From positions 37,751 through 101,750 of the forward strand of contig MGJF01000002.1 of assembly GCA_001794125.1 (NCBI GenBank): a stretch of DNA of 64,000 bases. Reading direction: 5' to 3'. The translations under genes were made by a program, and so were the position numbers. The first letter of the stretch is position 1. Each line of letters begins with the position of its first letter. Below are positions 1 to 64,000 of this stretch, one piece after another. Source of the DNA: Candidatus Yanofskybacteria bacterium RIFCSPHIGHO2_01_FULL_43_32. Its GTDB lineage: Bacteria > Patescibacteriota > Minisyncoccia > 2-02-FULL-40-12 > GWA2-44-9. The notes beneath the pieces are model-generated. The model searched no databases and had not been told where the DNA came from. It saw nothing but the letters and a program-made list of their open reading frames with translations.

Positions 1-50
1 TGGTAGATGGCTGGATAGCCATACCCGGAACCAGTAGTAAAGCGGTAAAT

Positions 51-305
51 ATGTCAACCGAAAAAGAAGGTGTTATCGATGGTGATTATACTAAAGACCT
101 TGTGTTAAATAGGCTCCTGGAAACAAAAGATATTGAAAAAATAGCCACCGTTAAATTCAAAACATATGGAACAAGCAGGATCTGGACACATGAAGACGAA
201 GTGCCAACTTACAGAGATTTAATTCTCCATGAAATTACAAAAAAAGACTTATGGCGTGGTTATGCTTGGCTTTTGCATACTGATAATTTAAAAAAATTAA
301 ATTAA
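51..305 (+). CDS. hypothetical small protein (84 aa)
   Basis: Intact ORF immediately upstream of and apparently co-transcribed with the methyltransferase gene; no recognisable motif. Confidence 0.3.
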   Translation: MSTEKEGVIDGDYTKDLVLNRLLETKDIEKIATVKFKTYGTSRIWTHEDEVPTYRDLILHEITKKDLWRGYAWLLHTDNLKKLN

Positions 306-306
306 C

Positions 307-1263
307 ATGGAAAAAATCCGCAACTTTAAGCTAAAAGATTTTGCCGGTTTCTTTGGAACCACAGTTCAAGATATTCCCGAGGTTTGCCGGAAAATAATAA
401 CAAAAAGTGATTTTCGTTATCGCTTGGTTTCTGCTACGAAACTGACTCAATTAATTCGGGAGATAAATAGAAAAATTGATGGGGATGATTTGTTTGTGGC
501 CGGTAAAAAAGCTAAATCGATTTGGCAAAAGAGGTGGTCTGCTCAGCTTAAAGATTTTGTTGCCAACGACTTCCAAGCTACAGTTTTGGTGCCAAAATAT
601 GTCAAAAAACCGATTAATAATACATATTGCCGGTTTGATCATGGTTTTATTGCTCCATTGGATGAAAATTTTGAATTGAACTGGAAACTGGTTTTGAAAT
701 ACTGGTTATTCGGTAAGTACCTTAAAAATGTGGACCACATTTATGAATTCGGCTGTGGAACGGGGATAAATATGGCGATACTTGCCGATCTGTTTCCGCA
801 AAAAAAATTGCATTGTTCAGACTGGGTAGATTCATCCAAAAAAATAGCTGAGCATATGTCTAAGCAGTATCACTGGAACGTGTCGGGCCATGTTTTTGAT
901 ATGTTTCATCCCGATCCAAAATTTAAAATAGAAAAAAATAGCGCTTTTTTGACTTTTGGCGCTTTGGAGCAAATGGGAACGGGATATGAATCTTTTATAA
1001 ATTTTGCCATAAAAAATAAAATAGATTTATTTGTAAACGTGGAACCAGTAGAAGAATTGCTCGATAAAACCGATTCCTTAGATGCTTTGTCCATCAAGTT
1101 TATTTATAAAAGGAATTATTTAAGAAATTACTTAACTTATCTGCGCCGTTTGCAAACAGAAGGCAAAATAAAAATTCAAAAAGTACAAAGGACTTGTCCT
1201 GGGAGCTTCTATCAGGATCTTTCATATATTGTTTGGCGGCCAATTAAACCTAAGATTAATTGA
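307..1263 (+). CDS. class I SAM-dependent methyltransferase
   Basis: Motif I EFGCGTGINMAILAD (GxGxG Rossmann SAM-binding); start 1 nt after previous stop. Confidence 0.55.
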   Translation: MEKIRNFKLKDFAGFFGTTVQDIPEVCRKIITKSDFRYRLVSATKLTQLIREINRKIDGDDLFVAGKKAKSIWQKRWSAQLKDFVANDFQATVLVPKYVKKPINNTYCRFDHGFIAPLDENFELNWKLVLKYWLFGKYLKNVDHIYEFGCGTGINMAILADLFPQKKLHCSDWVDSSKKIAEHMSKQYHWNVSGHVFDMFHPDPKFKIEKNSAFLTFGALEQMGTGYESFINFAIKNKIDLFVNVEPVEELLDKTDSLDALSIKFIYKRNYLRNYLTYLRRLQTEGKIKIQKVQRTCPGSFYQDLSYIVWRPIKPKIN

Positions 1264-1266
1264 ACC

Positions 1267-2262
1267 ATGATTATAACGAGAACCCCATTTAGAATTTCAT
1301 TTTTCGGAGGTGGTACAGATTACCCTGTTTGGTATGAGAAAAACGGCGGCTCCGTCTTGTCTATGGCCATTGATAAATATAGTTATATCAATTTGCGTTC
1401 TATGCCGCCGTTTTTTAAACATAAATATAAAATCATTTATTCTAAACACGAAGAAGTTAAACATATCAATAAAATAAAACACCCTTCGGCAAGGGAAACG
1501 CTTCGCTATTTAAATATTGATGGAGGTGTGGTAATTCACCACGACGGTGATTTACCGGCCATGTCCGGCCTGGGCTCTAGTTCATCATTTACTGTCGGAC
1601 TCGTCCATGCTTTATCCGGGTTGAAAGGAGAAATAAAAACAAAACGCCAATTGGCGCTGGATGCTATTCATATAGAACAAAATTTAATCAAAGAAAATGT
1701 TGGTTCTCAAGATCAAACTATTGCCGCCTTCGGCGGTCTTAATCGTATAGATTTTGGCGGACCTCAAAAAATTCAAGTTTACCCGATAACTATAAGCAAA
1801 GAAAGAACGGAATTGTTTAAAAGTCATCTCATGCTATTTTTTACTGATTTTACCCGGCAAGCTTCTAAAATAGCTAAACATTGGATAAAAAATACCAAGA
1901 ATAACGGTAATGAACTTAAATCGATAACCAATATGGTTGACGAGGGAGTGGCTATTTTATGCAGTAATCGGAACATAATTGATTTCGGTAAATTGCTTCA
2001 CGAACATTGGTTAATAAAACGTGGGCTGGCTCAAAAAATTTCCAATCCTAAAATAGACGAAATATACAAAATCGGACGGGAAGCGGGAGCTATTGGCGGG
2101 AAGCTACTCGGCGCGGGTGGCGGAGGTTTTATGTTGTTTTTTGCGAAACCGGAGGATCATCCCAAAATAAAAGAAAAATTAAAAAAGTTTTTATATGTGC
2201 CGTTTAACATTGATATGCTTGGAAGCCAGATAATTTATCATAATCTTAATAATAGTTTTTAA
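1267..2262 (+). CDS. GHMP-family sugar kinase, D-glycero-alpha-D-manno-heptose-7-phosphate kinase (HddA/WcbL)-like
   Basis: N-terminus MIITRTPFRISFFGGGTDYPVWYEKNGGSVLSMAIDKY closely matches HddA; GHMP motif PAMSGLGSSSSFTVG; C-terminal GAGGGGF. Confidence 0.7.
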   Translation: MIITRTPFRISFFGGGTDYPVWYEKNGGSVLSMAIDKYSYINLRSMPPFFKHKYKIIYSKHEEVKHINKIKHPSARETLRYLNIDGGVVIHHDGDLPAMSGLGSSSSFTVGLVHALSGLKGEIKTKRQLALDAIHIEQNLIKENVGSQDQTIAAFGGLNRIDFGGPQKIQVYPITISKERTELFKSHLMLFFTDFTRQASKIAKHWIKNTKNNGNELKSITNMVDEGVAILCSNRNIIDFGKLLHEHWLIKRGLAQKISNPKIDEIYKIGREAGAIGGKLLGAGGGGFMLFFAKPEDHPKIKEKLKKFLYVPFNIDMLGSQIIYHNLNNSF

Positions 2263-2265
2263 AAA

Positions 2266-2300
2266 TAACCTACCGTCAGCTTACAGCCGGCGGTAGGTTT
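2266..2300. terminator. hairpin between convergent genes (acctaccg...cggtaggt) with flanking A/T runs
   Basis: 8-bp inverted repeat 2268-2275/2291-2298 between + gene stop 2262 and - gene stop 2299. Confidence 0.3.
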
Positions 2301-2814
2301 AAACACCCCTGTCTCTGTTTGAAAGTATCGGATTAACAACCGGCCACGGAATATTAAATCTTGGGTCGTTCCATCGGACGCTCCACTGGTTTTCTGCTCC
2401 TTTGTAATATTCTGATTGGTTGTAATGAAAAATAGCACCCTTATTACTTAAAACGAGGTGGCCATTCAGGTGTTTCGGCGGAATAAGAATTTGTAAACCA
2501 TTGTCGTCGGTTAAGAAAAACATTTCCCATTTGCCAAAATGACAGGAAAATTGGTCATAATTTACTACCGCCAAACAAAAAGCGCCGAAAGGACAACAAA
2601 TCATTTTGTAAGTTTTGTCGTCTCCATGGAGACCCCTTAGGGTATTTTTCCTAGAAAAGGAAAAATCCTGTTCCACAAAATCAATCGTGATTCCTTTCTT
2701 AAAGTAATCCTCTCTTTGATAAATTGTCGCATAAATCCCGCGGTGATCCCTGAACGGAAATCCTCTGTGTATTTTCAATACTCCAGGTAAAGAAGTTGAA
2801 GAGACCTTGATCAC
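2299..2814 (-). CDS. RmlC-like cupin sugar-nucleotide 3,5-epimerase (dTDP-4-dehydrorhamnose 3,5-epimerase family)
   Basis: RGLHGD motif, IPPKHLNGH and WNDPRFNIPWP align with RmlC RGLH / IPxGFAHGF / WNDPxxxIxWP. Confidence 0.7.
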   Translation of the reverse strand: MIKVSSTSLPGVLKIHRGFPFRDHRGIYATIYQREDYFKKGITIDFVEQDFSFSRKNTLRGLHGDDKTYKMICCPFGAFCLAVVNYDQFSCHFGKWEMFFLTDDNGLQILIPPKHLNGHLVLSNKGAIFHYNQSEYYKGAENQWSVRWNDPRFNIPWPVVNPILSNRDRGV

Positions 2815-2897
2815 GAACCTGTTCCTCGGTTGATTTTAAAGTATCAATATTAAGATTGTACTATGTATCGTAGACGTGTCAAGCCAACAATAAAAAA

Positions 2898-2926
2898 TTG
2901 ACAACGGGTTCTTTGTTATATATATT
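2898..2926 (+). promoter_or_regulatory. sigma70-like promoter TTGACA-17nt-TATATT upstream of first split transketolase
   Basis: TTGACA 2898-2903, TATATT 2921-2926. It lies inside the ORF-track start at 2926, so the real start is likely ATG 2980. Confidence 0.45.
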
Positions 2927-2979
2927 TGCGCCAATTGAACATTAAAAACAAGGATGGGGGAGTGATAAATAACAACCAC

Positions 2980-3780
2980 ATGGCTAAGCAGGCGAGAATG
3001 GCTCGCCACATGATACTGGATATGATATTTGAAGCAAGATCATCCCATCTTGGCTGCGCTCTTTCCATCGTCGACATACTAACAGCATTATATTTTGGGG
3101 ATATTCTAAAAATTGACCCCAAAAATCCTGATTTGGAAGACAGGGACAAGTTTATTTTGAGCAAAGGCCATGCTTGTGTGGCGTTGTATGCTACTTTGGC
3201 TTTGAAGGGTTATTTTTCATTAGAAAAATTGAAAGAGTATGGAACTGACGGTACTCTGATCGGAGATCACAATACCCGTGGCGCTTTGCCTGGAATCGAA
3301 ACAACCAACGGTTCTCTCGGGCATGGCTTGCCGATTGGTGTCGGGATGGCATTAGCCGCAAAGAAGGCAAAAAGATCGTCAAGAGTCTTTGTTTTGGTCG
3401 GAGATGGTGAGCTTCAGGAAGGTTCAAACTGGGAAGCTTTGATGTTTGCCGGATTCCATAAATTGGACAACTTAACTCTCATTATTGACAATAACAACCT
3501 TGAGACACTCGGACCGACCGACAAAATTCTTAGTTTGGCCGGATTACATGATAAATTAGAAAGTTTCGGATGGGATACGGAAAGCATTTGCGGACATCGC
3601 TTCGCAGAAATTATCGGCCAGCTAAATATGTCTCATGAAAAACCGTTTGCACTAAATTGCCACACAACAAAGGGCAAGGGTGTTCCGTTCATGGAGAATG
3701 ATCATATCTGGCACGGCAAATGTCCGACCAAAGAAGAATATGAGAGAGCCAAAAAAGAATTGAACGGAGGATTGCAATGA
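2980..3780 (+). CDS. transketolase, N-terminal (ThDP-binding) subunit, copy 1
   Basis: SKGHACVALYATLAL, GSLGHGLPIGVGMALA, GDGELQEGSNWEA motifs. Start moved to ATG 2980 (MAKQARMARHMILD) downstream of the promoter. Confidence 0.8.
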   Translation: MAKQARMARHMILDMIFEARSSHLGCALSIVDILTALYFGDILKIDPKNPDLEDRDKFILSKGHACVALYATLALKGYFSLEKLKEYGTDGTLIGDHNTRGALPGIETTNGSLGHGLPIGVGMALAAKKAKRSSRVFVLVGDGELQEGSNWEALMFAGFHKLDNLTLIIDNNNLETLGPTDKILSLAGLHDKLESFGWDTESICGHRFAEIIGQLNMSHEKPFALNCHTTKGKGVPFMENDHIWHGKCPTKEEYERAKKELNGGLQ

Positions 3781-4703
3781 GATTTGAGGTCGTCAAAACG
3801 ATTTACAAGGCTGCGTGTTCCGATTCCAAAGTAGTTTTTCTAACAGGGGATTTGGGCCATGCTCATTTGGATGATTTCAGAAAAAATTTACCCGGCCAGT
3901 ATTATAATATCGGCATTGCTGAGCAAAACATGATAGGTATTGCTGCCGGACTTGCTCTTTCCGGCCACAGAGTGTTTGTTTATTCAATTGCTCCCTTTGT
4001 GACGCTGCGGTGTCTTGAACAAATTAAGGTAGATGTTTGTTATCAAAATGTTGGGGTCGTGGTTGTCGGAGTGGCCGCTGGCTATGCCTATTCAACATGC
4101 GGATGCACTCATCATGCGATTGAAGATGTTGCGGCCATGAAAGCATTGCCGAATATGCAGATATATTCGCCATCCAATTCATTAGAAGCGCGGTTGGTTA
4201 CAGAATATCTAATAAAAACATCGCATCCCGCCTATCTGCGCATCGGTAAAGGCGGGGAATTGAGCGCCGAAAAAGAATATGGCCTTGAAATCGGCAAGGG
4301 GTTAGTCGTTAAGCCTGGCAACGATATAACCATATTCGCCACCGGCACGATTGTAAATGAGGCGGTTGCCGCAAGCAATATTTTGGAGCAACACGGAGTC
4401 AGCGCAGAGGTGATAAATATACACACAATAAAACCCTTGGACAAAGAGCTTGTTGAAAAATCAGCTCAAACCAGAGATGCGGTATTTGTCCTAGAAGAAC
4501 ACAACATCATTGGCGGACTGGGTGAAAGCATCGCAAGAATAATCTGCGAATGTAATGGGAACAAGAAACCAATTTTCAAATGTCTTGGCGTTCCCGACGA
4601 ATACAACCATCGTGCAGGTAGCCACCAGTATATGTTGGGCTGTTATGGATTGAACGCAGAAGCAATTGCCAGACAAATTGTAGAATTATATAAAAAGGCC
4701 TAG
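3777..4703 (+). CDS. transketolase, C-terminal (pyrimidine-binding) subunit, copy 1
   Basis: GIAEQNMIGIAAGLALSGHRVFVYSIAPFVTLRCLEQIK; ATGA overlap with upstream stop. Confidence 0.8.
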   Translation: MRFEVVKTIYKAACSDSKVVFLTGDLGHAHLDDFRKNLPGQYYNIGIAEQNMIGIAAGLALSGHRVFVYSIAPFVTLRCLEQIKVDVCYQNVGVVVVGVAAGYAYSTCGCTHHAIEDVAAMKALPNMQIYSPSNSLEARLVTEYLIKTSHPAYLRIGKGGELSAEKEYGLEIGKGLVVKPGNDITIFATGTIVNEAVAASNILEQHGVSAEVINIHTIKPLDKELVEKSAQTRDAVFVLEEHNIIGGLGESIARIICECNGNKKPIFKCLGVPDEYNHRAGSHQYMLGCYGLNAEAIARQIVELYKKA

Positions 4704-4716
4704 GGGCCTTTTTTCA
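4692..4716 (+). terminator. rho-independent terminator
   Basis: aaaaaggcc-tagg-ggccttttttc perfect hairpin plus T-run overlapping the stop codon. Confidence 0.6.
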
Positions 4717-4775
4717 TTGACAGAAGCCCAAAAAAATACATAATATACACCAAGAACTTTGAAATAAGGAAAAAT

Positions 4776-5576
4776 ATGGATCTCGGTTTAAAAGGAAGAA
4801 CAGCACTCATTACCGGTTCAAGCCAGGGTATCGGCAAGGCATGTGCTATCGCTTTAGCCAGAGAAGGGTGCAATATAATTTTGTGCGCGCGAAATGCTTC
4901 TAAGTTAAGAACAGTTTGTGTGGAAATTGAAGAGATGTATCCCGATATTAATGTAAACTGGGCAACCGTTGACGCAACTTCTCGAGAAAGTGTTAAGAGT
5001 TTTTTAAGTCAGATTCATTCTCTTGATATTTTGGTAAATAATGTCGGCGGCGGAACAGAAAAACCATTAAAACTTTGGGGATTAACCGAGGAACAATGGA
5101 TTGACACGTACAAGTTAAATGCTTTAAGCATGGTGTGGTTTACCGAATTCGCGGTTCCTCTTCTTGAAAAATCTTTACAGCCGAGAGTTATAAATATTGG
5201 AAGCAAAACATCTCATGAGCCGGGATGGAACAATCCCCACTATGGCGCTGCCAAATCAGCCATGGATTATCTGAATAAGCGCATATCCAATGAGTTGGCG
5301 CCTAAAGGAATTTGCGTCAACGTTATCGGTCCCCATGCGCTTATTTGCGACACTTGGGAGAGAGATGTTCGCGACCGCGCGCAAACTCTCGGAATAGCTA
5401 TTCAGAAAGCACGGGCCATTGTGACCAAAGAGGTTGTAAGCAAAATACCAATGGGACGACAAGGCACAGATGAAGATGCGGCTAATTTGGTTGTTTTCCT
5501 GGCTTCTGCTCAAGCTAATTTTATCACCGGTACTTACATTCCCTTAGACGGTGGAGCTACGAGGTCGATTCTTTGA
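4776..5576 (+). CDS. SDR-family oxidoreductase
   Basis: TGSSQGIGKACAIALAREG (TGxxxGIG) Rossmann motif, YxxxK region, AGGAA RBS. Confidence 0.8.
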   Translation: MDLGLKGRTALITGSSQGIGKACAIALAREGCNIILCARNASKLRTVCVEIEEMYPDINVNWATVDATSRESVKSFLSQIHSLDILVNNVGGGTEKPLKLWGLTEEQWIDTYKLNALSMVWFTEFAVPLLEKSLQPRVINIGSKTSHEPGWNNPHYGAAKSAMDYLNKRISNELAPKGICVNVIGPHALICDTWERDVRDRAQTLGIAIQKARAIVTKEVVSKIPMGRQGTDEDAANLVVFLASAQANFITGTYIPLDGGATRSIL

Positions 5577-5601
5577 GGGCTAAGATTTTTAGCCCTTTTT
5601 T
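5575..5601 (+). terminator. rho-independent terminator
   Basis: gggctaa-gattt-ttagccc followed by tttttt. Confidence 0.55.
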
Positions 5602-5645
5602 AAATATTATAAAAATTGAAACTTTAATTTAAAGAATTAGATTAA

Positions 5646-5671
5646 CAAAAAAAAACACGCTGAATGCGTGT
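5646..5671 (-). terminator. rho-independent terminator for minus-strand SDR gene
   Basis: acacgc-tgaat-gcgtgt hairpin with a 9-nt A-run on + (T-run on -). Confidence 0.55.
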
Positions 5672-6453
5672 TATAAAATCTTGCTTTGACCTCCGTCAAT
5701 CACTATTGAGGCGCCGTTTAGCAGTTGGGCTTTGTCTGAACAAATAAATGTTACGACACTTGCCACTTCTTCGGGTAAACCCAGTCGCCCTAATGGGAAA
5801 TTTTCCAGAACAAACTTATTGAATTCTTCCGGATTTTCCCTTTGTTTTCTTTCCAGTCCCGTGTCCGGTATCATTATCTGTCCCGGAGCAACGCTATTGA
5901 ACGTAATTCCGTCTCTTACCAAGTCGTGTTTGATGGCCAGGCTTTTCATAAAACTTATCTGCGCGCTCTTTGCCATGCTGTACCATGGTCTTCCTCCGGC
6001 TTCCCGCCCGCAAATAGAAGATATGGTGACTACCCTGCCCCATTTTTCTTTTCTCATAAGAGGCAGACACCGCATTGTAAATCTGATAGCTGCTGTAACG
6101 TTTTTGTCATATACGTCTTGCCACACCTTTTCGGAAGTTTGCTCAACATCTTCACTGCCCCAGCTTCCGCCTCCGCCTACGTTATTTATCAAAATATGCA
6201 ATTTTCCCCACGTGCCGGTTATAATACTTACCACTCGCTCAATATCTTGCGGGTTTGTTGCGTCAGCGCTTATTCCTATGCCAACAACACCTTTGTTTTC
6301 TATCTCTTTGACCACTTCATCAACCCTTTGTTTGTTTCTCGCACAGATAGCCACGTGACAGCCTTCAGCAGCTAAGGCAAGAGCTATTGCCCGGCCAATC
6401 CCGTGACTGCCACCGGTAACCAATGCGTACTTTCCACTTAGACCCAAGTTCAA
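5671..6453 (-). CDS. SDR-family oxidoreductase (3-oxoacyl-ACP-reductase-like)
   Basis: VTGGSHGIGRAIALALAAEG, NNVGGGG; convergent with the preceding SDR. Confidence 0.8.
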   Translation of the reverse strand: MNLGLSGKYALVTGGSHGIGRAIALALAAEGCHVAICARNKQRVDEVVKEIENKGVVGIGISADATNPQDIERVVSIITGTWGKLHILINNVGGGGSWGSEDVEQTSEKVWQDVYDKNVTAAIRFTMRCLPLMRKEKWGRVVTISSICGREAGGRPWYSMAKSAQISFMKSLAIKHDLVRDGITFNSVAPGQIMIPDTGLERKQRENPEEFNKFVLENFPLGRLGLPEEVASVVTFICSDKAQLLNGASIVIDGGQSKIL

Positions 6454-6557
6454 ATTAGCTCTCCTTCAGTTATTATTTTCAATAAACTGGCCATAGAATA
6501 GAATACTTTTGGTGATTTGTCAAAAAAATGTAAAAAACTCGGCATCTGGTACTGAGC

Positions 6558-6585
6558 TTGATTTACTTCAAAATCATAGTATAAT
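6558..6585 (+). promoter_or_regulatory. sigma70-like promoter TTGATT-16nt-TATAAT (extended TAGTATAAT)
   Basis: Lies inside the ORF-track start 6509, so the real start is ATG 6620. Confidence 0.45.
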
Positions 6586-6619
6586 TTCGACACGCGATCT
6601 TTTAAAACTAGGCCACAAA

Positions 6620-7450
6620 ATGAATATAGACAAATTAAGCAAGAAGGCGAAATGGATCAGAAGCAGAGCCCTGGAAATGTGCATCAATGCCGGCAAGGGC
6701 CATCTTGGCGGCGCATTTTCCTGTACCGAAATTCTTGTCGCTCTTTACTATGGCGGTATTTTGAACATATCGCCCCTCTCAAAAAACAACTCCGACAGAG
6801 ACAGGCTGATATTCAGCAAGGGCCATGCCATGCTGGCTCTCTATGTAATTCTTGGAGATTTAGGATTTTTTGACGCCAAAGAATTGGAAGCCTACGGTAA
6901 AAATGGAACAATGCTCGGCGATCACCCTGATCACATGATACCCGGAATAGAAATCGCTTCCGGATCATTAGGCCATGGCTTAAGTGTTGCCTGCGGTCTT
7001 GCACTGTCTGCAAAAATGAACAACAAAAATTTTCTGACAGTGGCAATCTTGGGTGATGCTGAATGCAACGAGGGCTCCGTTTGGGAGGCAGCAACATTCG
7101 GTTGCAACTCCAAATTAAACAATTTGGTAGCAGTCGTAGACAACAACAGAATAGGCGCCACAGATTTTACGGAAAATTTTTCCGGTTCAATGCCGATGGA
7201 AAATAAATGGCAAGCATTCGGATGGCAGACGGTAAAAATTGACGGCCATAGTTTCAGAGATATCTTGTCTGGTTTTGAAAGAGCCAAGCAGTCAACGGAC
7301 AGACCCACGGCTATTATAGCCGAAACTATAAAAGGTAAAGGTATTTCATTCATGGAAAATAAATCTAATTGGCATCACGGCGCGCCCAAAGGCGAATTGG
7401 CCATTAAGGCCCGGCAAGAACTTGCAGACGGAGATAAAAATGGAAACTAA
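6620..7450 (+). CDS. transketolase, N-terminal subunit, copy 2 (paralog of 2980-3780)
   Basis: FSKGHAMLALYVILG, GSLGHGLSVACGLALSA, GDAECNEGSVWEA. Confidence 0.8.
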   Translation: MNIDKLSKKAKWIRSRALEMCINAGKGHLGGAFSCTEILVALYYGGILNISPLSKNNSDRDRLIFSKGHAMLALYVILGDLGFFDAKELEAYGKNGTMLGDHPDHMIPGIEIASGSLGHGLSVACGLALSAKMNNKNFLTVAILGDAECNEGSVWEAATFGCNSKLNNLVAVVDNNRIGATDFTENFSGSMPMENKWQAFGWQTVKIDGHSFRDILSGFERAKQSTDRPTAIIAETIKGKGISFMENKSNWHHGAPKGELAIKARQELADGDKNGN

Positions 7451-8387
7451 AAATTATACCGATTTGCGGGACGCTTTTTTTGAGGAGTTATATCTTCTGG
7501 CTTCGGCTGACAGCAATGTGGTTTTAATATACGGCGACCAGGGAGCTCAAACTTTCAAAAAATTCCAGCAAACCATACCTGGTCAAATAATTAACGGCGG
7601 AATCGCGGAACAAAATTTGATAGGTGTTGCGGCTGGCTTGGCCTTAGGCGGCAAAAAAGTTTTTGTCCACGCAATTGCCCCGTTCATTACCTTGAGATGT
7701 TATGAACAAATAAAAGTTGATCTGGGTTTAATGGGTCTTCCTGTTACCTTAGTGGGGATTGGAGCGGGGTACTCTTACGGCGACGCCGGACCCACACACC
7801 ATGCCGTTCAAGACCTGTCAATTTTGCGGGCAATTTCTGGAATGACAATCTTTAACGCATCCGATACTGTTAGCCTATCCCGTTTTGTTAAAATTGCTTA
7901 CGGGAACATTAAAGGACCTGTTTATATCCGATTTGATAAAGATAGTCCCTCTCAAATTTATACGGAAAAAGAAAGTTTTTGCGCAGGTTTGGCGAAAATA
8001 AGAAGCGGAAAAGATATAATTATTATTTCAACCGGTTTAATGGTTCACAGGGCCTTAGCAGTTGCGGATAAATTAAACTCATTGGGAATTGATGCCGGAG
8101 TAATTGATGTATATCGCATCAAACCGCTTAATTCTGTTTTGCTGGCAGAAGTCCTGGCCGGCTGTCAAAGGATTGTCGCCCTTGAAGAACACAGCCCTAT
8201 CGGCGGCCTTGGTTCGCTGATAAGCGAATTCATTTGCGATTCCGGATTGTCTACCGTTTCTCTGAAAAGAATCGCTCTTGAAGATAGCGATTGCTTTACT
8301 TACGGTACGCGTGAATATGTTCATACCCGAATTGGCTTAGACAAGGACACGCTTGTTGCCAGAATACGTGAGTGGCTCGTTTTATAA
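7440..8387 (+). CDS. transketolase, C-terminal subunit, copy 2
   Basis: GIAEQNLIGVAAGLALGGKKVFVHAIAPFITLRCYEQIK; start at ATG 7440 with GGAGA RBS, 11-nt overlap with upstream. Confidence 0.8.
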   Translation: METKNYTDLRDAFFEELYLLASADSNVVLIYGDQGAQTFKKFQQTIPGQIINGGIAEQNLIGVAAGLALGGKKVFVHAIAPFITLRCYEQIKVDLGLMGLPVTLVGIGAGYSYGDAGPTHHAVQDLSILRAISGMTIFNASDTVSLSRFVKIAYGNIKGPVYIRFDKDSPSQIYTEKESFCAGLAKIRSGKDIIIISTGLMVHRALAVADKLNSLGIDAGVIDVYRIKPLNSVLLAEVLAGCQRIVALEEHSPIGGLGSLISEFICDSGLSTVSLKRIALEDSDCFTYGTREYVHTRIGLDKDTLVARIREWLVL

Positions 8388-8412
8388 CCCATGTCAAACA
8401 TGGGTTTTTATT
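8386..8412 (+). terminator. rho-independent terminator
   Basis: aacccatg-tcaaa-catgggtt then tttta. Confidence 0.55.
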
Positions 8413-8439
8413 GACTTTGGTGTGGTTTAAATTATAATC

Positions 8440-9243
8440 ATGGAAACAAGTTTTCGTTCTTTTATTAACAAGGTAGCTAAAGTGGCAGAGAGAAAAATCA
8501 ATGTTGAAACCAAAGAAACAAACAAAGAAAAACAAAATGTTCAAAAATTAGTTACCCTTCTTCGAGAATGTCCAATCCCCAACGAGCAGGTATTGTCTAA
8601 TTTGGGTCTTTTTCTGACCTCTAAAGAATTGGCAAGAATTTTGTTTGTGGATTTTATTTACCGCCAGGCCATAGAAGTTCAGGGTATTATTGTTGAATTT
8701 GGCACTCGTTGGGGTAATAACTTGGCGATTTTTGAAGCCCTAAGAGGAATTTATGAGCCGTTCAACAAGTTAAAACAAATAATTGGCTTTGACACTTTCG
8801 AAGGATTTCCTCATGTGTCGTCAGAGGATGGAAATTCAAACCCCCTTGTCTCTGTGGGAAATTTATCATGCACCGTAAATTACCCTGATTACTTAGACCG
8901 GATAATGAAGTGCCACGAGGAAAGCAACCCGCTTAGTTATATAAAAAAATATAAAATCAGGGTTGGCGATGTCACTAAAGAAATAGACCGATATCTAAAA
9001 GATAATCCGGAAACAATTATTGCTTTGGCATTTTTTGACCTTGATTTGTATAGACCAACCAAGAAGTGTCTCGAAGCCATAAGATCACATCTTGTAAGAG
9101 GCAGTATCTTGGCTTTTGATGAATTAAATGACCACAACTGGCCAGGAGAAACCATTGCTCTTAAGGAAGTGTTCGGTCTAAATAATATTAGACTCAAGAG
9201 GCATCCGCAAGCATCCAGAGTCTCTTACTTTGCAGTAGAGTGA
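8440..9243 (+). CDS. TylF/MycF-family (macrocin O-methyltransferase-like) sugar O-methyltransferase
   Basis: GIIVEFGTRWG ... FDTFEGFP parallels TylF GDIVECGVxRGGS ... DSFEGLP. Confidence 0.55.
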   Translation: METSFRSFINKVAKVAERKINVETKETNKEKQNVQKLVTLLRECPIPNEQVLSNLGLFLTSKELARILFVDFIYRQAIEVQGIIVEFGTRWGNNLAIFEALRGIYEPFNKLKQIIGFDTFEGFPHVSSEDGNSNPLVSVGNLSCTVNYPDYLDRIMKCHEESNPLSYIKKYKIRVGDVTKEIDRYLKDNPETIIALAFFDLDLYRPTKKCLEAIRSHLVRGSILAFDELNDHNWPGETIALKEVFGLNNIRLKRHPQASRVSYFAVE

Positions 9244-9252
9244 TACCAAAAT

Positions 9253-9280
9253 CCGCCCTGAAGGGCGGTTTAATTTTTTG
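9253..9280 (+). terminator. rho-independent terminator
   Basis: ccgccct-ga-agggcgg then tttaatttttt. Confidence 0.6.
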
Positions 9281-9362
9281 TTTCATAAATATGGAACAAC
9301 TTGACTGATTTCAATTTTTTCTGTTAAATAGAGCAACAAGGAATCTTGCAAGGGAGGTAACA

Positions 9363-10325
9363 ATGCAGAAAGATTTAGAGCTTGAACTTTACCAATCGAT
9401 GTACCGAATGCGTGCCGCAGAGCGGGCCATTCAGCAAGAATATCCGAACAATCAAATGAAGACCCCGATGCATATGTCCATAGGAGAAGAAGGAATCGTT
9501 GCGGGCATTTGTACTGCCCTGAAGGAAAAGGCAAAATTCTACGGAACTTACCGTAGTCATGCACTTTACCTGGCTGTCACGGAAGAAACAGATGGTTTTT
9601 TTGCCGAGTTGTACGGTAAAGTTACAGGTCCAGCCGGTGGAAAGGCAGGCTCAATGCATTTGGCATCTCCTGATCACAATCTGATAATGACATCCGCCGT
9701 TGTCGGAACAACTATTCCGGTTGCAGTCGGCGGAGCATTCAGAGAAAAATACATGAATACGGACAAGATTGCCGTTGTGTTTTTTGGCGACGGCGCCGTA
9801 GATGAAGGCGTGTTTTGGGAAAGCTTGAATCTTGCCTGCTTGTGGAAATTACCGGTGCTGTTTGTCTGCGAAGATAACGGTCTGGCAATCCACACACCCA
9901 CATCTGTGAGGCGCGGATATGATTCGTTGGGAAAAATTGCCAGGCAATATAATTGTTTGGTCTATGATTCTTTTGAGCAAACCGATGTTTTGACTATTCA
10001 TGCTATGGCAAAAAAAGCTTATGCAGAGATTCAACGTTTCAGGATGCCTGCTTTGGCGATTATTCCTTACTATCGTTATTTGGAACATGTCGGTGTTAAT
10101 GAAGATTTTGATGTGGGATATCGTTCATGTGATGAGTTCGAACAATGGCTCGCGAAAGATCCAATAGCGCTTTTACGACGAAGGCTAATTAACCAGAACC
10201 AGGAAAATGCAGTAGTTTCAATTGAAGATGCAGTCAACAAACAGATTTTTATAAGTGTCCAAAAAGCAAAAGATGCACCATTCCCAAGACCCGAAGAACT
10301 TTACAGGGGGGTATACGGTGAGTAA
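9363..10325 (+). CDS. ThDP-dependent dehydrogenase E1 component, alpha subunit (PDH/acetoin-DH E1 alpha family)
   Basis: YRSHALYLA, GDGAVDEGVFWESLNLACLWKLPVLFVCEDNGLAIHT (ThDP motif), GGGAGG RBS. Confidence 0.8.
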   Translation: MQKDLELELYQSMYRMRAAERAIQQEYPNNQMKTPMHMSIGEEGIVAGICTALKEKAKFYGTYRSHALYLAVTEETDGFFAELYGKVTGPAGGKAGSMHLASPDHNLIMTSAVVGTTIPVAVGGAFREKYMNTDKIAVVFFGDGAVDEGVFWESLNLACLWKLPVLFVCEDNGLAIHTPTSVRRGYDSLGKIARQYNCLVYDSFEQTDVLTIHAMAKKAYAEIQRFRMPALAIIPYYRYLEHVGVNEDFDVGYRSCDEFEQWLAKDPIALLRRRLINQNQENAVVSIEDAVNKQIFISVQKAKDAPFPRPEELYRGVYGE

Positions 10326-11364
10326 GCGTATCATTACTTACGCTCAAGCGATTAACGAAGCTCTCCGGCAAGAAATGGAACGTGATTCAAGTGTCTTTGT
10401 TTATGGACTGGATGTCGCAGACCACAAAGGCATCAATGGAACAACGTCGGGACTAGCGGAAAAATTTCCGGGACGCTGTTTGAGTACGCCCCTATCAGAA
10501 GAAGCTTTGATGGGATTTGGTCTTGGTGCAGCTATCAATGGTCTGCGTCCGGTTAATGTTCATATTCGTGTTGAATTCTTACTTGTGGCTTTCAACCAGT
10601 TGGTAAATATGCTCGCCTCGGCCCGTTACGGTTCCAATGGTAAACTGTCCGTTCCAATTGTCATCAGAGTGTTGATTGGTCGCGGTTGGGGACAGGGATT
10701 CCAGCATTCAAAAAGCTTGCAAAGTATTTTTGCCCATATTCCCGGACTAAAAGTTATTATGCCGGCTACGCCATATGATGCTAAAGGTATGCTCATCGCC
10801 GCTATCCGCGACGATAATCCTGTTATTTGCATGGAACATCGGTTCCTGTTTTGGCAGGAAGGCGAAGTGCCTTTTGAGCCATACACCGTTCCTTTGGGCA
10901 AGTGCTCAATTCTTCGTTCCGGGTCGGACGTTACGATAGTGGCCAGCTCCTGGTCATGCGTTGACGCACTTGACGCGGCTAAAGTATTGGAGCGGAAACA
11001 CAATATTTTGGCCGAACTGATAAATGTGCGAACTATTGCACCCTTTGATGATGCAACAGTGAATCAATCTGTACGGAAAACCGGCCACTGTATTGTCGTG
11101 GATAGTGACTGGACTCATTGTGGGTTTTCCGCCGAAGTGGCAGCTCGTGTGCAGGAAGATTGTTTCGGCTCGTTGAGATCGCCTGTTACCCGAATCGGTT
11201 TTGCGCCGACTCATTGTCCGACAACCAGGCCTATGGAAGACCTGTATTATCCGAATGCGGAAACAATTATTCGGGTTACCGAAAAGAAGCTTGGCCTGAA
11301 GCCGGCCGATTTATCCGATGAAAAGTTCCACAATTACGAGAATAAGTTTAAGGGACCGTTCTAA
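10318..11364 (+). CDS. ThDP-dependent dehydrogenase E1 component, beta subunit (transketolase-like)
   Basis: ITYAQAINEALRQEMERDSSVFVYG...GLAEKFPGRCLSTPLSEEALMGFGLGAA; GTG start overlapping the alpha-subunit stop. Confidence 0.75.
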   Translation: MSKRIITYAQAINEALRQEMERDSSVFVYGLDVADHKGINGTTSGLAEKFPGRCLSTPLSEEALMGFGLGAAINGLRPVNVHIRVEFLLVAFNQLVNMLASARYGSNGKLSVPIVIRVLIGRGWGQGFQHSKSLQSIFAHIPGLKVIMPATPYDAKGMLIAAIRDDNPVICMEHRFLFWQEGEVPFEPYTVPLGKCSILRSGSDVTIVASSWSCVDALDAAKVLERKHNILAELINVRTIAPFDDATVNQSVRKTGHCIVVDSDWTHCGFSAEVAARVQEDCFGSLRSPVTRIGFAPTHCPTTRPMEDLYYPNAETIIRVTEKKLGLKPADLSDEKFHNYENKFKGPF

Positions 11365-11390
11365 AACCACCATTTGACAGGTGGTTTTTT
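11364..11390 (+). terminator. rho-independent terminator
   Basis: aaaccacc-atttgaca-ggtggtttttt. Confidence 0.55.
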
Positions 11391-11462
11391 AATGTTGCTT
11401 TCTTTCAATTATTTGTGTATACATTTAGATAAGCTTTTTAACAATTTCCATAAGGAGAGTGC

Positions 11463-12659
11463 TTGGCTGACTATCCCGGCTATCATATAAAATATTATCT
11501 GGCTGAAGATACAATTGATGCTAATGATTTAAGCGCTCTGGCCGATTGGTTGAAAACCAATCCGAGAATAACTATGGGGCCTTTAACCAAGGAGTTTGAG
11601 GCAAAATGGAGCAGTTGGCTGGGACAAAAGTATTCAATTTACTGTAATTCGGGTTCTTCTGCCAATCTGCTTATGTATGCGGCTCTGGCTGCTTTGGGGC
11701 GACTATCCAATAGGATGATTATTGTGCCAAGTGTCGGCTGGGTAACTACTATAGCTCCGGCTATTCAGTTTGGTTGGGAACCAATTATGTGTGAAGCTGA
11801 TCCGGATACTTTTGGACTGGATCTCAATCATCTTGAAGTACTCTTGCGGAGACACAATCCCAGTACGGTAATTATGGTTCAGGTCTTGGGTGTGCCTCAT
11901 AAAATGAACGAATTACTGGAACTGAAAAAACGATACGGATTTTTCTTATTGGAAGATACTTGCGCTGCTATGGGTTCAAGTTATCACGGTCAACATGTTG
12001 GCACCTTCGGCGATATGAGCAGTTTTTCACTTTTCTTCGGCCATCAAATATCAACCATTGAAGGCGGATTGGTCTCAACCAACAATGAAGAGCTTTATAA
12101 TCTAATGCTTATGATTAGAAGCCATGGCTGGACTAAAGACTTAGACACTGAAAAGAAAGAGGCTCTGTTGGCAAAACATAAGGTTGACAGCTTTCATCAC
12201 CCATTCCTATTTGTGCTGGACGGTTTTAATTTAAGACCGACTGATGACCACGCCTTTCTCGGAATTAAACAAATAGACAAAATGGAATGGCTTATCAAGC
12301 GCCGGATGGAAAATCATCTGCTTTATAAAGCAATTCTTGGCAAGTATTTCTGTGTTCAGAAATACGAACCGGATTCGGTCGTGTGCAGTATTTCCTTTGG
12401 CATGTTGGCAAGCAGTGTTGCTGAAAGAAAAAAGATAATTGAAGCTTGCCGTCGAGAAGGTATCGAAACTAGAATGTTTTCGGCAGGTAACCTGGGTCTG
12501 CATCCTTTCTGGTATGAAAGATACGGTAAATTTTCCGCTCCTATGGCCGACAGAATTCATCATTGCGGTTTGTTTCTGCCCAATAATCCGTCACTTAAAA
12601 CAAAGGATATAGAATTTATATCCAGTGTAGTATTAAACGCTACCAAGGAGGCTCAATGA
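11463..12659 (+). CDS. colD: PMP-dependent GDP-4-keto-6-deoxy-D-mannose 3-dehydratase (ColD/E1-type sugar 3-deoxygenase)
   Basis: GTFGDMSSFSLFFGHQISTIEGG...IRSHGWTKDL matches ColD GTFGLMGTFSSFYSHHIATMEGG...IRAHGWTRNL. A His replaces the Schiff-base Lys of DegT aminotransferases; ORF track implies a non-ATG (TTG) start. Confidence 0.75.
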   Translation: MADYPGYHIKYYLAEDTIDANDLSALADWLKTNPRITMGPLTKEFEAKWSSWLGQKYSIYCNSGSSANLLMYAALAALGRLSNRMIIVPSVGWVTTIAPAIQFGWEPIMCEADPDTFGLDLNHLEVLLRRHNPSTVIMVQVLGVPHKMNELLELKKRYGFFLLEDTCAAMGSSYHGQHVGTFGDMSSFSLFFGHQISTIEGGLVSTNNEELYNLMLMIRSHGWTKDLDTEKKEALLAKHKVDSFHHPFLFVLDGFNLRPTDDHAFLGIKQIDKMEWLIKRRMENHLLYKAILGKYFCVQKYEPDSVVCSISFGMLASSVAERKKIIEACRREGIETRMFSAGNLGLHPFWYERYGKFSAPMADRIHHCGLFLPNNPSLKTKDIEFISSVVLNATKEAQ

Positions 12660-13591
12660 GCAGAATTCTTGTAACCGGCGGAGCGGGATATATCGGTTCC
12701 GTTTTGGTGCCGATGCTTTTGAGCGCCGGCCACGAAGTTATCGTTTTAGATAATTTTATGTACAGACAGGGTTCTCTGCTTGATTGTTGCAATAACAAAA
12801 GACTGGCCATCATTCGAGGTGATACAAGAGATGAGAAATTAATAGACCGGATCTTTAAAAACCATCCAATTGAATATGTTCTCCCCCTTGCGGCCATAGT
12901 AGGAGCCCCGGCCTGTGACCAAGATCCCACGACATCCATTACAACCAATGTGGGTGGAGTGGTGGAAGTATCTCGAAGATGGACCACGAAAATAATTTTT
13001 CCGAATACCAACAGTGGTTACGGCATTGGCCAAGAGAGCATGTACTGCACAGAAGAGAGTCCCCTCAATCCGATTTCTCTTTATGGCCGCCAGAAGGTTG
13101 AAGCAGAAAGGTCGGTATTAGAAGGCGGTAACGCAATCGTATTGCGCTTAGCCACCGTATTTGGAGTAAGTCCCAGAATGCGTTTGGACCTTTTGGTTAA
13201 CGACTTTGTATATCGGGCCGTAACCGACAGATGTGTTACCTTATTTGAAGCGCACTTTAAGAGAAATTATATTCATGTCAGGGATGTGTCCAGAGCTTTT
13301 ATCCATTGTATGAATAATTTTGAGTCAATGAAAAACCAGACCTACAATGTCGGCTTAAGCGATGCCAACTTGTCTAAAAAAGAGTTGTGCCAAGAGATAC
13401 AGAAACAAATACCTGAATTTTATTTTCATGAAGCAGAAATAGGCGAAGATCCTGACAAGAGAAACTACATCGTTAGCAATGCCAAGATCGAAGCTACCGG
13501 CTTCAAACCACGGATCTCATTGCAAGAAGGGATAGCCGAATTAATTAAGGGTTTTCAAATCATAAGACGAGACCAGTTTACAAATTTGTAA
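12656..13591 (+). CDS. NAD(P)-dependent epimerase/dehydratase (extended SDR), probable ketosugar 4-reductase/epimerase
   Basis: ILVTGGAGYIGSVLVPMLLSAGHEVIVLDNF; ATGA overlap with colD. Confidence 0.65.
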   Translation: MSRILVTGGAGYIGSVLVPMLLSAGHEVIVLDNFMYRQGSLLDCCNNKRLAIIRGDTRDEKLIDRIFKNHPIEYVLPLAAIVGAPACDQDPTTSITTNVGGVVEVSRRWTTKIIFPNTNSGYGIGQESMYCTEESPLNPISLYGRQKVEAERSVLEGGNAIVLRLATVFGVSPRMRLDLLVNDFVYRAVTDRCVTLFEAHFKRNYIHVRDVSRAFIHCMNNFESMKNQTYNVGLSDANLSKKELCQEIQKQIPEFYFHEAEIGEDPDKRNYIVSNAKIEATGFKPRISLQEGIAELIKGFQIIRRDQFTNL

Positions 13592-13592
13592 A

Positions 13593-13616
13593 AGAGCCGA
13601 ATGGCTCTTTTTTTTG
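13593..13616 (+). terminator. rho-independent terminator
   Basis: agagcc-gaat-ggctct followed by tttttttt. Confidence 0.65.
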
Positions 13617-13706
13617 TTTCCAATATCGACGCAATCAGCTGATGGACAAATCTAAACTTTTATGTTATCAAATTGAGAACACCGCACCTTGTCAATAAGG
13701 AACAAA

Positions 13707-14696
13707 ATGAAAGCCATAAAAGTTTTGATTACAGGAATTTCTGGTTCCGGAGCAAGTTATTTAGCTGAATATATTGTTAATAACCATCCAGAAGTAGAAC
13801 TTCACGGCACTTTTCGCTCAAATAGCTCTCGCTCTCAAAAAAATATTCAAGAAATTGCAAACAAACTGTTTCTTCACGACTGCGACTTAGATGATTATAC
13901 CGTCACGCACCAATTGATTGCCGGACTTAAACCGGACATTGTTTTCCACATCGCTTCTTATGCCAACGTAAGAGAGTCCTGGGACAAGCCGGTCTTTACT
14001 CTGCAGAACAATATAATCAGCACAGCCAATCTGTTGGAAGCAATCCGATCGGCCGCCGGTATACACCCCCGGATCCAAATGTGCAGCACACCGGAAGTAT
14101 ACGGCCAAGTAGATCCCAAGAACATTCCAATCGATGAAAGCTGTCCCATTAACCCAAACAATCCCTATGCCGTATCCAAATTTGCACAGGAATCGTTGGG
14201 GTACTCTTATTTCAAGGGTTTTGGCTTGCCCGTGATTATTACTCGCATGTCTACCTATCTCAATCCGAGGCGGGCGGATCTTTTTGCCACAGCATTCGCA
14301 ATGCAAGTGGCGCGGATTGAAGCTGGTTTACAGAAAGAATTACGGCACGGCAACCTTGATTCTACCAGAACGATTCTTGATCCCAGGGACTGCGCCAGTG
14401 CTTATTGGGCCGCCATAGAAAAAGGCGAGTCCGGAGAGGTCTATAATATCGGCGGAAATACAGTGGTAACGGTTGGGGAATTTTTGGAAGTACTTAAAAT
14501 AAAAGCCCGACGAACGATTCCCTCTATAGCCGACAAGAGTTTATTTAGACCCGCAGACATCACTCTACAAATCATAAATTCCGGAAAATTTTCCAAGCAA
14601 ACCGGCTGGCAGCCAAAATATAGTTTTGAGGAAAGCGTCGAATACTTACTGGGGCATTGCCGCCGAACAGTTCAAGAGGAGTTGGCAAGCCGGTGA
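13707..14696 (+). CDS. gmd: GDP-mannose 4,6-dehydratase family
   Basis: LITGISGSGASYLAEYI / HGTFRSNSS / YAVSKFAQESLGYSY...RMSTYLNPRR track Gmd LITGVTGQDGSYLAEFL / HGIKRRASS / YAVAKLYAYW...NHESPRR; start at ATG 13707 with AAGGAA RBS. Confidence 0.75.
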   Translation: MKAIKVLITGISGSGASYLAEYIVNNHPEVELHGTFRSNSSRSQKNIQEIANKLFLHDCDLDDYTVTHQLIAGLKPDIVFHIASYANVRESWDKPVFTLQNNIISTANLLEAIRSAAGIHPRIQMCSTPEVYGQVDPKNIPIDESCPINPNNPYAVSKFAQESLGYSYFKGFGLPVIITRMSTYLNPRRADLFATAFAMQVARIEAGLQKELRHGNLDSTRTILDPRDCASAYWAAIEKGESGEVYNIGGNTVVTVGEFLEVLKIKARRTIPSIADKSLFRPADITLQIINSGKFSKQTGWQPKYSFEESVEYLLGHCRRTVQEELASR

Positions 14697-15652
14697 AAAA
14701 GAAAAAGGTTTTGATCTGCGGGGCAAGCGGGTTTATCGGAAGAAATATTTTTGAAGCACTAGTAAAAAATAGCGAGATAGAAGTTGTCGGCACATATAAT
14801 TCTCATCCATTTTACAGCCCCACTTCGAGTTTGAGGAAGGTTGACCTGACCAGTAAGAAAGATGTCAATAAATTGCTTGATGAAAATTTTGATGTAGTAA
14901 TCCAAGCCGCAGCGACCACATCAGGATCCAAAACGATAAAAGAGCATCCGGAAATTCACATAACCGATAATGCAATAATGAACTCTCTTGTTTTCCGCTC
15001 TGCTCATCATCATAAAATTTCTCATGTAATTTTCTTCAGCTGTTCAATTGTGTATTCCGGCGGCGACAAGCCGGCTAAAGAAACAGACGTTAATCTTAAT
15101 GACGGTATGCACTCTGCATATTTCGGAGCCGGTTGGACAAAAATCTATTTGGAAAAAATGTGCGAATTTTACTCACGTCTTGGTCGGACCAAATTTCTTG
15201 TAATACGGCACTCGAACATGTATGGTCCGTATGATAAGTATGACCCTGAGAGGTCTCACATGTTCGGCGCCAATATTACTAAGGTTATGACAGCAAAAGA
15301 TGGCGATGAAATTATGCTCTGGGGAACGGGCCAGGAAAAAAGAGATCTGCTGTGTATGTCTGATCTGGTGGATTTTATAGAGATTGTCTTGGCAAAGCCA
15401 GACAAGAAGGACTTTGATTTAGTCAATGTCGGTTGCGGTGAAGCTGTAAGTGTCAACGATATAATTTCAAAGACAATCCTTGCCTCGGGTAAGGACCTCT
15501 CTGTGGCACACAATGTAACCGGACCAACTATCCCGGTTAGCATTACACTTGATACGACAAAAGCAAAAAATGTGTATGGCTGGCAGCCACAAATTGGTTT
15601 AGACGAAGGCATTAAAAGAACAATTGAGTGGTATCGCAATAATTTTCCATAA
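14693..15652 (+). CDS. GDP-L-fucose synthase / GDP-colitose synthase-like (Fcl/ColC family) epimerase-reductase
   Basis: VLICGASGFIGRNIF; C-terminal VNVGCGEAVSVNDI...TLDTTKAKNVYGWQPQIGLDEGI resembles the Fcl C-terminus; GTG start overlapping the gmd stop (GTGA). Confidence 0.6.
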   Translation: MKKKKVLICGASGFIGRNIFEALVKNSEIEVVGTYNSHPFYSPTSSLRKVDLTSKKDVNKLLDENFDVVIQAAATTSGSKTIKEHPEIHITDNAIMNSLVFRSAHHHKISHVIFFSCSIVYSGGDKPAKETDVNLNDGMHSAYFGAGWTKIYLEKMCEFYSRLGRTKFLVIRHSNMYGPYDKYDPERSHMFGANITKVMTAKDGDEIMLWGTGQEKRDLLCMSDLVDFIEIVLAKPDKKDFDLVNVGCGEAVSVNDIISKTILASGKDLSVAHNVTGPTIPVSITLDTTKAKNVYGWQPQIGLDEGIKRTIEWYRNNFP

Positions 15653-15744
15653 CACCTCGCATTCTGCGGGGTTTTTAATTGACAGACGCAAATAAACAGT
15701 TAGAATAAAGGCCAGTTGTTTGTCAAAATTCAGGAGAAAAACCC

Positions 15745-16695
15745 ATGAAATATAAACCGCTTGGAACAAGCGGAATTATGGTATCAGAGATTGGATTTGG
15801 CGGCTGGGGAATAGGCGGGGTAACTCCGGGGCCGACCTCTTATGGTCCGACTGACGATAACGAATCACAGAGAGCCTTGGAGTCGGCATTTGATAGAGGA
15901 ATAACTTACTACGACACCGCCGGTGTTTATGGCAAAAGTGAAGAACTAATAGGAAAGACCTTTAAACATCGCCGAGGCAAAGTGGTTATCGGAACCAAAG
16001 TGGGGTTTCTGGAGCATCATACTCCGCAAGATTTTTCGAGAAAAAATATTATTGCCACACTTCAAAAAAGCCTAAAGAACATGGAAACGGATTACATTGA
16101 TCTCTACCAGCTCCACAATCCTGATCTTAAAAACCTGCCCATGGATGAGATTGTGGGTACCTTGATAAAATTACGAACTCAAGGACTAATCAGGGCCTTA
16201 GGTGTTTCGGTTAAACATCCTGATCATGGTCTGACAGCGCTATGGTATGGAGAATTTACTTCTATACAAGTTAATCTGAATATGATTGACCAAAGAGCGG
16301 TTGATAACGGCCTCATAAAACAAGCCGGGGAACAAAGCGTGGGAATTATAGCACGCACGCCTCTAAACTTTGGCTTCCTTACTGACAACGGCAAGACAAT
16401 GAACTTAGACTTCGGTCTGCAGGATCATAGGTCGGTTTGGTCAATGGAACAAAGAGTGGCCTGGCAAAAAGCCGCTCATTTGTTATCTGAAGTTTGCCCG
16501 GAAGAATCATTAGCCACATTGGCCATGCGTTATTGTTTAAGCGTTGATGGTGTAAGTACCGTTATCCCGGGCATGCTGACCGTGGATGACGTTTTGGCTA
16601 ATTCTGTCGCAGTAGAATTACCATTGAATCAAAAAACAATGTTTGAAATAAGGCACATATATCACGAGAATGATCAGTTCTTTGTCCGACAATAA
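15745..16695 (+). CDS. aldo/keto reductase
   Basis: LGTSGIMVSEIGFGGWGIGG, YYDTAGVYG, IDLYQLHNPD AKR signatures. Confidence 0.8.
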   Translation: MKYKPLGTSGIMVSEIGFGGWGIGGVTPGPTSYGPTDDNESQRALESAFDRGITYYDTAGVYGKSEELIGKTFKHRRGKVVIGTKVGFLEHHTPQDFSRKNIIATLQKSLKNMETDYIDLYQLHNPDLKNLPMDEIVGTLIKLRTQGLIRALGVSVKHPDHGLTALWYGEFTSIQVNLNMIDQRAVDNGLIKQAGEQSVGIIARTPLNFGFLTDNGKTMNLDFGLQDHRSVWSMEQRVAWQKAAHLLSEVCPEESLATLAMRYCLSVDGVSTVIPGMLTVDDVLANSVAVELPLNQKTMFEIRHIYHENDQFFVRQ

Positions 16696-16697
16696 AA

Positions 16698-16721
16698 TCG
16701 CCCTAAATAGGGCGACTTTTT
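16698..16721 (+). terminator. rho-independent terminator
   Basis: tcgccct-aaat-agggcga followed by cttttta. Confidence 0.6.
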
Positions 16722-16800
16722 ATTTAGTATTATTGAATTGCCAAAAGGTAAGTTTTTATGTATAACTATTGTCATGAACCTTAATAATTAGGGAGTAGCT

Positions 16801-18954
16801 ATGAGTTCAAGAGTAATTCCCCTCAAGGTTGTAACCGAGAGTCCTCCATTGGCCACAATTATTCCAAAACCGAAAAATAAGATAAAAATAGGCCCCATTC
16901 AGCTTAATAATAGCTTTTCTGGTCAGAATTATCTCCCCCAATCTATAGGAATGATTCAAGCCTATGCCAAAAAACATCTGACCCATGCCGAGGACTATAA
17001 TTTTCTTTTGCCACTTTTTACTTTTATGCCGATTAATGAGGCGGTAGAAAAATTAAGTGGTGCTGATCTTTTGGTTTTAAGCTTATATGTTTGGAATTTT
17101 GAAAATTCTATGGCTATAGCTGAAGAGTTTAAAAGACGCTACCCGGAACGATTAGTCGTTGTCGGCGGGCCTCATGTGCCTGATGGAAAAAAACAGTTTC
17201 AAAGAATTAAAAAATCTGATCCCGGATCAGATGAATTAAAGACGAAAAGAGTGGGCATAACTGAAAAATTTCATCGCGAACATCCTTGCATAGATATTGC
17301 GGTTCATGGGGAAGGCGAAAGGGTGTTTAAAATGATTCTTGAACGAATGGCCATCGATGGCCTGACCGATAAAAGCCAGATACCATCAATTAGTTATATT
17401 GATAACAAGGGATTGTTTCATCACAATTCCAAACTTGAACGGATGCGTGATTTATCTGAAGTTCCCTCACCATACCTTACGGGCGTGTTCGATCCTCTTG
17501 TGGCGGCATATCCCGATCAGAAATGGATTGCGATGTGGGAAACCGACAGAGGCTGCCCTTATCAATGTACTTATTGCGATTGGGGCGGAGCTACTGAAGA
17601 TAAGGTGAGCCCGTTCAAACTTGATTGTATCAGGCAAGAGGCTTGGTGGTTTGGAAAGCACAAGATTCCGTATATTTTTCTTGCGAATGCAAATTATGGA
17701 ATTTTAAAACAGGATGTAGAAATTGCAAAAAGCTTGGCCGAGGTTAAAAGGATAACCGGTTTTCCGGAAGGAATATCCGTTCAAAATGCCAAAAACCCGA
17801 AACCTCATACTTTGGAAGCTTTGGAAATTCTTGAACAGGCCGGTCTCAACAAAGCCACGGTAATGTCGATTCAATCTAAGAATAGGGAAACTCTTGAGGC
17901 GGTCAGGCGTGAGAATATGAAACCTGAAGAATATCAGGCAAACCAGAAACGCTTACGCGCTAAAGGTGTCTTCACGATGACTGACTATATTATTCCGATG
18001 CCGATGGAAACTTACGACAGCGTATTACAGGGAATATCCGACATTATTTCGGATGGTCAGCATGACCGGATTCAATTTAACAATCTTTCTATTTTGCCAA
18101 ATGCAGAAATGGCCGATCCGGAATATCAGGAAAAATACGGTATGGAAATGGTCAGGACGCCGATAACTAATATTCATGGTAAGAAAAGTGCATCTGTTAG
18201 CGGTGTTGAGGAATATCAAGATCTGGTGATTGCAACAAGCACAATGTCGAGAGAAGAATGGGTTAAGACACGAACATTGTGTTATGCGGTAGCTCTTGTT
18301 TATTTCAATAAACTTCTTCAGATTCCGATTATGATTTTGCACGAAATCTACGGAGTGTCTTATAAAGATATATTTGAAGCGTTTATGGAAGACCCGAAAA
18401 AATCCGTAAAATTTCCTGTTTTTGCCGAGATTCTTAATTTTTTTGAGACGTTCTCGCACGGAGTTCAAAATGGAACACAAGAAGAATTCTATCACTCTCA
18501 GGAGTGTTTAGACGTTTTGTGGCCGCCTGACGAATATGTATTTATTAAACTGTGCCGGGAAAATAAATTGGAAAGATTTTATGAAGAAGCTGAAATGATA
18601 ATGATGAATTTTGTAACCGGACCGGATATTTCGCCCGAACCTTTCAGGGAAGCAGTAGGACTCAATAGGTCACTGATAAAGTTACCGTTTCAGACAACAG
18701 ATTTGGAAATAACTTTAAATTACAATATTCTGGATATATATCAGTCCGCCCGATTGGAAGAGAAACTAGAACTTCAATCAGGAAATTACCGGCATGTTAT
18801 AGACAGAACTACTAAGTCAGATTCCGCTAATACTAATGCTAGGTGGGATTCATGGGAAGAATGGTATGAAAAAATGGTTTGGTGGTGCAACCGCCGAGGC
18901 GCATACCTCTATGGAAGCAAGAACCCGCACACAGAAATCGCCGGTCATCATTAA
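16801..18954 (+). CDS. cobalamin (B12)-binding-domain radical SAM enzyme (class B), 717 aa
   Basis: N-terminal B12-binding-like Rossmann segment, radical-SAM CPYQCTYCDWG (CxxxCxxC), long C-terminal extension. Confidence 0.7.
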   Translation: MSSRVIPLKVVTESPPLATIIPKPKNKIKIGPIQLNNSFSGQNYLPQSIGMIQAYAKKHLTHAEDYNFLLPLFTFMPINEAVEKLSGADLLVLSLYVWNFENSMAIAEEFKRRYPERLVVVGGPHVPDGKKQFQRIKKSDPGSDELKTKRVGITEKFHREHPCIDIAVHGEGERVFKMILERMAIDGLTDKSQIPSISYIDNKGLFHHNSKLERMRDLSEVPSPYLTGVFDPLVAAYPDQKWIAMWETDRGCPYQCTYCDWGGATEDKVSPFKLDCIRQEAWWFGKHKIPYIFLANANYGILKQDVEIAKSLAEVKRITGFPEGISVQNAKNPKPHTLEALEILEQAGLNKATVMSIQSKNRETLEAVRRENMKPEEYQANQKRLRAKGVFTMTDYIIPMPMETYDSVLQGISDIISDGQHDRIQFNNLSILPNAEMADPEYQEKYGMEMVRTPITNIHGKKSASVSGVEEYQDLVIATSTMSREEWVKTRTLCYAVALVYFNKLLQIPIMILHEIYGVSYKDIFEAFMEDPKKSVKFPVFAEILNFFETFSHGVQNGTQEEFYHSQECLDVLWPPDEYVFIKLCRENKLERFYEEAEMIMMNFVTGPDISPEPFREAVGLNRSLIKLPFQTTDLEITLNYNILDIYQSARLEEKLELQSGNYRHVIDRTTKSDSANTNARWDSWEEWYEKMVWWCNRRGAYLYGSKNPHTEIAGHH

Positions 18955-18960
18955 AAATAT

Positions 18961-18986
18961 AAATCCCGCAATAGCGGGATTTTTGA
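18961..18986. terminator. bidirectional rho-independent terminator between convergent radical-SAM genes
   Basis: aaatcccgc-aata-gcgggattt flanked by A-run upstream and T-run downstream. Confidence 0.65.
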
Positions 18987-18993
18987 TTTGGTT

Positions 18994-20292
18994 TCAGTAG
19001 ACCATTCCATGGTCTCTGAGATACTGCTGAACTTGTTTAATATTGTTGGCAATTTCTTCGCGGGTGAGCGACGGACCCCAAGGAGTCATTTTTTCATATT
19101 CAAACGGAAGGCCGACTTCCTCGTCATCGCCGAAACGATACATCAAGTGCGCATGTTTGGAGAGGTCCGGTTCAATACTCTTTATGCCTAAAGATTTGGC
19201 GTTTTTCTGAAAGACCGAACCGGGCACTACGTCCAGACCCGAAACCGCCATGAAATCCGGCTTGACCTCTTCAATAAACCTGATTGTTTTCTCCACTACC
19301 CGGTTGGTTTCGCCGGGAAGACCGAAGATAATGCAGACCTTAACTTTAATGCCGTGCTTTTTTAACAATTCAATGAACCTGCGGTTAGCATCAATGCTTG
19401 TAGAGGGCTTGTTGGACAGCTGAAGCACTTTGTCGGTTTCAACACTTTCAACACCGATAGCGAGTTCCAAACACCCGCTCTGTCGGGCAAGTCTGATGAT
19501 TTCTTCTGATCCCATGGGAATCGTCTGCCCTCTCCAGACAATATTTTCAGCAGCGATGGCTTCAAACATAGCAACAGCTTCTTTCCGGTTAACCGGGATA
19601 CACACCTCGTCGCGCAGATTAATTCCCTGCACACCGTAGCGCTGCTTAAGGTATCTGATCTCTGCCGTGATCTGAACGGGCCGCTTAAGCTCAAATCTGT
19701 TCGGATTGTTATATACACAGAAACTGCAGTGGAAAACACAACCGCGCGAGAAGTAAACACTCGTTCCGGGAATCGAACCGTATTGAGCGAAATGCTTGTC
19801 GTGAACAATCTTGAAATCGGGAAGGAAGTCTCGTTGAGGAAAGGGATAAGATGCGAAATGAAATATTTGGTTGCTTTTGTAGGTTCGTTGTAGATTGTGG
19901 GCACGATAGTCTGTCAATGCTTGCAACAATAATTCTTCTCCGCTACCGATAATTGATGCGTCAAAAATATTGAGACATTCATCTGTGAGCCGGTCAACAT
20001 GATTGCCGCCGGCGATATGGGCACTATTGGGATATCTTTGTTTTGTATTTTTGACAAGACCATATATTTCGGGCGCATCGGCACTTTTGTTGATCCAGTA
20101 AAGGTACAGATCTCTTTCCGGCAAATCAACTTCTTCACTTTTTGGCCAATCGCGTAGGTCTATAATATCTACATTTACACCCGGATCACGCTCACGCAAA
20201 AAAGTTGCATAATAAAGTTCCCAGAGAGGCTGTAGTTTCACAGGATCTTTCCAGTAATGCCATGATGGAACAATAACAGCGATATTCAACAT
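18994..20292 (-). CDS. cobalamin-binding-domain radical SAM enzyme (class B), 432 aa
   Basis: YFSRGCVFHCSFCVYN (CxxxCxxC) after an N-terminal B12-like domain. Confidence 0.65.
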   Translation of the reverse strand: MLNIAVIVPSWHYWKDPVKLQPLWELYYATFLRERDPGVNVDIIDLRDWPKSEEVDLPERDLYLYWINKSADAPEIYGLVKNTKQRYPNSAHIAGGNHVDRLTDECLNIFDASIIGSGEELLLQALTDYRAHNLQRTYKSNQIFHFASYPFPQRDFLPDFKIVHDKHFAQYGSIPGTSVYFSRGCVFHCSFCVYNNPNRFELKRPVQITAEIRYLKQRYGVQGINLRDEVCIPVNRKEAVAMFEAIAAENIVWRGQTIPMGSEEIIRLARQSGCLELAIGVESVETDKVLQLSNKPSTSIDANRRFIELLKKHGIKVKVCIIFGLPGETNRVVEKTIRFIEEVKPDFMAVSGLDVVPGSVFQKNAKSLGIKSIEPDLSKHAHLMYRFGDDEEVGLPFEYEKMTPWGPSLTREEIANNIKQVQQYLRDHGMVY

Positions 20293-20428
20293 GATAACCC
20301 TTTTTGTTTAAGAACTTTCGGCAAACGATACCATTTTTTGTTGCGCAGGTCAATTCCTAAATTGCTATAAAGTGACGGACTTATTTTTTATTTTGACATC
20401 AGCTGATATTTTCTGATACGGTTATTCT

Positions 20429-21517
20429 ATGGCTGAACAAACTTCAACAAATGCGAGTATTATAATCCCCACAATGAATAGGGTTGATTTTGTTATACGA
20501 CAACTTCGCTACTATGCATCAGTTGGATGCCAGCATATCATTTATATTGGCGACTCAAGCTCAAAAGAAGAATCGGAAAAAATACAAAACGAAATCAAGC
20601 GACTTGGAGATACTATTAATGTGAAATATTATTATCTACCACCCTATAATATTTGGCAGGCCCATTATTATTTGCTTACCCAGGTTAAGGAAAAGTATAC
20701 CTGTCTCAGTGGTGATGATGATTATCAGATTCCAGATTCAATAACTAAATGTGCGGAATTTTTGGAAACTAATCAGGAATACACAACAGCAAGTGGACAC
20801 GCGGTAAGTTTCAGGTTAAAACAGAATGGTGTGCATGGAGAGCTTTTAAGGCTAGCCGATTATAAAAGAAGGCAAATAGAAAACAATACCGGAGCGGAGA
20901 GGATTATAAATTTTTTTGACGATAATTATTTTGTGACATTTTTTTCGGTAAATAGAACAAATCAAACCAGGGAATACTGGAAAAGCTCAGAAAAAATATC
21001 AGATCAGGCGTTTGGATCTGAAATCTTGCCGAATTCTCTGTCTTTAATTCACGGTAAGTCAAAAATATTAGATTGCCTTGGGTTTGTGAGGCAAATCCAC
21101 GGTCAAAATAATGGGCTCTTAGGCACATTTGATTGGATTACGAGCTCGGAATGGTGTTCGTCTTATTCTTTGTTTGAAAAAGTAATTTCTGAAAACTTAG
21201 CCACAAAAGATAATATTTCCACTAAGGACGCTGTGGGTATTACGAAACAAGCATTTTTGGCCTACCTCCATAAACAGTTTAATAAAGTATACAACGAAGA
21301 CATTCCTGTTTCAAAAAGGAGTTACTTTTACGGAAGCGTTCTTAAGTCAATACGATCTAAAATTACAAAAATATTCCCATTTCTTAAATATATCTACAGG
21401 GTCGTGGTAAAGCCGAGACTAACCGGTAAAAAAGAACTTCATTATGAAGTGCTTAGAACCGAATCCGAATATTACAAAGACTTTAAGCCGGTTATGGATT
21501 CATTCACTGGCCATTGA
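20429..21517 (+). CDS. hypothetical protein, weak GT2-like N-terminal motif
   Basis: SIIIPTMNR resembles the GT2 N-terminal signature; the rest is unrecognised. Confidence 0.3.
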   Translation: MAEQTSTNASIIIPTMNRVDFVIRQLRYYASVGCQHIIYIGDSSSKEESEKIQNEIKRLGDTINVKYYYLPPYNIWQAHYYLLTQVKEKYTCLSGDDDYQIPDSITKCAEFLETNQEYTTASGHAVSFRLKQNGVHGELLRLADYKRRQIENNTGAERIINFFDDNYFVTFFSVNRTNQTREYWKSSEKISDQAFGSEILPNSLSLIHGKSKILDCLGFVRQIHGQNNGLLGTFDWITSSEWCSSYSLFEKVISENLATKDNISTKDAVGITKQAFLAYLHKQFNKVYNEDIPVSKRSYFYGSVLKSIRSKITKIFPFLKYIYRVVVKPRLTGKKELHYEVLRTESEYYKDFKPVMDSFTGH

Positions 21518-21594
21518 AGTTTTTGGTTATAACTCTGTTTGACACTTTTTGATACTTTTTGATACCATAAACTTAACTCGGAAAGAATTCGTTT

Positions 21595-24312
21595 ATGGTA
21601 AATAATCCTAAAATAATTGTCACTGTCGGACCGGCTACCCACAGTTTAAATCATCTTGAAAAAATGAAGGACTTGGGTGTGGATTTTATCCGCGTCAACA
21701 TGTCTCACTCAACAACAGACTACCTTAAAGATTTTATCAGGCTTTCTAAAAAGGCCGACTTGCCGTTTATAATCGATACTCAAGGTTCACAGGTCAGGAC
21801 TGGTGATTTATCAAGACCCTCAATACAGCTGAAAGAAAATCAATACATAAAAATTTACACTAAGACATCATTGGACTTAAAGGACAATGGCCTATGCCTT
21901 AAACCGTCGGGCATAACAGAAAAACTTGAACCGGGGGATTTGATATACATTGATTTTAATAGTTTGGTTTTAAGGGTTAGCGATGTTTCAACATCTTCAA
22001 GAGGATATATTACTGCTCAAGCCATCAGTGATGGATGCGCCGGCAACAACAAGGCTGTTGTCATCGAATCAGTTTTTAGGAATAAAATAAATTTGCCGGT
22101 TTTAAGTCCGGTTGATTTTGAGGCGATTAAAATTGGTCTGAGAGAAAAAATCGGATATATAGCCGTCTCGTTTGTTCGTCGTGTTGAGGACATTGATTTT
22201 GTCAGAAAAGCCACAAAAAATTCAATGAAAATAATTTCAAAGATTGAATGTGTTGACGCCTTGAAAAACCTGGATGCTATAGTTAAGAAAACTGACCTTA
22301 TCCTTATTGACCGCGGAGACTTAAGCAAGGAAATACCCCTTACAGCCATACCAATGGCTCAAAAAATGATAATGAACACAGCCAAGAAATATAAAAAAGA
22401 CGTATTTGTAGCAACAAATCTTCTGGAGACAATGATTAGCAGTAAAAAGCCAACCCGGGCAGAAGTAAATGATATAGCGAATACTATTTTAGATGGAGCT
22501 GCAGGACTTGCGTTGGCAGCGGAGACTGCAATCGGCAAATATCCTTTGGAATCCATAGCTACACTTAAAAAGGTAATAAGCCACACAATATCTCCTGCGG
22601 TAAATTTGCATGACGGTAACTCATTGATTACCAGACCTCATGGCGGGAAATTGGTTAATTTAATACCCGATTCTATGCCAAGTTCAAAATACCTTGCATC
22701 ACTGAAGAAAGTTAAACTTGATCCAGAACATCAGATGGACGTTGAACTTATGGGTGTCGGTGTTTATAGTCCGCTTGAAGGATTTATGATCAAAAAGGAT
22801 TTGGATAGTGTTGCCGACAAAATGCGCCTTGCTAACGGCACTATCTGGCCGCTGCCTATTGTTCTTGATGTAAGCAAAGAAGAGTCCTGTAAGTTTAAAA
22901 TCGGGGATGCCATTGCCCTTATGGACAGTGAAAATTCGGTTATGGCGATATTGCACTTAGCCCAAAAATACCCTTTTAATAAAAAGAGGATTATAAAAAA
23001 AATATTTGGTACTGACAGTATAAAACACCCTGGCGTTAAGATGATGAATAACATGAAAGACATTTTTATTGGAGGCAAGATAGAGTTTATCAAAAAAAGA
23101 AATTCCGAGACAAAAGGGTATGAATTAACTCCCGCTCAGGTAAGAAAGCTCATTGAAGAAAAGGGGTGGCTAAAGGTAATAGGGTTTCACACCCGGAATG
23201 TTATTCACCGCAGCCACGAGTTTATACAACTCGAAGCATTAAGAAAGGAATTTGGTGACGGGCTTTTTGTTCATCCGATTATAGGCAAGAAAAAACCGGG
23301 GGACTTTAATGCAAAATATATTATTAGGTCATACGAAACAATGATGAAAAATTTTTATCCAAAGGATTCCGTTATCTTTTCGGTTTTCTCAAGCTATTCC
23401 CGTTATGCCGGTCCAAGAGAGGCTTTGTTTACGGCTATTTGCCGGAAGAACTACGGGTGCAGTCATTTTATTGTCGGCCGGGATCATACCGGGGTTGGTG
23501 ATTTTTATAAACCGACTGCGTCTCATGATATTTTTGATAAGTTTCCGGATCTTGGAATAAAACCAGTTAAATTCCACCAAGTCTTTTACTCCAAGAAATT
23601 AGACCAGCATATGCATGAAAAAAATGTTTCCCGTCATGATGAAAAAGATAAACTTCATATCAGTGGAACCCAAGCCCGCAAAATGTTTTTGAACGGAAAA
23701 ATACCGCCGAGTTGGTTTATGAGGCCGGAAATTTCAAAACCAATTCTGACTGCCATCAAAAGAGGTGAAAAAGTTTTTGTGAAAAACGCTGTGGTTGTTT
23801 GGTTTACTGGACTAAGCGGTTCTGGAAAAACAACAATTGCTACCGCACTCTCAGGGAAACTTTCTAAGATGGGTAAAAAGGTCCTTATGTTGGATGGTGA
23901 CGAAATAAGAAAGACCATCAGCAAAGATTTGGGTTTTTCAAGAGACGATATCAGGGAAAACAATAAACGCATTGCTGAGTTGGCAAAATCAAAGATGGGA
24001 GACTACGACTTTATTCTAGTTCCCGTTATTTCACCCCTTAAAGAAGATCGGCTAACTGCCAGAAAATTAATAGGGGACAATTTTGTGGAGCTTTTTGTTA
24101 ATGCTTCTTTGGAAAAATGCAAAGAACGGGACGTTAAGGGTCTTTATGGAAAATATGCTGCCGGTTTGGTCGTTAATCTTATAGGAGCCAGTTCATCTAG
24201 TTCATATGAATGCCCTGAAAATCCTGACATAGAGATAAATACTGAAGATTCAATTGTTAACAAAAACATCAATCAGGTAATCAAAACTTTGAATAAGAAA
24301 AAAATAATATGA
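21595..24312 (+). CDS. tri-domain fusion: pyruvate-kinase-like domain + sulfate adenylyltransferase (ATP sulfurylase) + adenylylsulfate (APS) kinase
   Basis: aa 1-330 PK-like (IVTVGPATHS...RVNMSHS...IIDTQGSQVRTG; SKIECVDALKNLDAIVKKTDLILIDRGDLSKEIP; KKPTRAEVNDIANTILDGAAGLALAAETAIGKYPLESI); middle GFHTRNVIHRSHEFIQ (ATP-sulfurylase QTRNxxHRAH); C-terminal VVWFTGLSGSGKTT P-loop (CysC-like). Confidence 0.8.
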   Translation: MVNNPKIIVTVGPATHSLNHLEKMKDLGVDFIRVNMSHSTTDYLKDFIRLSKKADLPFIIDTQGSQVRTGDLSRPSIQLKENQYIKIYTKTSLDLKDNGLCLKPSGITEKLEPGDLIYIDFNSLVLRVSDVSTSSRGYITAQAISDGCAGNNKAVVIESVFRNKINLPVLSPVDFEAIKIGLREKIGYIAVSFVRRVEDIDFVRKATKNSMKIISKIECVDALKNLDAIVKKTDLILIDRGDLSKEIPLTAIPMAQKMIMNTAKKYKKDVFVATNLLETMISSKKPTRAEVNDIANTILDGAAGLALAAETAIGKYPLESIATLKKVISHTISPAVNLHDGNSLITRPHGGKLVNLIPDSMPSSKYLASLKKVKLDPEHQMDVELMGVGVYSPLEGFMIKKDLDSVADKMRLANGTIWPLPIVLDVSKEESCKFKIGDAIALMDSENSVMAILHLAQKYPFNKKRIIKKIFGTDSIKHPGVKMMNNMKDIFIGGKIEFIKKRNSETKGYELTPAQVRKLIEEKGWLKVIGFHTRNVIHRSHEFIQLEALRKEFGDGLFVHPIIGKKKPGDFNAKYIIRSYETMMKNFYPKDSVIFSVFSSYSRYAGPREALFTAICRKNYGCSHFIVGRDHTGVGDFYKPTASHDIFDKFPDLGIKPVKFHQVFYSKKLDQHMHEKNVSRHDEKDKLHISGTQARKMFLNGKIPPSWFMRPEISKPILTAIKRGEKVFVKNAVVVWFTGLSGSGKTTIATALSGKLSKMGKKVLMLDGDEIRKTISKDLGFSRDDIRENNKRIAELAKSKMGDYDFILVPVISPLKEDRLTARKLIGDNFVELFVNASLEKCKERDVKGLYGKYAAGLVVNLIGASSSSSYECPENPDIEINTEDSIVNKNINQVIKTLNKKKII

Positions 24313-25247
24313 AAATAAGGCTTGGCAAAAGACAACCCTTGACGAAAAAACTCCTTTTAGTTGAGGGCATAGCAAGAGCTGGTAAATTTTTATTGGCTAA
24401 TGTTTTGAGCGGGTTTGAGCACATTGAGCCGGTTCAACTGTATGGTTTATTAGAACAAATACCCGTGTGGGCTAATTTGGGATTAATTGATAGAAATACC
24501 GCAAAAGAGATTTTGAGGTTAGAAATTGATACACATTGTTATGAAATGCTTACTGGACGAAATTTTAACTACAGAGTGTCGGACAAATCATCAATTTTTA
24601 ATATTCCACGTTATCAAAAATACCTTGCCCGCTCTAAAGAGAAAGACATAGACAAGATAATGAAAGAATATGATCAGGAAAAACCGTTCAGTTTTTTCAT
24701 TATGCACGAACTGATGCCGTACATCGGAATATATTTTGAAACCTTTCCAGAGTTGAAGGTTATAAGCATCAGGAGAAATCCTGTTGACTTGGTTTTTTCA
24801 TGGTACAAACGCGGTATCGGTCAAAGATATGGCAAGGATCCTAAATTTTTCAAAATTCCTATTCAGGGCAAATATGGCTCCGCTCCCTGGTTTTTACCCG
24901 AATGGAATAAGCTTTCGGAAATAGATAGGATAATACTTTCCATCAAAAAACTCTTCGACATGTATGAGGTGTCGTACCGGTGCTTGCCTCACAAGTATAA
25001 AAAAAGAATTATGTTTGTTTCATGTGAAGATGTTTTGAGTAATCCTGTGAGCGTTATTGATAGATTGGGAAATTTTTTGGGCAAAAAAGCTCTTCCAGAA
25101 ATGAAGTCTATTTTAAAAAGAGAAAAACTGCCTGTAATTAAAAAGCTTGAATTAAGGAGCCAAAATCTAGAGGAAATTAAAAAATTGGCTTCAAAAAAGT
25201 ATTTAAATGTTTTAATTAAACTAAAAAGGGAATATGAAAAATCTTAA
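24309..25247 (+). CDS. putative PAPS-dependent carbohydrate sulfotransferase
   Basis: GIARAGKF 5'-PSB-like loop and ISIRRNPVDLVFSWY resembling the 3'-PB RxxRxPxDxxxS motif; ATGA overlap with the PAPS-synthase fusion. Confidence 0.5.
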   Translation: MKIRLGKRQPLTKKLLLVEGIARAGKFLLANVLSGFEHIEPVQLYGLLEQIPVWANLGLIDRNTAKEILRLEIDTHCYEMLTGRNFNYRVSDKSSIFNIPRYQKYLARSKEKDIDKIMKEYDQEKPFSFFIMHELMPYIGIYFETFPELKVISIRRNPVDLVFSWYKRGIGQRYGKDPKFFKIPIQGKYGSAPWFLPEWNKLSEIDRIILSIKKLFDMYEVSYRCLPHKYKKRIMFVSCEDVLSNPVSVIDRLGNFLGKKALPEMKSILKREKLPVIKKLELRSQNLEEIKKLASKKYLNVLIKLKREYEKS

Positions 25248-25971
25248 GCCAAAAATATTAGCATATATTCCTGCTCGAGGCGGATCAAAAAGAATACCGG
25301 GCAAAAATATAAAGAAGTTTGCCGGTAAGCCTCTCATTGCTTACACTATTGAGCAGGCTTTAGCATGCAAGCTTGCGGACAAAATCGTAGTTGATACTGA
25401 CTCCAAAGAAATAGCAAAAATTGCAAAAGAGCATGGGGCAGAAGTTTCCTTTTTGCGTCCAGCTAAACTGGCTCAAGACAAATCAATGATTATAGATAGT
25501 ATAATCTATACTCTTGACCGACTTGAAAAAGAACAGAATTACAAACCCACTCATCTGTTAATCCTTCAAACCACTTCCCCTTTGCGTGAACTAAAGGACA
25601 TAATGGATTGTTGGAAATTAATGCAGTCAACGAATGCAACCACAGTATTAACTGTCTGCCCAACTCATCCTTGTTTTTACCACATGAAAGAGAATAAAGA
25701 CATTACCATTGTTAATGGAAACGAGGGTATATCTACAAATATGCAGGCTTGGCCGGAAGGATATATTTTGAATGGCTGTTTTGTCTATATTGTTGATATT
25801 CCCACACTAAGAAAAGAACGTCGTGTTATCACTGCCAAGACCAAGGCGGTCGTCTGTCCCAAATGGCGATCCGCTGACCTTGATACGCCGGAAGAATGGG
25901 TAATGGCTGAAGTTTTGTATAAGAATAAAAAGAAAATAGAAAAACAAATAAAAAAACATGAATCGAAATAA
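25234..25971 (+). CDS. CMP-nonulosonic acid synthetase (acylneuraminate cytidylyltransferase NeuA/LegF family)
   Basis: ILAYIPARGGSKRIPGKNIKKFAGKPLIAYTIEQA signature of CMP-NeuAc/Leg synthetases. Confidence 0.75.
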   Translation: MKNLKPKILAYIPARGGSKRIPGKNIKKFAGKPLIAYTIEQALACKLADKIVVDTDSKEIAKIAKEHGAEVSFLRPAKLAQDKSMIIDSIIYTLDRLEKEQNYKPTHLLILQTTSPLRELKDIMDCWKLMQSTNATTVLTVCPTHPCFYHMKENKDITIVNGNEGISTNMQAWPEGYILNGCFVYIVDIPTLRKERRVITAKTKAVVCPKWRSADLDTPEEWVMAEVLYKNKKKIEKQIKKHESK

Positions 25972-26980
25972 ATTAAAACTCTTAGTCATCGGATTAGGTT
26001 CAATGGGAAAACGGAGGATTAGAAACCTTATTGCCAATGGTGTTAAAAAAGATAATATTTTTGGTTTTAATATTTCAAAAGAACGCTGTAAAACAATTGG
26101 TGAGGAATATGGTATTAAAACAAGCGATGATTTTAAATTGGCTGTAAAAAGTTTTAGCCCAGATGTCTTCATGATTTCTACACCACCGGATACTCATGAT
26201 AAGTATTTTCTTTATGCCATTAAACACAAAAAGCATTTTTTTGTGGAACATCCGACAACAGATAAGGGTTATAATAAACTGCTGACTAAAACTCCAAAAG
26301 GTATTGTGGGTGTCCCGTCTAATAGCTGGAGGTTTAATCCGTCTGTCAAGAAAATTAAAGAATTGTTGGAAAAAGGAACTATCGGAAAAATTCTTGCTTT
26401 TCAGTATCACATGGGCCAGTATCTCCCTGATTGGCATCCATGGGAGGACTTCAGGAATGTCTATTTTTCCAAGAAAGAAACCGGCGCTTGCAGGGAAATG
26501 TTTGCCTTTGAATTGGGTTGGCTTACTTTTGCGCTTAATTTAAGCGAGGTAAAAAACATTTTGGGTATAACAAAAAAATTATCTGATTTGGACATGAGCG
26601 CAGATGATTTCTATTCGGCGGTTTTAAATTTTAAAAACAAAGTAAGTGCTACAATGGTAATTGATTTATTGTCTAGAAAACCTTTCCGAACATTGAAAAT
26701 TATCGGTTCGAAGGGTGTGCTTGAGTGGGAGTGGCTTGATTACACAATAAAAATTCATAAATCAAGAAATGATTCCCAGTTGATACGGCTCAACAAAGGC
26801 AGAAACGAGAAACTTTATGTCACCACGGAAGATATGTATGAGGAAGAAATAGAGTTGTTTTTAGAGGCTGTTGAGGGTAAAAGACTTTTTCCGTTCACCT
26901 TCAAAGAAAATCATCATTTTTTAAAAGTTTTATTTGCCTTAGAAAAAAGCAGTAAAACGGGACAGGTTGTTTCACCATGA
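25958..26980 (+). CDS. Gfo/Idh/MocA-family NAD(P) oxidoreductase
   Basis: LKLLVIGLGSMGKRRIRNL Rossmann N-terminus. Confidence 0.65.
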   Translation: MNRNKLKLLVIGLGSMGKRRIRNLIANGVKKDNIFGFNISKERCKTIGEEYGIKTSDDFKLAVKSFSPDVFMISTPPDTHDKYFLYAIKHKKHFFVEHPTTDKGYNKLLTKTPKGIVGVPSNSWRFNPSVKKIKELLEKGTIGKILAFQYHMGQYLPDWHPWEDFRNVYFSKKETGACREMFAFELGWLTFALNLSEVKNILGITKKLSDLDMSADDFYSAVLNFKNKVSATMVIDLLSRKPFRTLKIIGSKGVLEWEWLDYTIKIHKSRNDSQLIRLNKGRNEKLYVTTEDMYEEEIELFLEAVEGKRLFPFTFKENHHFLKVLFALEKSSKTGQVVSP

Positions 26981-28032
26981 TTAAAATCGGCTCTAAAACT
27001 ATTTCCGAAAAATCACCAGTTTTTATTGTTGCTGAAGCCGGAGTAAATCATAACGGTAATTTAAAATTGGCTAAAAAACTAATTGATGTTGCCGTCCTGG
27101 CCGGTGTTGATGCTGTAAAATTTCAGACTTTTAATCCCGACACATTGGTTGCTAAAAATGTTTCCAAAGCCGACTATCAGGCAAAAAATGAAAAAAGGTT
27201 AAAGAAAGAAGAAAGTCAGTACGAAATGCTGAAGCGGTTAATGTTGCCCAGAGAATGGCATAAGGAATTAAAAAAATATGCCGAAAGCAAGGGTTTGATA
27301 TTTTTATCTACTCCGTTCTCTTTGGATGATGCCGTTTTCTTGCGTAAGCTCGGAGTGAAAGCGATTAAAGTAGGTTCAACTGATACTGAAAACTTGCCCT
27401 ATCTTGCCAAGATTGCAAAATGGAATCTGCCGATTATTTTGTCTACCGGAATGTCGGCATTGCCGGAGATAAAAGAAGCAGTTAGAACTATTCAAAAGGC
27501 GGGCAATGATAAACTAATCGTTCTGCATTGCACAACCAATTATCCGACACCCTTTGAAGAAGTTAACCTGAGAGCCATAGCCACTCTTCAAAGAGAACTA
27601 AAAAACATACCTATAGGTTTTTCCGAACACACAGTCGGAATAGAAGCAACTGTAGCTTCAGTAGCTCTCGGCGCAAGAGTTATAGAAAAACACTTCACTC
27701 TAGATAAAAATTTTCCCGGACCTGATCATTCGGCTTCTCTTGAGCCTGATGAATTAAAACAATTGGTTTCTTCAGTTAGGCGCATTGAAACCGCTATGGG
27801 CACGGGCAATAAAGTGTTGTTTGTCAGCGAGAAAAAAATTGCTGAGGTTGCGCGAAAGAGCTTGGTTGTCGCCCGTGACATACCCTCCGGAAAACAGTTA
27901 ACCGCTGAGGACGTCTCCGTAAAAAGACCGGGTACAGGAATAAAGCCGAAATTTTTGAATAAAATTATCGGAAAAACAGCGAAAGTAAACTTGCAAAAAG
28001 ATCAGTTGTTAAGTTGGGATTTAATTAAATGA
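26977..28032 (+). CDS. nonulosonic acid synthase (NeuB/LegI/PseI family, PEP-condensing)
   Basis: PVFIVAEAGVNHNGNLKLAKKLIDVAVLAGVDAVKFQTF; C-terminal SAF-like domain. Confidence 0.85.
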   Translation: MIKIGSKTISEKSPVFIVAEAGVNHNGNLKLAKKLIDVAVLAGVDAVKFQTFNPDTLVAKNVSKADYQAKNEKRLKKEESQYEMLKRLMLPREWHKELKKYAESKGLIFLSTPFSLDDAVFLRKLGVKAIKVGSTDTENLPYLAKIAKWNLPIILSTGMSALPEIKEAVRTIQKAGNDKLIVLHCTTNYPTPFEEVNLRAIATLQRELKNIPIGFSEHTVGIEATVASVALGARVIEKHFTLDKNFPGPDHSASLEPDELKQLVSSVRRIETAMGTGNKVLFVSEKKIAEVARKSLVVARDIPSGKQLTAEDVSVKRPGTGIKPKFLNKIIGKTAKVNLQKDQLLSWDLIK

Positions 28033-29177
28033 TTAATAAAAAAATAGCTTACATATCGGGTACGAGAGCAGATTTCGGGTTAATGACTCCTGTTTTGGCT
28101 GCAATTAAAAAAAGCAAGAAACTTGATTTAAAACTATATGTAACCGGTATACATCTGATGCCGGAATTCGGTAATACGATCAAAGAGATTAAAAAACAAT
28201 TTCCGGAGATAATTGAAGTTAAGGCCGTATTTGAAAGTGATGAAAAACAAGCCATGGCTGAGTTTGCGAGTATTTTGATAAGTAAGTTGGTCAGTCTTTT
28301 TGAAAAAGACAGGCCGGATTTTGTGCTAACACTAGGTGATCGGCCAGAGATGATTTCTGTTGCTTTGGTCTGTTTGTATCTCGGAATTCCTACGGGTCAA
28401 ATCCATGGGGGCGATAAAAGCGCTACTGTGGATGAAATTGCCAGACATGCAATTACAAAGCTTTCTCATTTGCATTTTCCTGCAACAAGAGAGGCGGCGG
28501 AACGAATCAAAAAAATGGGCGAGGAAAGTTGGCGGATAAAAGTTGTGGGCGCGCCAGCTTTAGACGTAATTATGAATGAACAATTGCCGACCAGAGAGCA
28601 ACTTTTTAAAAACCTTGGTCTTGACCTAAAAAAGAAAGTAATTTTAGTTACCCAGCATCCGGTAAGTGAAGAATACGAAAAATCCGGAAGCCAAATGGCA
28701 GAGATTATATCCGCGATAAAAACTTTTGAATTGCCCGTAGTGATTATCTATCCGCATGCTGATGCCGGAGGGAGAAGAATAATATCCGAGATCAATAAGG
28801 AAAACAAAAATCCAAATTTTCATATTTTCCCGAGCTTGCCTCATAAAGATTTTTTAGCTCTTGAGAGGGAAGCGGCCGTCTGGGTCGGGAATTCTAGTGC
28901 TGCCATGATAGAATCAGCTTCTTTCGGGGTTCCCATAGTTAATATTGGTGGTCGCCAATCAGATCGACAAAGAGGACTTAATGTTTTAAATGTCGGTTAT
29001 GATAGGAATAAAATTAAGAGGGCTATGAAAAAATCTTTGTTTGATACTGCCTATCTTAAAACTCTAAAAAAAATAAAAAATCCATGGGGTGATGGAAAAA
29101 CCGGACAACGGGTGATGAAAACGCTTGAAAATATTAAAATTGATTCAAAATTATTAAATAAGCAGATAACTTATTAG
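28029..29177 (+). CDS. hydrolysing UDP-N-acetylglucosamine 2-epimerase (NeuC/LegG family)
   Basis: IAYISGTRADFGLMTPVL, GDRPEMISVALVCLYLGIPTGQIHGGD. Confidence 0.8.
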   Translation: MINKKIAYISGTRADFGLMTPVLAAIKKSKKLDLKLYVTGIHLMPEFGNTIKEIKKQFPEIIEVKAVFESDEKQAMAEFASILISKLVSLFEKDRPDFVLTLGDRPEMISVALVCLYLGIPTGQIHGGDKSATVDEIARHAITKLSHLHFPATREAAERIKKMGEESWRIKVVGAPALDVIMNEQLPTREQLFKNLGLDLKKKVILVTQHPVSEEYEKSGSQMAEIISAIKTFELPVVIIYPHADAGGRRIISEINKENKNPNFHIFPSLPHKDFLALEREAAVWVGNSSAAMIESASFGVPIVNIGGRQSDRQRGLNVLNVGYDRNKIKRAMKKSLFDTAYLKTLKKIKNPWGDGKTGQRVMKTLENIKIDSKLLNKQITY

Positions 29178-29278
29178 AAAAGAAAGGTGTTTTTGCGCAA
29201 TAAATAAATAATTAGTCAATGATGACATCTATTAAAAAACATGTTAAAAATAAGCAGCTTTTTAATAAGGGCCCTGAC

Positions 29279-30088
29279 ATGTCTGAGCGCGAAATAAAAA
29301 ACGTGATATTTATGGGTAAAAAGCCCTTGGCGGTAAGTGCTTTTGAGTATTTGCTTCAAAGGGGGATTAACGTAAAACTTGTTGTTGCAATGGTGGATGA
29401 ACCATTTGAAAACAATCTGGCCAATGCCGCTTTGTCTCATGGCATACCGTTATATACCGATCCGAAAGAGATTTATGAACTTATTGATTCAGGTGATGAA
29501 ATGTTCAGAGATGTTGATTTAGTTATTTCTTATCTTTTTTGGAAAAGAATGAAAAATGGCCTGATCAAATTGCCTAAGTGGGGATGCGTTAATTTTCATC
29601 CAGCACCACTTCCGGATTATAAGGGAAGAGCGGGATATAATACTGCAATTCTTGATAAACGTGATGATTTCGGGGTAAGTGCTCATTTTATAGATTCGGA
29701 GGAGTTTGACGTTGGGCCAATAATTAAAGTTACTAAATTTAAAATTGAACACGACAAAGAAACAGCTTATTCACTGGAGGCAAAAAGCCAGCAAAAAATG
29801 TTGGAACTGTTTAAAGAGGTAATTAATCTATTTACAAGTAACGAGGAGATTCAAATCTCTCCAAATTCCGGGGGGCTACACTTAACCGGTGAACAACTTG
29901 AAGAAATGAAAAAAGTTGATCTAGCCAAAGATTCTGCAGAAGAAATAGACCGGAAGGTAAGAGCTTTTTTCTTTCCTCCTTATACCGGGGCTAAACTAAT
30001 TGTAGGAGAAAAAGAATTTACTTTAGTTAATCAGGGGATATTAAATTTATTTCATGAAAAAATTAATAAAAAATTACCCAATAGCTAG
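29279..30088 (+). CDS. formyltransferase-fold sugar N-acyl(formyl)transferase
   Basis: VIFMGKKPLAVSAFEYL and WGCVNFHPAPLPDYKGRAGYNTAIL (Fmt catalytic core). Start chosen at ATG 29279 with AAGGG RBS rather than the ORF-track 29219. Confidence 0.6.
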   Translation: MSEREIKNVIFMGKKPLAVSAFEYLLQRGINVKLVVAMVDEPFENNLANAALSHGIPLYTDPKEIYELIDSGDEMFRDVDLVISYLFWKRMKNGLIKLPKWGCVNFHPAPLPDYKGRAGYNTAILDKRDDFGVSAHFIDSEEFDVGPIIKVTKFKIEHDKETAYSLEAKSQQKMLELFKEVINLFTSNEEIQISPNSGGLHLTGEQLEEMKKVDLAKDSAEEIDRKVRAFFFPPYTGAKLIVGEKEFTLVNQGILNLFHEKINKKLPNS

Positions 30089-31190
30089 GCCTCATATCAC
30101 TCATACGGAAAGACGGCATGTTTTGGAGGTTTTAAGTTCCGGGTCTTTAAGTTTGGGACCAAAATATGCAATATTTGAAAAAGAATTTGCTAAAAAAATA
30201 GGAACTAAATTTGCATGTACGGTTTCCAGTGGTACGGCCGGTTTACATTTGGCTATGATAGCTGCGAACATACAACCAGGAGATGAAGTTATTACATCTC
30301 CTTTTTCTTTTGTGGCTTCAGCAAATTGTATTTTATACATGAACGCTACGCCGGTTTTTGTGGATATAGATTCTCTGACATACAACATGAACCCCGATAA
30401 AATAGAAGCGGCGATTACTTCTAAAACGAAGGCTATTTTAGTAGTTCATATTTTTGGCCAAACATCAGACATGACCCGAATCATGCAAATTGCCAAAAAA
30501 CATAATCTTAAGATTATAGAGGATGCCTGCGAATCTGTATGCGCAACCCATAAAGGGAAAAAGGCCGGAACTTTCGGTGAAACTGCCGTGTTTGCTTTTT
30601 ATCCAAACAAACAGATGACGACCGGTGAAGGCGGAATGATAACCACGAATAATGAAAAAATATATAAATTATGCGGGAGTTTAAGAAATCAAGGACGAGC
30701 AGAAAACATGCAGTGGCTAGACCATGAAAGATTGGGATACAACTATAGAATGGATGAAGTGAGCGCAGCTCTCGGTATCAGTCAGTTGGCAAGGCTGGAT
30801 AAAATGATAGAACAACGCAGGATTATCGCAGGATGGTATAATGAATATCTGAAACCGTACAAAGAATTGGTGCAAATACCCCAAGTATCACCAGAGAACA
30901 CTCATACATGGTTTGTTTATGTCGTTACTCTAAGCCATGCCAAAATTAACCGGGATAAATTAATTACAATGTTGTCTCGGTTGGGTGTCAGCACTAAACC
31001 TTATCTGCCGTCTATTCATCTTTTCAGTTTTTATAAAAACAGATTCGGCTATAAAAAAGGTGATTTCCCGATATCAGAAAAGATAAGTCATTCCGCTTTG
31101 GCTTTGCCGTTTTATATCGGTCTGAAAAAGGGGGACATTAAGTACATAGTCAAAACATTAATTGACACCATTAAAAGCTATGAAAAATGA
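30054..31190 (+). CDS. DegT/DnrJ/EryC1/StrS PLP-dependent sugar aminotransferase (PseC/LegC-like)
   Basis: TVSSGTAGLHLAM, AFYPNKQMTTGEGGMITT with the conserved Lys present. Confidence 0.85.
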   Translation: MKKLIKNYPIARPHITHTERRHVLEVLSSGSLSLGPKYAIFEKEFAKKIGTKFACTVSSGTAGLHLAMIAANIQPGDEVITSPFSFVASANCILYMNATPVFVDIDSLTYNMNPDKIEAAITSKTKAILVVHIFGQTSDMTRIMQIAKKHNLKIIEDACESVCATHKGKKAGTFGETAVFAFYPNKQMTTGEGGMITTNNEKIYKLCGSLRNQGRAENMQWLDHERLGYNYRMDEVSAALGISQLARLDKMIEQRRIIAGWYNEYLKPYKELVQIPQVSPENTHTWFVYVVTLSHAKINRDKLITMLSRLGVSTKPYLPSIHLFSFYKNRFGYKKGDFPISEKISHSALALPFYIGLKKGDIKYIVKTLIDTIKSYEK

Positions 31191-32184
31191 ATTTAAAAAT
31201 AAAATAATTTTAGTTACTGGCGGTACCGGATCTATTGGCTCAGAAATAGTCAAACAACTTTTGGAATATAAGCCCAGGCAGATTAGGGTATTATCAAGAA
31301 ATGACAGCAAGCAATATCACTTGTTAGAAAAACTTGGCCATCCTAAAAACGTCAGAACACTCATTGGGGATATTAGGGACTCCAACCGTCTTGATTTGGC
31401 TTTTGAAAATGTGGATGTAGTTTTTCACACTGCCGCTTTAAAACATGTTTCCTTGTGCGAATACAATCCTCTCGAGACTATTAAAACTAATGTTTTAGGT
31501 TCTCAAAATGTTATAGATGCTGCTTTTAAAAACGGTGCTGAAAAGGTTATAGCTATTTCAACCGATAAGGCCGCAAACCCCGGCAATGTGATGGGCTTAT
31601 CAAAATTAATGATGGAAAAACTCATGACGAATACTGGTTATTTTTCCGGAGGAAAAACAAAGCTTTCGTGTGTAAGGTTCGGTAATGTGGCATGGTCAGA
31701 AGCCTCAGTCTTGCCATTGTGGAAAAGTCAGGCTGAAAATAAAGGACAAATAAATCTTACTGATAGGGATGCAACCAGATTTTTTATGTCAACAGACCAG
31801 GCGGTTAAATTAGTCTTAAAAGCGGCTGAAATTATGCAAGGAGGCGAGGTTTTTATTTTAAAGATGCCTTCAATTAAAATGGCTGATCTTGCCCGTGTTT
31901 TTGTTAATAAACATTTTTCAAATAAAAAAATTAAAATTAAATCCACCAACAAAAGAATCGGTGACAGAACACACGAGGAATTGTTTGACTTTAACGATGA
32001 TCAGAAATTGGTGCTTGAAGATAAGCAGATGTTTGTCATATTGCCCAGAGAATCAAGAGAAAGAAATAAAATATATTCAGTGCAACCCAAAATGTCTGCA
32101 TATAAGGGATTTAAAACAATTACCAAGACAACCTATGCTTCCCAAGATTATTTAAACAAAGATGCGATAGGAAAATTGGTTTAA
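31162..32184 (+). CDS. nucleotide-GlcNAc 4,6-dehydratase (PseB/LegB/FlaA1/CapD family)
   Basis: IILVTGGTGSIGSEIVKQLLEYKPRQIRVLSRNDSKQ short-form CapD N-terminus. Confidence 0.8.
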   Translation: MTPLKAMKNEFKNKIILVTGGTGSIGSEIVKQLLEYKPRQIRVLSRNDSKQYHLLEKLGHPKNVRTLIGDIRDSNRLDLAFENVDVVFHTAALKHVSLCEYNPLETIKTNVLGSQNVIDAAFKNGAEKVIAISTDKAANPGNVMGLSKLMMEKLMTNTGYFSGGKTKLSCVRFGNVAWSEASVLPLWKSQAENKGQINLTDRDATRFFMSTDQAVKLVLKAAEIMQGGEVFILKMPSIKMADLARVFVNKHFSNKKIKIKSTNKRIGDRTHEELFDFNDDQKLVLEDKQMFVILPRESRERNKIYSVQPKMSAYKGFKTITKTTYASQDYLNKDAIGKLV

Positions 32185-32190
32185 CACAGA

Positions 32191-33162
32191 ATGTTTAATG
32201 TTTACATAATCGGGGCGGGTCAAATAGGAAGTCGCCACTTCCAGGCTTTAAAAAGGGTCAAATTTCCCCTGAGTGTAACCGTGGTTGATCCATCTGAACA
32301 GTCACTCGCAGTTGCCAAAAAGCGATATGAAGAAATGCCAAAAGGAAGGTATCGCCATGAGATAAAATATCTTCAAGAAATTGATACCGGACAGAAAATT
32401 GACTTGATTATTCTTGCCACTACATCTAATGTGCGGGCCAAGATTATTAAGGATGTTTTGAAAAAAAATCAGGTACGCTATTTCATTCTGGAGAAGATCG
32501 TTTTTAATAAAAAGAGTGACTATTATGCCGTTAAAAATATTTTATCAAAATCAAAAATTAAAGCCTGGGTTAATTTACCCAGAAGAATTAGGCCGATTTA
32601 TAAAAAGATCAAAGAACAATTAATTGGCCGTGTAGTTTCTGTTCGAGGTATTGGCAGCCAATGGGGTCTGGCATGCAATGCTGTACATTTTCTCGACCTG
32701 ATTTCTTATCTTACCGGAGATTGTGATTATACTGTTGACACTCATCATCTGGATAAAAAAATATCATTAAGCAAAAGAAGGGGCTTCTTGGAAATTCATG
32801 GAACTCTTTATGCTAATTTCAAAAAAGGAAGTCGTTGTGAACTTTCCAGTCATACTTCCGGAAACGCCCCACTTCTCATTGATATATCTAATGACAATAT
32901 ACGATATATTATACGGGAACCGGAGGGCAAATATTGGGCTTCTAATGCAAGGGATAATTGGCGCTGGGAAGAGGTTTCATTTAGAACCCCATTAGTAAGC
33001 GAAACAACAACTTTAATAGTAGAAAATATTTTGACAAACGGCGATTGCCCCCTTACTTCATATGAAGAATCTATAAAAACACACCTATTATTGCTGGAGC
33101 CATTAAGACATTTTTTGAATAAAAATTCAGAAAAAAAATATGAACACTACCCATTCACCTAA
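32191..33162 (+). CDS. NAD-binding oxidoreductase (Gfo/Idh/MocA-like)
   Basis: VYIIGAGQIGSRHFQAL Rossmann N-terminus. Confidence 0.45.
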   Translation: MFNVYIIGAGQIGSRHFQALKRVKFPLSVTVVDPSEQSLAVAKKRYEEMPKGRYRHEIKYLQEIDTGQKIDLIILATTSNVRAKIIKDVLKKNQVRYFILEKIVFNKKSDYYAVKNILSKSKIKAWVNLPRRIRPIYKKIKEQLIGRVVSVRGIGSQWGLACNAVHFLDLISYLTGDCDYTVDTHHLDKKISLSKRRGFLEIHGTLYANFKKGSRCELSSHTSGNAPLLIDISNDNIRYIIREPEGKYWASNARDNWRWEEVSFRTPLVSETTTLIVENILTNGDCPLTSYEESIKTHLLLLEPLRHFLNKNSEKKYEHYPFT

Positions 33163-34084
33163 AATATTGCTAATCGGTTCTGGAAATATGGCTAAAGAAT
33201 ACGCCAGAGTATTGAAGGTCTTGAAAAAGGACTTTTTGGTGATAGGTAGAGGCGAAAAAAGCGCTTCAATTTTTGAAAAAGATGTCGGGGTACCAGTCGT
33301 AACGGGTGGTTTAAATAAATGGCTTGAAAATAAAACAAACAAAATACCGTCGGTGGCGATTGTTGCTACCAACGAAGAACAGCTCGGTCCGATAGCTCGC
33401 CTTCTTGTTCAACGTGGTGTGAAGTCTGTCCTTGTTGAAAAGCCGGGAGGCATGAATCTGAGCGATCTCACTAAGACTCAAAAAATTGCATTGAAAATGG
33501 GAGCGGAGGTTTTTGTTGCTTATAACCGCCGGTTTTATGCATCCACAATCAAAGCTAAAGAATTTATAAAACAAGATGGCATTTCTTCTTTTACTTTTGA
33601 TTTTACTGAACGAAGCGACCGTATAGCAAAGGCGGCTTTCTCTGCTAATGTCAAAAAAGAATGGCTTTTGACAAATTCAAGTCATGTAATTGATCTGGCG
33701 TTCTTCTTGGGAGGTAAACCAAAAAAAATAAAATGTTTTATGGCTGGAGGTCTGGATTGGCATCCGAAAGCTTCCATATATGCCGGAGCGGGGGTCAGTG
33801 AAAACGGAGCGCTATTTTCCTATCATGCAAACTGGGAGTCGGCGGGCCGATGGGGTGTGGAAATTCTGACACCAAAACGTAAACTTATATTAAGACCTTT
33901 AGAAAAACTGACTATTCAAAATAAGGATAGTTTGGTGACGGAGGAAGTGTTGTTGAATGATAGGTTGGACATTAATTTCAAGCCAGGTTTGTACCTTCAG
34001 GTTAAATCCCTCCTTGGCTCAAAAGCTAATTTGTTGACCATTCAAGAACAGGTTAAAAATGTAAGGTATTATAACTTAATTTAA
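33140..34084 (+). CDS. Gfo/Idh/MocA-family oxidoreductase
   Basis: ILLIGSGNMAKEYARVL; 23-nt overlap with the upstream gene. Confidence 0.55.
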   Translation: MNTTHSPKILLIGSGNMAKEYARVLKVLKKDFLVIGRGEKSASIFEKDVGVPVVTGGLNKWLENKTNKIPSVAIVATNEEQLGPIARLLVQRGVKSVLVEKPGGMNLSDLTKTQKIALKMGAEVFVAYNRRFYASTIKAKEFIKQDGISSFTFDFTERSDRIAKAAFSANVKKEWLLTNSSHVIDLAFFLGGKPKKIKCFMAGGLDWHPKASIYAGAGVSENGALFSYHANWESAGRWGVEILTPKRKLILRPLEKLTIQNKDSLVTEEVLLNDRLDINFKPGLYLQVKSLLGSKANLLTIQEQVKNVRYYNLI

Positions 34085-34089
34085 GAAGA

Positions 34090-34938
34090 ATGATTATTAT
34101 AAGATTATCGTTGGGTATGGGCAATAATTTATTTCAATATGCGTTGGGCCGTCGTTTGGCACTGGAACGCGAGACGGAATTATATTTGGATTTTTCGGGT
34201 GAAAATGAGAATCGCCGTCGCTATGCTTTGGGTTATATTTCTAAATTCAACATGATCAAAGCTGTAGCGATCAAAAGAGAAGTTGGAAAAATAAAATTAT
34301 TAAACAAATTATTTTTCTTAAACCCCAACTACAGAAACGCTGTCATTAAAGAGAGTGGAAATACTTTTGATCAAACTGTTATTAATGCTCCTAAGGACGC
34401 CTATCTTATGGGTTACTGGCAGAGTGAAAGATATTTTAAACCCGCGGAGAGTATTATAAGACAAGACCTTACACTTAAAGAACCGCAAGGGGAAAAATAT
34501 CAAGATCTTTTGGATAGAATTACACTATCTAATTCCGTGTCAGTTCATATCCGGCGCGGTGATTATTTGTTGGAAAAAAATTTACGCTTATTTCACCCAT
34601 GCACATCTGATTATTATCTTAAAGCCGAAGCGTTAATATCAGAAAAAGTATCTTCGCCTGAGTTGTTTATTTTTTCTGACGATATTGAATGGGTAAAACA
34701 AAATATCCCGTTTCGTTTTCCGGCCACTTTTGTTTCTGATGGCAGCCTAGCTGACTATCAGGAGCTTATGTTGATGAGCGCATGCAAACACAATATTATT
34801 GCCAACAGCACTTTTAGCTGGTGGGGCGCCTGGCTTAACAATAATCCTCAAAAAATAGTAATTACCCCTAAAAAATGGTTTATTGACCCGGCCACGGACG
34901 AAAAGGATTTAATACCTCCGACATGGGTTAAGATATAA
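34090..34938 (+). CDS. GT11-family alpha-1,2-fucosyltransferase-like (fucosyl- or colitosyl-transferase)
   Basis: GMGNNLFQYALGRRLA (GxGNQxFQYA) and VSVHIRRGDY (HxRRGDY) GT11 motifs. Confidence 0.8.
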   Translation: MIIIRLSLGMGNNLFQYALGRRLALERETELYLDFSGENENRRRYALGYISKFNMIKAVAIKREVGKIKLLNKLFFLNPNYRNAVIKESGNTFDQTVINAPKDAYLMGYWQSERYFKPAESIIRQDLTLKEPQGEKYQDLLDRITLSNSVSVHIRRGDYLLEKNLRLFHPCTSDYYLKAEALISEKVSSPELFIFSDDIEWVKQNIPFRFPATFVSDGSLADYQELMLMSACKHNIIANSTFSWWGAWLNNNPQKIVITPKKWFIDPATDEKDLIPPTWVKI

Positions 34939-34964
34939 AATGAGCAGATTATAATATAAAAGCC

Positions 34965-35822
34965 ATGAACTATTCTCCCAAAAAAATAATCTCCAGAATA
35001 AAAAAGCGGTATCAAGAATACCAAAATTTTTGGCACTTAAGTGATGTTTTACAAAAAAACAACATCCTTCTTGATTCAAAAAAAGGTAAAACTTGCTTCA
35101 TTTTAGGTAATGGACCATCAATAAATAACCAGGACTTAACCTGCTTGGTCAATAAAGAAACCTTTGTAATGAATAATTTTTGGCGACATCCTCAGTATAA
35201 AATCATTCGTCCCAAGTATTTGTTGGCTGGTGATTTGGCAAGTTATGCTCAAAATAAAAGACCGGAAGTAAGGGGCGTGGATTTATCGGCCAGTAGTGTT
35301 GCCACATCACAGGTTCCCGAAACGAAGTTGTTTTTAAATAGCATAGCCAAAAAATATGTTGAAGAAAATAAATTGTTTTTACAAAATCAGATTTTTTATG
35401 TTCTGCAACAGGGTCACATGGATGAAAAGTTGCGTTTTAATATTGATCCAAGTAGGCCCATACCACTTCCTAAAAATTCTGCCATATTAGCTTTGATTAT
35501 TGCCGTACATATGGGTTTTGAAATCATTTATCTTCTTGGGTGTGAGCATGATTTTTTGGCTTATCCTGCCAAAAGGTCATATGCTGGTTTTGTGGGTTTT
35601 TATGATAAACCTAAAAAATCTTCTTCGGATATACCCGAAGTTCCTTTGTATCAAGAAGCTCGTTATGAAAATATGATAGAAAGCTGTTTGAAACTTTTCA
35701 GAAACTACAGACTATTGTCGGAAAAAATCGCTAAGCTGTATCCTAATGTCAAAATTTATAATGCAACCCCAAACAGCTTTTTGGACGTATTCCCAACTGT
35801 TAATTTTGAAGATATTAAATAA
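34965..35822 (+). CDS. GNGPS-motif glycosyltransferase, GT42 sialyltransferase (CstII)-like / Maf (DUF115)-like
   Basis: FILGNGPSINNQDL...FVMNNF...AILALIIAVHMGFEIIYLLGCEHDF parallels CstII AGNGPSL...FRCNQF...AVAIALGYKEIYLSGIDFY. Confidence 0.45.
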   Translation: MNYSPKKIISRIKKRYQEYQNFWHLSDVLQKNNILLDSKKGKTCFILGNGPSINNQDLTCLVNKETFVMNNFWRHPQYKIIRPKYLLAGDLASYAQNKRPEVRGVDLSASSVATSQVPETKLFLNSIAKKYVEENKLFLQNQIFYVLQQGHMDEKLRFNIDPSRPIPLPKNSAILALIIAVHMGFEIIYLLGCEHDFLAYPAKRSYAGFVGFYDKPKKSSSDIPEVPLYQEARYENMIESCLKLFRNYRLLSEKIAKLYPNVKIYNATPNSFLDVFPTVNFEDIK

Positions 35823-36796
35823 TGGAACCAAAAATCTCGGTTATAATGACGGCATATAATTCGTCTAAGCACATCGGCGAAGCGATTTTAAGTATTTTAA
35901 ATCAGACACTTGAGGAATTTGAGCTCATTGTTGTTGACGACTGTTCACTTGATGACACATCTGAAATCGTAAGACGATATGCTGATAAGGACCCGAGAGT
36001 GATTTTGTTAAAAAATACGGTCAACTTAAAACCTGCTCTTTCCAGAAATAAAGCACTAGAAATTGCGAGGGGTAAATATGTCGCCGTATTGGATTCTGAC
36101 GACGTTTCACTACCTAATCGTTTAAGAGAACAGTATGATTATCTTGAAAGAAATCAGGACGTAGTTTTGGTTGGTTGCGCTGCCGAAATCATTGATGATA
36201 ATGGAAAAATTCTGGGACGAAAATATTATCCTAAAGATTTTAAAGAAATTAAATTTGTCTTGCTTTTAAAGAACCCGTTTGTTCATTCGGGAATTTTGGG
36301 TAGAAAACAAGCTATGACAGAGTTTGGATATTCAAACGACCATCTTCACTCCGAAGATTTAAAGTTATATTCAAATCTTGTCAGTAAATACAAAATTACA
36401 AATCTGGACAACATCCTTATAAAATATCGCCAAAGCGCCGGTTCCGTTACACTGGAACCGGAAACCAGACAAATACAACTGGCTAACGCAAACAAAATCC
36501 ACCACGACCTGATTAATCAATATCTGTTCGCTTCACCTGTTAAAGTAAAGATTGCCATTGAAACTATCCATAAAATGAGACACGACTTGTTTTCTATTTT
36601 AAGCACGATAGTTTTCTGCCGGCGCCTAACCCTTTCTTATGTTGAAAAAGAGCAGCCAAATATCGAAACCCGCAAAACTATTTGGAGTATATATTCCAAA
36701 GAAAAAGAGATGCTTCTTGGTCAAATTTTCCGTGTTCATGTGCCAAAATTATATTCCGCCGCTAAAAAAACCTACCGAGTTTTATCTGGCAATTAA
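35822..36796 (+). CDS. GT2-family glycosyltransferase
   Basis: ISVIMTAYNSSKHIGEAILSILNQT...ELIVVDDCSLDDT, DSDD. Confidence 0.8.
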   Translation: MEPKISVIMTAYNSSKHIGEAILSILNQTLEEFELIVVDDCSLDDTSEIVRRYADKDPRVILLKNTVNLKPALSRNKALEIARGKYVAVLDSDDVSLPNRLREQYDYLERNQDVVLVGCAAEIIDDNGKILGRKYYPKDFKEIKFVLLLKNPFVHSGILGRKQAMTEFGYSNDHLHSEDLKLYSNLVSKYKITNLDNILIKYRQSAGSVTLEPETRQIQLANANKIHHDLINQYLFASPVKVKIAIETIHKMRHDLFSILSTIVFCRRLTLSYVEKEQPNIETRKTIWSIYSKEKEMLLGQIFRVHVPKLYSAAKKTYRVLSGN

Positions 36797-36799
36797 AAA

Positions 36800-38134
36800 G
36801 TGTATGCTGTTATTATGAATCTTAAGAAAAGGTTTCAATATTTTTTTAATCATAAGTTTGTTCGGCGGACGGCTACTTTGCAAATAGGAAGTTTTGGGGG
36901 GACAATTGTTCAGGCGGTGGTCGGCATACTTTTAGCCAGGCTTTTGCAGCCGGAGCTTTTGGGTATTTATTCTCTTGCTTTCGGATTAGCGGCTACAACT
37001 TCTTTGGTAATTGGCATGGGAATTCAGGAGGCGGTTTCAAGTTTACTGGGCAGATCTTACGCGCAAAAGGATAAAGCCGAGACAGAAAATATTCTTGGCT
37101 TTATGTTCAAGATAACTTTTTTTGCCGCCCTGATAGTGTTGGTTTTTAGTTTTTTTCTGCCGAACATAGCGGATAGATTATATGGTGATTCGGTTATTGG
37201 TATTTATGCTTCAATTATTGTTGTCGCGGTGATTCTGTCATCGTTTTTCTTTACTCTCGCGTACTCTGCTTTTCAGGTTACCGGCAGAATCAGATCCCTC
37301 ACATATTTAATCGTTATCGACCAATCATTGAGATCCGGCCTGTCTTTGGTTTTGGTTATGGCCGGTTTTGGAGTTTTAGGAGCGGTTAGCGGACACCTGG
37401 TCGGGGCTTTGATACTATTTATTTCCTCGGCATTGTTGTTTGTAAATTTAAAAATAAAGGATTCTGTTTTTCCGGATTTACGCCGGCTGATTATTAGCGC
37501 AAAGAGCATAAGTCTAAAAAAATATTTCGGTTTTACTTTCTGGGTCGCTTTGGACAGGAATATGGGCAACTTATTTATGGCTTTGCCGGTTATTCTTACC
37601 GGTATTTATGTTACTGTTTCCGAAGTTTCTTTTTTCAGACTAGCTTTCGGATATGTTAATCTTGCCTTAAGTTTGCTTGGTCCGGTATCGGTGCTGTTAA
37701 ATGTTGAATTTCCCAAGTTGCATATTGAAAACAAGGAAAAATTAGCTGAAAATTTCAAAAAAGTTTCTTTATATTCCCTTGCGCTTTCTATTTTTTTGAC
37801 TGTTACCGCGGTTGTTATTTCTCCCATAGCGTTCAAAATATTTTATGGAGAAAGTTTTTTGCCGAGTGTGCCTTATGTGGCCGGACTGATTGTTTATGGC
37901 GCTTTGTATGGTATCGGAGTGGGTTTGGGCCCGATGTGGCGGGCAATCAACAAGGTTAAGATTTCAATATTGATAAATTCTGTTATTCTTGGCATGGGTA
38001 TTCCACTGGGTCTATGGTTAATAAAGAGTTATGGACTTTGGGGGTCGGTTATTATGGTGACGGTGTGGTTTTCGGTTTCACATCTAATTTCTTTTATTTA
38101 CCTTATAAAAAAACTAAATATTAAAAATGGCTAA
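36800..38134 (+). CDS. Wzx-type oligosaccharide flippase (MOP superfamily)
   Basis: 444 aa with about 12 predicted TM helices, directly after the GT genes. Confidence 0.65.
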   Translation: MYAVIMNLKKRFQYFFNHKFVRRTATLQIGSFGGTIVQAVVGILLARLLQPELLGIYSLAFGLAATTSLVIGMGIQEAVSSLLGRSYAQKDKAETENILGFMFKITFFAALIVLVFSFFLPNIADRLYGDSVIGIYASIIVVAVILSSFFFTLAYSAFQVTGRIRSLTYLIVIDQSLRSGLSLVLVMAGFGVLGAVSGHLVGALILFISSALLFVNLKIKDSVFPDLRRLIISAKSISLKKYFGFTFWVALDRNMGNLFMALPVILTGIYVTVSEVSFFRLAFGYVNLALSLLGPVSVLLNVEFPKLHIENKEKLAENFKKVSLYSLALSIFLTVTAVVISPIAFKIFYGESFLPSVPYVAGLIVYGALYGIGVGLGPMWRAINKVKISILINSVILGMGIPLGLWLIKSYGLWGSVIMVTVWFSVSHLISFIYLIKKLNIKNG

Positions 38135-39269
38135 ACGGGAATATTTGTTAATAGGTATTGTTGCGGCGGTGATGCTGGCTTACTTTATCATAGCTACGCC
38201 AGTTATGAACGACGATGGATTTCACTATGAAGGATTTGCTGAATCACTGGCTCACGGCAAATTGGACTTCAAATCGTTTTACGGGTTTCAAGGTCTTTCT
38301 TTTTTTGCCGTTCCTATATTTTGGCTGACCCGTTCTCACGATTCAATTATTATAATGTCGGCAATATTTTCCTTGTTTTCTGTTCTGTTGGCTTACTTTA
38401 TCGGGAAAGAATTTTACGGAAACCGCCGAGCCGGCATTTATTTTTTAATTTTATTTTTGCTGACGCCTTATCCTTATACGACCATGATGCGGGGATTTCA
38501 GGAGGCGGCGCTTCTGTTCTTTATTCTCCTGATAATATACGGGAGTTTGAATAAAAAATTGTGGACCCCTGTGACGTGGGCAGTTGGTGGAATCGTAAAG
38601 CCATTTGCCATGGTCCTCTTTCCTTTGTTTATCAAAGATTTTTGGAATAATCCGTTTAATAAAACTCATGGCAGGAAAATCATTTGGCCGATAGTTGCCA
38701 TAGTTATCGGCGGTGCTTATTTGGGTGCAAGTTATTATCAAACCGGACACTTGATTAATAACGCAGCAATAAATTCATATCAGGGGAACTTTGATACGGG
38801 TAATCCACCGCCTTTGGCAGAAAGCTTTACCGTCGGAATTAAGGGATATTTAAGAGTTGCCGCCAACCTTCTCCTGTCTTTTAGAAAAATAATGATTTCT
38901 CCATTGGTAATTGTATTGGGCTTCCTTTCCCTGCTGTTTAACAAGGACTTAAAATTAAGAAAAGAAATAATTTTGGCCATTATTCTTAATTTTATATTGG
39001 TTGGCAGTCTAACATTTTCTTTTTCTAAATATCTTCTACCGATGACGGCGTTATTTGCCTTGGCTTCGGTTAGCTATCTTCTAAAACATAAATGGCTGAT
39101 GATTTTTGTGTTTGTTGATTCGTTGTTTGTGTTTTTGCCGATTTGGAATTATTTTGGTCATAACTATTGGTCGAATATTTATTTATATTTAACCCCTTTT
39201 TGGTTAGCGGCGGCATTGTTTATATATGAGCGATTACTCGCAAAGCATAGTTTTAATACCAACTCTTAA
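38127..39269 (+). CDS. polytopic membrane protein, putative Wzy polymerase or GT-C-fold glycosyltransferase
   Basis: 380 aa, multiple TM helices, position between flippase and polyprenyl-phosphate GT2. Confidence 0.4.
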   Translation: MAKREYLLIGIVAAVMLAYFIIATPVMNDDGFHYEGFAESLAHGKLDFKSFYGFQGLSFFAVPIFWLTRSHDSIIIMSAIFSLFSVLLAYFIGKEFYGNRRAGIYFLILFLLTPYPYTTMMRGFQEAALLFFILLIIYGSLNKKLWTPVTWAVGGIVKPFAMVLFPLFIKDFWNNPFNKTHGRKIIWPIVAIVIGGAYLGASYYQTGHLINNAAINSYQGNFDTGNPPPLAESFTVGIKGYLRVAANLLLSFRKIMISPLVIVLGFLSLLFNKDLKLRKEIILAIILNFILVGSLTFSFSKYLLPMTALFALASVSYLLKHKWLMIFVFVDSLFVFLPIWNYFGHNYWSNIYLYLTPFWLAAALFIYERLLAKHSFNTNS

Positions 39270-39936
39270 CGAGAGGGAGAATTTAAAAGATCTGATCCCT
39301 TCGATTTTTGGTTTAATGCCGGAGATTTCTGTTTTAGTCGTGGACGACAATTCTTCCGACGGTACGCGGGAATTGGTCGGGTTTATGAAGACAGGTTTTA
39401 AAAACCTTTTTCTTTTGGAAAGAAAAAATAACTTTGGTTATGGGCGTTCAAGCATCGACGGATTCAAGTGGATATTTGAAAGACCATATGACAATGTTGT
39501 GACAATGGACGCCGATTTTTCACATAATTTTAATGAAGTACCCGCCTTACTGGAAAAACTTAAAAACTCTGATGTTGCGATGGGCTCTCGGTATATAAGG
39601 GGAGGCGGAGTTAAAAATTGGAGTTTTTTCAGGAGAGTTTTAAGCAGGCTTGCTAATCTTTATGTAAAAATAATTTTAGGTCTTCCTGCTGCGGATGCTA
39701 CGTCTGGATTTAATGCTTACCGGGTGACTTCATTGAAAAAAATAAATTTAGACAAGATAGATTCAAACGGATACGCCTTCCTTGTGGAATTAAAATATCG
39801 GCTTTTCAGGGCTGGCTCTAAATTTATCGAACACCCAATTCTGTTCAGTGAGCGCAGGGAGGGGCAATCAAAAATGTCCGGCAAAATAATATGGGAATCA
39901 ATCAAGCTTCCTTGGAAACTGAAATTATTCAATTAG
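39226..39936 (+). CDS. polyprenyl-phosphate glycosyltransferase (GT2, Dpm1/ArnC/GtrB-like)
   Basis: [16 protein letters not shown]...[22 protein letters not shown]. Confidence 0.75.
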
Positions 39937-40467
39937 TATTGCCGCGGCGACCACGGTTGTCCAGAGGCCGTCTTTGTTGCCGATGGCTGATTGAGTGTAA
40001 TTTGTCGTCTTGAATATTTGTTCGGAGGCTTTGAATATTTGTTCTCTTTCGTCCCATGCGGTATCGGGGTCAAACTCTATGCCCAATGTGGTTGCCAGCA
40101 TTTGCGCGGCCAGGTCTTCCGCGTAATCGCCGGCTTTTTCATCTGTTTCCCCGAAAGGGTGGTGTTCCGACAGATAACCGTATTGATTCGGATCTTGCGG
40201 AATGGCAACGCCTATCGAAGCCGAAATCAACCTGTTCGGCTCATTGGTGGCATTGCGGGCGATGACGGCGTGAACCACCGAACCCGGCGGCAGTAATTTA
40301 ATTCCTTCTTCGCGGGTTATTTTTTTAACATTCGGCGGGTAGATGCTGGATACCGCAACTAAATTGTACGGCGCGACTCCGGCGGCGCGCAACGCCAGCT
40401 CGAAAGAAGTTAAATATTCTTTGTGCGTTCCCGAACCTTTGGTGAAAAATATTTTTGTCGGCAGCAT
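39925..40467 (-). CDS. pdaD: pyruvoyl-dependent arginine decarboxylase
   Basis: [39 protein letters not shown] and [12 protein letters not shown] align with M. jannaschii PdaD [38 protein letters not shown] / ISAAISVAIPKD; Ser-Ser self-cleavage site present. Confidence 0.75.
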
Positions 40468-40526
40468 AATTTAATTTTACAACAAAAAAATATTTTTTAA
40501 ATATTTTTTTGTTGATAACTAAAATA

Positions 40527-40560
40527 AAACCGCATTGAATGCGATTTTATTTTGAGATAA
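40527..40560 (-). terminator. rho-independent terminator for the wbaP-like gene
   Basis: On the - strand: atcgcatt-c-aatgcggt (one G-U) followed by tttatttt. Confidence 0.45.
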
Positions 40561-40573
40561 TTTTTTAAAAAAA

Positions 40574-41911
40574 TTATTTTCCCGACCTCTGAAACATAAT
40601 CCTGATAGTTTTGAGAGCAATTCCAATATCCAAGATCAAAGAGCGGTTTTTGATATAGTACAGATCGTATTTTAATTTTTCGGCCGCATCGGCCACGGAA
40701 GAACCGTAGCGGAAATTTATCTGGGCCCAGCCGGACAGCCCCGGTTTTATCAGATATCTTTCTTCATAGAACGGAACTGTTTTTAATTGTTCATTAAACT
40801 CCGGCCGCTCTGCCCGCGGTCCGATAAATGCCATCTGTCCTTTGAGGATGTTCCATAATTGGGGCAACTCATCTATTCTTGTTTTACGCATAAATCCGCC
40901 CGCTTTGGTTATTCTGGGGTCGTTGTTTGAGGCCCAAATCGCGCCGGTGTTTTTCTCGGCGTCTTTATTCATCGTTCTGAATTTAATAATTTCAAAAGTT
41001 TTACCAAGCTGGCCGACCCTTTTCTGTTTGTAAAAAACCGGTCCTTCCGAAGTCATTTTGATCAAAAAAACGATAAAAGGATAAAACAGCAAGCTGAACA
41101 GGCCCAGAACAACGGCGAAAACCAAGTCGCTGACGCGTTTGGCCATTTCGTATGCTCTTTTGTTTCCTTCGTTCAGATTTTCCAGAAACCAAATCTGGTT
41201 GATTGCCCCTAAAGGAACCATACCCGTCAGGCGTTCGTAAAAAGAAGCAAGGTTTACGAAACCAACCTTTTGCTCAAGAGACTTGTAAAAGATGTCTATT
41301 ATTTCAGGAACCTGATATGCTTCCGGGCTTAAAACGATTGTGTCTATTTTTTCTTCTTTAATTACCATGTCAATGTGCTTTAGTTTGTCCGAAGCTATGT
41401 CTATGACGGACTTAATCTCATAACCTAACTGGGGATTTTCTTTTATGAACAGATCAAGTTCAAGGGACTGATTATTCGTCCCCACGATGAGTATTGATTT
41501 CTTGAAACCTTTTTGCAGAATATTATTGGAAACAGAACGGCTAAGAAATTCCAGTCCCGTAAAAACAGCCACAAAAATCAACAGATTTGTTTTCGGCGTA
41601 ATTCCATACAGGGGAATTACATAGAAAAACAACACGGAAATTGCGGCGGCTATGATAATTGCCCGGAAAAGCGCCGAATAAAAATGGATATTGTTTCTTA
41701 GCAGCTTTGGTTCGTAGAGATTAGCAATATAAAAAACTAAAAGCCAGGAAATGAAAATCAAAGAAAACGGGTATAAGTGTACCGTATATTTCTCATAGAG
41801 ATTGTCGGGATACCGGATTAGAAGAGTCAATACCAGGGAAAAATAAAGAATCGTAATATCCGAGAAGAAAATTAAGAATTTTTTCACCCTCTGATTATAC
41901 CAAATTTGCAA
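40574..41911 (-). CDS. initiating polyprenyl-phosphate hexose-1-phosphate transferase (WbaP/EpsL 'bacterial sugar transferase' family)
   Basis: N-terminal TM helices; C-terminal RVSDLVFAVVLGLFSLLFYPFIVFLIKMTSEGPVFYKQKRVGQLGKTFEIIKFRTM ... PGLSGWAQI. Confidence 0.8.
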   Translation of the reverse strand: MQIWYNQRVKKFLIFFSDITILYFSLVLTLLIRYPDNLYEKYTVHLYPFSLIFISWLLVFYIANLYEPKLLRNNIHFYSALFRAIIIAAAISVLFFYVIPLYGITPKTNLLIFVAVFTGLEFLSRSVSNNILQKGFKKSILIVGTNNQSLELDLFIKENPQLGYEIKSVIDIASDKLKHIDMVIKEEKIDTIVLSPEAYQVPEIIDIFYKSLEQKVGFVNLASFYERLTGMVPLGAINQIWFLENLNEGNKRAYEMAKRVSDLVFAVVLGLFSLLFYPFIVFLIKMTSEGPVFYKQKRVGQLGKTFEIIKFRTMNKDAEKNTGAIWASNNDPRITKAGGFMRKTRIDELPQLWNILKGQMAFIGPRAERPEFNEQLKTVPFYEERYLIKPGLSGWAQINFRYGSSVADAAEKLKYDLYYIKNRSLILDIGIALKTIRIMFQRSGK

Positions 41912-41965
41912 TAAAAATCAACCCTGATATAATTTGTCCAGCAAAGAAATAGAGAAGGAATTTCG

Positions 41966-42928
41966 GTGGCTGAAACGGTCAGAAACTTAACAATCGGGGT
42001 AATTGGTGTTGGAATGGTCGGTGAGCCGATAAGGTGGTGGTTTGAAGAAAAAAGAGGATTAAAACGTAATCTTGAACTGTTTTGTTATGACACAGATCCG
42101 GCAAGGGGCTATTTTGATGATTACAACAAAGCAGATATAATCTTCGTTTCTGTTCCTACTCCGCCTAATCCGAATGGCAGTTGTAACACCTCCATAGTTA
42201 AGAGTGTAGTCGGGTCCATTCAAGGAGAAAAAATAATCGTTATTAAGTCAACGGTGCCTCCGGGAACTACCGAAGGTCTTCAAAAGGGATTTCCTCAACA
42301 TAAATTTTTATTTAATCCCGAGTTTCTTACGGAGTCTCAAGCACGAGAAGATTTTTTGAAACCGGTTAGGCAGATAGTCGGTTATACAGAGAAAAGTCGG
42401 GATGTTGCTTTGGCGGTTTTAAATCTTTTGCCGGCATCGTATTATCAAAGCCCCTGGATGGCTTCTACTTATACAATTAGGAGACATACGGCAACCGAGG
42501 CGGAAATGATAAAATATGCTTCAAATGTATTCGGAGCTATCAAAGTTAGTTTTGGAAATATGATCTGCGACATATGTAATGGCCTCGAATCTTCTGAAGG
42601 ACTGGATATTAATTACGAAAACGTTAGGGATGCTCTTGGTGCTGATCCTCGGATAGGCCCGGCTTGGCTAGACATCAATCACGGTTCATACCGTGGATTT
42701 GGCGGCTACTGTTTTCCGAAAGATTTAAGAGCCTTTACCGTATTTGTTTCTGAGTTAACAAAAAAGATTAGCCAACCAATGACGGATAGGATGGCGAAGA
42801 TTATAGATCTTTTTATGACCGTATGTAACTATAATTACCATCTTCTTTTGGATCAAAGATTGACCATTAAAGATGTTTCTATGCACGATAAGGAAATTAT
42901 ATTGACCAAAAGAAAGGCCATTAAATAA
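41966..42928 (+). CDS. UDP-glucose/GDP-mannose dehydrogenase-family protein, short form (lacks the C-terminal UDP-binding domain)
   Basis: IGVIGVGMVG, IKSTVPPGTT, GGYCFPKD catalytic Cys motif; only 320 aa. Confidence 0.55.
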   Translation: MAETVRNLTIGVIGVGMVGEPIRWWFEEKRGLKRNLELFCYDTDPARGYFDDYNKADIIFVSVPTPPNPNGSCNTSIVKSVVGSIQGEKIIVIKSTVPPGTTEGLQKGFPQHKFLFNPEFLTESQAREDFLKPVRQIVGYTEKSRDVALAVLNLLPASYYQSPWMASTYTIRRHTATEAEMIKYASNVFGAIKVSFGNMICDICNGLESSEGLDINYENVRDALGADPRIGPAWLDINHGSYRGFGGYCFPKDLRAFTVFVSELTKKISQPMTDRMAKIIDLFMTVCNYNYHLLLDQRLTIKDVSMHDKEIILTKRKAIK

Positions 42929-42950
42929 TCCCACTAAGACGGGATTTTTA
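42928..42950 (+). terminator. rho-independent terminator
   Basis: atccc-actaagac-gggat followed by tttta. Confidence 0.45.
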
Positions 42951-42994
42951 TTGTCTTTTGTTCTAAAAATTGCTAAAATTTTAGCGTAGTATAA

Positions 42995-44671
42995 ATGTCG
43001 GTCTATATAAAATTTGTGAAATCCAGGATTTATAAAAACATAGTTATTATCAGTGTATTGTTGGCATCTTTTTTTATTTCAACTACTAACGTCTCGGCTG
43101 ATACCATAGGCCAGTCCGTGATTTTCAACGTTAACTCCAAGTATGACCAGTTTTCCAGAACGAGTTTGAGCGCTACGCTTAGGCAAACATCGGAACACGC
43201 CTACTTTTATGTGGAGGACAGATATTGGAACAATTTAAATCTAAACGAAAGAGTCATTCTCAACAACAACATATCTGCTCTGGGTCAGGAATTTGAAAAC
43301 AATATTTATCCGAAAGAAACTCAATTCTGGGGTTCGGAGCCGAATCCGGGAATAGATGATGACCCAAAGATCACTATTGTTCTGGAAAGTTTGGTTTCCG
43401 GAAACGGCGGTTATTTTGACACGACCAACGAGTATCCTAAAAAAATTGCCGCCAATTCAAACGAACGGGAGATGATATTTATAAGCGTCCAGGCCGGCAG
43501 TTTCGCTAAAATTTTTTTAGGGCATGAATTTCAGCACCTTATCTCCTATAATCAAAAAGAAATTTTAAGAAAAGTTCAGGAAGATGTTTGGCTTAACGAA
43601 TTAAGATCGGAGTATTCAGTTTCTTTGCTTGGTTATAATGACAATTTTTACGGCTCAAGTTTGGATAGACGGGTAAGCACGTTTTTAGAAAACTCCTCCG
43701 ACAGTTTGACCGAGTGGCCTAATGTTTCCACTGATTATGCTCAAGTAGTTCTTTTCGGGCAGTATTTATTGGAACAATTCGGTCAGTCAATATTTAAAGA
43801 AACCCTCCAAAGTCCGACGGTTGGCATTGATTCAATAAATAAATTTCTTCAGGAACATAATTATCAAGAAAAGTTTTCAAATGTCTTTGAAAACTGGACA
43901 GTTGCCGGTTATTTAAACAATGTTTTCCCGGATACGCGCTATGGCTACCAAAGAAACGAGTTAAAAAATATTCATGTAATTCCCGAACAATCATTTTTAT
44001 CCCATCCTTCCCCACACACATTCAATTACAGCTTAAAGTCCTGGCAGGCGAATTGGCACAAATACAACCTTTCTTCTCTGCCTTCCGATAAAGCGGTAAA
44101 AATAAATTATAACCCCGATTACTTGTTTCGGGTTTTGTATGCGGATAACTTGGGGCGGATCGGCGTTTTGAACAATCCGGGATATATCACAAACCCGGGC
44201 GGGTTGAGTTCTGTCGTTTTGATGCCCGTCAATGAAATCGAAACTTCGGATTTTGGCAGCGAAGAAACTCCGAGAACAATCTCTTTGGGCATAAGTTACG
44301 TGGATAATGCATCAGCGCAGCCCGTTGCCGATGGCGCATTGATAAAAAGGCCCGGCGAAGCGGAGGTTTATGTCGTTGAAGGAAAATACAAGAGATATCT
44401 AAGGCCGGAAATTGTTCAATTATATGGCCAGTTAGATTCGTCAAAAGCAATTGAACTTGAAGATAAAACATTTAACTCATATACAACCGCTAATTATGTC
44501 AGGGGTGTGAATGATAAAAAAGTTTATGCCGTTTGGCCGGATGGGACCAAGCACTGGCTTAATATGACGGGGGACTATTTTACTCGATCGGGACGGGATT
44601 GGGGCGCGATATTTATTATTAATGAATCAGAGCTCGGTGCATATAAAACAGGATCAGAAATTACAAAATAG
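42995..44671 (+). CDS. secreted protein with HExxH motif (possible zinc metallopeptidase)
   Basis: N-terminal signal peptide IVIISVLLASFFISTTNVSA; FLGHEFQHL. Confidence 0.4.
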   Translation: MSVYIKFVKSRIYKNIVIISVLLASFFISTTNVSADTIGQSVIFNVNSKYDQFSRTSLSATLRQTSEHAYFYVEDRYWNNLNLNERVILNNNISALGQEFENNIYPKETQFWGSEPNPGIDDDPKITIVLESLVSGNGGYFDTTNEYPKKIAANSNEREMIFISVQAGSFAKIFLGHEFQHLISYNQKEILRKVQEDVWLNELRSEYSVSLLGYNDNFYGSSLDRRVSTFLENSSDSLTEWPNVSTDYAQVVLFGQYLLEQFGQSIFKETLQSPTVGIDSINKFLQEHNYQEKFSNVFENWTVAGYLNNVFPDTRYGYQRNELKNIHVIPEQSFLSHPSPHTFNYSLKSWQANWHKYNLSSLPSDKAVKINYNPDYLFRVLYADNLGRIGVLNNPGYITNPGGLSSVVLMPVNEIETSDFGSEETPRTISLGISYVDNASAQPVADGALIKRPGEAEVYVVEGKYKRYLRPEIVQLYGQLDSSKAIELEDKTFNSYTTANYVRGVNDKKVYAVWPDGTKHWLNMTGDYFTRSGRDWGAIFIINESELGAYKTGSEITK

Positions 44672-44715
44672 GATTAATTTTTTGGGATCTGGTCAAGACT
44701 TGCAAACTTATTTTC

Positions 44716-45396
44716 TTGTGCCATTATGGCCAGATGAAAAGGCCCTCTGTTTACCTAATAGAATCAAGCAGTCGTCAAGATTTGGCTCAAATGTTTATGC
44801 GCTTCCAGGAGTATTATGAGTCTCCTGAATTCAAGGGAAAAACCTTTTCTATCGATGAATTTGTCCATTGGTACACTCAGAAGCATAAAGCCTTCACATA
44901 CACTCGCGACTGGTACGGCTTTAATATCCCAGCTTCTGTCCTCCAGCCATTCCGAGACGGCCAATTTGACCCGCTTACGACCAAAGAACGCAATTTGCTT
45001 AAATTGTGTGAAAAGGCAGACACAAATTCATATATTATAGGTGTAACTCCAAGTGCCGAGTATTTTAAGGAAACCGTTAAGCATGAATTTGTTCATGGGG
45101 CGTTTCATGTCGATCGTTTTTATAGAGATGAGGTTAAGGCGTGCCTTTTGAATAATAACGTAAAAGAGATTGTCACAGGATTAAAGAAGATGGGTTATCA
45201 CGAAGATGTTTTTGCGGACGAGGCAAACGCTTATGTGCTTATAGAACCCGAAACTATTCAGGAATTTGCATCAATTTCCAATACAAAGCGTCTTAGAGAA
45301 GATTTGAGAACAATTTTTCAGAAGCATTTCGGCTTTTCAATTCTCGACATAAAAGTCCAGGAACTGCTTGGGCGAGTGGAGCATGTTTTAATATAA
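44716..45396 (+). CDS. hypothetical protein with HEFVH motif
   Basis: KHEFVHGAFH; no other recognised domain. Confidence 0.3.
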   Translation: MCHYGQMKRPSVYLIESSSRQDLAQMFMRFQEYYESPEFKGKTFSIDEFVHWYTQKHKAFTYTRDWYGFNIPASVLQPFRDGQFDPLTTKERNLLKLCEKADTNSYIIGVTPSAEYFKETVKHEFVHGAFHVDRFYRDEVKACLLNNNVKEIVTGLKKMGYHEDVFADEANAYVLIEPETIQEFASISNTKRLREDLRTIFQKHFGFSILDIKVQELLGRVEHVLI

Positions 45397-46722
45397 ATAG
45401 CCCCAAGTTTGCAGCTTATCGCTGTCTTCTGACCACGTAGCGCCGATATCGGTTCGATAAAACATATTTACCAGCATAATATTTTCTATTCTCAAATATG
45501 CTTGTTTTCTCGCCTCTTCCATGGTTGAGCCGCTTCCTGTGACGATGAGCACATATGCGCTTTCCCCGGCGACTCTCCATACTCCGTCGGTTATTTTTAC
45601 GTCACCCAAATGGACGCCCTCGGTGTTCTGTTTTTTAAAAAGTATGGAAAGGTCTTTGTATATTTCAAATTCGGACTTATCTTCAGATGGAAATGGCGGA
45701 ACAACGCAAACCACTCCTACCTGGAACCCCTTTTTTGTTTTTAGGTCATAGTCTTCCTTGTGAGCCAATGCGTAAAAGAACTCTCCCCATTCCGAAAGCA
45801 CCCCCTCTTGCTGAATATTAATCGTCGGATATCCGAACCGGCAGGTAAATTCGAGAGGATAGATACCGCGTCCGTTGACGATACAGTTAATGTCTATATA
45901 TCCCACATACCCCGACTTATGAAGGTCTTCTTCCATCTTTCCCGTAGTTTCACCGAACAATTTATTGGATTCGCACCAGAACATTGAAGTACCCATCTCA
46001 CCGGTCATTGGTCCCAATTCGCCGGGAAATAATCTTTTGTGTTCAAAAGCTATCAGGATCGGGGTAATGAATTTATTGCCGTTGAAAAATGCCGATGCGC
46101 CGACCTCAACGCCCGAAACGAATTTTTGAAGCTGGAATTGTTTAATTTTTTTGCTGATTATTTTTTTATTTTGCTCGAGAATCTCATAAAGATCGCGTCC
46201 GTCTTCTTCTTTTCCCGCAAACAACAAACCTCTCCATTCGCCGGGAACAAATCCGGAAGGTTTGTAGACATATCTTCCGGGATTTTCTTTTATGAATTGC
46301 AGGGCTTTATCATAATCATCAAAATCCCACGATGGAAGAGTCAGCATTCCCAAACGCTTCATCTCGGCCTGGCCGAATTCGCGGTCATCTTCAAGCCTGT
46401 CGGTATATTCGCTTCCGCCTATCACGGCTTTGCCTTCTTTTCTTAGCGCATCGGCTTCTTTACCGAAACCCACATCGTCAAAAATCACAACATCCGCCCA
46501 TTTAACGTGGTCTTTCCAATCGCTGACTTTTTCAATAAAGCCATCATATTCATCCGCTACATCTTTGATGCAGCATTTTACTTTATGGCCTTCGTTTTGT
46601 ATTTTCCATGCTAAGTCGCCGGAGAGCGCTTCCCACGATACAAATAAAAATTTATATTTCTTGCCCTGAACTTGTTGAAGGGTTTTTTCTCCGTTGTGGC
46701 CGTTGCCGTTTCCGTTTGCCAT
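45388..46722 (-). CDS. phosphoribosylamine-glycine ligase (PurD)-like ATP-grasp enzyme
   Basis: LAWKIQNEGHKV; FTCRFGYPT (PurD FNCRFGDPE); C-terminal RVAGESAYVLIVTGSGSTMEEARKQAYLRIENI...RTDIG (PurD GGRVLCVTALGHTVAEAQKRAY...RKDIG). Confidence 0.6.
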   Translation of the reverse strand: MANGNGNGHNGEKTLQQVQGKKYKFLFVSWEALSGDLAWKIQNEGHKVKCCIKDVADEYDGFIEKVSDWKDHVKWADVVIFDDVGFGKEADALRKEGKAVIGGSEYTDRLEDDREFGQAEMKRLGMLTLPSWDFDDYDKALQFIKENPGRYVYKPSGFVPGEWRGLLFAGKEEDGRDLYEILEQNKKIISKKIKQFQLQKFVSGVEVGASAFFNGNKFITPILIAFEHKRLFPGELGPMTGEMGTSMFWCESNKLFGETTGKMEEDLHKSGYVGYIDINCIVNGRGIYPLEFTCRFGYPTINIQQEGVLSEWGEFFYALAHKEDYDLKTKKGFQVGVVCVVPPFPSEDKSEFEIYKDLSILFKKQNTEGVHLGDVKITDGVWRVAGESAYVLIVTGSGSTMEEARKQAYLRIENIMLVNMFYRTDIGATWSEDSDKLQTWGYLY

Positions 46723-46779
46723 TTTCTAATTTAAATTTACGCCTTAAATAAAATCTATACAAGAAATTTTGTGCATAAG

Positions 46780-46808
46780 TTGAATTAAAAAATAATTAGT
46801 TGTATAGT
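46780..46808 (+). promoter_or_regulatory. putative promoter TTGAAT-17nt-TATAGT immediately upstream of hpf ATG (possibly leaderless)
   Basis: -10 ends 6 nt before ATG 46815. Confidence 0.3.
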
Positions 46809-46814
46809 TTTATT

Positions 46815-47144
46815 ATGAAAATAGATATTTCTACAAAAAACATGACTCTGGACGAACCGCTCCGAATTTTTATAGAAGATAAAATAGGCGGATTGGACCA
46901 TTTGATAGGCAACGACAAGGGGCAGGCGAAAGTTGAGGTGGGAATGCCGTCCAAACATCACCGTTCAGGGGATATTTTTTCCGCCGAGGTTAACCTGTCT
47001 CTTGGGGGCAAATTATTAAGAGCAACCTGCACTCATGAAGATCTTCGCAATGCCATTACCGATGTCAAAGACGAACTCCAAGTCCAGATAAAAAAGTTCA
47101 AAGAAAAAACGACCGAGCGAAGAGCGAGGAAGTACCGAGCGTAG
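46815..47144 (+). CDS. hpf: ribosome hibernation promoting factor / sigma54-modulation protein (HPF/YfiA/RaiA family)
   Basis: MKIDISTKNMTLDEPLRIFIEDKIGGLDHL ... AEVNLSLGGKLLRATCTHEDLRNAITD matches HPF architecture. Confidence 0.8.
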   Translation: MKIDISTKNMTLDEPLRIFIEDKIGGLDHLIGNDKGQAKVEVGMPSKHHRSGDIFSAEVNLSLGGKLLRATCTHEDLRNAITDVKDELQVQIKKFKEKTTERRARKYRA

Positions 47145-47318
47145 AAACGCGAATGCAGAACAGATCTGGCAAGGCAGCCTAAAGAATAGCTGACACAACC
47201 TCCATGCATGCTGCGGAGCATACTTTTCTAAAATACTACTGATTTTATAAAAGCATGCTCCCTCCGCCGGTTGTTTTGGTTGTGTATAATGTTTGGCAAT
47301 AGAGGTTCAAATTTTTTA

Positions 47319-47942
47319 ATGAAAAATCTTAAAGATGCAATTATTGTTCTTGGTGGCGGAATAGAGCCAGATGGCTCATTGCCGGACATACCAAAACTTA
47401 GAATAACTAAAGGCATTGAGCTACTGAATAATGGAGTTGCTCTAAGAATTATCATGTCTGGGAAATGGGGATTTTGGCTTGAGAAATAACCAGCCAGAAC
47501 CGAAGCCGAAGCAATGAGGGAATACGCTGTTGGTTTAGGCACTTCAGCAGACGCTATTCTTAAAGAGGACGTTTCAAAAGACACAATTGGCAACGCATAC
47601 TTCTGTAAACTGAATTTTTTAGAACCTAACGATTGGCACAATATTGTTATTGTAACTTCGGATTACCACATACCAAGAACTCGCTATATTTTTGAGAAAG
47701 TTTTAGGAAGTGGTTACACAATTGAATTTGCGTCAGTAGGAAGCAAGCTATCGCCCGAAGAATTTGCTGCTAAAATTAATAAAGAAAATAAGACCACAGA
47801 GTTTCTAAAAAAGTGGTTTGACTCAATAAGTCCAGGAGATACCAAAGCCATTAAAGAACTGATGTATGCCAAACATCCAGGTTATACTGAAAATCCAGAA
47901 GTAACCAAGGAGCAATTATTAAAAATGTTAGGCAGAAGTTAA
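47319..47942 (+). pseudogene. DUF218 (YdcF/ElyC/SanA) family gene interrupted by an in-frame TAA at 47487-47489
   Basis: IIVLGGGIEPDGSLPD...IMSGKWGFWLEK*PARTEAEAMREYAVGLG...VIVTSDYHIPRT; both halves are in the same frame and span the DUF218 SGGxG...EAEAM signature. Confidence 0.5.
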
Positions 47943-48266
47943 GCGCAGCCCCATCGTTTTTATGTCACTTTGACGAGGCGAGGTTGATAAGTAGTTTAGC
48001 GAAAGGCCTTGCCTGATTTTCTCACTTATGACGAATGGTTGGCAGTGTCTGTGAGCGACGCTATTTTTCTGGGAAACCGAGCCGGAGGTGGCAGGAACGG
48101 GCTCGCTCAAAGAGCGAACCGCATGGCCTGACGGAGGTGGCTCCGGGCGGTCAGAAAAATTAGAAGCGAGCAGATACACTGCCCCATGAGGAGTCCGGTG
48201 AGGAAAATCAGGTGAGGCATGGAGCGTCTTTATTTTTGCTCAAAACCGTGCTAAAATGGCGGGATA
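47943..48266 (+). ncRNA. candidate structured noncoding RNA / leader upstream of secA (identity unknown)
   Basis: About 320 nt with no credible ORF, conspicuously GC-rich relative to its surroundings, repeated ggaggtggc elements and multiple short inverted repeats. Confidence 0.3.
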
Positions 48267-50996
48267 ATGCCATTTTTATCTAAGATATTCGGGGACGCAA
48301 ATGCCCGTTATATTAAGTCATTACAACCCACAGTTGACCGCATAAACTTACTCGAAAAGAACTTTGAGAAACTTTCGGACACACAATTAAAGGAAAAGAC
48401 CTCTGAATTCAGACAACGGCTCAACGGCTCACCGGGTGAGCCGTTGGACGATATTTTACCTGAAGCCTTTGCCGCGGTCAGGGAGGCGTCAAAACGCACA
48501 TTGGGCCAGCGTCATTTTGATGTTCAGCTGATGGGCGGGATAGCTCTGCACCGCGGGAATATCTCTGAAATGAAAACCGGAGAAGGCAAAACATTGGTCG
48601 CCACATTGGCCGCATATTTGAACGCCATTACCGGCGCCGGTGTACATGTTGTTACCGTGAACGATTATCTGTCAAGGCGCGATGCGGTTTGGATGGGACA
48701 GATTTACAATGCTCTCGGTTTGACCACGGGCTGCATCAATCACGAAGCGAGTTATTTGTACGATTTTTCTCATACCGACAAGAGCGAAGATAAAGAACGC
48801 GACACCGAAGGAAGCTTTAAAATTGTCCATGAATTTTTAAAACCGGTCACAAGACGGGAGGCATACTTGGCCGATATTACTTACGGCACGAATAATGAAT
48901 TTGGTTTTGATTATCTCCGCGACAATATGGCATATGAAGAAGCGCAGATGGCCCAGGCCAAAGGCCACAACTTCGCAATTGTTGACGAGGTGGACTCTAT
49001 TTTAATAGACGAGGCCAGAACGCCTTTGATAATTTCCGCGCCGGTTGAGGATTCCGGGAAATTATATGAAACATTTTCAAAAATCGTCCCGCGTCTTGTA
49101 GAAAACGAGGATTATAACGTAGATGAAAAATTAAAAGCTGTTTCAATAACTGAAAAAGGAATAGAAAAAGTTGAAAAGACTTTGGGGCTTACCAATATAT
49201 ATGACGAAGGCGGTACCCGGCACGTTCACCATATGGAGCAGGCCTTGAAAGCCCAGATATTGTTTAAACGCGACCGTGATTATGTCGTGAATCCGTCAGC
49301 TGACGGAGGCGAGGTAATAATTGTGGACGAATTTACAGGGCGCATGATGCCCGGCCGGAGATGGTCCGAAGGTCTGCATCAGGCCGTTGAAGCCAAAGAA
49401 GGTGTAAAAATAGAAAAAGAATCCAAGACATTGGCGACAATTACTTTTCAGAATTATTTCCGTTTGTATAAAAAGCTTTCAGGTATGACCGGAACCGCCC
49501 AATCATCCGCTGAAGAATTTCACAAGGTATATAAATTAAATTCTTTTGTTATTCCGACAAACAAGCCGATGGTCAGAAAGGACTTGCCGGACAGAATTTA
49601 TAAAACAGAAGCCGGTAAATTCAGGGCAATTGTTAGGGAAATAAAAGAAATGCACGAAAAAGGTCAGCCGGTTCTCGTGGGTACGGTTTCAATTGAGAAG
49701 AACGAATTGTTGTCGGCGATGCTTGAAAGAGAAGGTATTTCTCATAATGTTTTGAATGCTAAACAACATGAGAAGGAAGCCGAAATGCATGCTCAAGCCG
49801 GAAGGCAGGGAGCGGTTACGGTGGCTACTAATATGGCAGGAAGAGGCGTGGATATTATTCTCGGTGGAAATCCGCCTTCGGCTGATGAAGCGAGCAAAGC
49901 TCGCGAAGGCGGCGGTTTACATGTTATCGGCACTGAACGCCATGAAGCAAGGCGGATAGACGACCAGTTAAGAGGCCGCGCCGGAAGACAGGGCGACCCC
50001 GGTTCTTCAAGATTTTTTGTTTCAGTAGAGGACGAGCTGGTTAGGATATTTGGAGGAGATAAATTAAAGAATCTTATGGACCGGCTCGGCGTGGGAGAAG
50101 ATGACGTTATAGAGAACAGGTTTGTTTCAAGCGCCATTGCCCAGGCCCAAGCCAGAATCGAAGGCCATAATTTCGATATCAGGAAATATGTTCTGGAATA
50201 CGATGATGTCATGAACAAGCACCGCGAAGCGATATACCGTTTGAGAAAAGAAATTCTGTCATCCGAAAGCGCAAAAGAGATTGTTTTAGATTATCTGCGG
50301 ATTCAAATCAGGAATTTGATAAACTTTCATACCCAAGGGCACTCGGAGTGGTCTCCTGGCCGTGCTTTAGCCGGCCGAGGAACTCTGTCGGACTATAAAT
50401 GGAATACAGAAGAAATAGGGGAATCATTGAAAGCGTTATTGCCTGTCGGCGACGAAATTAGTGCTCAATTAGTTGAAACCGCCAAGACTGGAAACAAAGA
50501 CGAATTAATCGAATTTGTTATCAAAAAATCGGAGGAATTATACGAAATAAGAGAAAAAGAAATGGGCGCGGAATCCGCCGGTTGGCGGATGCGACGCCTG
50601 GAAAAGCTTGTCTTGCTCCGTACGATTGACGAATTGTGGATTGACCATATTGAATCTATGGAATATTTGCGAGATTCGGTGCGCTTGCGGGCTTACGGCC
50701 AGAGAGACCCGTTGGTTGAATATAAGATAGAAGGACAGAATATGTATAATCAGCTGATGATGTCGGTTGGAGCTCAAACGGCTAATCTTATATTTAAAGT
50801 AAGTTTTATGGAACAACCAAAGATGGCCAATATTCAGGAGAAACGGCCGGATATTGTCGGAGATTCACATAAACATCAAGAAATAACAAACGAACCGGCG
50901 CATCGAAACACGGAATCATCGGAATCTAAACTCGGCCGCAACGATCCCTGCTGGTGCGGGTCAAAAAAGAAATATAAGAAGTGCCATGGGAAATAA
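48267..50996 (+). CDS. secA: preprotein translocase ATPase SecA
   Basis: [35 protein letters not shown] Walker [20 protein letters not shown]-terminal [15 protein letters not shown] zinc finger. Confidence 0.95.
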
Positions 50997-52005
50997 ACGA
51001 CAAATTATAGTTGCAGTATCAGGCGCGTTTGACCCGATTCATATCGGGCATATTCGGTTGATCAAAGAAGCCAAAAGATTAGGCGATAAGTTGGTGGTTA
51101 TTTTGAACAACGACAACTGGCTGTTAAATAAAAAGACCCAAGTTTTTATACACCAAAATGAACGCAAGGAGATATTGGAAGCGATTAAAGAAGTTGGCGA
51201 GGTGATTATCAGCAGTCATTCCGCAAATCCCAAAGACATGAGTGTTTCCAGAGAACTGTTTAAGATCAAGCCAGACATTTTTGTTAAAGGAGGCGATCGA
51301 AAAAGCAAGAAGGATATTCCCGAAGCCGAAGCGTGCAAAAAAATAGGATGCAGAATTGTTTTTAATATCGGCCATGGCGGAAATTTTAAATACAGCTCAT
51401 GGCTTTTGGCGAATTACATCAGGAGCTTAAACCGCATTAAACAAATTGATGTAAACAAAACCACGGCTAAAATAAGACAAGTCTTTAAGAAATCTAAAAC
51501 CCCGGTTTCTTTAAACATTAAATCGGCATTAAGCGAGATTATTTTGAACGTCATGAACCGGCGCCGGGCTTTCGGTTTGTTCGTTATTTTGGGCTGGCAC
51601 AATAAGTGGAATAATTTTACGGATGTTCCCGACAGCAGTCAGGATATTTATAAAAAACACCATGTAAATTTGAAGGACCTCATTAAAGAAGGCAAGCATT
51701 ACAAAATTGAATCTACCCTTGATTTTGACGGGGCAATTTTAATTGATAAAAACGGCAACATTTTAGATTCGGGAATTATCATTGAAGGTTTGCGGCCCAA
51801 AGTGATTGCCGATAAAATTAACCCCGGCAAATTTAAAGACCTTTCCCAGCAATTCGGGTTTAAGGGCAAGGTCCATTCGCGCCACCTATCGGCGATTGCC
51901 GCCTCATATATTTTCAAAGGAACAACGGTATTTACCGTTTCTGAAGAGAATGATTCTTTTCACATTTTCGAGAACGGTAAAATAGCTTACCAATACGGCA
52001 AATAA
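50986..52005 (+). CDS. HxGH nucleotidyltransferase (TagD/RfaE-domain-II-like cytidylyl/adenylyl-transferase) fused to a C-terminal diadenylate-cyclase (DAC)-like domain
   Basis: N-terminal [30 protein letters not shown] and [10 protein letters not shown] (TagD [28 protein letters not shown]; RfaE LVKGGDYK); C-terminal [14 protein letters not shown]...[12 protein letters not shown]...[21 protein letters not shown] parallels the DAC HDGAVII...GTRHRAALGISE...VSEETGxIS. Confidence 0.55.
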
Positions 52006-53598
52006 CTAAATACCCGGCACAAGCGTAGACCCGGTCATCTCTTTCGGTTTTTCCAGCCCGAACAGGTCAAGCACCGAAGGGGCGATATCGAGCAGTGTTC
52101 CTATCGGCTTTTCTGTGGCGAGAGATTCAAGCGACTTGCCGCTGCCGTTGGCGCCCAGAAATCTTTGAGCGACGAATACGACCGGTACCGGATGCGTGGA
52201 ATGCTGGGTGTCCTCGCCTCCGGTCATCGGATCAATTAATTCTTCGGCGTTTCCGTGGTCGGCGGTGATGACCACGGCGTTATCGGGGTCTTTAACAATC
52301 GTTTCGACTATCTGTCTGATAGAGTCGTCAAGAATCTTGAGCCCCTTTACCGTCGCTTCCGTATCTCCTGTGTGGGCAATAATATCGGCATTGGCAAAAT
52401 TTATAACGAACAATTTTTTATCCTCTTCTGCCCGCGCCAGAACTTCCCGGACAATCCCGGCGGCGGACATCTCCGGATGTTCCATGTAGTTACTGCCGGT
52501 CATCTTTCTTGATTCGACTATGACCCGTTCCTCGCCTTCGTACGGGCCTATCTTTCCGCCGTTGAAGAAGTTGGAGACATGGGCTTCTTTTTCTTTTTCG
52601 GCTATCCTGTATTGCTTCCAGTCCTGTTTGCTTATCACCTCGCCGAGAATATTGGGCGTTTCAAGCGGTTCATAGGCAACGCTAACATTAAAGTCGTCGG
52701 AGTAGCGCGTCATAGTGGCTACGAAAAGATTTTGCGGCACGTTTTTTCTTTTGAATCCGGAGAAGTCCGGAGAAACGAACGAAGATACGATCTGCTTCAT
52801 TCTGTCGTTTCGGAAATTAAAGAAAACGAGCGCGTCATTGCTTCCGATGGTTGCCACCGGCCGGACTGCATCATTTTTTGTATCCACTATCACCGCCGGC
52901 TCTATTTCGTGGTCGGAAATATTTTTTGCATAATTTTGCCGGAAATAATCTTCGGGATCGGTGACAGGGGATCCTTCGCCGTCAACCATGGCGCACCAGG
53001 CCTTTTCGGTCAGCGGCCAGTTCAGGAGCCGGTCCATTCCATATACGCGTCCGATCACGGAGGCAATGCGGCCTCCGGTATCGGCTATGACATTTTTAAC
53101 TTTTGCCAAACTGATTATACCGTCTCTCGGTCCGCTGTCCTGTCCGTCGGTTATCATGTGCACGAAAATTTCTTTGAAGTTTTCTGCGGCGGCAAAACGG
53201 AGAAGCGCGAACAGGTGGTCTTCGTGGGAGTGAATGCCGCCCGGGCTTACGCATCCGATTAAGTGGAGCTTGGATCTGTTTTTCAAGCAATGCTCGACGG
53301 CGGCTTTAAAAAACGGATGTTTGAAGAACTGGCCGCTTGCGATGTTCTGATTTATTCTCGCCCAGTCCTGAACGATAATCCGTCCGGAGCCGATGGCGGA
53401 ATGGCCGACTTCGCTGTTGCCGTATTTGCCCCAAGGAAGACCGACGATAAGTCCGGAGGATACGACGGAATACGAAGGATACCCGGCCGTAAGGCTGTTT
53501 AAATATTTCATTTCCGCAGTTGTAACGGCGTTGCCCGGTCCGGAGAGATCCAATCCGAATCCGTCTAAAATTATTAGGAATACTTTTTTGAAACTCAT
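52006..53598 (-). CDS. gpmI: 2,3-bisphosphoglycerate-independent phosphoglycerate mutase
   Basis: MSFKKVFLIILDGFGL N-terminus and full-length iPGM architecture. Confidence 0.9.
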   Translation of the reverse strand: MSFKKVFLIILDGFGLDLSGPGNAVTTAEMKYLNSLTAGYPSYSVVSSGLIVGLPWGKYGNSEVGHSAIGSGRIIVQDWARINQNIASGQFFKHPFFKAAVEHCLKNRSKLHLIGCVSPGGIHSHEDHLFALLRFAAAENFKEIFVHMITDGQDSGPRDGIISLAKVKNVIADTGGRIASVIGRVYGMDRLLNWPLTEKAWCAMVDGEGSPVTDPEDYFRQNYAKNISDHEIEPAVIVDTKNDAVRPVATIGSNDALVFFNFRNDRMKQIVSSFVSPDFSGFKRKNVPQNLFVATMTRYSDDFNVSVAYEPLETPNILGEVISKQDWKQYRIAEKEKEAHVSNFFNGGKIGPYEGEERVIVESRKMTGSNYMEHPEMSAAGIVREVLARAEEDKKLFVINFANADIIAHTGDTEATVKGLKILDDSIRQIVETIVKDPDNAVVITADHGNAEELIDPMTGGEDTQHSTHPVPVVFVAQRFLGANGSGKSLESLATEKPIGTLLDIAPSVLDLFGLEKPKEMTGSTLVPGI

Positions 53599-53804
53599 AT
53601 TATTTGTCGTTCGTGTTTATTTTAACACGCAGAGCTTTGTTTTAAAATGACCAGACGACTTGTAGTCACAGGATTTTGTTTCAAATTTCTTAATAATTCT
53701 ACATAAAGGTTCATAAAAAAGAGTAGTTTGCGGTTCTTTGGATTTGAACCGATTCTTGCGTTTTTTCAATCTCAACTTATTACTTTCAGCTTCGGTACGG
53801 AGCA

Positions 53805-53813
53805 TGGTATAAT
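53805..53813 (+). promoter_or_regulatory. extended -10 promoter element TGGTATAAT, followed by GTGAGGT RBS
   Basis: 16 nt upstream of ATG 53829. Confidence 0.45.
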
Positions 53814-53828
53814 AAAAAGTGAGGTATA

Positions 53829-56222
53829 ATGCCCAAAAACTATCAACCGAATTTTTTAAAGGAGAACGATAAAAACAAAGGCGCTCTAATTAAAAAGGCG
53901 GGCCGTTATCTTATAATTCTGTTGGCGGTTTTATCAATGCTGTCTTTTGTTGCCGTGGCCGGTTCGCTTACTCCTTCCGCTTCGCCTGCCAGCACGATGA
54001 AGACATTGCAGGAGATATACGATTCCATCGCCGGAACATTTGATTCATCTTCCATTACCGCAAGCCAGAACGGTTCTCTCATCCAGGGTTTAAAATATAT
54101 TTCCAATAATCTTTTCTGGGCCTCTTCATCCGACGATATTTACAACATCAACACGGGCAACGTCGGCATCGGGACGACTTCGCCCGATTCTGTTTTGGAA
54201 GTTGCTTCCGCATCGGCTAAATTCATCCTCCGCTCTACCGGCTCCGCCGCATCCGTTTCCATTGACTTCCAGCCTGCCGGAGGAGCGTCATCCAGCAACC
54301 AAAGCAAATTTACCATCAGAGCAGGAGGCTTGGCTTCAACTCTGGGCGAGCGTCTGGAATTTCTTAACGGCAATATGACCAGCTTGATGACCATTGCAAG
54401 CTCCGGCAATATTGGTATCGGGACAACGGCGCCCGCCTCGCTTCTTACCGTTCAGGGCCGGGGAGAATTCTATGGCACGGCTTCGGCTTCTTATCTCCTG
54501 ACCGGCAACACTCTTCAAGTAGGAGGCTATTCATCTGCCGCATACTCAAGATTCGGGATAGGCGCAACAAGTGAATCTCATTACATCGCCGGGGCAAATG
54601 ACCTTTTTGTCACCGAAGACTTTGAAGTTGATGGCTCCGTCTCATTTGCCGGACCGGCATCAATATCCAATACGCTTTATGTATCCACGCTTGGGAAAAC
54701 AGGCAACGTCGGAATCGGTGTATCAAACCCAACAGCGTTGCTGACACTCAAGTCGACCGGAGCTCTCGGCTGGGACGACAGCTCGGGAACGGCGGATGTG
54801 AAATTGGTGCGTGACGGGTCTAAGCAACTGGCAATGCGAAACGGCACAAACGACCAGCAGTTCAGCGTTTATGGTACGTATACCAGCGGTACAAACTATC
54901 GCCGTTTGCGCATAAACGTAGCTAGTACGAATGTGAATATTTATTCGGAGTCTGCAACTCAAAGCGCGGCGGATATGAACATCGGCACCTTAGGCAGTTC
55001 TGTGTTGCAGTTTGTCACCAATAGCAGCAACCGATGGCATATAGATGCGAGTGGCAACTTTGAGGCAAGTACGGATAACAGCGTGGATATCGGCGCCAAT
55101 CAAGCCAACCGTCCAAAAACCGGCTATTTTGGCACGTCGCTCGGTGTCGTTTCCGGAGGCACCCTCAATACCACTTTTGAGGTCGGGGGTACCGCATCTG
55201 TATCGGGCAATGCATTCTTTGCAAGCAATGCTTCAATATCCGGGGCGCTGGAAATTGTAACCTTGAACCCGGCGGCAGCCACTCATGTCTGCCGGGATGC
55301 CGGAAATGTTTTATCAACCTGTTCCTCGGCTGCAGAATGGGCGCCGGCTTTGCCTGATAATGATATTGAAGAAGGAGATATTGTGTCAATTGACTTTGAG
55401 ACTCCTAATCCTTATGGCGACGAGCACAGCCCGTTTGTTATCAAAAAATCATCGACTTCTTACGAAGGAGGAATAATCGGCTATGTTACCGACTCTAAAT
55501 TAGGCGGTGACGGGCCTAAATTAAACGATAATTACCGTCCGGTGGCAGTAGTGGGTTATTGGCCGGTCAAAGTCAATTTAGAAAACGGCCCCATCAAAAG
55601 GGGCGACCATATCACCTCTTCTGCTACGCCTGGTGTAGGCATGAAAGCGACAACACCGGGGATGATTGTGGGCATTGCCTTGGATGAGGCGAATAATATG
55701 CCTGACGGCGCTTCGTTTGTAAAGATAAGGATATTTACCAATCTAAGCTATTGGGCACCCAGCGTGGATTCGATTCTGGATTCTGCTTCTGTTGACCCGG
55801 CGTTTGCGCTCCAAACGACAACCGGCAGCCGCTTCACCCTTTTAATGCTTTTTGGCTTCATTCTTGAACAACTCAAGCAAGTCGGAGTCATAATCCACGA
55901 TGGTCTTGTCCAGGCCAACATTATCAAAGCCAACCAGCAATTCTGCGTCGGCAACGCCTGTGTTACGGAGGACCAATTCAAACAGCTTCTTGAAAATGCC
56001 GGACTGATGCAAACAAATTCTCCGTTACCGGAGCCGATCCCTTCGCCCTCGGCAACACCAACCCCTGAAGCTATGCCGGAAGCGACTCCAGAGGAAACTC
56101 CAACCCCGACTTCTGAACCGGCTTCGGAAGAGACGCCTGTTCCCGTCCCTGAACCCGTTTCTGAACCAACTCCCGAACCAACTCCCGAACCAACTCCAGC
56201 CCCGGATTCATCCGGCCAATAA
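53829..56222 (+). CDS. large secreted/cell-surface protein with N-terminal signal-anchor, Ser/Thr/Gly/Ala-rich beta-rich body and C-terminal Pro/Thr/Glu-rich tail
   Basis: TM ILLAVLSMLSFVAVAG then the conserved module GSLTPSASPASTMKTLQEIYD...; the C-terminus has TPEPTPEPTPAP repeats. Confidence 0.55.
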   Translation: MPKNYQPNFLKENDKNKGALIKKAGRYLIILLAVLSMLSFVAVAGSLTPSASPASTMKTLQEIYDSIAGTFDSSSITASQNGSLIQGLKYISNNLFWASSSDDIYNINTGNVGIGTTSPDSVLEVASASAKFILRSTGSAASVSIDFQPAGGASSSNQSKFTIRAGGLASTLGERLEFLNGNMTSLMTIASSGNIGIGTTAPASLLTVQGRGEFYGTASASYLLTGNTLQVGGYSSAAYSRFGIGATSESHYIAGANDLFVTEDFEVDGSVSFAGPASISNTLYVSTLGKTGNVGIGVSNPTALLTLKSTGALGWDDSSGTADVKLVRDGSKQLAMRNGTNDQQFSVYGTYTSGTNYRRLRINVASTNVNIYSESATQSAADMNIGTLGSSVLQFVTNSSNRWHIDASGNFEASTDNSVDIGANQANRPKTGYFGTSLGVVSGGTLNTTFEVGGTASVSGNAFFASNASISGALEIVTLNPAAATHVCRDAGNVLSTCSSAAEWAPALPDNDIEEGDIVSIDFETPNPYGDEHSPFVIKKSSTSYEGGIIGYVTDSKLGGDGPKLNDNYRPVAVVGYWPVKVNLENGPIKRGDHITSSATPGVGMKATTPGMIVGIALDEANNMPDGASFVKIRIFTNLSYWAPSVDSILDSASVDPAFALQTTTGSRFTLLMLFGFILEQLKQVGVIIHDGLVQANIIKANQQFCVGNACVTEDQFKQLLENAGLMQTNSPLPEPIPSPSATPTPEAMPEATPEETPTPTSEPASEETPVPVPEPVSEPTPEPTPEPTPAPDSSGQ
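56163..56198 (+). repeat. 3 x 12-bp tandem repeat (gaaccaactccc) encoding (EPTP)n
   Basis: Perfect or near-perfect tandem copies in the C-terminal tail of the surface protein. Confidence 0.8.
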
Positions 56223-56225
56223 TCC

Positions 56226-56507
56226 ATGGTTAATTTCCAAACCGGCAAAATAAAGAAAATAGGAAGAGAGGCGCTGATAATTATTATCGGCATCTTTGCC
56301 GTCATATATATAATAAGAACAGTCCAGGCCGGAAGCCTGACTCCGTCGGCGTCTCCGGCTTCAACCCTGAAAACTTTGCAGGAAGTTTATGATCCTTTGG
56401 TTGGCACATCTCACGATTCTTCTTCAGTCGTTGCAGGCCAGAATGGAGATGCCCTGCAGATAATGAAATGCATAATAAGCAAACTAAATACCGGATCGTG
56501 TCCATAG
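56226..56507 (+). CDS. short ORF encoding a second copy of the N-terminal signal-anchor/GSLTPSASPAST module (possible truncated paralog or 5' part of a frameshifted gene)
   Basis: IIIIGIFAVIYII TM then GSLTPSASPASTLKTLQEVYDP...DSSSVVAGQNG paralleling residues 35-90 of the upstream protein. Confidence 0.3.
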   Translation: MVNFQTGKIKKIGREALIIIIGIFAVIYIIRTVQAGSLTPSASPASTLKTLQEVYDPLVGTSHDSSSVVAGQNGDALQIMKCIISKLNTGSCP

Positions 56508-58306
56508 TTGCTCTTCAGCGAGCGATTCTTCTGGCGGCTGTCGCGGCGTATCTTGCGACGCCTTTTGGCGCCGGAGCCTCATCCGAAGACGGCACAATAA
56601 ATTCAACGTTTAAATATGCCTGGGGAGAAAACATCGGCTGGATAAATTTCGGTACATCCGAGGGCAATGTTCATATAACCGATTCAGGGATGACCGGCTA
56701 TGCCTGGGGAGAGAATGTCGGCTGGATATCGCTTAACTGTTCCAATACAAGTTCGTGCGGCACGGTGGACTATGGCGTTTCAAATGACAGTCACGGAAAT
56801 CTTACCGGCTATGCCTGGGGCGAGAATACAGGCTGGATATCATTTGATAATGTATTTAGCAGTGTGAATATAAGCCAGACCGGGGTGTTCAGCGCTTATG
56901 CCTGGGGCGAGAATACAGGCTGGATATCATTTAACTGTTCCAATACAAGTTCGTGCGGCACGGTGGACTATGGACTCAAGACAGATTATATCCCCAGCCC
57001 GTCAGGGGGGGGAGGATTTGGTGATCCGCCATCTCCGAGCAGTACGCCGGCTCCTTCACCGACACCAGAAGAATCTCCGACCCCAAGTCCGTCGGTCTCA
57101 CCCAGTCCGGAAATAACTCCTGAACCATCAGCAGAGCCATCCGTCACGCCGCCTCCGGCCATGCCGGAAGCTCCGCCTCCCGATCAAGCCCCTCCGGCTC
57201 CGCCTACTTCTTCCGGTCCGCCATTCATATCGGTGCCGGGAATCGGCGTCTTGCCTCAAGGAGTGCAGGATGTGATAAACCAAACAGTGTTGAATGTTGT
57301 TGAGGCTGTCCAGACAGTCACTAAAGTGACCGTAGAGGTAGCCAAGGTTGTTGCCCCGGTTGTTGAAAAATCGGCGGAACCAGTCACTCAAGTTACGACT
57401 GCCACGACGGGAGTCTCAAGCGCGGTAGCGGTTGCGCCTATGGCCAACTCGGCCAGTAACGCCGGCAATATACTTGAATTCTTACGCCAGAATCTCTGGG
57501 TGGCGGTGGGTCTTAAACGCAGAAGAAAACCATGGGGCACCGTTTATAACGGGAAAACGAAACAGCCGATACCTTTTGCTAAAGTTGAACTTTTAAACCC
57601 AAGTTCCCGTCTTTTGGAATCCCAGGTCACCGATATGAACGGGCGCTATGGTTTTTTGGTCACCCCCGAGTCCACGGAACAAAAAGTCGTTGAGATCCAA
57701 ATCCAGGCCCGTAAAGAAGAATACGTTTTCCCGGCGCAAGGCATTATTCCGCCTAACGATACGATGCTATACGGCAATGTTTATGTCGGCGGCATTGCCA
57801 AAGTTGATGTTGAAGCTCTGGCGGGTTTTGATATTCCGATGAGCAAGCTTACGCCAGACAAATTATTGGATACGGCCGTTAAAAAACCGCTTGCCAAGCT
57901 CAACAACAGCATTACGATCCTGTTAAATTTCGGTTTTTATTTGGGATTGGTCATGGCGCCTCTGTCTTATATTCTGACTCCGAGCAATTTTAATCTGGCT
58001 ATACTGGCGGGTTTCTTTGTTGTAAACATCCCCCGATTCGCCGGCTTGACTCAAAGGCAATTTGGTATGGTGGTAGATTCTTCTACAAGCGTTCCGATAC
58101 CCTTTGCCTTGATAACTCTGAACGACCGCGAAGGGAAGCGGGTCGGATTTACGGTATCCGATGAGAGGGGCCGTTATTTCCTGCTCGTGCCTAAAGGACA
58201 CTATTCAATCCTGGCTTATACGCCGGCGACAATAATTCCGACCAGGACTTTCAGTCGGGAATTTAAAACCAGAAAAGGCTGGATAAAAGAAGAGCTCCGG
58301 TTATAA
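56468..58306 (+). CDS. secreted/membrane protein with 4-5 tandem ~40-aa YAWGENxGWIxF(NCSNTSSCGTVDYG) repeats, Pro-rich linker, CarboxypepD_reg-like domains and C-terminal TM helices
   Basis: Own AxA signal-peptide-like segment (AAVAAYLATPFGAGA|SS); repeats visible in protein and DNA. Confidence 0.5.
   Translation: MHNKQTKYRIVSIVALQRAILLAAVAAYLATPFGAGASSEDGTINSTFKYAWGENIGWINFGTSEGNVHITDSGMTGYAWGENVGWISLNCSNTSSCGTVDYGVSNDSHGNLTGYAWGENTGWISFDNVFSSVNISQTGVFSAYAWGENTGWISFNCSNTSSCGTVDYGLKTDYIPSPSGGGGFGDPPSPSSTPAPSPTPEESPTPSPSVSPSPEITPEPSAEPSVTPPPAMPEAPPPDQAPPAPPTSSGPPFISVPGIGVLPQGVQDVINQTVLNVVEAVQTVTKVTVEVAKVVAPVVEKSAEPVTQVTTATTGVSSAVAVAPMANSASNAGNILEFLRQNLWVAVGLKRRRKPWGTVYNGKTKQPIPFAKVELLNPSSRLLESQVTDMNGRYGFLVTPESTEQKVVEIQIQARKEEYVFPAQGIIPPNDTMLYGNVYVGGIAKVDVEALAGFDIPMSKLTPDKLLDTAVKKPLAKLNNSITILLNFGFYLGLVMAPLSYILTPSNFNLAILAGFFVVNIPRFAGLTQRQFGMVVDSSTSVPIPFALITLNDREGKRVGFTVSDERGRYFLLVPKGHYSILAYTPATIIPTRTFSREFKTRKGWIKEELRL
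56618..56982 (+). repeat. array of degenerate ~100-bp intragenic direct repeats; two ~80-bp copies (about 56696-56776 and 56894-56982) share a long identical core (ccaatacaagttcgtgcggcacggtggactatgg)
   Basis: Direct comparison of DNA strings. Confidence 0.75.
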
Positions 58307-58350
58307 TTGGTTTGTATAATCGATAACTTTAATTTTTCAGCGCCTGAAAA

Positions 58351-58387
58351 GGCGTTTTTAATTTGACTGTTTAACTTTTTGTTGTAG
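58351..58387 (+). repeat. direct repeat copy 1 (ggcgtttttaatttgactgtttaactttttgttgtag), includes a TTGACT -35-like box
   Basis: Re-occurs at 59946-59984 with two single-T indels. Confidence 0.8.
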
Positions 58388-58482
58388 TTAAGAAAATTTT
58401 TACTTAAAATAAGTACTTGACTTGTCGTAAAATTTAGGTATTCTAAGATTCAGCAATTTACCAATTAAAACCGGAGCTGTGA

Positions 58483-59733
58483 GTGAGAAGAATCCCCATA
58501 CTTGTCTTTTTGTGTGGCTTATCTATCGCTTGCGACAGCAACAATGGTCCGAGCTTCAGCCCAACGGCGCCAAGCACGAGCATCAGCGTCGAGGACCCGG
58601 CAACTTTACAGACCGTAACCAAGACCGGTCCGGCAAGCGTGAAACCGCTGAACGCGCGCGAAATCTGCGGCAACCCCAACGACTGGGAGCCGGATGATGC
58701 AGCGCTTCAGACCTGCTTGGACAAGGGGGGGAATATTGATCTTGAACCGGGTTTGCCGGGGTATATCGTGAACGGCCTCAATGGAGATGTAAACCGGGGG
58801 CTTCATCTGATCCGTTCGGGAACAGCTCTCGGGTCTTCCGGAGGAGCGAACAGAGCGCGTATCATTGCGGGAAGGGACTTGTTTGCCATAATCCTTCAGA
58901 CACAGGGCAGTGTAAGCAACTTCAGCATTCGGAATATTTCCTTTGACGGCATGGTTGATGAGATGGCCGAAGACGGCCCATACCGGCGAAGGCGTGGTGA
59001 GTGCATTGACGGCAGGGCGCCGGGAAATATTTTTCTTCAAGGCAATGGTTTCCAGTTCAAGGATAACGAATCCCAGCACGCAATGTGCGGAAGCGGCCTT
59101 GGTTTGATGGGTAGCGGCTATGATGTTCAGAATAATTACGTCTCTTACAACGGGCGGGATAAGAATTCCGGAGCGCCGGGAGCGCCATGGTCAGACGGGA
59201 TGACTGTTCTTTCCTGCGAACGCGGCTATATTGCACACAACGTTCTGGTGGATAATACGGATATTGACCTGGTGCTTGGCGGCGGGCGGGGATGCATTGT
59301 GGAGTTAAATACCATCGCCCACTTCGGCAATTATGCTTTCGCCGGGCTGAGCATCGGAAATTTCTCCGGCGGCGACCACACCGGTTCGGAATTCCGTGGA
59401 AATACGGTCTATTCCGGCGTTCCGGACAGATTGTCCATGGGAATTCTTGTCGGAAGCCATCCATGGTCAACCCAGGTCTGGGTTCACAATGCCGGCAGAG
59501 TTGTCGGAAACACTTCCTACGGTAACGTGCTCAACTTGATAGTTGAAGGCGTCCGGGGAGGAGAGGTAGTCGGCAACAATATTTATAATCCCCAGGGAAG
59601 CGATAGCGGATGCGGCAAACACAGCATGAATTATGTCGTTAACCCTGCCCATGTAACGAACACGAAACTGCAGGATGGCTGGACGCCACTCCAATTCGAT
59701 GAATGGGTTTGTGTTCCGGTAGCTGGCGAATAG
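58483..59733 (+). CDS. lipoprotein with right-handed parallel beta-helix (pectate-lyase-fold) repeats, GTG start
   Basis: Lipobox LVFLCGLSIAC; NVLVDNTDIDLVLGGGRGCIVELNTIAHFGNYAFAGLSIGNF...GNTVYSG beta-helix-like repeats; markedly higher GC than neighbours. Confidence 0.5.
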   Translation: MRRIPILVFLCGLSIACDSNNGPSFSPTAPSTSISVEDPATLQTVTKTGPASVKPLNAREICGNPNDWEPDDAALQTCLDKGGNIDLEPGLPGYIVNGLNGDVNRGLHLIRSGTALGSSGGANRARIIAGRDLFAIILQTQGSVSNFSIRNISFDGMVDEMAEDGPYRRRRGECIDGRAPGNIFLQGNGFQFKDNESQHAMCGSGLGLMGSGYDVQNNYVSYNGRDKNSGAPGAPWSDGMTVLSCERGYIAHNVLVDNTDIDLVLGGGRGCIVELNTIAHFGNYAFAGLSIGNFSGGDHTGSEFRGNTVYSGVPDRLSMGILVGSHPWSTQVWVHNAGRVVGNTSYGNVLNLIVEGVRGGEVVGNNIYNPQGSDSGCGKHSMNYVVNPAHVTNTKLQDGWTPLQFDEWVCVPVAGE

Positions 59734-59945
59734 CCAGCTTTTTAATTAGCTTTTGGAAATACTTATTGTATGTTTAAAAACATGAAAAAAATACTTTTGT
59801 TCTTAGCTATGTGAGAGACAGTTCAAGATAAGAATATTAGAATAGGAAACGAGGTTATCAAGGAAGTTATGAAATGGGCTCCGGTCTGCGGTTGGCCCAA
59901 GATTTACAGAGACATCAATTCTTGAACTGAAACGAAACGTCTAAG

Positions 59946-59984
59946 GGCGTTTTTTAATTTGACTGTTTAACTTTTTTGTTGTAG
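59946..59984 (+). repeat. direct repeat copy 2 (ggcgttttttaatttgactgtttaacttttttgttgtag)
   Basis: See copy 1; precedes pepA. Confidence 0.8.
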
Positions 59985-60019
59985 ATTTTGACAATCTCGA
60001 TCTTTGAAAAAGGGATACC

Positions 60020-61663
60020 ATGCCTCGTCAGTCGCCGGAAATTCAGTTCTTTTTTCAGTCGTTTTCTGCGATTGAATATCAGTCTGATACGCCCGTTCTT
60101 TGCTATGTTTTTGAAAACCAATCTGATATGATCTTGGCAAATACATTTCCTGAAGTTGAAAAAGCGCGGGAAATGCTGGACAAAGCCCGAGATCGCGGAA
60201 ATGAAACAGTTTCCATTTTTGGAGGATTGCGTGGCGACAAGATTATTCCTTTGGGGATTGTTTATATTAGACAGCCCTGGCGCCGCCGTGGACAATCTGC
60301 GTGGAATATAGACAGTATCAATTTTTACCGCGAGCTGTGGGAAAGAACAATGTTGGCGGCCAATCGTGTCCGCAGCGCCGGCTATACGGATTTTGTACTT
60401 GTTCTTCCGAGCAAGTTTCGTCCGGAAAATATCAGAAATGACCGATGCCAAGAACAGCGTCTCGGGAAGTTCATTCGCTCGGTTACAGAGGCGGTAATCT
60501 ATGCCAATCACTCGCTGGACGAACTTATTCAAGACGCTCCGCCATTGATCAAAAATGTAACGCTAACTTATTTCGGTGAAGAAGACCGCGAAGTCAATAA
60601 CTTTTTTCAGAGATCCATCGAAGAAGGCCAAGCAATCGGAGAAGAAACGGGCCGTGTTAGACAACTGACTGTTTTACCGTCAAACCTCAAGCACCCTCTT
60701 CAATTTGTGAATCGCGCAACAGGGGCAATTCCCAAGCCGAGAACTTCTAAAAGCAAGGCTTGGAGGCTGCTCAAAGGCCATCATTTCTCTTCAAGGACGA
60801 AGATTTCTTATCTCTACGGAAAAGAGGGAATTGAAAAATTCGGTTTTGGTCTTATCCATGCTGTAAGCAAGGGCAGTATGTACAATCCGATATTCCTGAA
60901 GGTCCATTATCGGCCATTGACCGACCGCCAAAAACCGGTAAAGAAAATTGTTCTTGTAGGCAAGGGGATTGTTTTTGACACAGGCGGCACTAATGCAAAA
61001 GATGATTCAAATCTTGAACGTATGAATTACGATATGGCTGGCGCCGCAATTGCGCTAAGAACCGTGAAGCTTGCGGATAAAATGGCTCTACCCGTTGAAT
61101 TGATCGCACTCGTGCCGATCGCCGAAAACGCCAACGGACCGGAAGCGGTACGGCCCAAGGATGTGGTCAAGGCCTATAACGGCAAAACAGTGGAGATTGT
61201 TAACACCGATGCGGAAGGCCGCCTTGTTTTGGCTGATGCTATTGCTTATGCCGAAAAACACCTGAAGGCTGATTGTACTATCACTATTGGGACGCTTGGC
61301 GATATGAGCGATATGGGACCTGATCTTATTAAAGTCGGGTTTGGCAACGACAAACTTCGCAAAAAGATAATTCGGGCTGAAAATATCTCGACGGAAAAAG
61401 TCATTCTTCTGCCAAGCATTGACCATTTAAACGAGGTCTACAATGAACATCTTGGCGACGTAAGCGACTTGTTAAGTTGTCCAGAATGGGATTATTTTCA
61501 TTCTGCGCCGTTTGTTTTTTTGTATAATTTCTTTAACGCAGAGAGACCGGAATGGATATTTGTTGACCCCAGTGCCTTGTTTGAAACTGATGCCGATAGC
61601 TATGGAGCAGGTCCCGGCTTTGGTGTCAAATTCATCTGGTATATTTTGAAACAGTATGTATAG
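60020..61663 (+). CDS. pepA: leucyl aminopeptidase (M17 family)
   Basis: GKGIVFDTGGTNAKDD, NTDAEGRLVLADAIAYA M17 signature. Confidence 0.9.
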   Translation: MPRQSPEIQFFFQSFSAIEYQSDTPVLCYVFENQSDMILANTFPEVEKAREMLDKARDRGNETVSIFGGLRGDKIIPLGIVYIRQPWRRRGQSAWNIDSINFYRELWERTMLAANRVRSAGYTDFVLVLPSKFRPENIRNDRCQEQRLGKFIRSVTEAVIYANHSLDELIQDAPPLIKNVTLTYFGEEDREVNNFFQRSIEEGQAIGEETGRVRQLTVLPSNLKHPLQFVNRATGAIPKPRTSKSKAWRLLKGHHFSSRTKISYLYGKEGIEKFGFGLIHAVSKGSMYNPIFLKVHYRPLTDRQKPVKKIVLVGKGIVFDTGGTNAKDDSNLERMNYDMAGAAIALRTVKLADKMALPVELIALVPIAENANGPEAVRPKDVVKAYNGKTVEIVNTDAEGRLVLADAIAYAEKHLKADCTITIGTLGDMSDMGPDLIKVGFGNDKLRKKIIRAENISTEKVILLPSIDHLNEVYNEHLGDVSDLLSCPEWDYFHSAPFVFLYNFFNAERPEWIFVDPSALFETDADSYGAGPGFGVKFIWYILKQYV

Positions 61664-61692
61664 CCCCTTAACTAAGGGGCCTTTTATTTTTA
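61663..61692 (+). terminator. rho-independent terminator
   Basis: gcccctta-ac-taaggggc followed by cttttattttt. Confidence 0.55.
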
Positions 61693-61716
61693 ACAATAAC
61701 AAGTTAGCATAAGATA

Positions 61717-62451
61717 ATGCCACGTGTTTCCAATACTCTTAAAATTTCCAGAAGCGGGTTGAAATTATTTCTTGATTGTCCGAGATGTTTTTGGCTGGAT
61801 GTCCACCATAAGGTCAAAAGGCCTCCAGGATACCCGTTCACGCTTTCAATAGCCGTCGACTACCTTGTTAAAAAAGAATTTGATACCTATCGCGAGAAGG
61901 GGACGCTTCCTCCGGTTTTAAAAAATTATGGAATCAAAGACGCCAAGTTGTTTAATGGCGATGAACTATCCGAATGGAGGAATAATTTTAAAGGTATTTC
62001 TTATTTTGACGAAGGCCTCAATGCTTATTTGTATGGCGCCGTTGATGACATGCTTGAATTTTCGGACGGCTCTCTGGGTGTTATTGATTATAAGTCCTCC
62101 GGCGCGAAAGAAATAACCATTTATGACGATTATCAGAAACAAATGGATGTATATAATTATATTTTAAAACAAAAAGGCCATGAAACTTATCCCGAAGCGT
62201 TCTTTGTTTTTTATAAAGTGATAAAAGAAGGAGAAACCGGCTTTGGAAATGCTTTAAAATTCACGGAAGAGGTCAGACCGGTCAAAGTTAATACCGAATG
62301 GGTCGGTCCGGCTTTTGAAAATGCCGTAGAGCTTGCCCGTTCTGGCATTCCTCCTGCTTCGGGCACAGCGGGAAAGGACGGCCATTGCGACCACTGCCAC
62401 TATGTGGAACTGGCCAGCCGGCATAAAGTAATACCTGACCTGAATATTTAA
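61717..62451 (+). CDS. Cas4-like / RecB-family PD-(D/E)XK nuclease with four-Cys cluster (DUF83-like), standalone
   Basis: N-terminal CPRC, motif II GAVDDML, motif III VIDYKSS (D-x-K), QKQMDVYNYIL (QhxxY), C-terminal CDHC. Confidence 0.55.
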   Translation: MPRVSNTLKISRSGLKLFLDCPRCFWLDVHHKVKRPPGYPFTLSIAVDYLVKKEFDTYREKGTLPPVLKNYGIKDAKLFNGDELSEWRNNFKGISYFDEGLNAYLYGAVDDMLEFSDGSLGVIDYKSSGAKEITIYDDYQKQMDVYNYILKQKGHETYPEAFFVFYKVIKEGETGFGNALKFTEEVRPVKVNTEWVGPAFENAVELARSGIPPASGTAGKDGHCDHCHYVELASRHKVIPDLNI

Positions 62452-62482
62452 AAAGCCCCGTGAATACGGGGCTTACTTACTG
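62452..62482 (-). terminator. rho-independent terminator for the aldehyde dehydrogenase gene
   Basis: agccccg-tgaata-cggggct with an A-run on + (T-run on -). Confidence 0.5.
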
Positions 62483-62492
62483 TCGGGGTGAT

Positions 62493-63992
62493 TTATATCT
62501 TAGCGGAAAGACCCTGAGCCATTTTGATATCAGTTCCGTAATTTATAGTGAAAGCACTCTCGTGAGAAAGATAATTGAATAGCCAGGCTGCCGATGGCAT
62601 TCCTGTTCCGGAACGGCGCATGCCGCCAAAAGGCAAATGAACTTCGGCCCCTATGCTCGGAAGATTCACATATTTAAGTCCGGCTTTTCCGCGGATCTTG
62701 AATTCACGCATTTTCCGGTAATCTTCCGTAATAAGGGCCATTGAAAGGCCATACTCCGTATCATTGGCGACAAATAATGCTTCCTCAAAATCTTTCACCG
62801 GAATTATCACTACGTTCGGAGTAAAGAATTCCTGACGGAGAGTAAATGTATTGGGGCGGTATTTCATTCTAAATACATTCGGTTCAGCAAAAAAACCTAC
62901 TCTGTGGGCATATCCCAGCTTAAGCGCTTCAGCTTCTGACAGAATCTCTGAACCATTTGAAAGGTGCTTATTCATCGCCCTTTCATTGATAAGCGGACCG
63001 GCAAAAACGTCAGGGTCGAATGGATTACCGAATTTGACCCGGGCGGTCATTTCCAGGAACTGTTTCGTAAATTCCGGTTCTACGGATTCCTCGACAATAA
63101 TAAGGTCTGCAGAAACACATCTTTGGTGAGTTGTCTTGAATGCCGAAAATACTGCTGCCCGAACGGCAAGTTCCATGTTGGCGTCTTTAAGAACAATGAG
63201 AGAATTCTTGCCCCCCATTTCACAAACAGAAAATTTCTCATGATGAGACGCGGCAATTTGCTTAACCTTAGAACCCACGGCATATGAGCCGGTGAACAAT
63301 TGGCCGACTGTGCCTTCGTGGCGGACAAGATATTCACCGACATCTCCCCGGCCGTGAACTAAATTAAGCACTCCTTTAGGAACGTTATGCTTCCTGGCAG
63401 CTCTGTCAAAAAGTTCCACCAAGACCTGCCCTGAAAAAGGAGTTTCTTCGGACGGTTTGAAAATTACCGGACAACCGGAAACAAGCGCCGGTCCGATAAG
63501 CCATGTTGGGATGGCAAAAGGGAAATTCCATGGCGTGATAACAGTACAAACACCGCGCGGACTAAGGTGGGTTTCAGCGTCTTTTTCCGGAATTTCAGAC
63601 GATATTTTGTAACCAATCGGATGTCTGCCTCGTGAGGCGCAGTATTGAAGCATGTGGATGCCTTCAACAACATCAGCCACAGCTTCATTGATATGTTTTC
63701 CGGACTCAAGAGTTATTAAGCGGGCTATATTTTCGATCTCAGATTTTATCAGCTGAACTAAGTCATCAATAACTTCGGCGCGTTTTACCCATGACCACCT
63801 GCTCGGGTCGCCCCATTCCTTGAAAGCTTCATTGGCCGAATCTACAGCGCTATTTACCTCTTCTTTCGTAGTTGCCGGAAAATAACCGATAACATCGCCG
63901 GTGGCCGGATTAACATTAGCCAAGCTATGCAAATCATGATGGCCCCACTCGCCCGCAATAAAATTATTGCCGCATTTTTCGATTTTTTTCAC
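62493..63992 (-). CDS. NAD(P)-dependent aldehyde dehydrogenase
   Basis: ITPWNFPFAIPTW, IFKPSEETP, SVCEMGGKNS (ELGGK variant), catalytic Cys region HQRCVSADLIIVEE. Confidence 0.85.
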   Translation of the reverse strand: MKKIEKCGNNFIAGEWGHHDLHSLANVNPATGDVIGYFPATTKEEVNSAVDSANEAFKEWGDPSRWSWVKRAEVIDDLVQLIKSEIENIARLITLESGKHINEAVADVVEGIHMLQYCASRGRHPIGYKISSEIPEKDAETHLSPRGVCTVITPWNFPFAIPTWLIGPALVSGCPVIFKPSEETPFSGQVLVELFDRAARKHNVPKGVLNLVHGRGDVGEYLVRHEGTVGQLFTGSYAVGSKVKQIAASHHEKFSVCEMGGKNSLIVLKDANMELAVRAAVFSAFKTTHQRCVSADLIIVEESVEPEFTKQFLEMTARVKFGNPFDPDVFAGPLINERAMNKHLSNGSEILSEAEALKLGYAHRVGFFAEPNVFRMKYRPNTFTLRQEFFTPNVVIIPVKDFEEALFVANDTEYGLSMALITEDYRKMREFKIRGKAGLKYVNLPSIGAEVHLPFGGMRRSGTGMPSAAWLFNYLSHESAFTINYGTDIKMAQGLSAKI

Positions 63993-64000
63993 TTTTTCTC

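What the first reader, a model, noticed from the sequence alone, without database searches (positions are those of the whole stretch)
21595..25247. Unusual pyruvate-kinase-like / ATP-sulfurylase / APS-kinase tri-domain fusion next to a putative sulfotransferase: a dedicated PAPS factory for glycan sulfation
The 905-aa ORF begins with a complete pyruvate-kinase catalytic domain. The PEP/ADP-binding motifs are recognisable: IVTVGPATHS...MSHS...IIDTQGSQVRTG, KKPTRAEVNDIANTILDG and GKYPLESI. The regulatory C-domain is absent. It continues into ATP sulfurylase (HTRNVIHRSHEF) and APS kinase (GLSGSGKTT). Sat-CysC fusions are known, but an N-terminal PK-like domain is not a described architecture as far as I know. 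It could regenerate ATP from PEP in situ or pull the thermodynamically unfavourable sulfurylase reaction. The overlapping downstream ORF has PAPS-binding-like motifs, implying a sulfated polysaccharide, which is rare in bacteria.
Basis: partly seen in the sequence, partly recalled or inferred. Interest (0 to 1): 0.8.

Follow-up and report, generated by a model that had tools for sequence, protein, structure and literature searches.

The report
Pyruvate-kinase-fused PAPS synthase with sulfotransferase
One gene in a candidate-phyla-radiation bacterium joins a pyruvate kinase to the two enzymes that make the activated sulfate donor PAPS; this probably lets phosphoenolpyruvate drive sulfation of a surface sugar chain, and the same undescribed fusion occurs in hundreds of other microbial species.

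Summary
ORF 21595-24312 (905 aa) contains a full pyruvate-kinase (PK) A/B barrel without the regulatory C-domain. After a short linker come the PUA-like and ATP-sulfurylase domains, then APS kinase. The next ORF overlaps by 4 nt and is a PAPS-type sulfotransferase.

It is not a frameshift artefact. All 83 related loci examined encode PK and sulfurylase in one ORF. These come from CPR bacteria, DPANN archaea, Chloroflexota, Acidobacteriota, Omnitrophota and two cultured Bacteroidota. About 115 protein clusters (50% identity) span the junction.

All PK catalytic, metal-binding and nucleotide-binding residues are invariant in 112 sequences. Permuted fusions also exist (PK-APSK, Sat-PK, Sat-APSK-PK-Sat). 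About half of the loci carry sulfotransferases, 18 carry a CysQ-like phosphatase, and 63 carry an APS kinase.

Best reading: a PEP-driven PAPS synthase. The PK domain turns ADP back into ATP, removing an inhibitor of both partner enzymes, and the PAPS feeds glycan sulfation here.

Databases label these proteins "hypothetical protein", "pyruvate kinase" or "sulfate adenylyltransferase". Nine full-text literature searches found no description of the fusion.

Verdict: a new variant of a known kind. It is real, widespread and biochemically untested.

The parts
21539..21568 (+). Promoter-like site (TTGACA, 18 nt, TACCAT, with TG) in the 77-nt gap upstream of the fusion gene; weak evidence
   Evidence: 10 of 12 consensus matches. 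The region as a whole is not enriched in such sites (23 found against 16.1 +/- 3.8 expected). The sequence is shown.
21595..24312 (+). Fusion gene, 905 aa: PK barrel, linker, PUA_2, ATP sulfurylase, APS kinase
   Evidence: Identical to GenBank OGN01594.1 and related entries, 'hypothetical protein', Candidatus Yanofskybacteria. AlphaFold2 model has mean pLDDT 89.4 and pTM 0.71.
21604..22557 (+). Pyruvate kinase A/B (barrel plus lid) domain, aa 4-321; no C-domain
   Evidence: Pfam PF00224, E 3.8e-69, full model length. Best solved homologues are PKs at E ~2e-46. R33, N35, S37, H38, D61, R68, K153, K216, E218, D242, T274 and E310 are invariant in 112 sequences.
22558..22632 (+). Interdomain linker, aa 322-346
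   Evidence: Lowest confidence in the model: pLDDT below 50 at aa 340-342, and a block mean of 60 for aa 331-340. No Pfam domain.
22633..23094 (+). PUA_2 domain, the N-terminal domain of ATP sulfurylase, aa 347-500
   Evidence: Pfam PF14306, E 3e-47.
23119..23748 (+). ATP sulfurylase catalytic domain, aa 509-718; motif FHTRNVIHRSHE has H where canonical enzymes have Q
   Evidence: Pfam PF01747, E 5e-78. TIGR00339 scores 373 against a cutoff of 323. Aligns to 2gks, 8a8d and 1i2d, all of which have FQTRN. FHTRN is present in 82 of 82 family members.
23788..24237 (+). APS kinase domain, aa 732-881; P-loop GLSGSGKTT and LDGD motif
   Evidence: Pfam PF01583, E 2e-46. TIGR00455 scores 167 against a cutoff of 139. 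Alignment to 2gks.
24309..25247 (+). PAPS-type sulfotransferase, overlapping the fusion gene by 4 nt (ATGA), which suggests translational coupling
   Evidence: Sulfotransfer_1, E 3.9e-10. Orthologues occur in 13 of 83 loci, mostly directly downstream of the fusion. G20, R23, G25, K26 (5'-PSB-like loop) are invariant and R156, P158, S164 (3'-PB region) nearly invariant in 14 orthologues. A profile search of the PDB hits only sulfotransferases, best E 5e-4.
25234..32184 (+). Nonulosonic-acid (sialic-acid-like sugar) biosynthesis genes: cytidylyltransferase, oxidoreductase, NeuB, UDP-GlcNAc 2-epimerase, formyltransferase, DegT aminotransferase, Polysacc_synt_2 dehydratase
   Evidence: Pfam hits.
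34090..39936 (+). Glycan assembly genes: GT11, MptE-like protein, GT2, Wzx-type flippase (36800-38134), an unassigned 380-aa ORF, GT2
   Evidence: Pfam hits.
40574..41911 (-). Priming bacterial sugar transferase (Bac_transf)
   Evidence: Pfam PF02397, E 3.5e-63.
20429..21517 (+). GT2-like glycosyltransferase directly upstream (weak hit)
   Evidence: Pfam PF00535, E 6.9e-5, exactly at the cutoff.

Best explanation
The 905-aa protein is a trifunctional, PEP-driven PAPS synthase.

Proposed steps:
1. The sulfurylase domain makes APS and PPi from ATP and sulfate.
2. The APS-kinase domain makes PAPS and ADP.
3. The N-terminal PK barrel, which has no allosteric C-domain, converts ADP and PEP into ATP and pyruvate.

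The net reaction becomes ATP + PEP + sulfate -> PAPS + PPi + pyruvate. This keeps local ADP low. [quoted passage not shown] Lowering ADP also adds the large free-energy drop of PEP hydrolysis to an otherwise very unfavourable activation.

The translationally coupled downstream sulfotransferase would then use the PAPS to sulfate a sugar of the Wzx-dependent, nonulosonic-acid-containing surface glycan encoded by the surrounding operon.

Shown: domain identity, intact active-site residues, conservation of the fusion, and the genomic association with sulfotransferases, APS kinase, CysQ-like phosphatases and glycan genes.

Inferred: PK activity, coupling or channelling between the domains, and the identity of the sulfated acceptor.
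For: Domains and motifs:
- establish the four domains.
- All PK residues that bind PEP, Mg2+, K+ and the nucleotide phosphates are invariant in 112 homologues. The mapping to human PKM2 comes from the alignment: R73, N75, S77, D113, R120, K207, K270, E272, D296, T328, E364.

Conservation of the fusion:
- PK and sulfurylase lie in one ORF in 83 of 83 loci, including 80 GTDB species representatives.
- An exhaustive HMMER search with the junction segment finds 115 clusters at 50% identity with E <= 1e-30.
- Independent domain orders exist: PK-APSK, Sat-PK, Sat-APSK-PK-Sat and Phosphodiest-PK-Sat. This argues for functional coupling rather than an accident of one fusion event.

Neighbourhood:
- An APS kinase is fused or lies within 6 kb in 63 of 83 loci.
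- Sulfotransferases occur in about 40 of 83 loci and are the commonest family among the two downstream genes.
- A CysQ-like PAP phosphatase occurs in 18 of 83 loci, and in some cases is fused to the enzyme.
- In the cultured strains Flavobacterium sp. Leaf82 and [Flexibacter] sp. ATCC 35103 the orthologue lies between NRPS genes. The latter strain is the described monobactam producer (PMC9248904).

Literature:
- In-vitro PAPS synthesis fails without PK/PEP regeneration because of ADP (PMC9885120).
- ADP binds sulfurylase in the same way as APS, and APS kinase forms a dead-end E-ADP-APS complex (PMC3734648).
- Eukaryotic ATPS-pyrophosphatase fusions are a precedent for fusing an equilibrium-pulling helper enzyme to sulfurylase (PMC2275785).

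PEP supply: a cofactor-independent phosphoglycerate mutase gene in the window (52006-53598, minus strand) shows that lower glycolysis genes are present.
Against: - No enzymology exists for any family member.
- The conserved fusion partner of PK is the sulfurylase, which consumes ATP but releases no ADP. It is not the ADP-producing APS kinase.
- 20 of 83 loci have no APS kinase within 6 kb.
- The PK domain departs from canonical PKs at positions tied to K+ dependence: DT(E/Q)GSQ(I/V)R instead of DTKGPEIR. It also lacks the C-domain that builds the normal tetramer.
- The sulfurylase has His where all solved homologues have the sulfate-contacting Gln.
- The interdomain geometry in the model is not informative, because the linker has low confidence.
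- The window contains no CysQ homologue (tblastn). Among the 49 ORFs scanned, no sulfate transporter was found.
Confidence: 0.65

Rival explanations
1. The PK barrel is not a catalyst here. It acts as a scaffold or oligomerisation domain, or as a sensor of PEP or nucleotides that gates PAPS synthesis. This would resemble the APS-kinase-like allosteric domain of fungal ATP sulfurylase, or the inactive sulfurylase-like domain of Thiobacillus APS kinase.
For: - Degenerate domains reused as scaffolds are known in this pathway. The PDB entries 1i2d and 3cr8 appear among the hits.
- Four Chloroflexota loci carry a degenerate Sat-like-APSK gene next to PK-Sat.
- The PK domain has lost its C-domain and has non-canonical residues at positions 114 and 117 in rabbit-muscle numbering.
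Against: Every catalytic, metal-binding and nucleotide-phosphate ligand is invariant over 112 sequences at 46-82% identity, including K153 in the lid domain. This is not expected for a pure scaffold. PKs with Gln or other residues at position 117 belong to the active, K+-independent branch (PMC4374775).
Confidence: 0.12
2. The PK domain is an active, general pyruvate kinase, possibly the cell's housekeeping glycolytic enzyme or a broad NDP kinase. Its fusion to sulfurylase would be incidental or merely co-regulatory, with no kinetic coupling to PAPS synthesis.
For: CPR genomes are small and often have single copies of glycolytic genes. No second PK is present in the 64-kb window. UniRef names the protein simply 'Pyruvate kinase'.
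Against: - The fusion also occurs in large genomes that are unlikely to depend on it for glycolysis. Examples are a 10.4-Mb Ardenticatenaceae contig, a 5.8-Mb Acidobacteriota contig, and Flavobacterium.
- It always sits in specialised-metabolite or glycan loci.
- The same barrel has been fused repeatedly, in different orders, to sulfate-activation enzymes.
Confidence: 0.1
3. The module feeds assimilatory sulfate reduction (cysteine synthesis) rather than sulfation.
For: Sat and CysC are classical assimilation enzymes. NCBIfam's best whole-protein hit is the bifunctional Sat/CysC model.
Against: - No PAPS or APS reductase or sulfite reductase was found among the 49 window ORFs scanned.
- The gene is translationally coupled to a sulfotransferase inside a glycan operon.
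- Across the family the commonest neighbours are sulfotransferases, flippases, glycosyltransferases and CysQ-like phosphatases.
Confidence: 0.05
4. The PK-like barrel uses PEP to phosphorylate something other than ADP, or the short PK-Sat forms deliver APS rather than PAPS to their sulfotransferases.
For: 20 of 83 loci have no APS kinase nearby, yet several have a sulfotransferase adjacent to PK-Sat. One of these is L008, whose protein is 82% identical to the window protein. The family also has its own active-site-proximal signature.
Against: - The nucleotide-phosphate ligands R73, R120 and K207 (human PKM2 numbering) are invariant.
- 63 of 83 loci do encode an APS kinase.
- The sulfotransferase orthologues keep the 3'-phosphate-binding region.
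- The missing APS kinase may simply be encoded elsewhere in those genomes.
Confidence: 0.06
5. Assembly or frameshift artefact joining separate pyk and sat genes.
For: None beyond the a priori possibility in a metagenome-assembled genome.
Against: The identical protein is seen on 19 contigs. The same fusion is present in 83 of 83 loci from independent assemblies and in two cultured isolates.
Confidence: 0.01

Closest known systems
Bifunctional ATP sulfurylase-APS kinase of Aquifex aeolicus (PDB 2gks)
   Same: Same domain order (PUA-like, sulfurylase, APS kinase). It is the best solved homologue of aa 370-903, with E 1e-102 and 34% identity. The P-loop and the DGD, GPREA and GRDH motifs are shared.
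   Different: It has no PK domain. It has the canonical FQTRN motif where this family has FHTRN. The window protein scores below the NCBIfam equivalog cutoff for this family (455 against 669).
Canonical pyruvate kinase (for example E. coli PykF, human PKM)
   Same: A/B barrel over the full Pfam model, E about 2e-46 to solved PKs, and all catalytic residues conserved.
   Different: No C-terminal regulatory or tetramerisation domain. Signature DT(E/Q)GSQ(I/V)R in place of DTKGPEIR, with Gln at rabbit position 117. Fused to sulfate-activation enzymes.
ATP sulfurylase-inorganic pyrophosphatase fusions of stramenopiles and haptophytes (PMC2275785)
   Same: Same logic: a helper enzyme that removes a product or inhibitor and pulls the unfavourable sulfurylase equilibrium is fused to the sulfurylase.
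   Different: The helper there is a pyrophosphatase acting on PPi, in eukaryotes. Here it is a PK acting on ADP with PEP, in bacteria and archaea. That paper does not mention pyruvate kinase.
CysDN GTPase-coupled sulfate adenylyltransferase (E. coli type); comparison from general knowledge, not tested here
   Same: It also solves the energetic problem of APS formation by coupling it to the breakdown of a second high-energy phosphate compound.
   Different: The sulfurylase fold is unrelated, and the coupling is conformational and driven by GTP hydrolysis rather than by mass action through ATP regeneration.
Synthetic PAPS-generation cascades with PK/PEP ATP regeneration (PMC9885120)
   Same: The same set of activities is combined on purpose: sulfurylase, APS kinase and pyruvate kinase with PEP. 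In that study PAPS was practically absent without the PK system.
   Different: That is an in-vitro mixture of separate enzymes. Here the activities are encoded in one natural polypeptide.
Metazoan PAPS synthase (PAPSS1/2)
   Same: A single-chain PAPS synthase. Its APS-kinase domain is homologous at E about 1e-33.
   Different: The domain order is the opposite (APS kinase N-terminal), and there is no PK domain.

Membership tests
Pyruvate kinase (EC 2.7.1.40) | A-domain TIM barrel with inserted B (lid) domain | tested here: met
   PF00224 matches model positions 3-328 of 328, E 3.8e-69. The model shows barrel strands and a beta-rich insert at aa 76-158.
Pyruvate kinase (EC 2.7.1.40) | Catalytic, Mg2+ and nucleotide ligands (human PKM2 R73, R120, K207, K270, E272, D296, T328, E364) | tested here: met
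   The equivalent residues are R33, R68, K153, K216, E218, D242, T274 and E310 by the alignment. All are invariant in 112 sequences.
Pyruvate kinase (EC 2.7.1.40) | K+-site signature T113/K114/E117/T120 (rabbit numbering) of K+-dependent PKs, or L113/Q114/K117 of K+-independent PKs | tested here: not met
   The family has T/E(Q)/Q/T, as in DTEGSQIRTG, and Q66 is invariant. Gln at position 117 is reported only in some crenarchaeal PKs of the K+-independent branch.
Pyruvate kinase (EC 2.7.1.40) | C-terminal alpha/beta regulatory domain (PF02887) | tested here: not met
   No PK_C hit. TIGR01064 scores 281.8, below the 306.4 cutoff, and matches only model positions 3-334 of 476.
Pyruvate kinase (EC 2.7.1.40) | PEP + ADP -> pyruvate + ATP activity | not testable with these tools
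   Requires an enzyme assay.
ATP sulfurylase (Sat, homo-oligomeric type) | PUA_2 plus ATP-sulfurylase domains scoring above curated cutoffs | tested here: met
   PF14306 and PF01747. TIGR00339 scores 373.2 against 322.95, and NF003166 scores 432.4 against 387. The model matches 8a8d with target TM-score 0.93.
ATP sulfurylase (Sat, homo-oligomeric type) | Active-site motifs QxRNxxHxxH and GPREA...GRDH(A/T)G | tested here: inconclusive
   RN, both His residues, GPREA and GRDHTG are present, but the first residue is His, not Gln (FHTRNVIHRSHE). This holds in 82 of 82 family members, whereas the three best solved homologues have Q.
APS kinase (CysC) | P-loop kinase domain above cutoffs, with GxxGxGK(S/T)T and LDGD motifs | tested here: met
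   PF01583, E 2e-46. TIGR00455 scores 167.3 against 138.7. GLSGSGKTT and LDGDEIR align to 2gks.
Bifunctional Sat/CysC (NF004040 equivalog) | Whole-protein score above the equivalog cutoff | tested here: not met
   454.9 bits against a cutoff of 669. The protein is a distinct subfamily with an added PK domain.
PAPS-dependent sulfotransferase (downstream ORF) | Sulfotransferase domain above cutoff, with 5'-phosphosulfate-binding and 3'-phosphate-binding motifs | tested here: met
   PF00685 scores 40 bits against a cutoff of 22. The G-x-x-R-x-G-K loop (aa 20-26) is invariant and the R-x-P-x-D-x-x-x-S region (aa 156-164) largely conserved in 14 orthologues. The 3'-PB region aligns to SULT2B1, and all 38 PDB hits but one are sulfotransferase-fold proteins. 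The acceptor is unknown.
Wzx/Wzy-type surface glycan gene cluster (context) | Priming transferase, flippase, glycosyltransferases and sugar-nucleotide genes in one locus | tested here: met
   Bac_transf, Polysacc_synt (Wzx), GT2, GT11, NeuB, Epimerase_2, DegT and others. The polymerase is not identified: ORF 38127-39269 has no family.

The most novel reading that the evidence does not exclude
The C-domain-less 'DTEGxQ' PK barrel is a portable ADP-scavenging and ATP-regenerating module. Evolution has attached it repeatedly, in several domain orders, to sulfate-activating enzymes. The result is a PEP-powered PAPS synthase that makes sulfation affordable for energy-poor, fermentative cells.

Its abundance in CPR bacteria and DPANN archaea, inside glycan operons and with apparent transfer between the two domains of life, would mean that sulfated surface glycans are a common and so far unnoticed trait of these ultra-small episymbionts.
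Probability: 0.45. Interest if true: 0.75.

Novelty: new variant of a known kind. Interest (0 to 1): 0.6.

Why it matters
Sulfate activation is energetically one of the worst steps in metabolism. Known solutions are GTP-coupled CysDN, pyrophosphatase (free or fused), and rapid APS consumption.

A natural fusion of pyruvate kinase to the sulfurylase would be a fourth solution, driving the step with PEP. It is the same solution that biochemists adopted for in-vitro PAPS synthesis.

It is directly testable, because two cultured Bacteroidota carry full-length orthologues. It could give a single-chain biocatalyst for PAPS regeneration. It would correct the database labels on hundreds of proteins now called "pyruvate kinase", "sulfate adenylyltransferase" or "hypothetical protein".

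It also predicts sulfated glycans on CPR and DPANN cell surfaces, which bears on how these episymbionts attach to their hosts.

Tried and rejected
- **Frameshift or assembly artefact:** rejected. The fusion is present in 83 of 83 loci, and the identical protein is seen on 19 contigs.
- **Degenerate PK domain:** rejected. The catalytic residues are invariant.
- **Assimilatory role:** considered unlikely. No reductase genes were found among the 49 ORFs scanned.
- **Iterative HMM search for sulfotransferases:** it drifted into APS kinase and the fusion itself, which share the P-loop fold. I redid it with the fusion cluster excluded and confirmed the other candidates with Pfam.
- **AFDB (afdb50) fold search:** intended to find annotated full-length matches, but the library was unavailable. 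The PDB Foldseek search shows that no solved chain covers both PK and Sat.
- **The 301-aa ORF between the NRPS gene and the fusion in Flavobacterium sp. Leaf82:** it has a PRSGG-like motif, but could not be assigned to sulfotransferases by hhalign or by Pfam at E <= 1.
- **Literature:** nine full-text searches found no description of a natural PK-sulfurylase fusion. In the sulfurylase papers checked, PK appears as the coupled-assay or ATP-regeneration reagent.
- **Not possible with these tools:** checking whether the Yanofskybacteria genome has a second, canonical PK, or an APS kinase or CysQ elsewhere.

Full report
**1. What is in the sequence**

The window has an ATG-initiated ORF at 21595..24312 (+, 905 aa). 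A second ORF lies at 24309..25247 (+, 312 aa). The second start codon overlaps the first stop codon as ATGA.

Pfam places four domains on the 905-aa protein:
- PK barrel, aa 4-321, E 3.8e-69, covering model positions 3-328 of 328.
- PUA_2, aa 347-500.
- ATP-sulfurylase, aa 509-718, E 5e-78.
- APS_kinase, aa 732-881, E 2e-46.

There is no hit to the PK C-terminal domain. NCBIfam agrees. The sulfate adenylyltransferase and adenylyl-sulfate kinase models pass their cutoffs. The PK equivalog falls just short (281.8 against 306.4) because only positions 3-334 of 476 are matched.

An AlphaFold2 model built on 112 homologues is confident (mean pLDDT 89.4, pTM 0.71). Confidence is low only in the linker around aa 333-347. 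No solved structure covers both the PK and sulfurylase parts. The best match is the Aquifex Sat-APSK structure 2gks, with a query-normalised TM-score of about 0.4.

The downstream ORF is a sulfotransferase (Sulfotransfer_1, E 3.9e-10). Its PAPS-binding loops are conserved in 14 orthologues.

**2. Origin and artefact test**

The protein is identical to GenBank entries from Candidatus Yanofskybacteria (Parcubacteria, CPR) MAGs. These are annotated "hypothetical protein". UniRef calls a one-residue variant "Pyruvate kinase".

Evidence that the fusion is real:
- The word-indexed protein search returned 120 clusters (at 90% identity) that all carry PK + PUA_2 + ATP-sulfurylase. Roughly 70 also carry APS kinase.
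- A scan of GTDB species representatives, using family-specific peptide patterns, gave 361 confirmed relatives. In all 80 loci retained, and in 3 further loci, PK and sulfurylase lie in one ORF.
- An exhaustive HMMER search with only the junction segment (aa 230-450) found 115 clusters at 50% identity with E <= 1e-30.

The frameshift or assembly explanation is refuted.

**3. Is the PK domain a real enzyme?**

I mapped residues to human PKM2 through the alignment:

| Human PKM2 | Window protein |
|---|---|
| R73 | R33 |
| N75 | N35 |
| S77 | S37 |
| H78 | H38 |
| D113 | D61 |
| R120 | R68 |
| K207 | K153 |
| K270 | K216 |
| E272 | E218 |
| D296 | D242 |
| T328 | T274 |
| E364 | E310 |

All twelve are invariant in the 112-sequence alignment. 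This level of conservation, at 46-82% pairwise identity to the query, indicates selection for catalysis.

The family has its own signature. It reads DT(E/Q)GSQ(I/V)R where canonical PKs read DTKGPEIR, and Gln at rabbit position 117 is invariant. The literature links Glu117 to K+ dependence and Lys117 to K+ independence. Some crenarchaeal PKs of the K+-independent branch carry other residues there, including Gln (PMC4374775). My inference is that the domain is active and possibly K+-independent.

The sulfurylase half keeps the RN..H..H, GPREA and GRDHTG motifs. It has His where all solved homologues have Gln (FHTRN in 82 of 82 members). The consequence of this change is unknown.

**4. Context in the window**

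The gene sits in a long same-strand run of genes (about 20.4-39.9 kb). GC content there is 36-39%, lower than in the right-hand part of the window (up to 51%). The genes in this run are:
- A GT2-like glycosyltransferase.
- The fusion gene and the sulfotransferase.
- A full nonulosonic-acid pathway: cytidylyltransferase, oxidoreductase, NeuB, UDP-GlcNAc 2-epimerase, formyltransferase, DegT aminotransferase and a PseB-like dehydratase.
- GT11, an MptE-like protein and GT2 transferases.
- A Wzx flippase.

A priming sugar transferase lies on the opposite strand just beyond this run. Upstream are further sugar-nucleotide enzymes, split ThDP enzymes and B12-radical-SAM genes.

None of the 49 ORFs scanned is a PAPS or APS reductase or a sulfite reductase. 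The PAPS is therefore for sulfation, not assimilation. A phosphoglycerate mutase gene (52006-53598, minus strand) shows that lower glycolysis genes, and hence a route to PEP, are present.

**5. Context across the family**

Architecture of the family, counted over all fetched loci including four duplicates:
- 37 proteins are PK-Sat-APSK.
- 50 proteins are PK-Sat.

Neighbours, across the 83 non-redundant loci:
- An APS kinase is fused or lies within 6 kb in 63 loci.
- It is sometimes itself fused to a CysQ-like phosphatase.
- In four Chloroflexota loci it is fused to a degenerate sulfurylase-like domain.
- CysQ-like phosphatases occur in 18 loci. In one case all four activities appear to be in one chain.
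- Sulfotransferases are the commonest family among the two genes downstream.
- Orthologues of the window sulfotransferase occur in 13 loci. Other Sulfotransfer_1/_3 proteins occur in about 28 more.
- The remaining neighbours are flippases, glycosyltransferases and sugar-nucleotide enzymes.

In the cultured strains Flavobacterium sp. Leaf82 and [Flexibacter] sp. ATCC 35103, the full-length orthologue (47% identity) lies between NRPS genes. The latter strain is the described producer of the monobactam SQ 28,332 (PMC9248904). Monobactams are N-sulfonated; this is general knowledge. That the gene belongs to the deposited cluster KY502195 is my inference from the extra accession AQX14468.1.

**6. 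Independent fusions**

Among the junction-search hits are permuted architectures:
- PK-APSK (P0246).
- Sat-PK (P0206).
- Sat-APSK-PK-Sat (P0012).
- Phosphodiesterase-PK-Sat (P0189).
- PK-CBS (P0241).
- A double PK-adenylate kinase protein (P0236).

Repeated fusion in different orders is classic "Rosetta stone" evidence that the PK barrel works together with sulfate-activation enzymes.

A rough NJ tree has no support values. In it the long and short forms interleave, DPANN sequences fall in several places among CPR ones, and the Chloroflexota, Acidobacteriota, Actinobacteria and NC10 short forms make one clade. This suggests repeated gain or loss of the APS-kinase fusion and lateral transfer.

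**7. Mechanism**

Sulfurylase has a very unfavourable equilibrium (PMC2275785). ADP binds its active site in the same way as the product APS. [quoted passage not shown] In vitro, PAPS is barely made unless PK and PEP remove the ADP (PMC9885120).

The simplest model is that the fused PK barrel does this in vivo. It converts ADP and PEP to ATP beside the enzymes that need ATP and are poisoned by ADP. The net reaction is ATP + PEP + sulfate -> PAPS + PPi + pyruvate.

Losing the allosteric C-domain would free the barrel from glycolytic regulation. The coupled sulfotransferase then sulfates a component of the glycan.

Points that weaken the model:
- The invariant fusion partner is the sulfurylase, not the ADP-producing kinase.
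- 20 loci have no nearby APS kinase.
- There is no biochemistry for any family member.

I put the model at about 0.65. The rivals are a non-catalytic scaffold or sensor, a housekeeping PK, assimilation, and an alternative acceptor or APS-level chemistry. They are listed with their evidence in the Rival explanations section.

**8. Comparison with known systems and novelty**

The C-terminal two-thirds is an ordinary member of the Aquifex-type Sat-APSK group in fold and order. It is nonetheless a distinct subfamily, scoring below the NF004040 cutoff and carrying the His variant. The N-terminal third works like a PK but fails two PK family features: the C-domain and the K+-site signature.

The closest conceptual relatives are:
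- The eukaryotic sulfurylase-pyrophosphatase fusions.
- GTP-coupled CysDN.
- Man-made PK/PEP PAPS cascades.

Nine full-text searches found no description of a natural PK-sulfurylase fusion. Databases label the proteins inconsistently. I therefore rate it a new variant of a known kind. It is real and widespread (hundreds of species), present in databases but functionally unrecognised.

Interest is 0.6. It gives a tidy, testable biochemical idea, with a biocatalysis angle and a prediction about CPR and DPANN surfaces. It is not a new kind of system.

Noticed in passing
window 2926-4703, 6509-8387, 9363-11364 (+): There are three consecutive pairs of split ThDP-dependent enzymes: Transketolase_N or E1_dh followed by Transket_pyr/Transketolase_C. 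They lie among sugar-nucleotide genes and may perform two-carbon branching or chain extension of a sugar.
   Followed up: no
window 16801-18954 (+) and 18994-20292 (-): Two B12-binding radical-SAM proteins (717 and 432 aa) lie just upstream of the glycan operon. Similar B12-radical-SAM genes flank the fusion in the Woesearchaeota locus L003.
   Followed up: no
window 20001-40000 compared with 48001-64000: The glycan cluster has 36-39% GC. The right-hand part of the window (SecA, phosphoglycerate mutase and neighbours) reaches 47-51% GC. This compositional contrast is typical of variable or transferred glycan islands.
   Followed up: no
window 21545-21564: A tandem direct repeat CTTTTTGATA x2 lies inside the promoter-like site upstream of the fusion gene.
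   Followed up: partly
window 29219-30088 (+): A formyltransferase sits within the nonulosonic-acid gene set, which suggests an N-formylated nonulosonate.
   Followed up: no
window 23230-23232 (aa 546 of the fusion): The window protein has Glu at aa 546 where the cluster representative P0001 has Gly (IQLEALRKEF against IQLGALRKEF). This is strain-level variation between Yanofskybacteria MAGs.
   Followed up: partly
P0246, P0206, P0012, P0189, P0241, P0236 (proteins): The same kind of C-domain-less PK barrel is found in other fusions: PK-APSK, Sat-PK, Sat-APSK-PK-Sat, Phosphodiesterase-PK-Sat and PK-CBS. There is also a double PK-adenylate kinase protein.
   Followed up: partly
L044:4494-6248, L051:10075-11766, L058:8258-10018, L063:2828-4519: In these Chloroflexota loci a second gene lies next to PK-Sat. 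It encodes a sulfurylase-like domain that has lost the QTRNxxHxxH motif, fused to an intact APS kinase. This resembles the Thiobacillus denitrificans 3cr8 type and hints at hetero-oligomers formed through the Sat folds.
   Followed up: partly
L059 and L060 (1-5130, 5995-8769, 9587-13474): In [Flexibacter] sp. ATCC 35103 and Flavobacterium sp. Leaf82 the fusion lies between large NRPS genes, and the two loci are about 94% identical. PMC9248904 states that the monobactam cluster was found only in the Flexibacter strain. The Leaf82 locus may be a second copy.
   Followed up: partly
L006:2599-5448, L068:678-3533 and 5 other loci: A protein of about 950 aa combines a cytidylyltransferase-like domain with PPDK_N and PEP-utilizers domains. 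It recurs near the fusion in 7 loci and is a second PEP-using enzyme in these glycan clusters.
   Followed up: no
L003:2497-3984, 4698-6245, 6605-8008; P0189: Alkaline-phosphatase-superfamily genes (Sulfatase or Phosphodiest) lie directly upstream of the fusion in Woesearchaeota. In P0189 such a domain is fused to the N-terminus of PK-Sat. Its role is unknown; PPi or nucleotide hydrolysis, or transfer of a phospho-substituent, are possibilities.
   Followed up: no
L008, L038, L067, L083 and 16 other loci: These loci have PK-Sat, often beside a sulfotransferase, with no APS kinase within 6 kb. L008 encodes the closest relative outside Yanofskybacteria, at 82% identity.
   Followed up: partly

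Follow-up and report, generated by a model that had tools for sequence, protein, structure and literature searches.

An operon in the DNA analysed here appears to direct the synthesis of a CMP-activated 5-acetamido-7-formamido-3,5,7,9-tetradeoxynon-2-ulosonic acid, which would then be added to a surface glycan exported by a Wzx-type flippase; we give this reading a probability of roughly two in three. The operon lies in a 64 kb stretch (the window) from Candidatus Yanofskybacteria, an ultra-small, uncultured CPR organism known only as a MAG. Between positions 25234 and 35822 of the window there are eleven co-oriented open reading frames, most of which overlap. All eleven lie where an earlier note on this DNA placed them, and the gene content that it described was borne out by Pfam and NCBIfam profiles, with NeuB and NeuC scoring above their curated cutoffs. 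From 21595 to 39936, gene junctions are no longer than 41 nt and overlaps are frequent. All features described below are on the forward (+) strand unless otherwise stated.

In the proposed pathway, a UDP-GlcNAc 4,6-dehydratase of the short type (31162–32184, with a probable ATG start at 31180; Pfam Polysacc_synt_2, 305 bits) would convert UDP-GlcNAc to a UDP-4-keto-6-deoxy-HexNAc, to which a PLP-dependent NDP-4-keto-sugar C4 aminotransferase of the DegT family (30054–31190, 378 aa; Pfam DegT, 407 bits) would add an amine at C4. The new amine would be formylated from N10-formyl-tetrahydrofolate, whose source would lie outside the window, by a sugar N-formyltransferase (29219–30088, with a probable true start at 29279; Pfam Formyl_trans_N), a step that falls to a hexapeptide acetyltransferase in sister modules. 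UDP would be removed with 2-epimerization by a hydrolysing UDP-sugar 2-epimerase of the NeuC/LegG type (28029–29177, 382 aa; Epimerase_2, TIGR03568), the hexose would be condensed with PEP by a NeuB/LegI-type nonulosonate synthase (26977–28032, 351 aa; NeuB and SAF, TIGR03569) and the CMP-sugar would be formed by a cytidylyltransferase, or CMP-nonulosonate synthetase (25234–25971, 245 aa; Pfam CTP_transf_3, E = 3e-24). Transfer would likely be carried out by a Maf/DUF115-like protein with the motif ILGNGPS (the GNGPS protein; 34965–35822, 285 aa). We infer the substrates, the order of the steps and UDP as the donor nucleotide, and it is assumed that the products of the front-end enzymes fit the back-end enzymes as substrates. 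Three of the eleven genes, those for the Gfo/Idh/MocA proteins (Gfo1, Gfo2 and Gfo3), stand outside the scheme.

The product most likely carries a formyl group where its relatives place an acetyl group, and we infer N7 as the position. The formyltransferase gene overlaps that of the aminotransferase by 35 nt, and Asn125, His127 and Asp164 of the enzyme are invariant across 40 homologues. Its family profile matched WbkC best among PDB entries, over the full length (80.6 bits), with ArnA at 58.8 bits and PseJ at 43.9 bits. A housekeeping Fmt, the identity that the earlier note regarded as fatal to its proposal, was rejected, the nearest match being WbkC, an NDP-sugar 4-N-formyltransferase. In common with WbkC and ArnA, the enzyme has an Asn-His-Asp triad and an HPxxLPxY(K/R)G motif; its identity to them is low (profile E about 1e-21), and whereas they act on GDP-perosamine and UDP-Ara4N, respectively, the substrate expected here is UDP-4-amino-4,6-dideoxy-HexNAc. 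That it takes the place of the usual N-acetyltransferase, as had been suggested, agrees with a related locus (L043) with the order NeuC, hexapeptide acetyltransferase, DegT, dehydratase, Gfo2, Gfo3 and GNGPS, in which the aminotransferase and the dehydratase are each 77% identical to those of the window. The acetyltransferase of this locus, of 132 aa, occupies the exact slot of the formyltransferase, and therefore directly supports the proposed exchange of acetyl for formyl. At a further locus (L041), the same slot holds a formyltransferase fused to a PglD-like domain. No homologue of an acetyltransferase, PseG, PseH or PtmE was found in the whole window.

The module is not a chance juxtaposition, because the identical gene order recurs in independent genomes. 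Synteny of the core block, which runs from the CMP-transferase through Gfo1, NeuB, NeuC, the formyltransferase and DegT to the dehydratase, was found in about 20 CPR lineages; the order is kept at nine of the loci compared and partly kept at seven others. Thalassobacillus pellis and an Azospirillum plasmid each carry parts of the block.

The back-end enzymes are of the Leg/Neu type. The synthase scores 442 bits against TIGR03569 (cutoff 400) and 317 bits against the PseI HMM (cutoff 340), and it is 45–47% identical to the E. coli Leg, 8-epi-Leg (8eLeg) and Neu5Ac synthases and 36–38% identical to PseI. A neighbor-joining tree places it in a clade with these E. coli synthases with 100% support; the internal nodes have 8–30% support and the synthase of the window is not separated from Neu5Ac synthases. 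The 2-epimerase scores 396 bits against the profile of hydrolysing NeuC (TIGR03568, cutoff 236), and its best PDB match is 5xvs, a GDP/UDP-diNAcBac hydrolysing 2-epimerase (180 bits); against the reference sequences, it is slightly nearer to LegG (206 bits for E. coli O108, and 188 bits) than to NeuC of the Neu5Ac type (179 and 157 bits). The CMP-transferase scores 167 bits against the PseF HMM, below the cutoff of 206, and its best reference is LegF of the E. coli O161 family (37% identity, 131 bits). A 5,7-diamino nonulosonate (NulO) module built on NeuC and NeuB, not on PseG and PseI, as previously proposed, is supported by the sub-cutoff PseI score and by the lack of PseG and PseH in the window.

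In contrast, by score the aminotransferase is nearer to PseC of B. thuringiensis (261 bits) and to perosamine synthetase (277 bits, its best solved relative) than to LegC (140–169 bits); PglE and H. pylori PseC reach 172 and 148 bits, respectively, and the PseC (321 bits) and LegC-family (280 bits) HMMs both score under their cutoffs. The best PDB matches of the dehydratase are PseB (234 bits), Pen (230 bits) and FnlA/CapE (200 bits), with PglF at 167 bits; the dehydratases of E. coli Leg clusters give 94–98 bits at 28–32% identity, the PseB HMM 288 bits (below its cutoff of 408) and the LegB HMM 72 bits. The designation of the product as legionaminic in type in the earlier note thus suits the three back-end enzymes but is not established, since both front-end enzymes lie nearer to those of the Pse pathway and the stereochemistry at C7/C8 is therefore not fixed by sequence. 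A retaining dehydratase would lead to the Leg configuration, whereas an inverting one would lead to the L-glycero series, that is, to 8-epi-Leg or acinetaminic acid.

On a strict reading of the earlier note, which can be proposed tentatively, the sugar would be 7-N-formyl-legionaminic acid (D-glycero-D-galacto) and no other isomer; this needs a C5-retaining dehydratase and an aminotransferase whose product has the bacillosamine configuration. The affinities of NeuC to LegG and of the CMP-transferase to LegF, and a synthase score above the NeuB/LegI cutoff, favour this isomer, as does the likeness of the aminotransferase to perosamine synthetase, an enzyme that installs its amino group equatorially on a D-sugar. 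The dehydratase has the active site STDK...MGLSK, with Met where PseB has Tyr, and the retaining PglF also has Met at this SDR Tyr position. However, so do the inverting CapE and FnlA, the top matches of the dehydratase belong to inverting or L-sugar pathways, above PglF and the Leg-type references, and the aminotransferase scores higher with PseC of B. thuringiensis than with LegC.

The resemblance of the front end to Pse-pathway enzymes and of the back end to Leg/Neu-type enzymes may instead reflect a sequence of PseB-like inverting dehydration, NeuC-type 2-epimerization and NeuB-type condensation that yields an L-glycero isomer with a 7-N-formyl group, which we regard as a somewhat doubtful possibility. 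Similarly doubtful are its specific products, 8-epi-Leg (L-glycero-D-galacto) or acinetaminic acid (L-glycero-L-altro), set directly at the hexose level. According to our derivation, C5 inversion keeps C1–C3, which makes an anti-elimination of the NeuC type stereochemically possible, and the resulting L-allo or L-gulo hexoses would correspond to acinetaminic acid or 8-epi-Leg (isomer definitions from PMC5595891). Nevertheless, the Acinetobacter isomers have been proposed to arise by epimerization of CMP-Leg, no enzyme of such a hybrid type is known to have been characterized, the PseB and PseC HMM scores fall far below their equivalog cutoffs and the match to H. pylori PseC is just 148 bits.

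The module might also make two separate sugars, with NeuC, NeuB and the CMP-transferase producing CMP-Neu5Ac, and the dehydratase, DegT and formyltransferase producing a UDP-2-acetamido-4-formamido-2,4,6-trideoxyhexose for direct use. The synthase is 46% identical to the Neu5Ac synthase of E. coli O104 and is unseparated from it in the tree, and pairs of formyltransferase and DegT genes without NeuB or NeuC occur in viral contigs and some genomes (18 loci). This arrangement is nonetheless improbable: the contiguous order NeuC, formyltransferase, DegT, dehydratase is held across many lineages; bona fide Leg-type clusters (E. coli O108 and O161 families) have the dehydratase, aminotransferase, NeuC, NeuB and acyltransferase contiguous, whereas the Neu5Ac clusters O104 and O145 have neither dehydratase nor aminotransferase; and NeuC scores higher with LegG than with NeuC. 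A pseudaminic acid pathway with a PseJ-like formyltransferase is very unlikely: PseB, PseC and PseF are the best NCBIfam matches of the dehydratase, aminotransferase and CMP-transferase, but all score under their equivalog cutoffs, the window has neither PseG nor PseH, a hydrolysing 2-epimerase is in place, the synthase scores above the cutoff of NeuB but below that of PseI, and the formyltransferase is distant from PseJ.

The three Gfo/Idh/MocA proteins had been taken to imply extra redox tailoring, an interpretation that holds only in part. Gfo1 (25958–26980), in which Pfam recognizes both the N- and the C-terminal domain of GFO_IDH_MocA, is a member of the ElaA/PtmF subfamily, shares the motif GQYLPDW with the E. 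coli O108 protein and has 3ezy and 3e18, structures also used for ElaA, as its top PDB matches. A Gfo gene beside the CMP-transferase is a regular member of some Leg-type clusters, being present in the O108-family cluster and not in that of the O161 family. All CPR orthologues of Gfo1 have EHP in place of EKP and FAFELGW in place of LSHELDY, so that the catalytic Lys and His are lost; Gfo1 is probably non-catalytic or neofunctionalized. The divergent Gfo2 (32191–33162) retains EK and H..D motifs and Gfo3 (33140–34084) has intact EKP and His motifs; both match GFO_IDH_MocA in the N-terminal domain only. They are always paired, occurring together at seven loci, and are the true accessory, probably an oxidizing and reducing pair that acts on the NulO or CMP-NulO.

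The GNGPS protein is likely the NulO transferase. It matches MptE-like proteins at E = 2e-5, under the cutoff, and PF01973 below the gathering score, and gave no sequence match in the PDB. Its fold is Maf/Cst-like, as anticipated; the GT42 membership suggested with it corresponds to fold similarity alone. Compared with Maf (632 aa), it comprises only the central catalytic domain, and it lies in a Wzx-type glycan locus instead of a flagellin-glycosylation context. The adjacent GT11-family glycosyltransferase (34090–34938, 282 aa; Pfam Glyco_transf_11, 114 bits, cutoff 24) has no NCBIfam match. Downstream (35822–39936), Pfam identifies assembly and export genes for a GT2 protein, a Wzx-type flippase, an 8-TM membrane protein and a small GT2 protein, and hydropathy analysis gave 11 and 8 TM segments. 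An initiating polyprenyl-phosphate glycosylphosphotransferase is encoded on the reverse (−) strand (40574–41911; Pfam Bac_transf; TIGR03025, 348 bits, cutoff 296). Upstream, a PAPS-synthesis fusion protein (PK barrel, ATP sulfurylase and APS kinase) and a sulfotransferase (21595–25247; Pfam, NCBIfam) are, judged from junction overlaps of 4 and 14 nt, translationally coupled to the module, and the same pair precedes it at three other loci. The operon is headed by a TIGR04440-type glycosyltransferase (20429–21517; 159 bits, cutoff 70); on the Azospirillum plasmid, a homologue of this enzyme adjoins the Gfo pair.

Known Leg and 8-epi-Leg clusters (the E. coli O161- and O108-family O-antigen loci, A. 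baumannii lga/ela and C. jejuni leg/ptm) likewise combine a dehydratase, a C4 aminotransferase, an N-acyltransferase step, NeuC/LegG, NeuB/LegI and a CMP-transferase, in some cases with PtmF/ElaA beside the latter. However, the dehydratase of the window is of another, PseB/Pen-like subfamily, its aminotransferase falls outside the LegC type, the place of the acetyltransferase is taken by a formyltransferase, its ElaA/PtmF-type Gfo is without catalytic residues, and a PtmE-like nucleotidyltransferase, an ElaC/PtmA-like SDR and a KpsS-like transferase are absent. PseJ, which makes Pse5Ac7Fo (Reimer et al., 2018, as cited in PMC11040635), is also an Fmt-fold enzyme in place of an N-acetyltransferase that gives a 7-N-formyl sugar in a 5,7-diamino NulO pathway; it nevertheless belongs to a different clade from the formyltransferase of the window, and its pathway uses PseG/PseI where NeuC/NeuB are found here. 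Leg-type clusters (legB, legC, neuC/legG, neuB and legF) with a predicted formyltransferase gene also occur in Halorubrum sp. PV6, whose sugar is reported as 5-N-formyl-Leg (PMC6137143), and in Ca. Kuenenia stuttgartiensis, where a formylated CMP-NulO is matched by a gene cluster (bioRxiv 10.64898/2026.04.20.719630). An N-formylated NulO was detected chemically in both. Halorubrum retains acetyltransferases (LegH and a NeuD-like protein), and in Kuenenia the formyltransferase is accompanied by a deacetylase and one amine stays free; enzymes of both types are absent from the window.

Formyltransferases are thus already known in NulO pathways from PseJ, and have been predicted in Halorubrum and Kuenenia. 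The gene set in this Candidatus Yanofskybacteria MAG is real and conserved, and represents a variant of known chemistry.

The module at 25234–35822 probably directs the synthesis of a 7-N-formyl 5,7-diamino nonulosonic acid (NulO), a reading that is assigned a probability of about 0.68, divided roughly equally between the legionaminic (Leg) configuration and an L-glycero isomer. The eleven genes listed in the earlier note were all found where it had placed them, on the forward strand. They encode a CMP-transferase (25234–25971; Pfam CTP_transf_3), a Gfo/Idh/MocA protein with both Pfam domains (Gfo1; 25958–26980), a NeuB+SAF synthase (26977–28032; 442 bits against TIGR03569, cutoff 400, and 317 bits against PseI, cutoff 340), a hydrolysing 2-epimerase (NeuC; 28029–29177; TIGR03568, 396 bits, cutoff 236), a Formyl_trans_N protein (29219–30088; Pfam PF00551, 54.9 bits, cutoff 26), a DegT aminotransferase (30054–31190) and a Polysacc_synt_2 dehydratase (31162–32184), both matched by Pfam/NCBIfam, two divergent Gfo-type proteins matched in the N-terminal domain only (Gfo2, 32191–33162; Gfo3, 33140–34084), a GT11 glycosyltransferase (34090–34938; Pfam PF01531, 114.1 bits, cutoff 23.9) and a 285-residue protein with an ILGNGPS motif and a sub-threshold MptE-like match (GNGPS; 34965–35822). 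The formyltransferase probably starts at 29279 and not at 29219 as in the mechanically compiled ORF list, because its homologues are 259–270 residues long and align from about residue 21. For the dehydratase, the gene callers place the start at ATG 31180 (334 residues), and the listed TTG at 31162 is probably misplaced.

Between 21595 and 39936 all junctions are 41 nt or shorter and most genes overlap, so that the module forms part of one long operon. Other products of this operon are a TIGR04440 glycosyltransferase, two GT2 enzymes, a Wzx-type flippase and a protein with eight transmembrane segments (8-TM), as well as a 905-residue protein in which a pyruvate-kinase barrel is joined to PUA_2, ATP sulfurylase and APS kinase (21595–24312), followed by a sulfotransferase (24309–25247). 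A fusion of pyruvate kinase and sulfurylase (∼720–750 residues) is present in dozens of the best 150 clusters of a library of 1.84 billion representatives, and at least three of these 150 (P0361, P0362 and P0364) have the complete tri-fusion. At 38127–39936, the 8-TM protein, which has an N-terminal DD motif and no Pfam match, has a gene that shares 44 nt with that of a small GT2; the pair resembles a polyprenyl-phosphate-sugar synthase with a GT-C transferase, or alternatively the 8-TM protein could be a Wzy-like polymerase. A polyprenyl-phosphate glycosylphosphotransferase is encoded divergently downstream of the operon, and a pyruvoyl-dependent arginine decarboxylase gene (39925–40467, reverse strand) lies between the glycan operon and this initiating phosphoglycosyl transferase.

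The first ∼43 kb of the window constitute an island of sugar biosynthesis and glycan assembly; the remainder carries housekeeping genes, SecA and iPGM among them, and large ORFs without a Pfam match (42995–44671, 558 residues; 53829–56222, 797 residues; 58483–59733, 416 residues). The GC content is ∼0.50 at 54–58 kb compared with ∼0.37 in the glycan island. No tRNA or Rfam features were found in the window, and a promoter and terminator scan gave signals no better than those of shuffled sequences. A second, unusual sugar-tailoring block at 1267–20292 contains three consecutive split transketolase/E1-like pairs (2926–4703, 6509–8387 and 9363–11364), two SDRs with a DegT protein (11463–12659), three NDP-sugar dehydratase/epimerase SDRs scoring far below the gmd and fcl HMM cutoffs, an RmlC-like epimerase, a GHMP kinase, an aldo-keto reductase and two B12-binding radical-SAM proteins, a content that suggests a branched or C-methylated sugar. 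As regards a donor for the GT11 enzyme, bona fide genes for GDP-fucose are missing from the window, where the best scores for the gmd and fcl HMMs are 132–133 bits against cutoffs of 415 and 500.

The sugar type was assessed against reference clusters: the Escherichia coli O104-family and O145-family clusters for Neu5Ac, the O108-family (with additional Gfo and SDR genes) and O161-family clusters for Leg-type sugars, and Sphingobium pseBCFGHI and the Bacillus thuringiensis Pse genes for pseudaminic acid (Pse), compared by pairwise BLASTP. The product of the O108-family cluster is taken here, from the O108 antigen, to be 8-epi-legionaminic acid (8eLeg). The synthase is 45–47% identical to Leg, 8eLeg and Neu5Ac synthases and 36–38% identical to PseI. 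NeuC scored 206 and 188 bits against LegG-type enzymes and 179 and 157 bits against Neu5Ac-type NeuC, with a diNAcBac hydrolysing 2-epimerase as its best PDB match, and the nearest reference of the CMP-transferase was the O161-family LegF. A hydrolysing 2-epimerase of the NeuC/LegG family and a synthase of the NeuB/LegI clade rather than PseI, both of which the Leg pathway requires, are present in the window. The phylogeny that had been proposed as a check gave a divided answer: a neighbour-joining tree, for which the references were two PseI sequences and the Neu5Ac, Leg and 8eLeg synthases of E. coli, grouped the window NeuB with the E. coli synthases, apart from PseI, with 100% support, and at the inner nodes (8–30% support) LegI and Neu5Ac synthases were not separated.

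The front end of the pathway has a different affinity: NeuC, NeuB and the CMP-transferase are of Leg/Neu type, and the dehydratase and aminotransferase lie nearer to Pse enzymes by BLASTP, so that the legionaminic assignment of the earlier note is supported only in part. A Leg product (D-glycero-D-galacto) would require a 4,6-dehydratase of the LegB, LgaA or PglF type, with retention at C5, and a C4 aminotransferase of the LegC or PglE type that yields the D-gluco (bacillosamine) configuration. The nearest references of the dehydratase were B. thuringiensis Pen (44% identity, 242 bits) and Sphingobium PseB (39%, 202 bits), and it reached only 94–98 bits against the dehydratases of the E. coli Leg clusters and 72 bits against the LegB HMM. 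In the PDB its matches were PseB (234 bits), Pen (230), FnlA/CapE (200) and PglF (167), and its active site has Met where PseB has Tyr. The aminotransferase scored 261 bits against B. thuringiensis PseC, 191 against Sphingobium PseC and 140–169 against LegC, and its score against the LegC-family HMM (280) was below the cutoff of 420; however, its PDB matches, namely perosamine synthetase (277 bits), PglE (172) and Helicobacter pylori PseC (148), complicate the Pse-like picture. Judged from these comparisons, the front end appears to match no known Leg type, and its nearest characterized relatives invert C5. Such an inversion would leave C1–C3 of the UDP-sugar untouched, so that, by our own derivation, a NeuC-type elimination would still be feasible, and products inverted at C5 would correspond to the 8eLeg or acinetaminic configuration (NulO isomers as defined in PMC5595891).

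A more far-reaching proposal, which is considered rather unlikely, is that the module represents an undescribed hybrid pathway shared by the Candidate Phyla Radiation (CPR; Patescibacteria), in which a PseB-like inverting dehydratase feeds NeuC and NeuB and yields a 7-N-formyl L-glycero sugar. The 8-epi-legionaminic or acinetaminic series would then be made directly at the hexose level, Gfo2 and Gfo3 would act as an oxidizing and reducing pair that, possibly together with sulfation, tailors the sugar further, and a Maf-like enzyme would place it on the epibiont surface, with a possible part in the recognition of hosts or phages. For the broader reading of a 7-N-formyl 5,7-diamino NulO of either configuration, the contiguity of the dehydratase, aminotransferase and acyltransferase genes favours a 5,7-diamino sugar over Neu5Ac. 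A Pse pathway was rejected, because the back end is of Leg/Neu type with a NeuB-type synthase, PseG and PseH are absent from the window (tblastn with Sphingobium and B. thuringiensis queries gave spurious short matches only, E ≥ 0.1) and all NCBIfam Pse equivalogs scored below their cutoffs (PseB 288/408, PseC 321/424, PseI 317/340, PseF 167/206); the preference for NeuC-type over PseG chemistry, on which pseudaminic acid had already been disfavoured, was thus borne out.

The formyltransferase contains both the Formyl_trans_N fold and an Asn–His–Asp triad, which we take, from Fmt and ArnA, to be the catalytic triad of N10-formyl-THF transferases; the corresponding residues Asn125, His127 and Asp164 are invariant among 40 homologues. 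Searched against the PDB, the family profile ranked the Brucella GDP-perosamine N-formyltransferase WbkC first, over its full length (80.6 bits), followed by methionyl-tRNA formyltransferase (69.6), ArnA (58.8), WlaRD (57.3) and PseJ (43.9). This ranking marks the window protein as a predicted sugar N-formyltransferase of a clade other than that of PseJ. A housekeeping Fmt was ruled out, the profile being nearest to sugar formyltransferases and the gene lying inside, and translationally coupled to, the module.

The decisive support for a formyltransferase in the place of the usual acetyltransferase comes from a sister module (L043; GCA_030697885.1), with the order CMP-transferase, NeuB, NeuC, a Pfam-confirmed hexapeptide-repeat transferase of 132 residues, DegT, dehydratase, Gfo2, Gfo3 and GNGPS. 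Its proteins are 76.6% (DegT), 77.2% (dehydratase), 65% (NeuC), 51% (Gfo2), 58% (Gfo3) and 39% (GNGPS) identical to those of the window, and the slot between NeuC and DegT holds an acetyltransferase in the sister module and the formyltransferase in the window. Another locus (L041, 5932–7368; protein P0030) has, again between NeuC and DegT, a formyltransferase that is 55% identical to that of the window and bears a PglD-like hexapeptide acyltransferase domain at its N-terminus; this fusion implies two acyl transfers or an O-acetylation in the L041 variant. The N-acetyltransferase that acts on the 4-amino group in the Leg pathway (LegH/PglD) is missing from the window, where the formyltransferase fills its slot; no acetyltransferase of the PglD, LegH, NeuD or PseH type, hexapeptide or GNAT, was found there with a PglD-like probe against stop-to-stop ORFs of at least 70 residues or by tblastn with PseH, LegH-like, NeuD-like and L043 hexapeptide queries. 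The only amine made by the module is at C4 of the hexose, which becomes C7 of the NulO, and the formyltransferase gene shares 35 nt with the DegT gene; the most economical inference is therefore that the formyl group is added to N7 while the sugar is still linked to UDP.

Redox tailoring had been expected of all three Gfo-type proteins, an expectation that may hold for Gfo2 and Gfo3 and probably does not for Gfo1. In Leg-type clusters of Plesiomonas, Vibrio and Campylobacter, the Gfo-type protein PtmF is encoded beside a CMP-transferase (PMC4481668), as is ElaA in Acinetobacter baumannii KL49; ElaA, with catalytic K91 and H181, has been proposed to oxidize the C8-OH of CMP-Leg (PMC13656337). 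A Gfo-type gene likewise adjoins the CMP-transferase in the O108-family cluster (L045), in a row with an SDR, but not in the O161-family cluster (L047), which has neither; this contrast fits the proposed C8-epimerase role of ElaA/ElaC and is harder to reconcile with the earlier view that PtmF and PtmA serve in GlcN-6-P synthesis. Like its E. coli O108 homologue, Gfo1 carries GQYLPDW, the motif of the subfamily, and at the positions of the catalytic Lys (EKP) and His of ElaA it has EHP and FAFELGW. Its orthologues have EHT, EAT, EVG or EVT at the EKP position, and in Gfo1 and all of its CPR orthologues the lysine is replaced by His, Ala or Val and the histidine of LSHELDY by Phe or Tyr; GACREM is conserved as a new motif. 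With both catalytic residues missing, Gfo1 does not have the hallmarks expected of a functional dehydrogenase of the ElaA type.

Gfo2 and Gfo3, in which the EK(P) and H..D motifs are retained, form a conserved pair that is always adjacent or near-adjacent (in the window, in L016, L020, L025, L028, L042 and L043, and on the Azospirillum lipoferum 4B plasmid), and no similarity between them was detectable by BLASTP, so that they are not detectable paralogues. A GNGPS homologue directly follows the pair in L020, L042 and L043, and L042 has no dehydratase or aminotransferase nearby; by analogy with ElaA/ElaC, this suggests that Gfo2 and Gfo3 may act at a step later than the synthase, with the NulO or CMP-NulO as substrate. 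A structure search with Gfo3 returned the generic Gfo/Idh/MocA fold only, with no clue to the substrate.

The likeness of the GNGPS protein to CstII/Maf was upheld by fold, and by sequence it stayed below threshold. Its fold matches were a Magnetospirillum Maf glycosyltransferase (15.0), archaeal MptE (12.0), C. jejuni Cst-I of GT42 (10.7) and GT29 sialyltransferases (8–9), and Foldseek gave matches of the same kind with low TM-scores. The MptE-like/sialyltransferase GT-A-variant fold and an N-terminal GxGPS nucleotide loop are present, and the residues Gly48, Gly50 and His195 do not vary. The match to PF01973 (E = 2e-5, 24.9 bits) is below the cutoff of 34.6, many homologues carry a precomputed PF01973 match, and no match to PF06002 was found. 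By fold and gene context, the protein is a candidate Maf/sialyltransferase-type enzyme.

The distribution of the module was surveyed by scanning an alignment of the 40 formyltransferase homologues against one genome per species, which gave 33 loci whose ORFs were compared with the window proteins by local BLASTP. The formyltransferase ORF recurs residue for residue in contig MGJS01000015 (GCA_001794385.1), from Candidatus Yanofskybacteria bacterium RIFCSPLOWO2_12_FULL, and in several Rifle-aquifer metagenome contigs. The order from the CMP-transferase through Gfo1, NeuB, NeuC, formyltransferase and DegT to the dehydratase is kept in Falkowbacteria, Yanofskybacteria, Saccharibacteria, Nomurabacteria and Magasanikbacteria and also in MAGs labelled Gammaproteobacteria; Daviesbacteria, Roizmanbacteria and Kaiserbacteria have a shorter form. 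Outside the CPR, a cultured firmicute, Thalassobacillus pellis DSM 22784 (L028), has a version of the module, as do one MAG of a cyanobacterium and several of proteobacteria. In the cultured alphaproteobacterium A. lipoferum 4B (L040; plasmid NC_016588, 111763–130800) the order is neuB, formyltransferase, Gfo2-like, Gfo3-like, TIGR04440 glycosyltransferase and aminotransferase, with neuC further downstream, which shows that the association of the formyltransferase, Gfo2, Gfo3 and TIGR04440 genes extends beyond the CPR. PAPS synthesis and sulfotransferase genes also lie upstream of the module in L007, L015 and L020. Several CPR loci (the second gene sets of L008, L011 and L013, and L042) have a second NeuB–NeuC–CMP-transferase set near the formyl-type module, the NeuBs of which form their own clade outside both the Leg/Neu group and PseI. 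Among predicted viral contigs of IMG/VR (L050–L063), the scan gave only distant formyltransferase homologues (31–45% identity over the catalytic half) adjoining DegT aminotransferases, with no NeuB or NeuC at these loci.

N-formylated nonulosonic acids and their formyltransferases already have precedents: Pse5Ac7Fo in Pseudoalteromonas (PMC3210612), PseJ (Reimer, 2018, as cited in PMC11040635), 5-N-formyl-Leg with a predicted formyltransferase in Halorubrum sp. PV6 (PMC6137143) and, in Ca. Kuenenia, a CMP-NulO bearing a formyl group along with a gene cluster for a deacetylase and a formyltransferase (bioRxiv 10.64898/2026.04.20.719630). The module is therefore a variation on known chemistry, distinguished by its separate formyltransferase clade, its Pse-like front end and Leg-like back end, a degenerate ElaA-like protein, the set of Gfo2, Gfo3 and Maf-like genes and its wide spread in the CPR; full-text literature searches found no paper connecting the CPR/Patescibacteria with nonulosonic acids.

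For glycobiology, the module offers a second, non-PseJ clade of NulO-pathway formyltransferases and a natural acetyl/formyl swap within modules that are otherwise about 77% identical, and the combination of a Pse-like front end with a Leg-like back end could lead directly to rare stereoisomers. Two cultured carriers of related modules, T. pellis DSM 22784 and A. lipoferum 4B, make the chemistry accessible to testing. Next to nothing is known about the surface chemistry of the CPR/Patescibacteria, despite their life in attachment to host cells. A module that is conserved, shared horizontally and dedicated to an N-formylated sugar resembling sialic acid, often adjoining PAPS synthesis and a sulfotransferase, would be a concrete and testable determinant of this surface.

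Follow-up and report, generated by a model that had tools for sequence, protein, structure and literature searches.

Invertons and pdif modules are DNA segments that lie between inverted sites and occur in both orientations. The gap between hpf and secA that we analyzed in Candidatus Yanofskybacteria resembles them: inverted, related sequences enclose a variable cargo, and two co-occurring lineages (the window contig and L170, from one sample) have it in opposite orientations. However, their flanks are recombinase sites of 10–30 bp, whereas here the flanks are structured elements of 115–285 nt. Unlike invertons, moreover, the gap has no recombinase nearby, and its two orientations were met in lineages 13% apart in SecA and not inside a single population.

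The REP/BIME/REPIN, ERIC, Correia and Rickettsia palindromic elements are also similar, being imperfect palindromes that lie after stop codons, between genes. Elements of the REP/BIME/REPIN type often comprise two unit types in inverted arrangement, and they act as RNA hairpins affecting termination and mRNA stability. They measure 35–150 nt, however, and are present in tens to hundreds of copies per genome, while the element described here is about 285 nt long, occurs once in the window (the whole stretch of DNA that was analyzed, 64,000 nucleotides), is tied to one locus and has an ortholog with compensated base pairs.

Some large bacterial RNAs are comparable as well. The large SRP RNA of the Bacillus type has about 270–280 nt and, like the element, consists of a short 5' domain followed by a single long helix, but the GGTCAG...GAAGC.AGCAG string of the element is not apical and there is no GNRA loop. 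6S RNA (SsrS), the sequences of which are poorly conserved between clades, resembles the element in being rod-like, about 200 nt long and rich in GC within an AT-rich genome; unlike 6S RNA, the element is missing from the locus in close relatives and is accompanied by an inverted partner element. The raiA motif RNA (RF03072), about 200 nt long and found with raiA/hpf genes in Firmicutes and Actinobacteria, is likewise a large structured RNA of unknown biochemical function adjoining hpf/raiA, but the element lies downstream and not upstream of hpf and forms a single rod instead of a multi-stem structure. In the literature on structured RNAs of CPR/Patescibacteria nothing relevant was found.

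The element lies within the interval 47943–48266, which begins after a DUF218 stop codon (47942) and runs up to the secA ATG (48267). The locus contains the following features:

46800–47144 (plus strand): hpf (ribosome hibernation factor; Pfam Ribosomal_S30AE, E = 8e-15), the conserved left flank of a variable gap
47187–47301 (minus strand): fam2, the partner hairpin element of about 115 nt (five-copy profile match, E = 3e-32)
47322–47942 (plus strand): DUF218/YdcF-like cargo gene with an in-frame TAA at 47487–47489
47943–47980 (plus strand): 5' motif V1 (GCGCAGCCCCATCGTTTTTATGTCACTTTGAC...), the most widely conserved piece of the element
47995–48006 (plus strand): linker TTTAGCGAAAGG, mostly identical in the ortholog of the related locus L169
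48007–48217 (plus strand): rod-like hairpin of 211 nt, recognized from MFE, z-scores and the L169 ortholog
48218–48248 (plus strand): 3' tail CATGGAGCGTCTTTATTTTTGCTCAAAACCG, whose 'TGGAGCG' end travels with the element
48249–48257 (plus strand): TGCTAAAAT, an extended –10-like promoter element, 9 nt before the secA ATG
48267–50996 (plus strand): secA, an ORF of 909 aa (SecA Pfam domains found on the identical protein P0001), the conserved right flank

Comparison of hpf 3' ends across loci revealed that hpf of the window lineage has gained 48 nt, inserted in frame, through which a new stop arises; the ancestral C-terminal coding sequence remains just downstream. The cargo gene matches positions 1–34 of the DUF218 Pfam profile before the in-frame TAA and positions 46–118 after it, and is likely a pseudogene or affected by a sequence error.

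As the earlier note had proposed, 47943–48266 is noncoding: its sole sizeable ORF is an 83-aa antisense frame (47928–48179) for which neither Pfam nor a collection of 5.8 billion proteins yielded a match. The idea of a gene remnant, also raised there, was rejected along with that of an intact protein-coding gene, both for want of Pfam matches and protein homologs and because the indels relative to the L169 ortholog (6, 1, 1, 4 and 2 nt), not being all multiples of three, break every reading frame of the element. The raised GC content is real, amounting to 0.52 over 47943–48266 and 0.565 at 48001–48200, compared with a window mean of 0.415 (sd 0.061) and 0.35–0.39 in the upstream flank; high GC alone is not unique, because several coding stretches elsewhere reach similar values. 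The repeat CGGAGGTGGC is indeed present twice (48083–48092 and 48132–48141), and the inverted repeats that had been quoted, GGCTCGCTC/GAGCGAACC at 48100–48120 and the CCGAGCCGGAG/CTCCGGGCGG stem, exist. All of them turned out to be parts of a single long imperfect hairpin at 48007–48217. The duplicated GGAGGTGGC is not a repeat in the L169 ortholog, i.e., the duplication is not conserved.

The fold of the region is exceptional and strand-specific. The MFE of the plus strand is –127.6 kcal/mol (z = –5.2 relative to dinucleotide shuffles) and that of the minus strand –110.3. When both strands of the 64 kb were scanned in sliding segments of 240 nt (about 1600 per strand) with GC correction, 48001–48240 on the plus strand was the top outlier (z = –4.7; the next one, –3.3), and on the minus strand the same segment was outside the top 12. 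In four out of four elements that start with V1 (window, L169, L166, L230), the strand running from the motif to the hairpin folds 9–25 kcal/mol better than its complement. The G excess likewise tracks the orientation of the element and not that of the flanking genes: in L169 the element shows a skew of +0.14 on the minus strand, as against +0.11 for hpf and +0.12 for secA on the plus strand. Such a pattern speaks for selection acting on an RNA read in that direction and against a mutational bias of the replication strands. The original view of the interval as a candidate structured RNA thus gained in strength, both from its fold and from the conservation of the structure, with compensatory changes, in the ortholog described below.

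In full, the element (fam1; 47943–48226, plus strand, about 285 nt) consists of the conserved 38-nt V1 motif (GCSYAGCCCCRTYGYTTTTATGTCACTTTGAY), a short linker and the 211-nt rod, which has at least 62 base pairs. The helices of the rod are located as follows:

48007–48022 with 48202–48217: P1, followed by variable middle helices
48063–48071 with 48152–48160: P5
48076–48087 with 48141–48151: P6
48089–48095 with 48127–48133: P7
48098–48100 with 48119–48121: CGG/CCG helix
48103–48108 with 48112–48117: apical stem with an AAA loop

V1 is present in one copy in the window, where none is expected by chance, and strong single copies (E about 1e-12) were detected in the related loci L166 (plus strand), L169 (minus strand) and L230 (minus strand). 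It is always followed by a long hairpin in the same direction, and in L166 and L230 these rods are of unrelated sequence. According to RNAalifold, the linker TTTAGCGAAAGG may, tentatively, pair with CC..TCGTT of V1 and close a small 5' domain; two variable positions of V1 exchange C and U opposite a G in this predicted pairing. At the other, outer end of the element, TGGAGCG/TGGAACG is retained whichever way the element is oriented. The T-rich run in the 3' tail may serve as a weak terminator tail, as the –35/UP region of the secA promoter, or as both; the terminator scan called nothing at this run and nothing immediately before secA.

Several other functions of these parts were considered and rejected. 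V1 does not behave as a promoter with TTGAC as the –35 box: the spacing to –10-like hexamers differs between the window and L169, which has a deletion of 6 nt, and the promoter scan was blank. Nor is it half of a terminator, as no complementary arm was found upstream in the window. A riboswitch-like alternative pairing between V1 and the 3' strand of P1 forms seven out of eight pairs in the window and is not kept in L169. Finally, a CsrA-type sponge was dismissed, the six to seven GGA motifs being close to the number expected from base composition by our own estimate.

The element is absent from Rfam. With Rfam 15 (4227 families) no match was obtained at gathering thresholds in the whole window, and permissive searches returned noise alone, at E ≤ 10 over 47700–48500 and 46650–47750 and at E ≤ 5 in five related loci (L166, L168, L169, L171, L230). 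ARAGORN detected no tRNA or tmRNA in the window. The Rfam scan for SRP, RNase P, 6S and tmRNA that the earlier note had called for was therefore run without a match to any of them, and an SRP/RNase P/6S-like identity, which it had offered, found no support at either gathering or permissive thresholds. RNase P RNA was rejected in the absence of RNaseP_bact_a/b matches, and tmRNA in the absence of both ARAGORN calls and Rfam matches. For 6S RNA, there was no match at E ≤ 10, and the rod is near-continuous, with no conserved central bubble: the mid-rod loop of the window (48050–48062/48161–48173) is replaced by a 5-bp helix in L169. The faint likeness to SRP domain IV found no support from any covariance model. 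The GGUCAG...GAAGC string is present, but it belongs to the 3' strand of the rod, at a distance of about 45 nt from the apex, and the GNRA loop is missing, as had been remarked. The apex itself (UCGCUC-AAA-GAGCGA in the window, UGGC-UUUA-GCCA in L169) has neither a GNRA loop nor the symmetric/asymmetric loops of SRP RNA. The raiA motif RNA was rejected as well, with no RF03072 match in the window, L166, L168, L169, L171 or L230. The element is probably a new, lineage-specific structured RNA, distinct from SRP, RNase P and 6S RNAs.

As related contigs, we took the loci of SecA proteins 80–90% identical. An ortholog of the element was found in L169 at 1624–1908 on the minus strand (72% identity over 301 nt, E = 1e-29). 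It is identical in four independent assemblies (L169, L170, L172 and L173), whose SecA is about 87% identical to that of the window; L170 originates from the same sample as the window contig, k141_364857 of ENA assembly ERZ4903072. The 3' end of this ortholog touches the stop codon of hpf, and a 93-aa ORF and another structured element are located between it and secA.

Comparison of the 62-pair structure between the window and L169 revealed pairing in 123 of 124 cells (99.2%), a value derived from two distinct sequences that also supplied the structure. Nine pairs are changed on both sides and 15 on one side; G-U occurs in 14 cells and A-C in none. All five structure measures exceed 500 out of 500 shuffles, and registers slid by 1–3 columns give pairing in only 36–51% of cells. 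The apical stem is paired in both lineages though its sequence and length differ (UCGCUC/GAGCGA vs. UGGC/GCCA). Between the two lineages, identity is only 54% at 4-fold degenerate sites of secA but 73% in the paired columns of the element, which include invariant blocks of 13–19 nt. Judged by these substitutions, the ortholog shows purifying selection and compensatory change. The conservation of the structure between the window and L169 appears strong but not statistically formal, since a formal covariation statistic is impossible with only two distinct fam1 sequences. The covariation in relatives that had been suggested as a check was thus seen as compensatory changes in one ortholog, but it concerns two distinct sequences only.

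The distribution of the element so far is narrow, comprising one subclade of Candidatus Yanofskybacteria. Homologs of SecA assign the organism of the window to this group, which belongs to the Parcubacteria of the CPR. No homolog was found by blastn, nhmmer or covariance model R1 in 160 wider secA loci from genomes and metagenomes; their SecA proteins are at most 73% identical, except for L001, the contig of which ends 81 nt upstream, and in most of them hpf directly adjoins secA. Among 171 loci, covariance model R1 matched the window and L169 alone. In viral contigs, pattern scans and a SecA scan gave chance matches or distant relatives only, and there was no match in phage and plasmid collections.

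The partner element fam2 of the window begins about 10 nt beyond the ancestral stop of hpf and faces away from the cargo gene. Other copies were found in L166 (minus strand), L169 (plus strand), L230 (plus strand) and L171 (two copies, one each way). The stem sequences of fam2 vary between copies with complementarity kept, and it has no Rfam match. Its 5' motif is related to that of fam1, most evidently in L169, and the two have some short blocks in common, so they may be old paralogs, although this is not proven. The gene order in the window and in the related loci is as follows:

Window: hpf, fam2 (minus), DUF218, fam1 (plus), secA
L169: hpf, fam1 (minus), ORF93, fam2 (plus), secA
L166: hpf, fam2 (minus), ORF249 (minus), V1-type rod (plus), secA
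L230: hpf, V1-type rod (minus), ORF173, fam2 (plus), secA
L171: sodA, fam2 (minus), about 440 nt, fam2 (plus), secA
L168: two elements back to back without cargo, before secA
L167: a hpf-secA gap of 54 nt with none of the module
L162 and L174: cargo ORFs without hairpin elements

The hpf-secA gap is thus built as an inverted pair. Paired elements always face outward, with their 5' motifs adjoining the cargo. The left element begins no more than about 10 nt from the upstream stop codon, taken as the ancestral one of hpf for the window and L230; the right one ends with ...GGAGCG, followed by a T-rich run and then by the conserved TGCTAAAAT. The cargo ORFs are mutually unrelated and, apart from the DUF218 gene of the window, belong to no Pfam family. 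The element was found once in the 64-kb window, so a dispersed repeat within it was rejected; fam2 is also single-copy there, and neither family was detected outside the hpf-secA gap in 20 Yanofskybacteria loci. The same boundary positions are taken by different sequence families, which speaks for a generic, structural role.

The explanation that we favor, with somewhat less than even confidence, is that 47943–48226 (plus strand) is a lineage-restricted structured RNA boundary element, one of an outward-facing pair flanking the cargo. The features that point to it are read from the sequences: precise boundary positions, outward orientation, interchangeable families and a strand asymmetry of the RNA type. 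Outward transcripts from the cassette would fold into rods, which, working in cis, would give the RNA a stable end or boundary, pausing or terminating transcription and protecting the 3' end. In this way the rods would insulate secA (sense) and hpf (antisense) from transcription of the cassette, and the invariant loop and stem blocks would probably bind a protein partner. Here we infer that the element is transcribed and where its transcription starts, that it acts in cis at a boundary and not as a trans sRNA, and that it has a protein partner. A pure terminator role would be redundant in L169 and L230, because the cargo genes there have their own canonical terminators ahead of the right-hand element.

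It should be added that two observations on the ends of the element speak against the boundary reading. The scan found no sigma-70-like promoter on the sense strand upstream of V1, either in the window or in L169. The T-run of the tail is not a canonical terminator, because it lies 10 nt beyond the stem.

It is conceivable, though rather unlikely, that the element is an independent gene of a trans-acting small or medium RNA. V1 would then be the seed or a protein handle, the rod the body and the T-rich tail the terminator, and the pair, with its opposite orientations, would represent paralogous RNA genes. The layout is indeed sRNA-like, the 5' end being the most conserved, the body variable and the 3' end U-rich, and the function does not seem to depend on which way the element points relative to its neighbor genes. 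Since the right-hand element of L169 and L230 lies beyond the cargo terminator, a transcription start of its own would be required there. The long invariant blocks (13–19 nt) are found in loops and also inside stems, which suggests sequence-specific recognition and agrees no less well with an RNA that acts in trans or binds a protein than with a passive boundary. Yet no promoter was detected, V1 precedes rods of unrelated sequence in L166 and L230, and without exception the elements coincide with the cassette boundaries. The strongest duplex predicted between V1 and a target (–36.3 kcal/mol) is inside secA, at nt 204–247, and the site recurs in L169 and L230; we treat it as no better than chance, since unrelated next hits reach –35 kcal/mol and the sequences are not independent.

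A further reading, which we consider unlikely, takes the elements for the structured ends of a non-autonomous cassette that inserts into the hpf-secA gap or inverts there, with the conserved end motifs as recombination sites. Close relatives may have or lack the module as a whole (compare the 54-nt gap of L167, and L162 and L174 with cargo without elements), its cargo genes are variable, unrelated and unannotated, and its elements abut the stop codon of hpf or sodA. It occurs in both orientations: as in invertons, the elements of the window and L169 are in swapped, inverted positions, and this holds between lineages only. A small GC-rich mobile palindrome was, moreover, found ahead of secA in L166, with a copy of its arm, 94% identical, within the 3' end of secA in L230. 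Against mobility, the 64 kb contain one copy of each family, and across the 20 Yanofskybacteria loci both are confined to the gap. Genes called within 3 kb include neither a transposase nor a recombinase at any locus, nor did clear terminal inverted repeats or a target-site duplication emerge. The motifs at the outer and inner ends resemble inverted repeats only weakly, and the empty and occupied sites are too diverged for a duplication to be recognized. The 72% identity with compensatory change indicates an old, selected sequence and not a recent copy. Furthermore, the strand-specific G-U bias lies on opposite physical strands at the two ends, which fits RNA better than single-stranded-DNA transposition. 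Still more doubtful is an undescribed type of CPR cassette, in which variable cargo would be enclosed between outward-facing RNA-structured ends of 115–285 nt with conserved inner and outer motifs, and the unit could be inserted or flipped, so that either end would read into secA (sense) or hpf (antisense). If it existed, such a cassette would couple the turnover of accessory genes to the control of two core genes of translation and secretion.

The close neighborhood of secA had also suggested a leader. However, TGCTAAAAT is kept in all relatives with 80–90% identical SecA, including L167 with its 54-nt gap, and in L230 the promoter scan gave TTGAAT-17-TAAAAT with a preceding TG. Since TGCTAAAAT ends so close to the ATG, secA is probably transcribed from just ahead of its start codon into a near-leaderless mRNA. 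The element, for its part, is independent of orientation relative to secA, the ortholog in L169, L170, L172 and L173 being on the opposite strand and abutting hpf. A cis-regulatory 5' leader of secA (riboswitch, attenuator or SecM-type), in which transcription would begin at V1 or ahead of it and the rod would control read-through or translation, is therefore the least likely of the three rivals and very improbable: an element on the plus strand does lie directly upstream of secA in all element-bearing lineages (window, L166, L168, L169, L171, L230), and by inspection of the sequence the 3' stem strand could choose either 47949–47969 or 48006–48025 as its 5' partner, but the constant position and orientation expected of a leader are contradicted by the inverted hpf-side ortholog of L169, which is under the same selection and leaves another gene and a further element before secA, the alternative pairing, checked by hand, is not conserved in L169, and there is no terminator immediately before secA.

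The genomes of CPR bacteria are tiny and contain hardly any noncoding DNA, and to our knowledge almost no noncoding RNAs beyond the universal ones have been described in them. As the element of about 285 nt is the best-folding stretch in 64 kb of such a genome, it is unlikely to be idle. Its context is unusual: outward-facing hairpin pairs flank a hot spot of gene turnover, and strains of a single sample show the arrangement in either orientation. If the element were a free-standing RNA, it would represent a new large RNA class. If the pairs form a cassette boundary or inversion system, they would offer a handle on how reduced genomes exchange accessory genes while sparing their essential neighbors.

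The cassette, the variable cargo gene in the hpf-secA gap, is flanked by two hairpin elements. Besides the GC-rich element before secA, a second conserved hairpin element, fam2, was revealed in the opposite orientation. At least five copies of fam2 were found in the related secA-bearing loci (L-numbers), each of them located at a cassette boundary. The positions of fam2 and of the insertion in the neighbouring hpf gene are as follows:

Window 47187–47301, minus strand: fam2, core CAACCGGCGGAGGGAG...CTCCGCAG..GCATGGAGGTTGTGT
L171 1682–1836, minus strand: left fam2 copy
L171 2279–2436, plus strand: right fam2 copy, inverted relative to the left one
Window 47097–47192, L168 374–442 and L230 1819–1883: region of the insertion near the hpf 3' end

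No match to fam2 was found in Rfam, and it may represent a candidate RNA family deserving a separate entry. The two inverted copies in L171 enclose about 440 nt; the left flank of this locus is occupied by sodA in place of hpf, and the left copy begins 1 nt past the stop codon of sodA.

Close to its 3' end, hpf carries, at these three positions, a 48-nt in-frame insertion that introduces a new stop codon and alters the C-terminus to ...TERRARKYRA*, while the ancestral C-terminal coding sequence (..RTDLARQPKE*) persists directly downstream, untranslated. The cargo gene itself (DUF218/YdcF-like, 47322–47942) is interrupted by an in-frame TAA at 47487–47489. The Pfam profile spans both sides of this codon, with positions 1–34 before it and 46–118 after it; the gene is likely a pseudogene, unless the TAA arose by faulty sequencing or marks a recoding event.

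At the other end of the gap, within 48249–48269, TGCTAAAAT is located 9 nt upstream of the secA ATG and is kept in all close relatives; the GCGGGAYR block between the two is conserved too. Because the conserved TGCTAAAAT is so close to the ATG, the sequence suggests that the secA mRNA is near-leaderless. Immediately upstream of this promoter-like site lies GAGCGTCTTTATTTTTGCTCAAAACCGTGC (48222–48251), which is 70% identical to the 30-nt segment GAGCGACGCTATTTTTCTGGGAAACCGAGC (48053–48082) of the rod, the 211-nt hairpin of the GC-rich element. This likeness is possibly a trace of the element's origin, or may be due to chance. More distant relatives have a tiny lysine-rich ORF (MAAKKKAKK..., about 20–40 aa) before secA, with a long KRK-repeat version in L088, and the DnaA-box-like TTATCCACA farther upstream:

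L084, L085, L087, L092 and L093, 0.1–0.4 kb upstream of secA: lysine-rich ORF region

Other folding outliers were revealed by GC-corrected z scores of 240-nt windows sliding along each strand of the 64 kb. The strongest on the minus strand (40400–40720, z = -3.8) is strongly AT-rich (GC 0.25–0.32). In the second on the plus strand (58293–58478, z = -3.3), the two 19-nt arms of an inverted repeat, AGCTCCGGTTATAATTGGT and ACCAATTAAAACCGGAGCT, are complementary at 95% and enclose an entire intergenic region with a terminator and a promoter-like site.

Window 40469–40525 and 40521–40553: nested palindromes inside 40400–40720
L166 1741–1841: region with the GC-rich palindrome of 54 nt, CCCCGCACCAATC...GATTGGTGCGGGG
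L230 5727–5775: copy of one arm of the 54-nt palindrome

In L166 the secA promoter and the first 10 codons are duplicated, and the 54-nt palindrome is placed between this duplicate and the true start of secA. The arm recurring in L230 (94% identical) lies within the secA 3' end and severs the SEC-C zinc motif of the C-terminus, although its sequence can still be read farther downstream. The palindrome resembles a small mobile element able to land in coding sequence.
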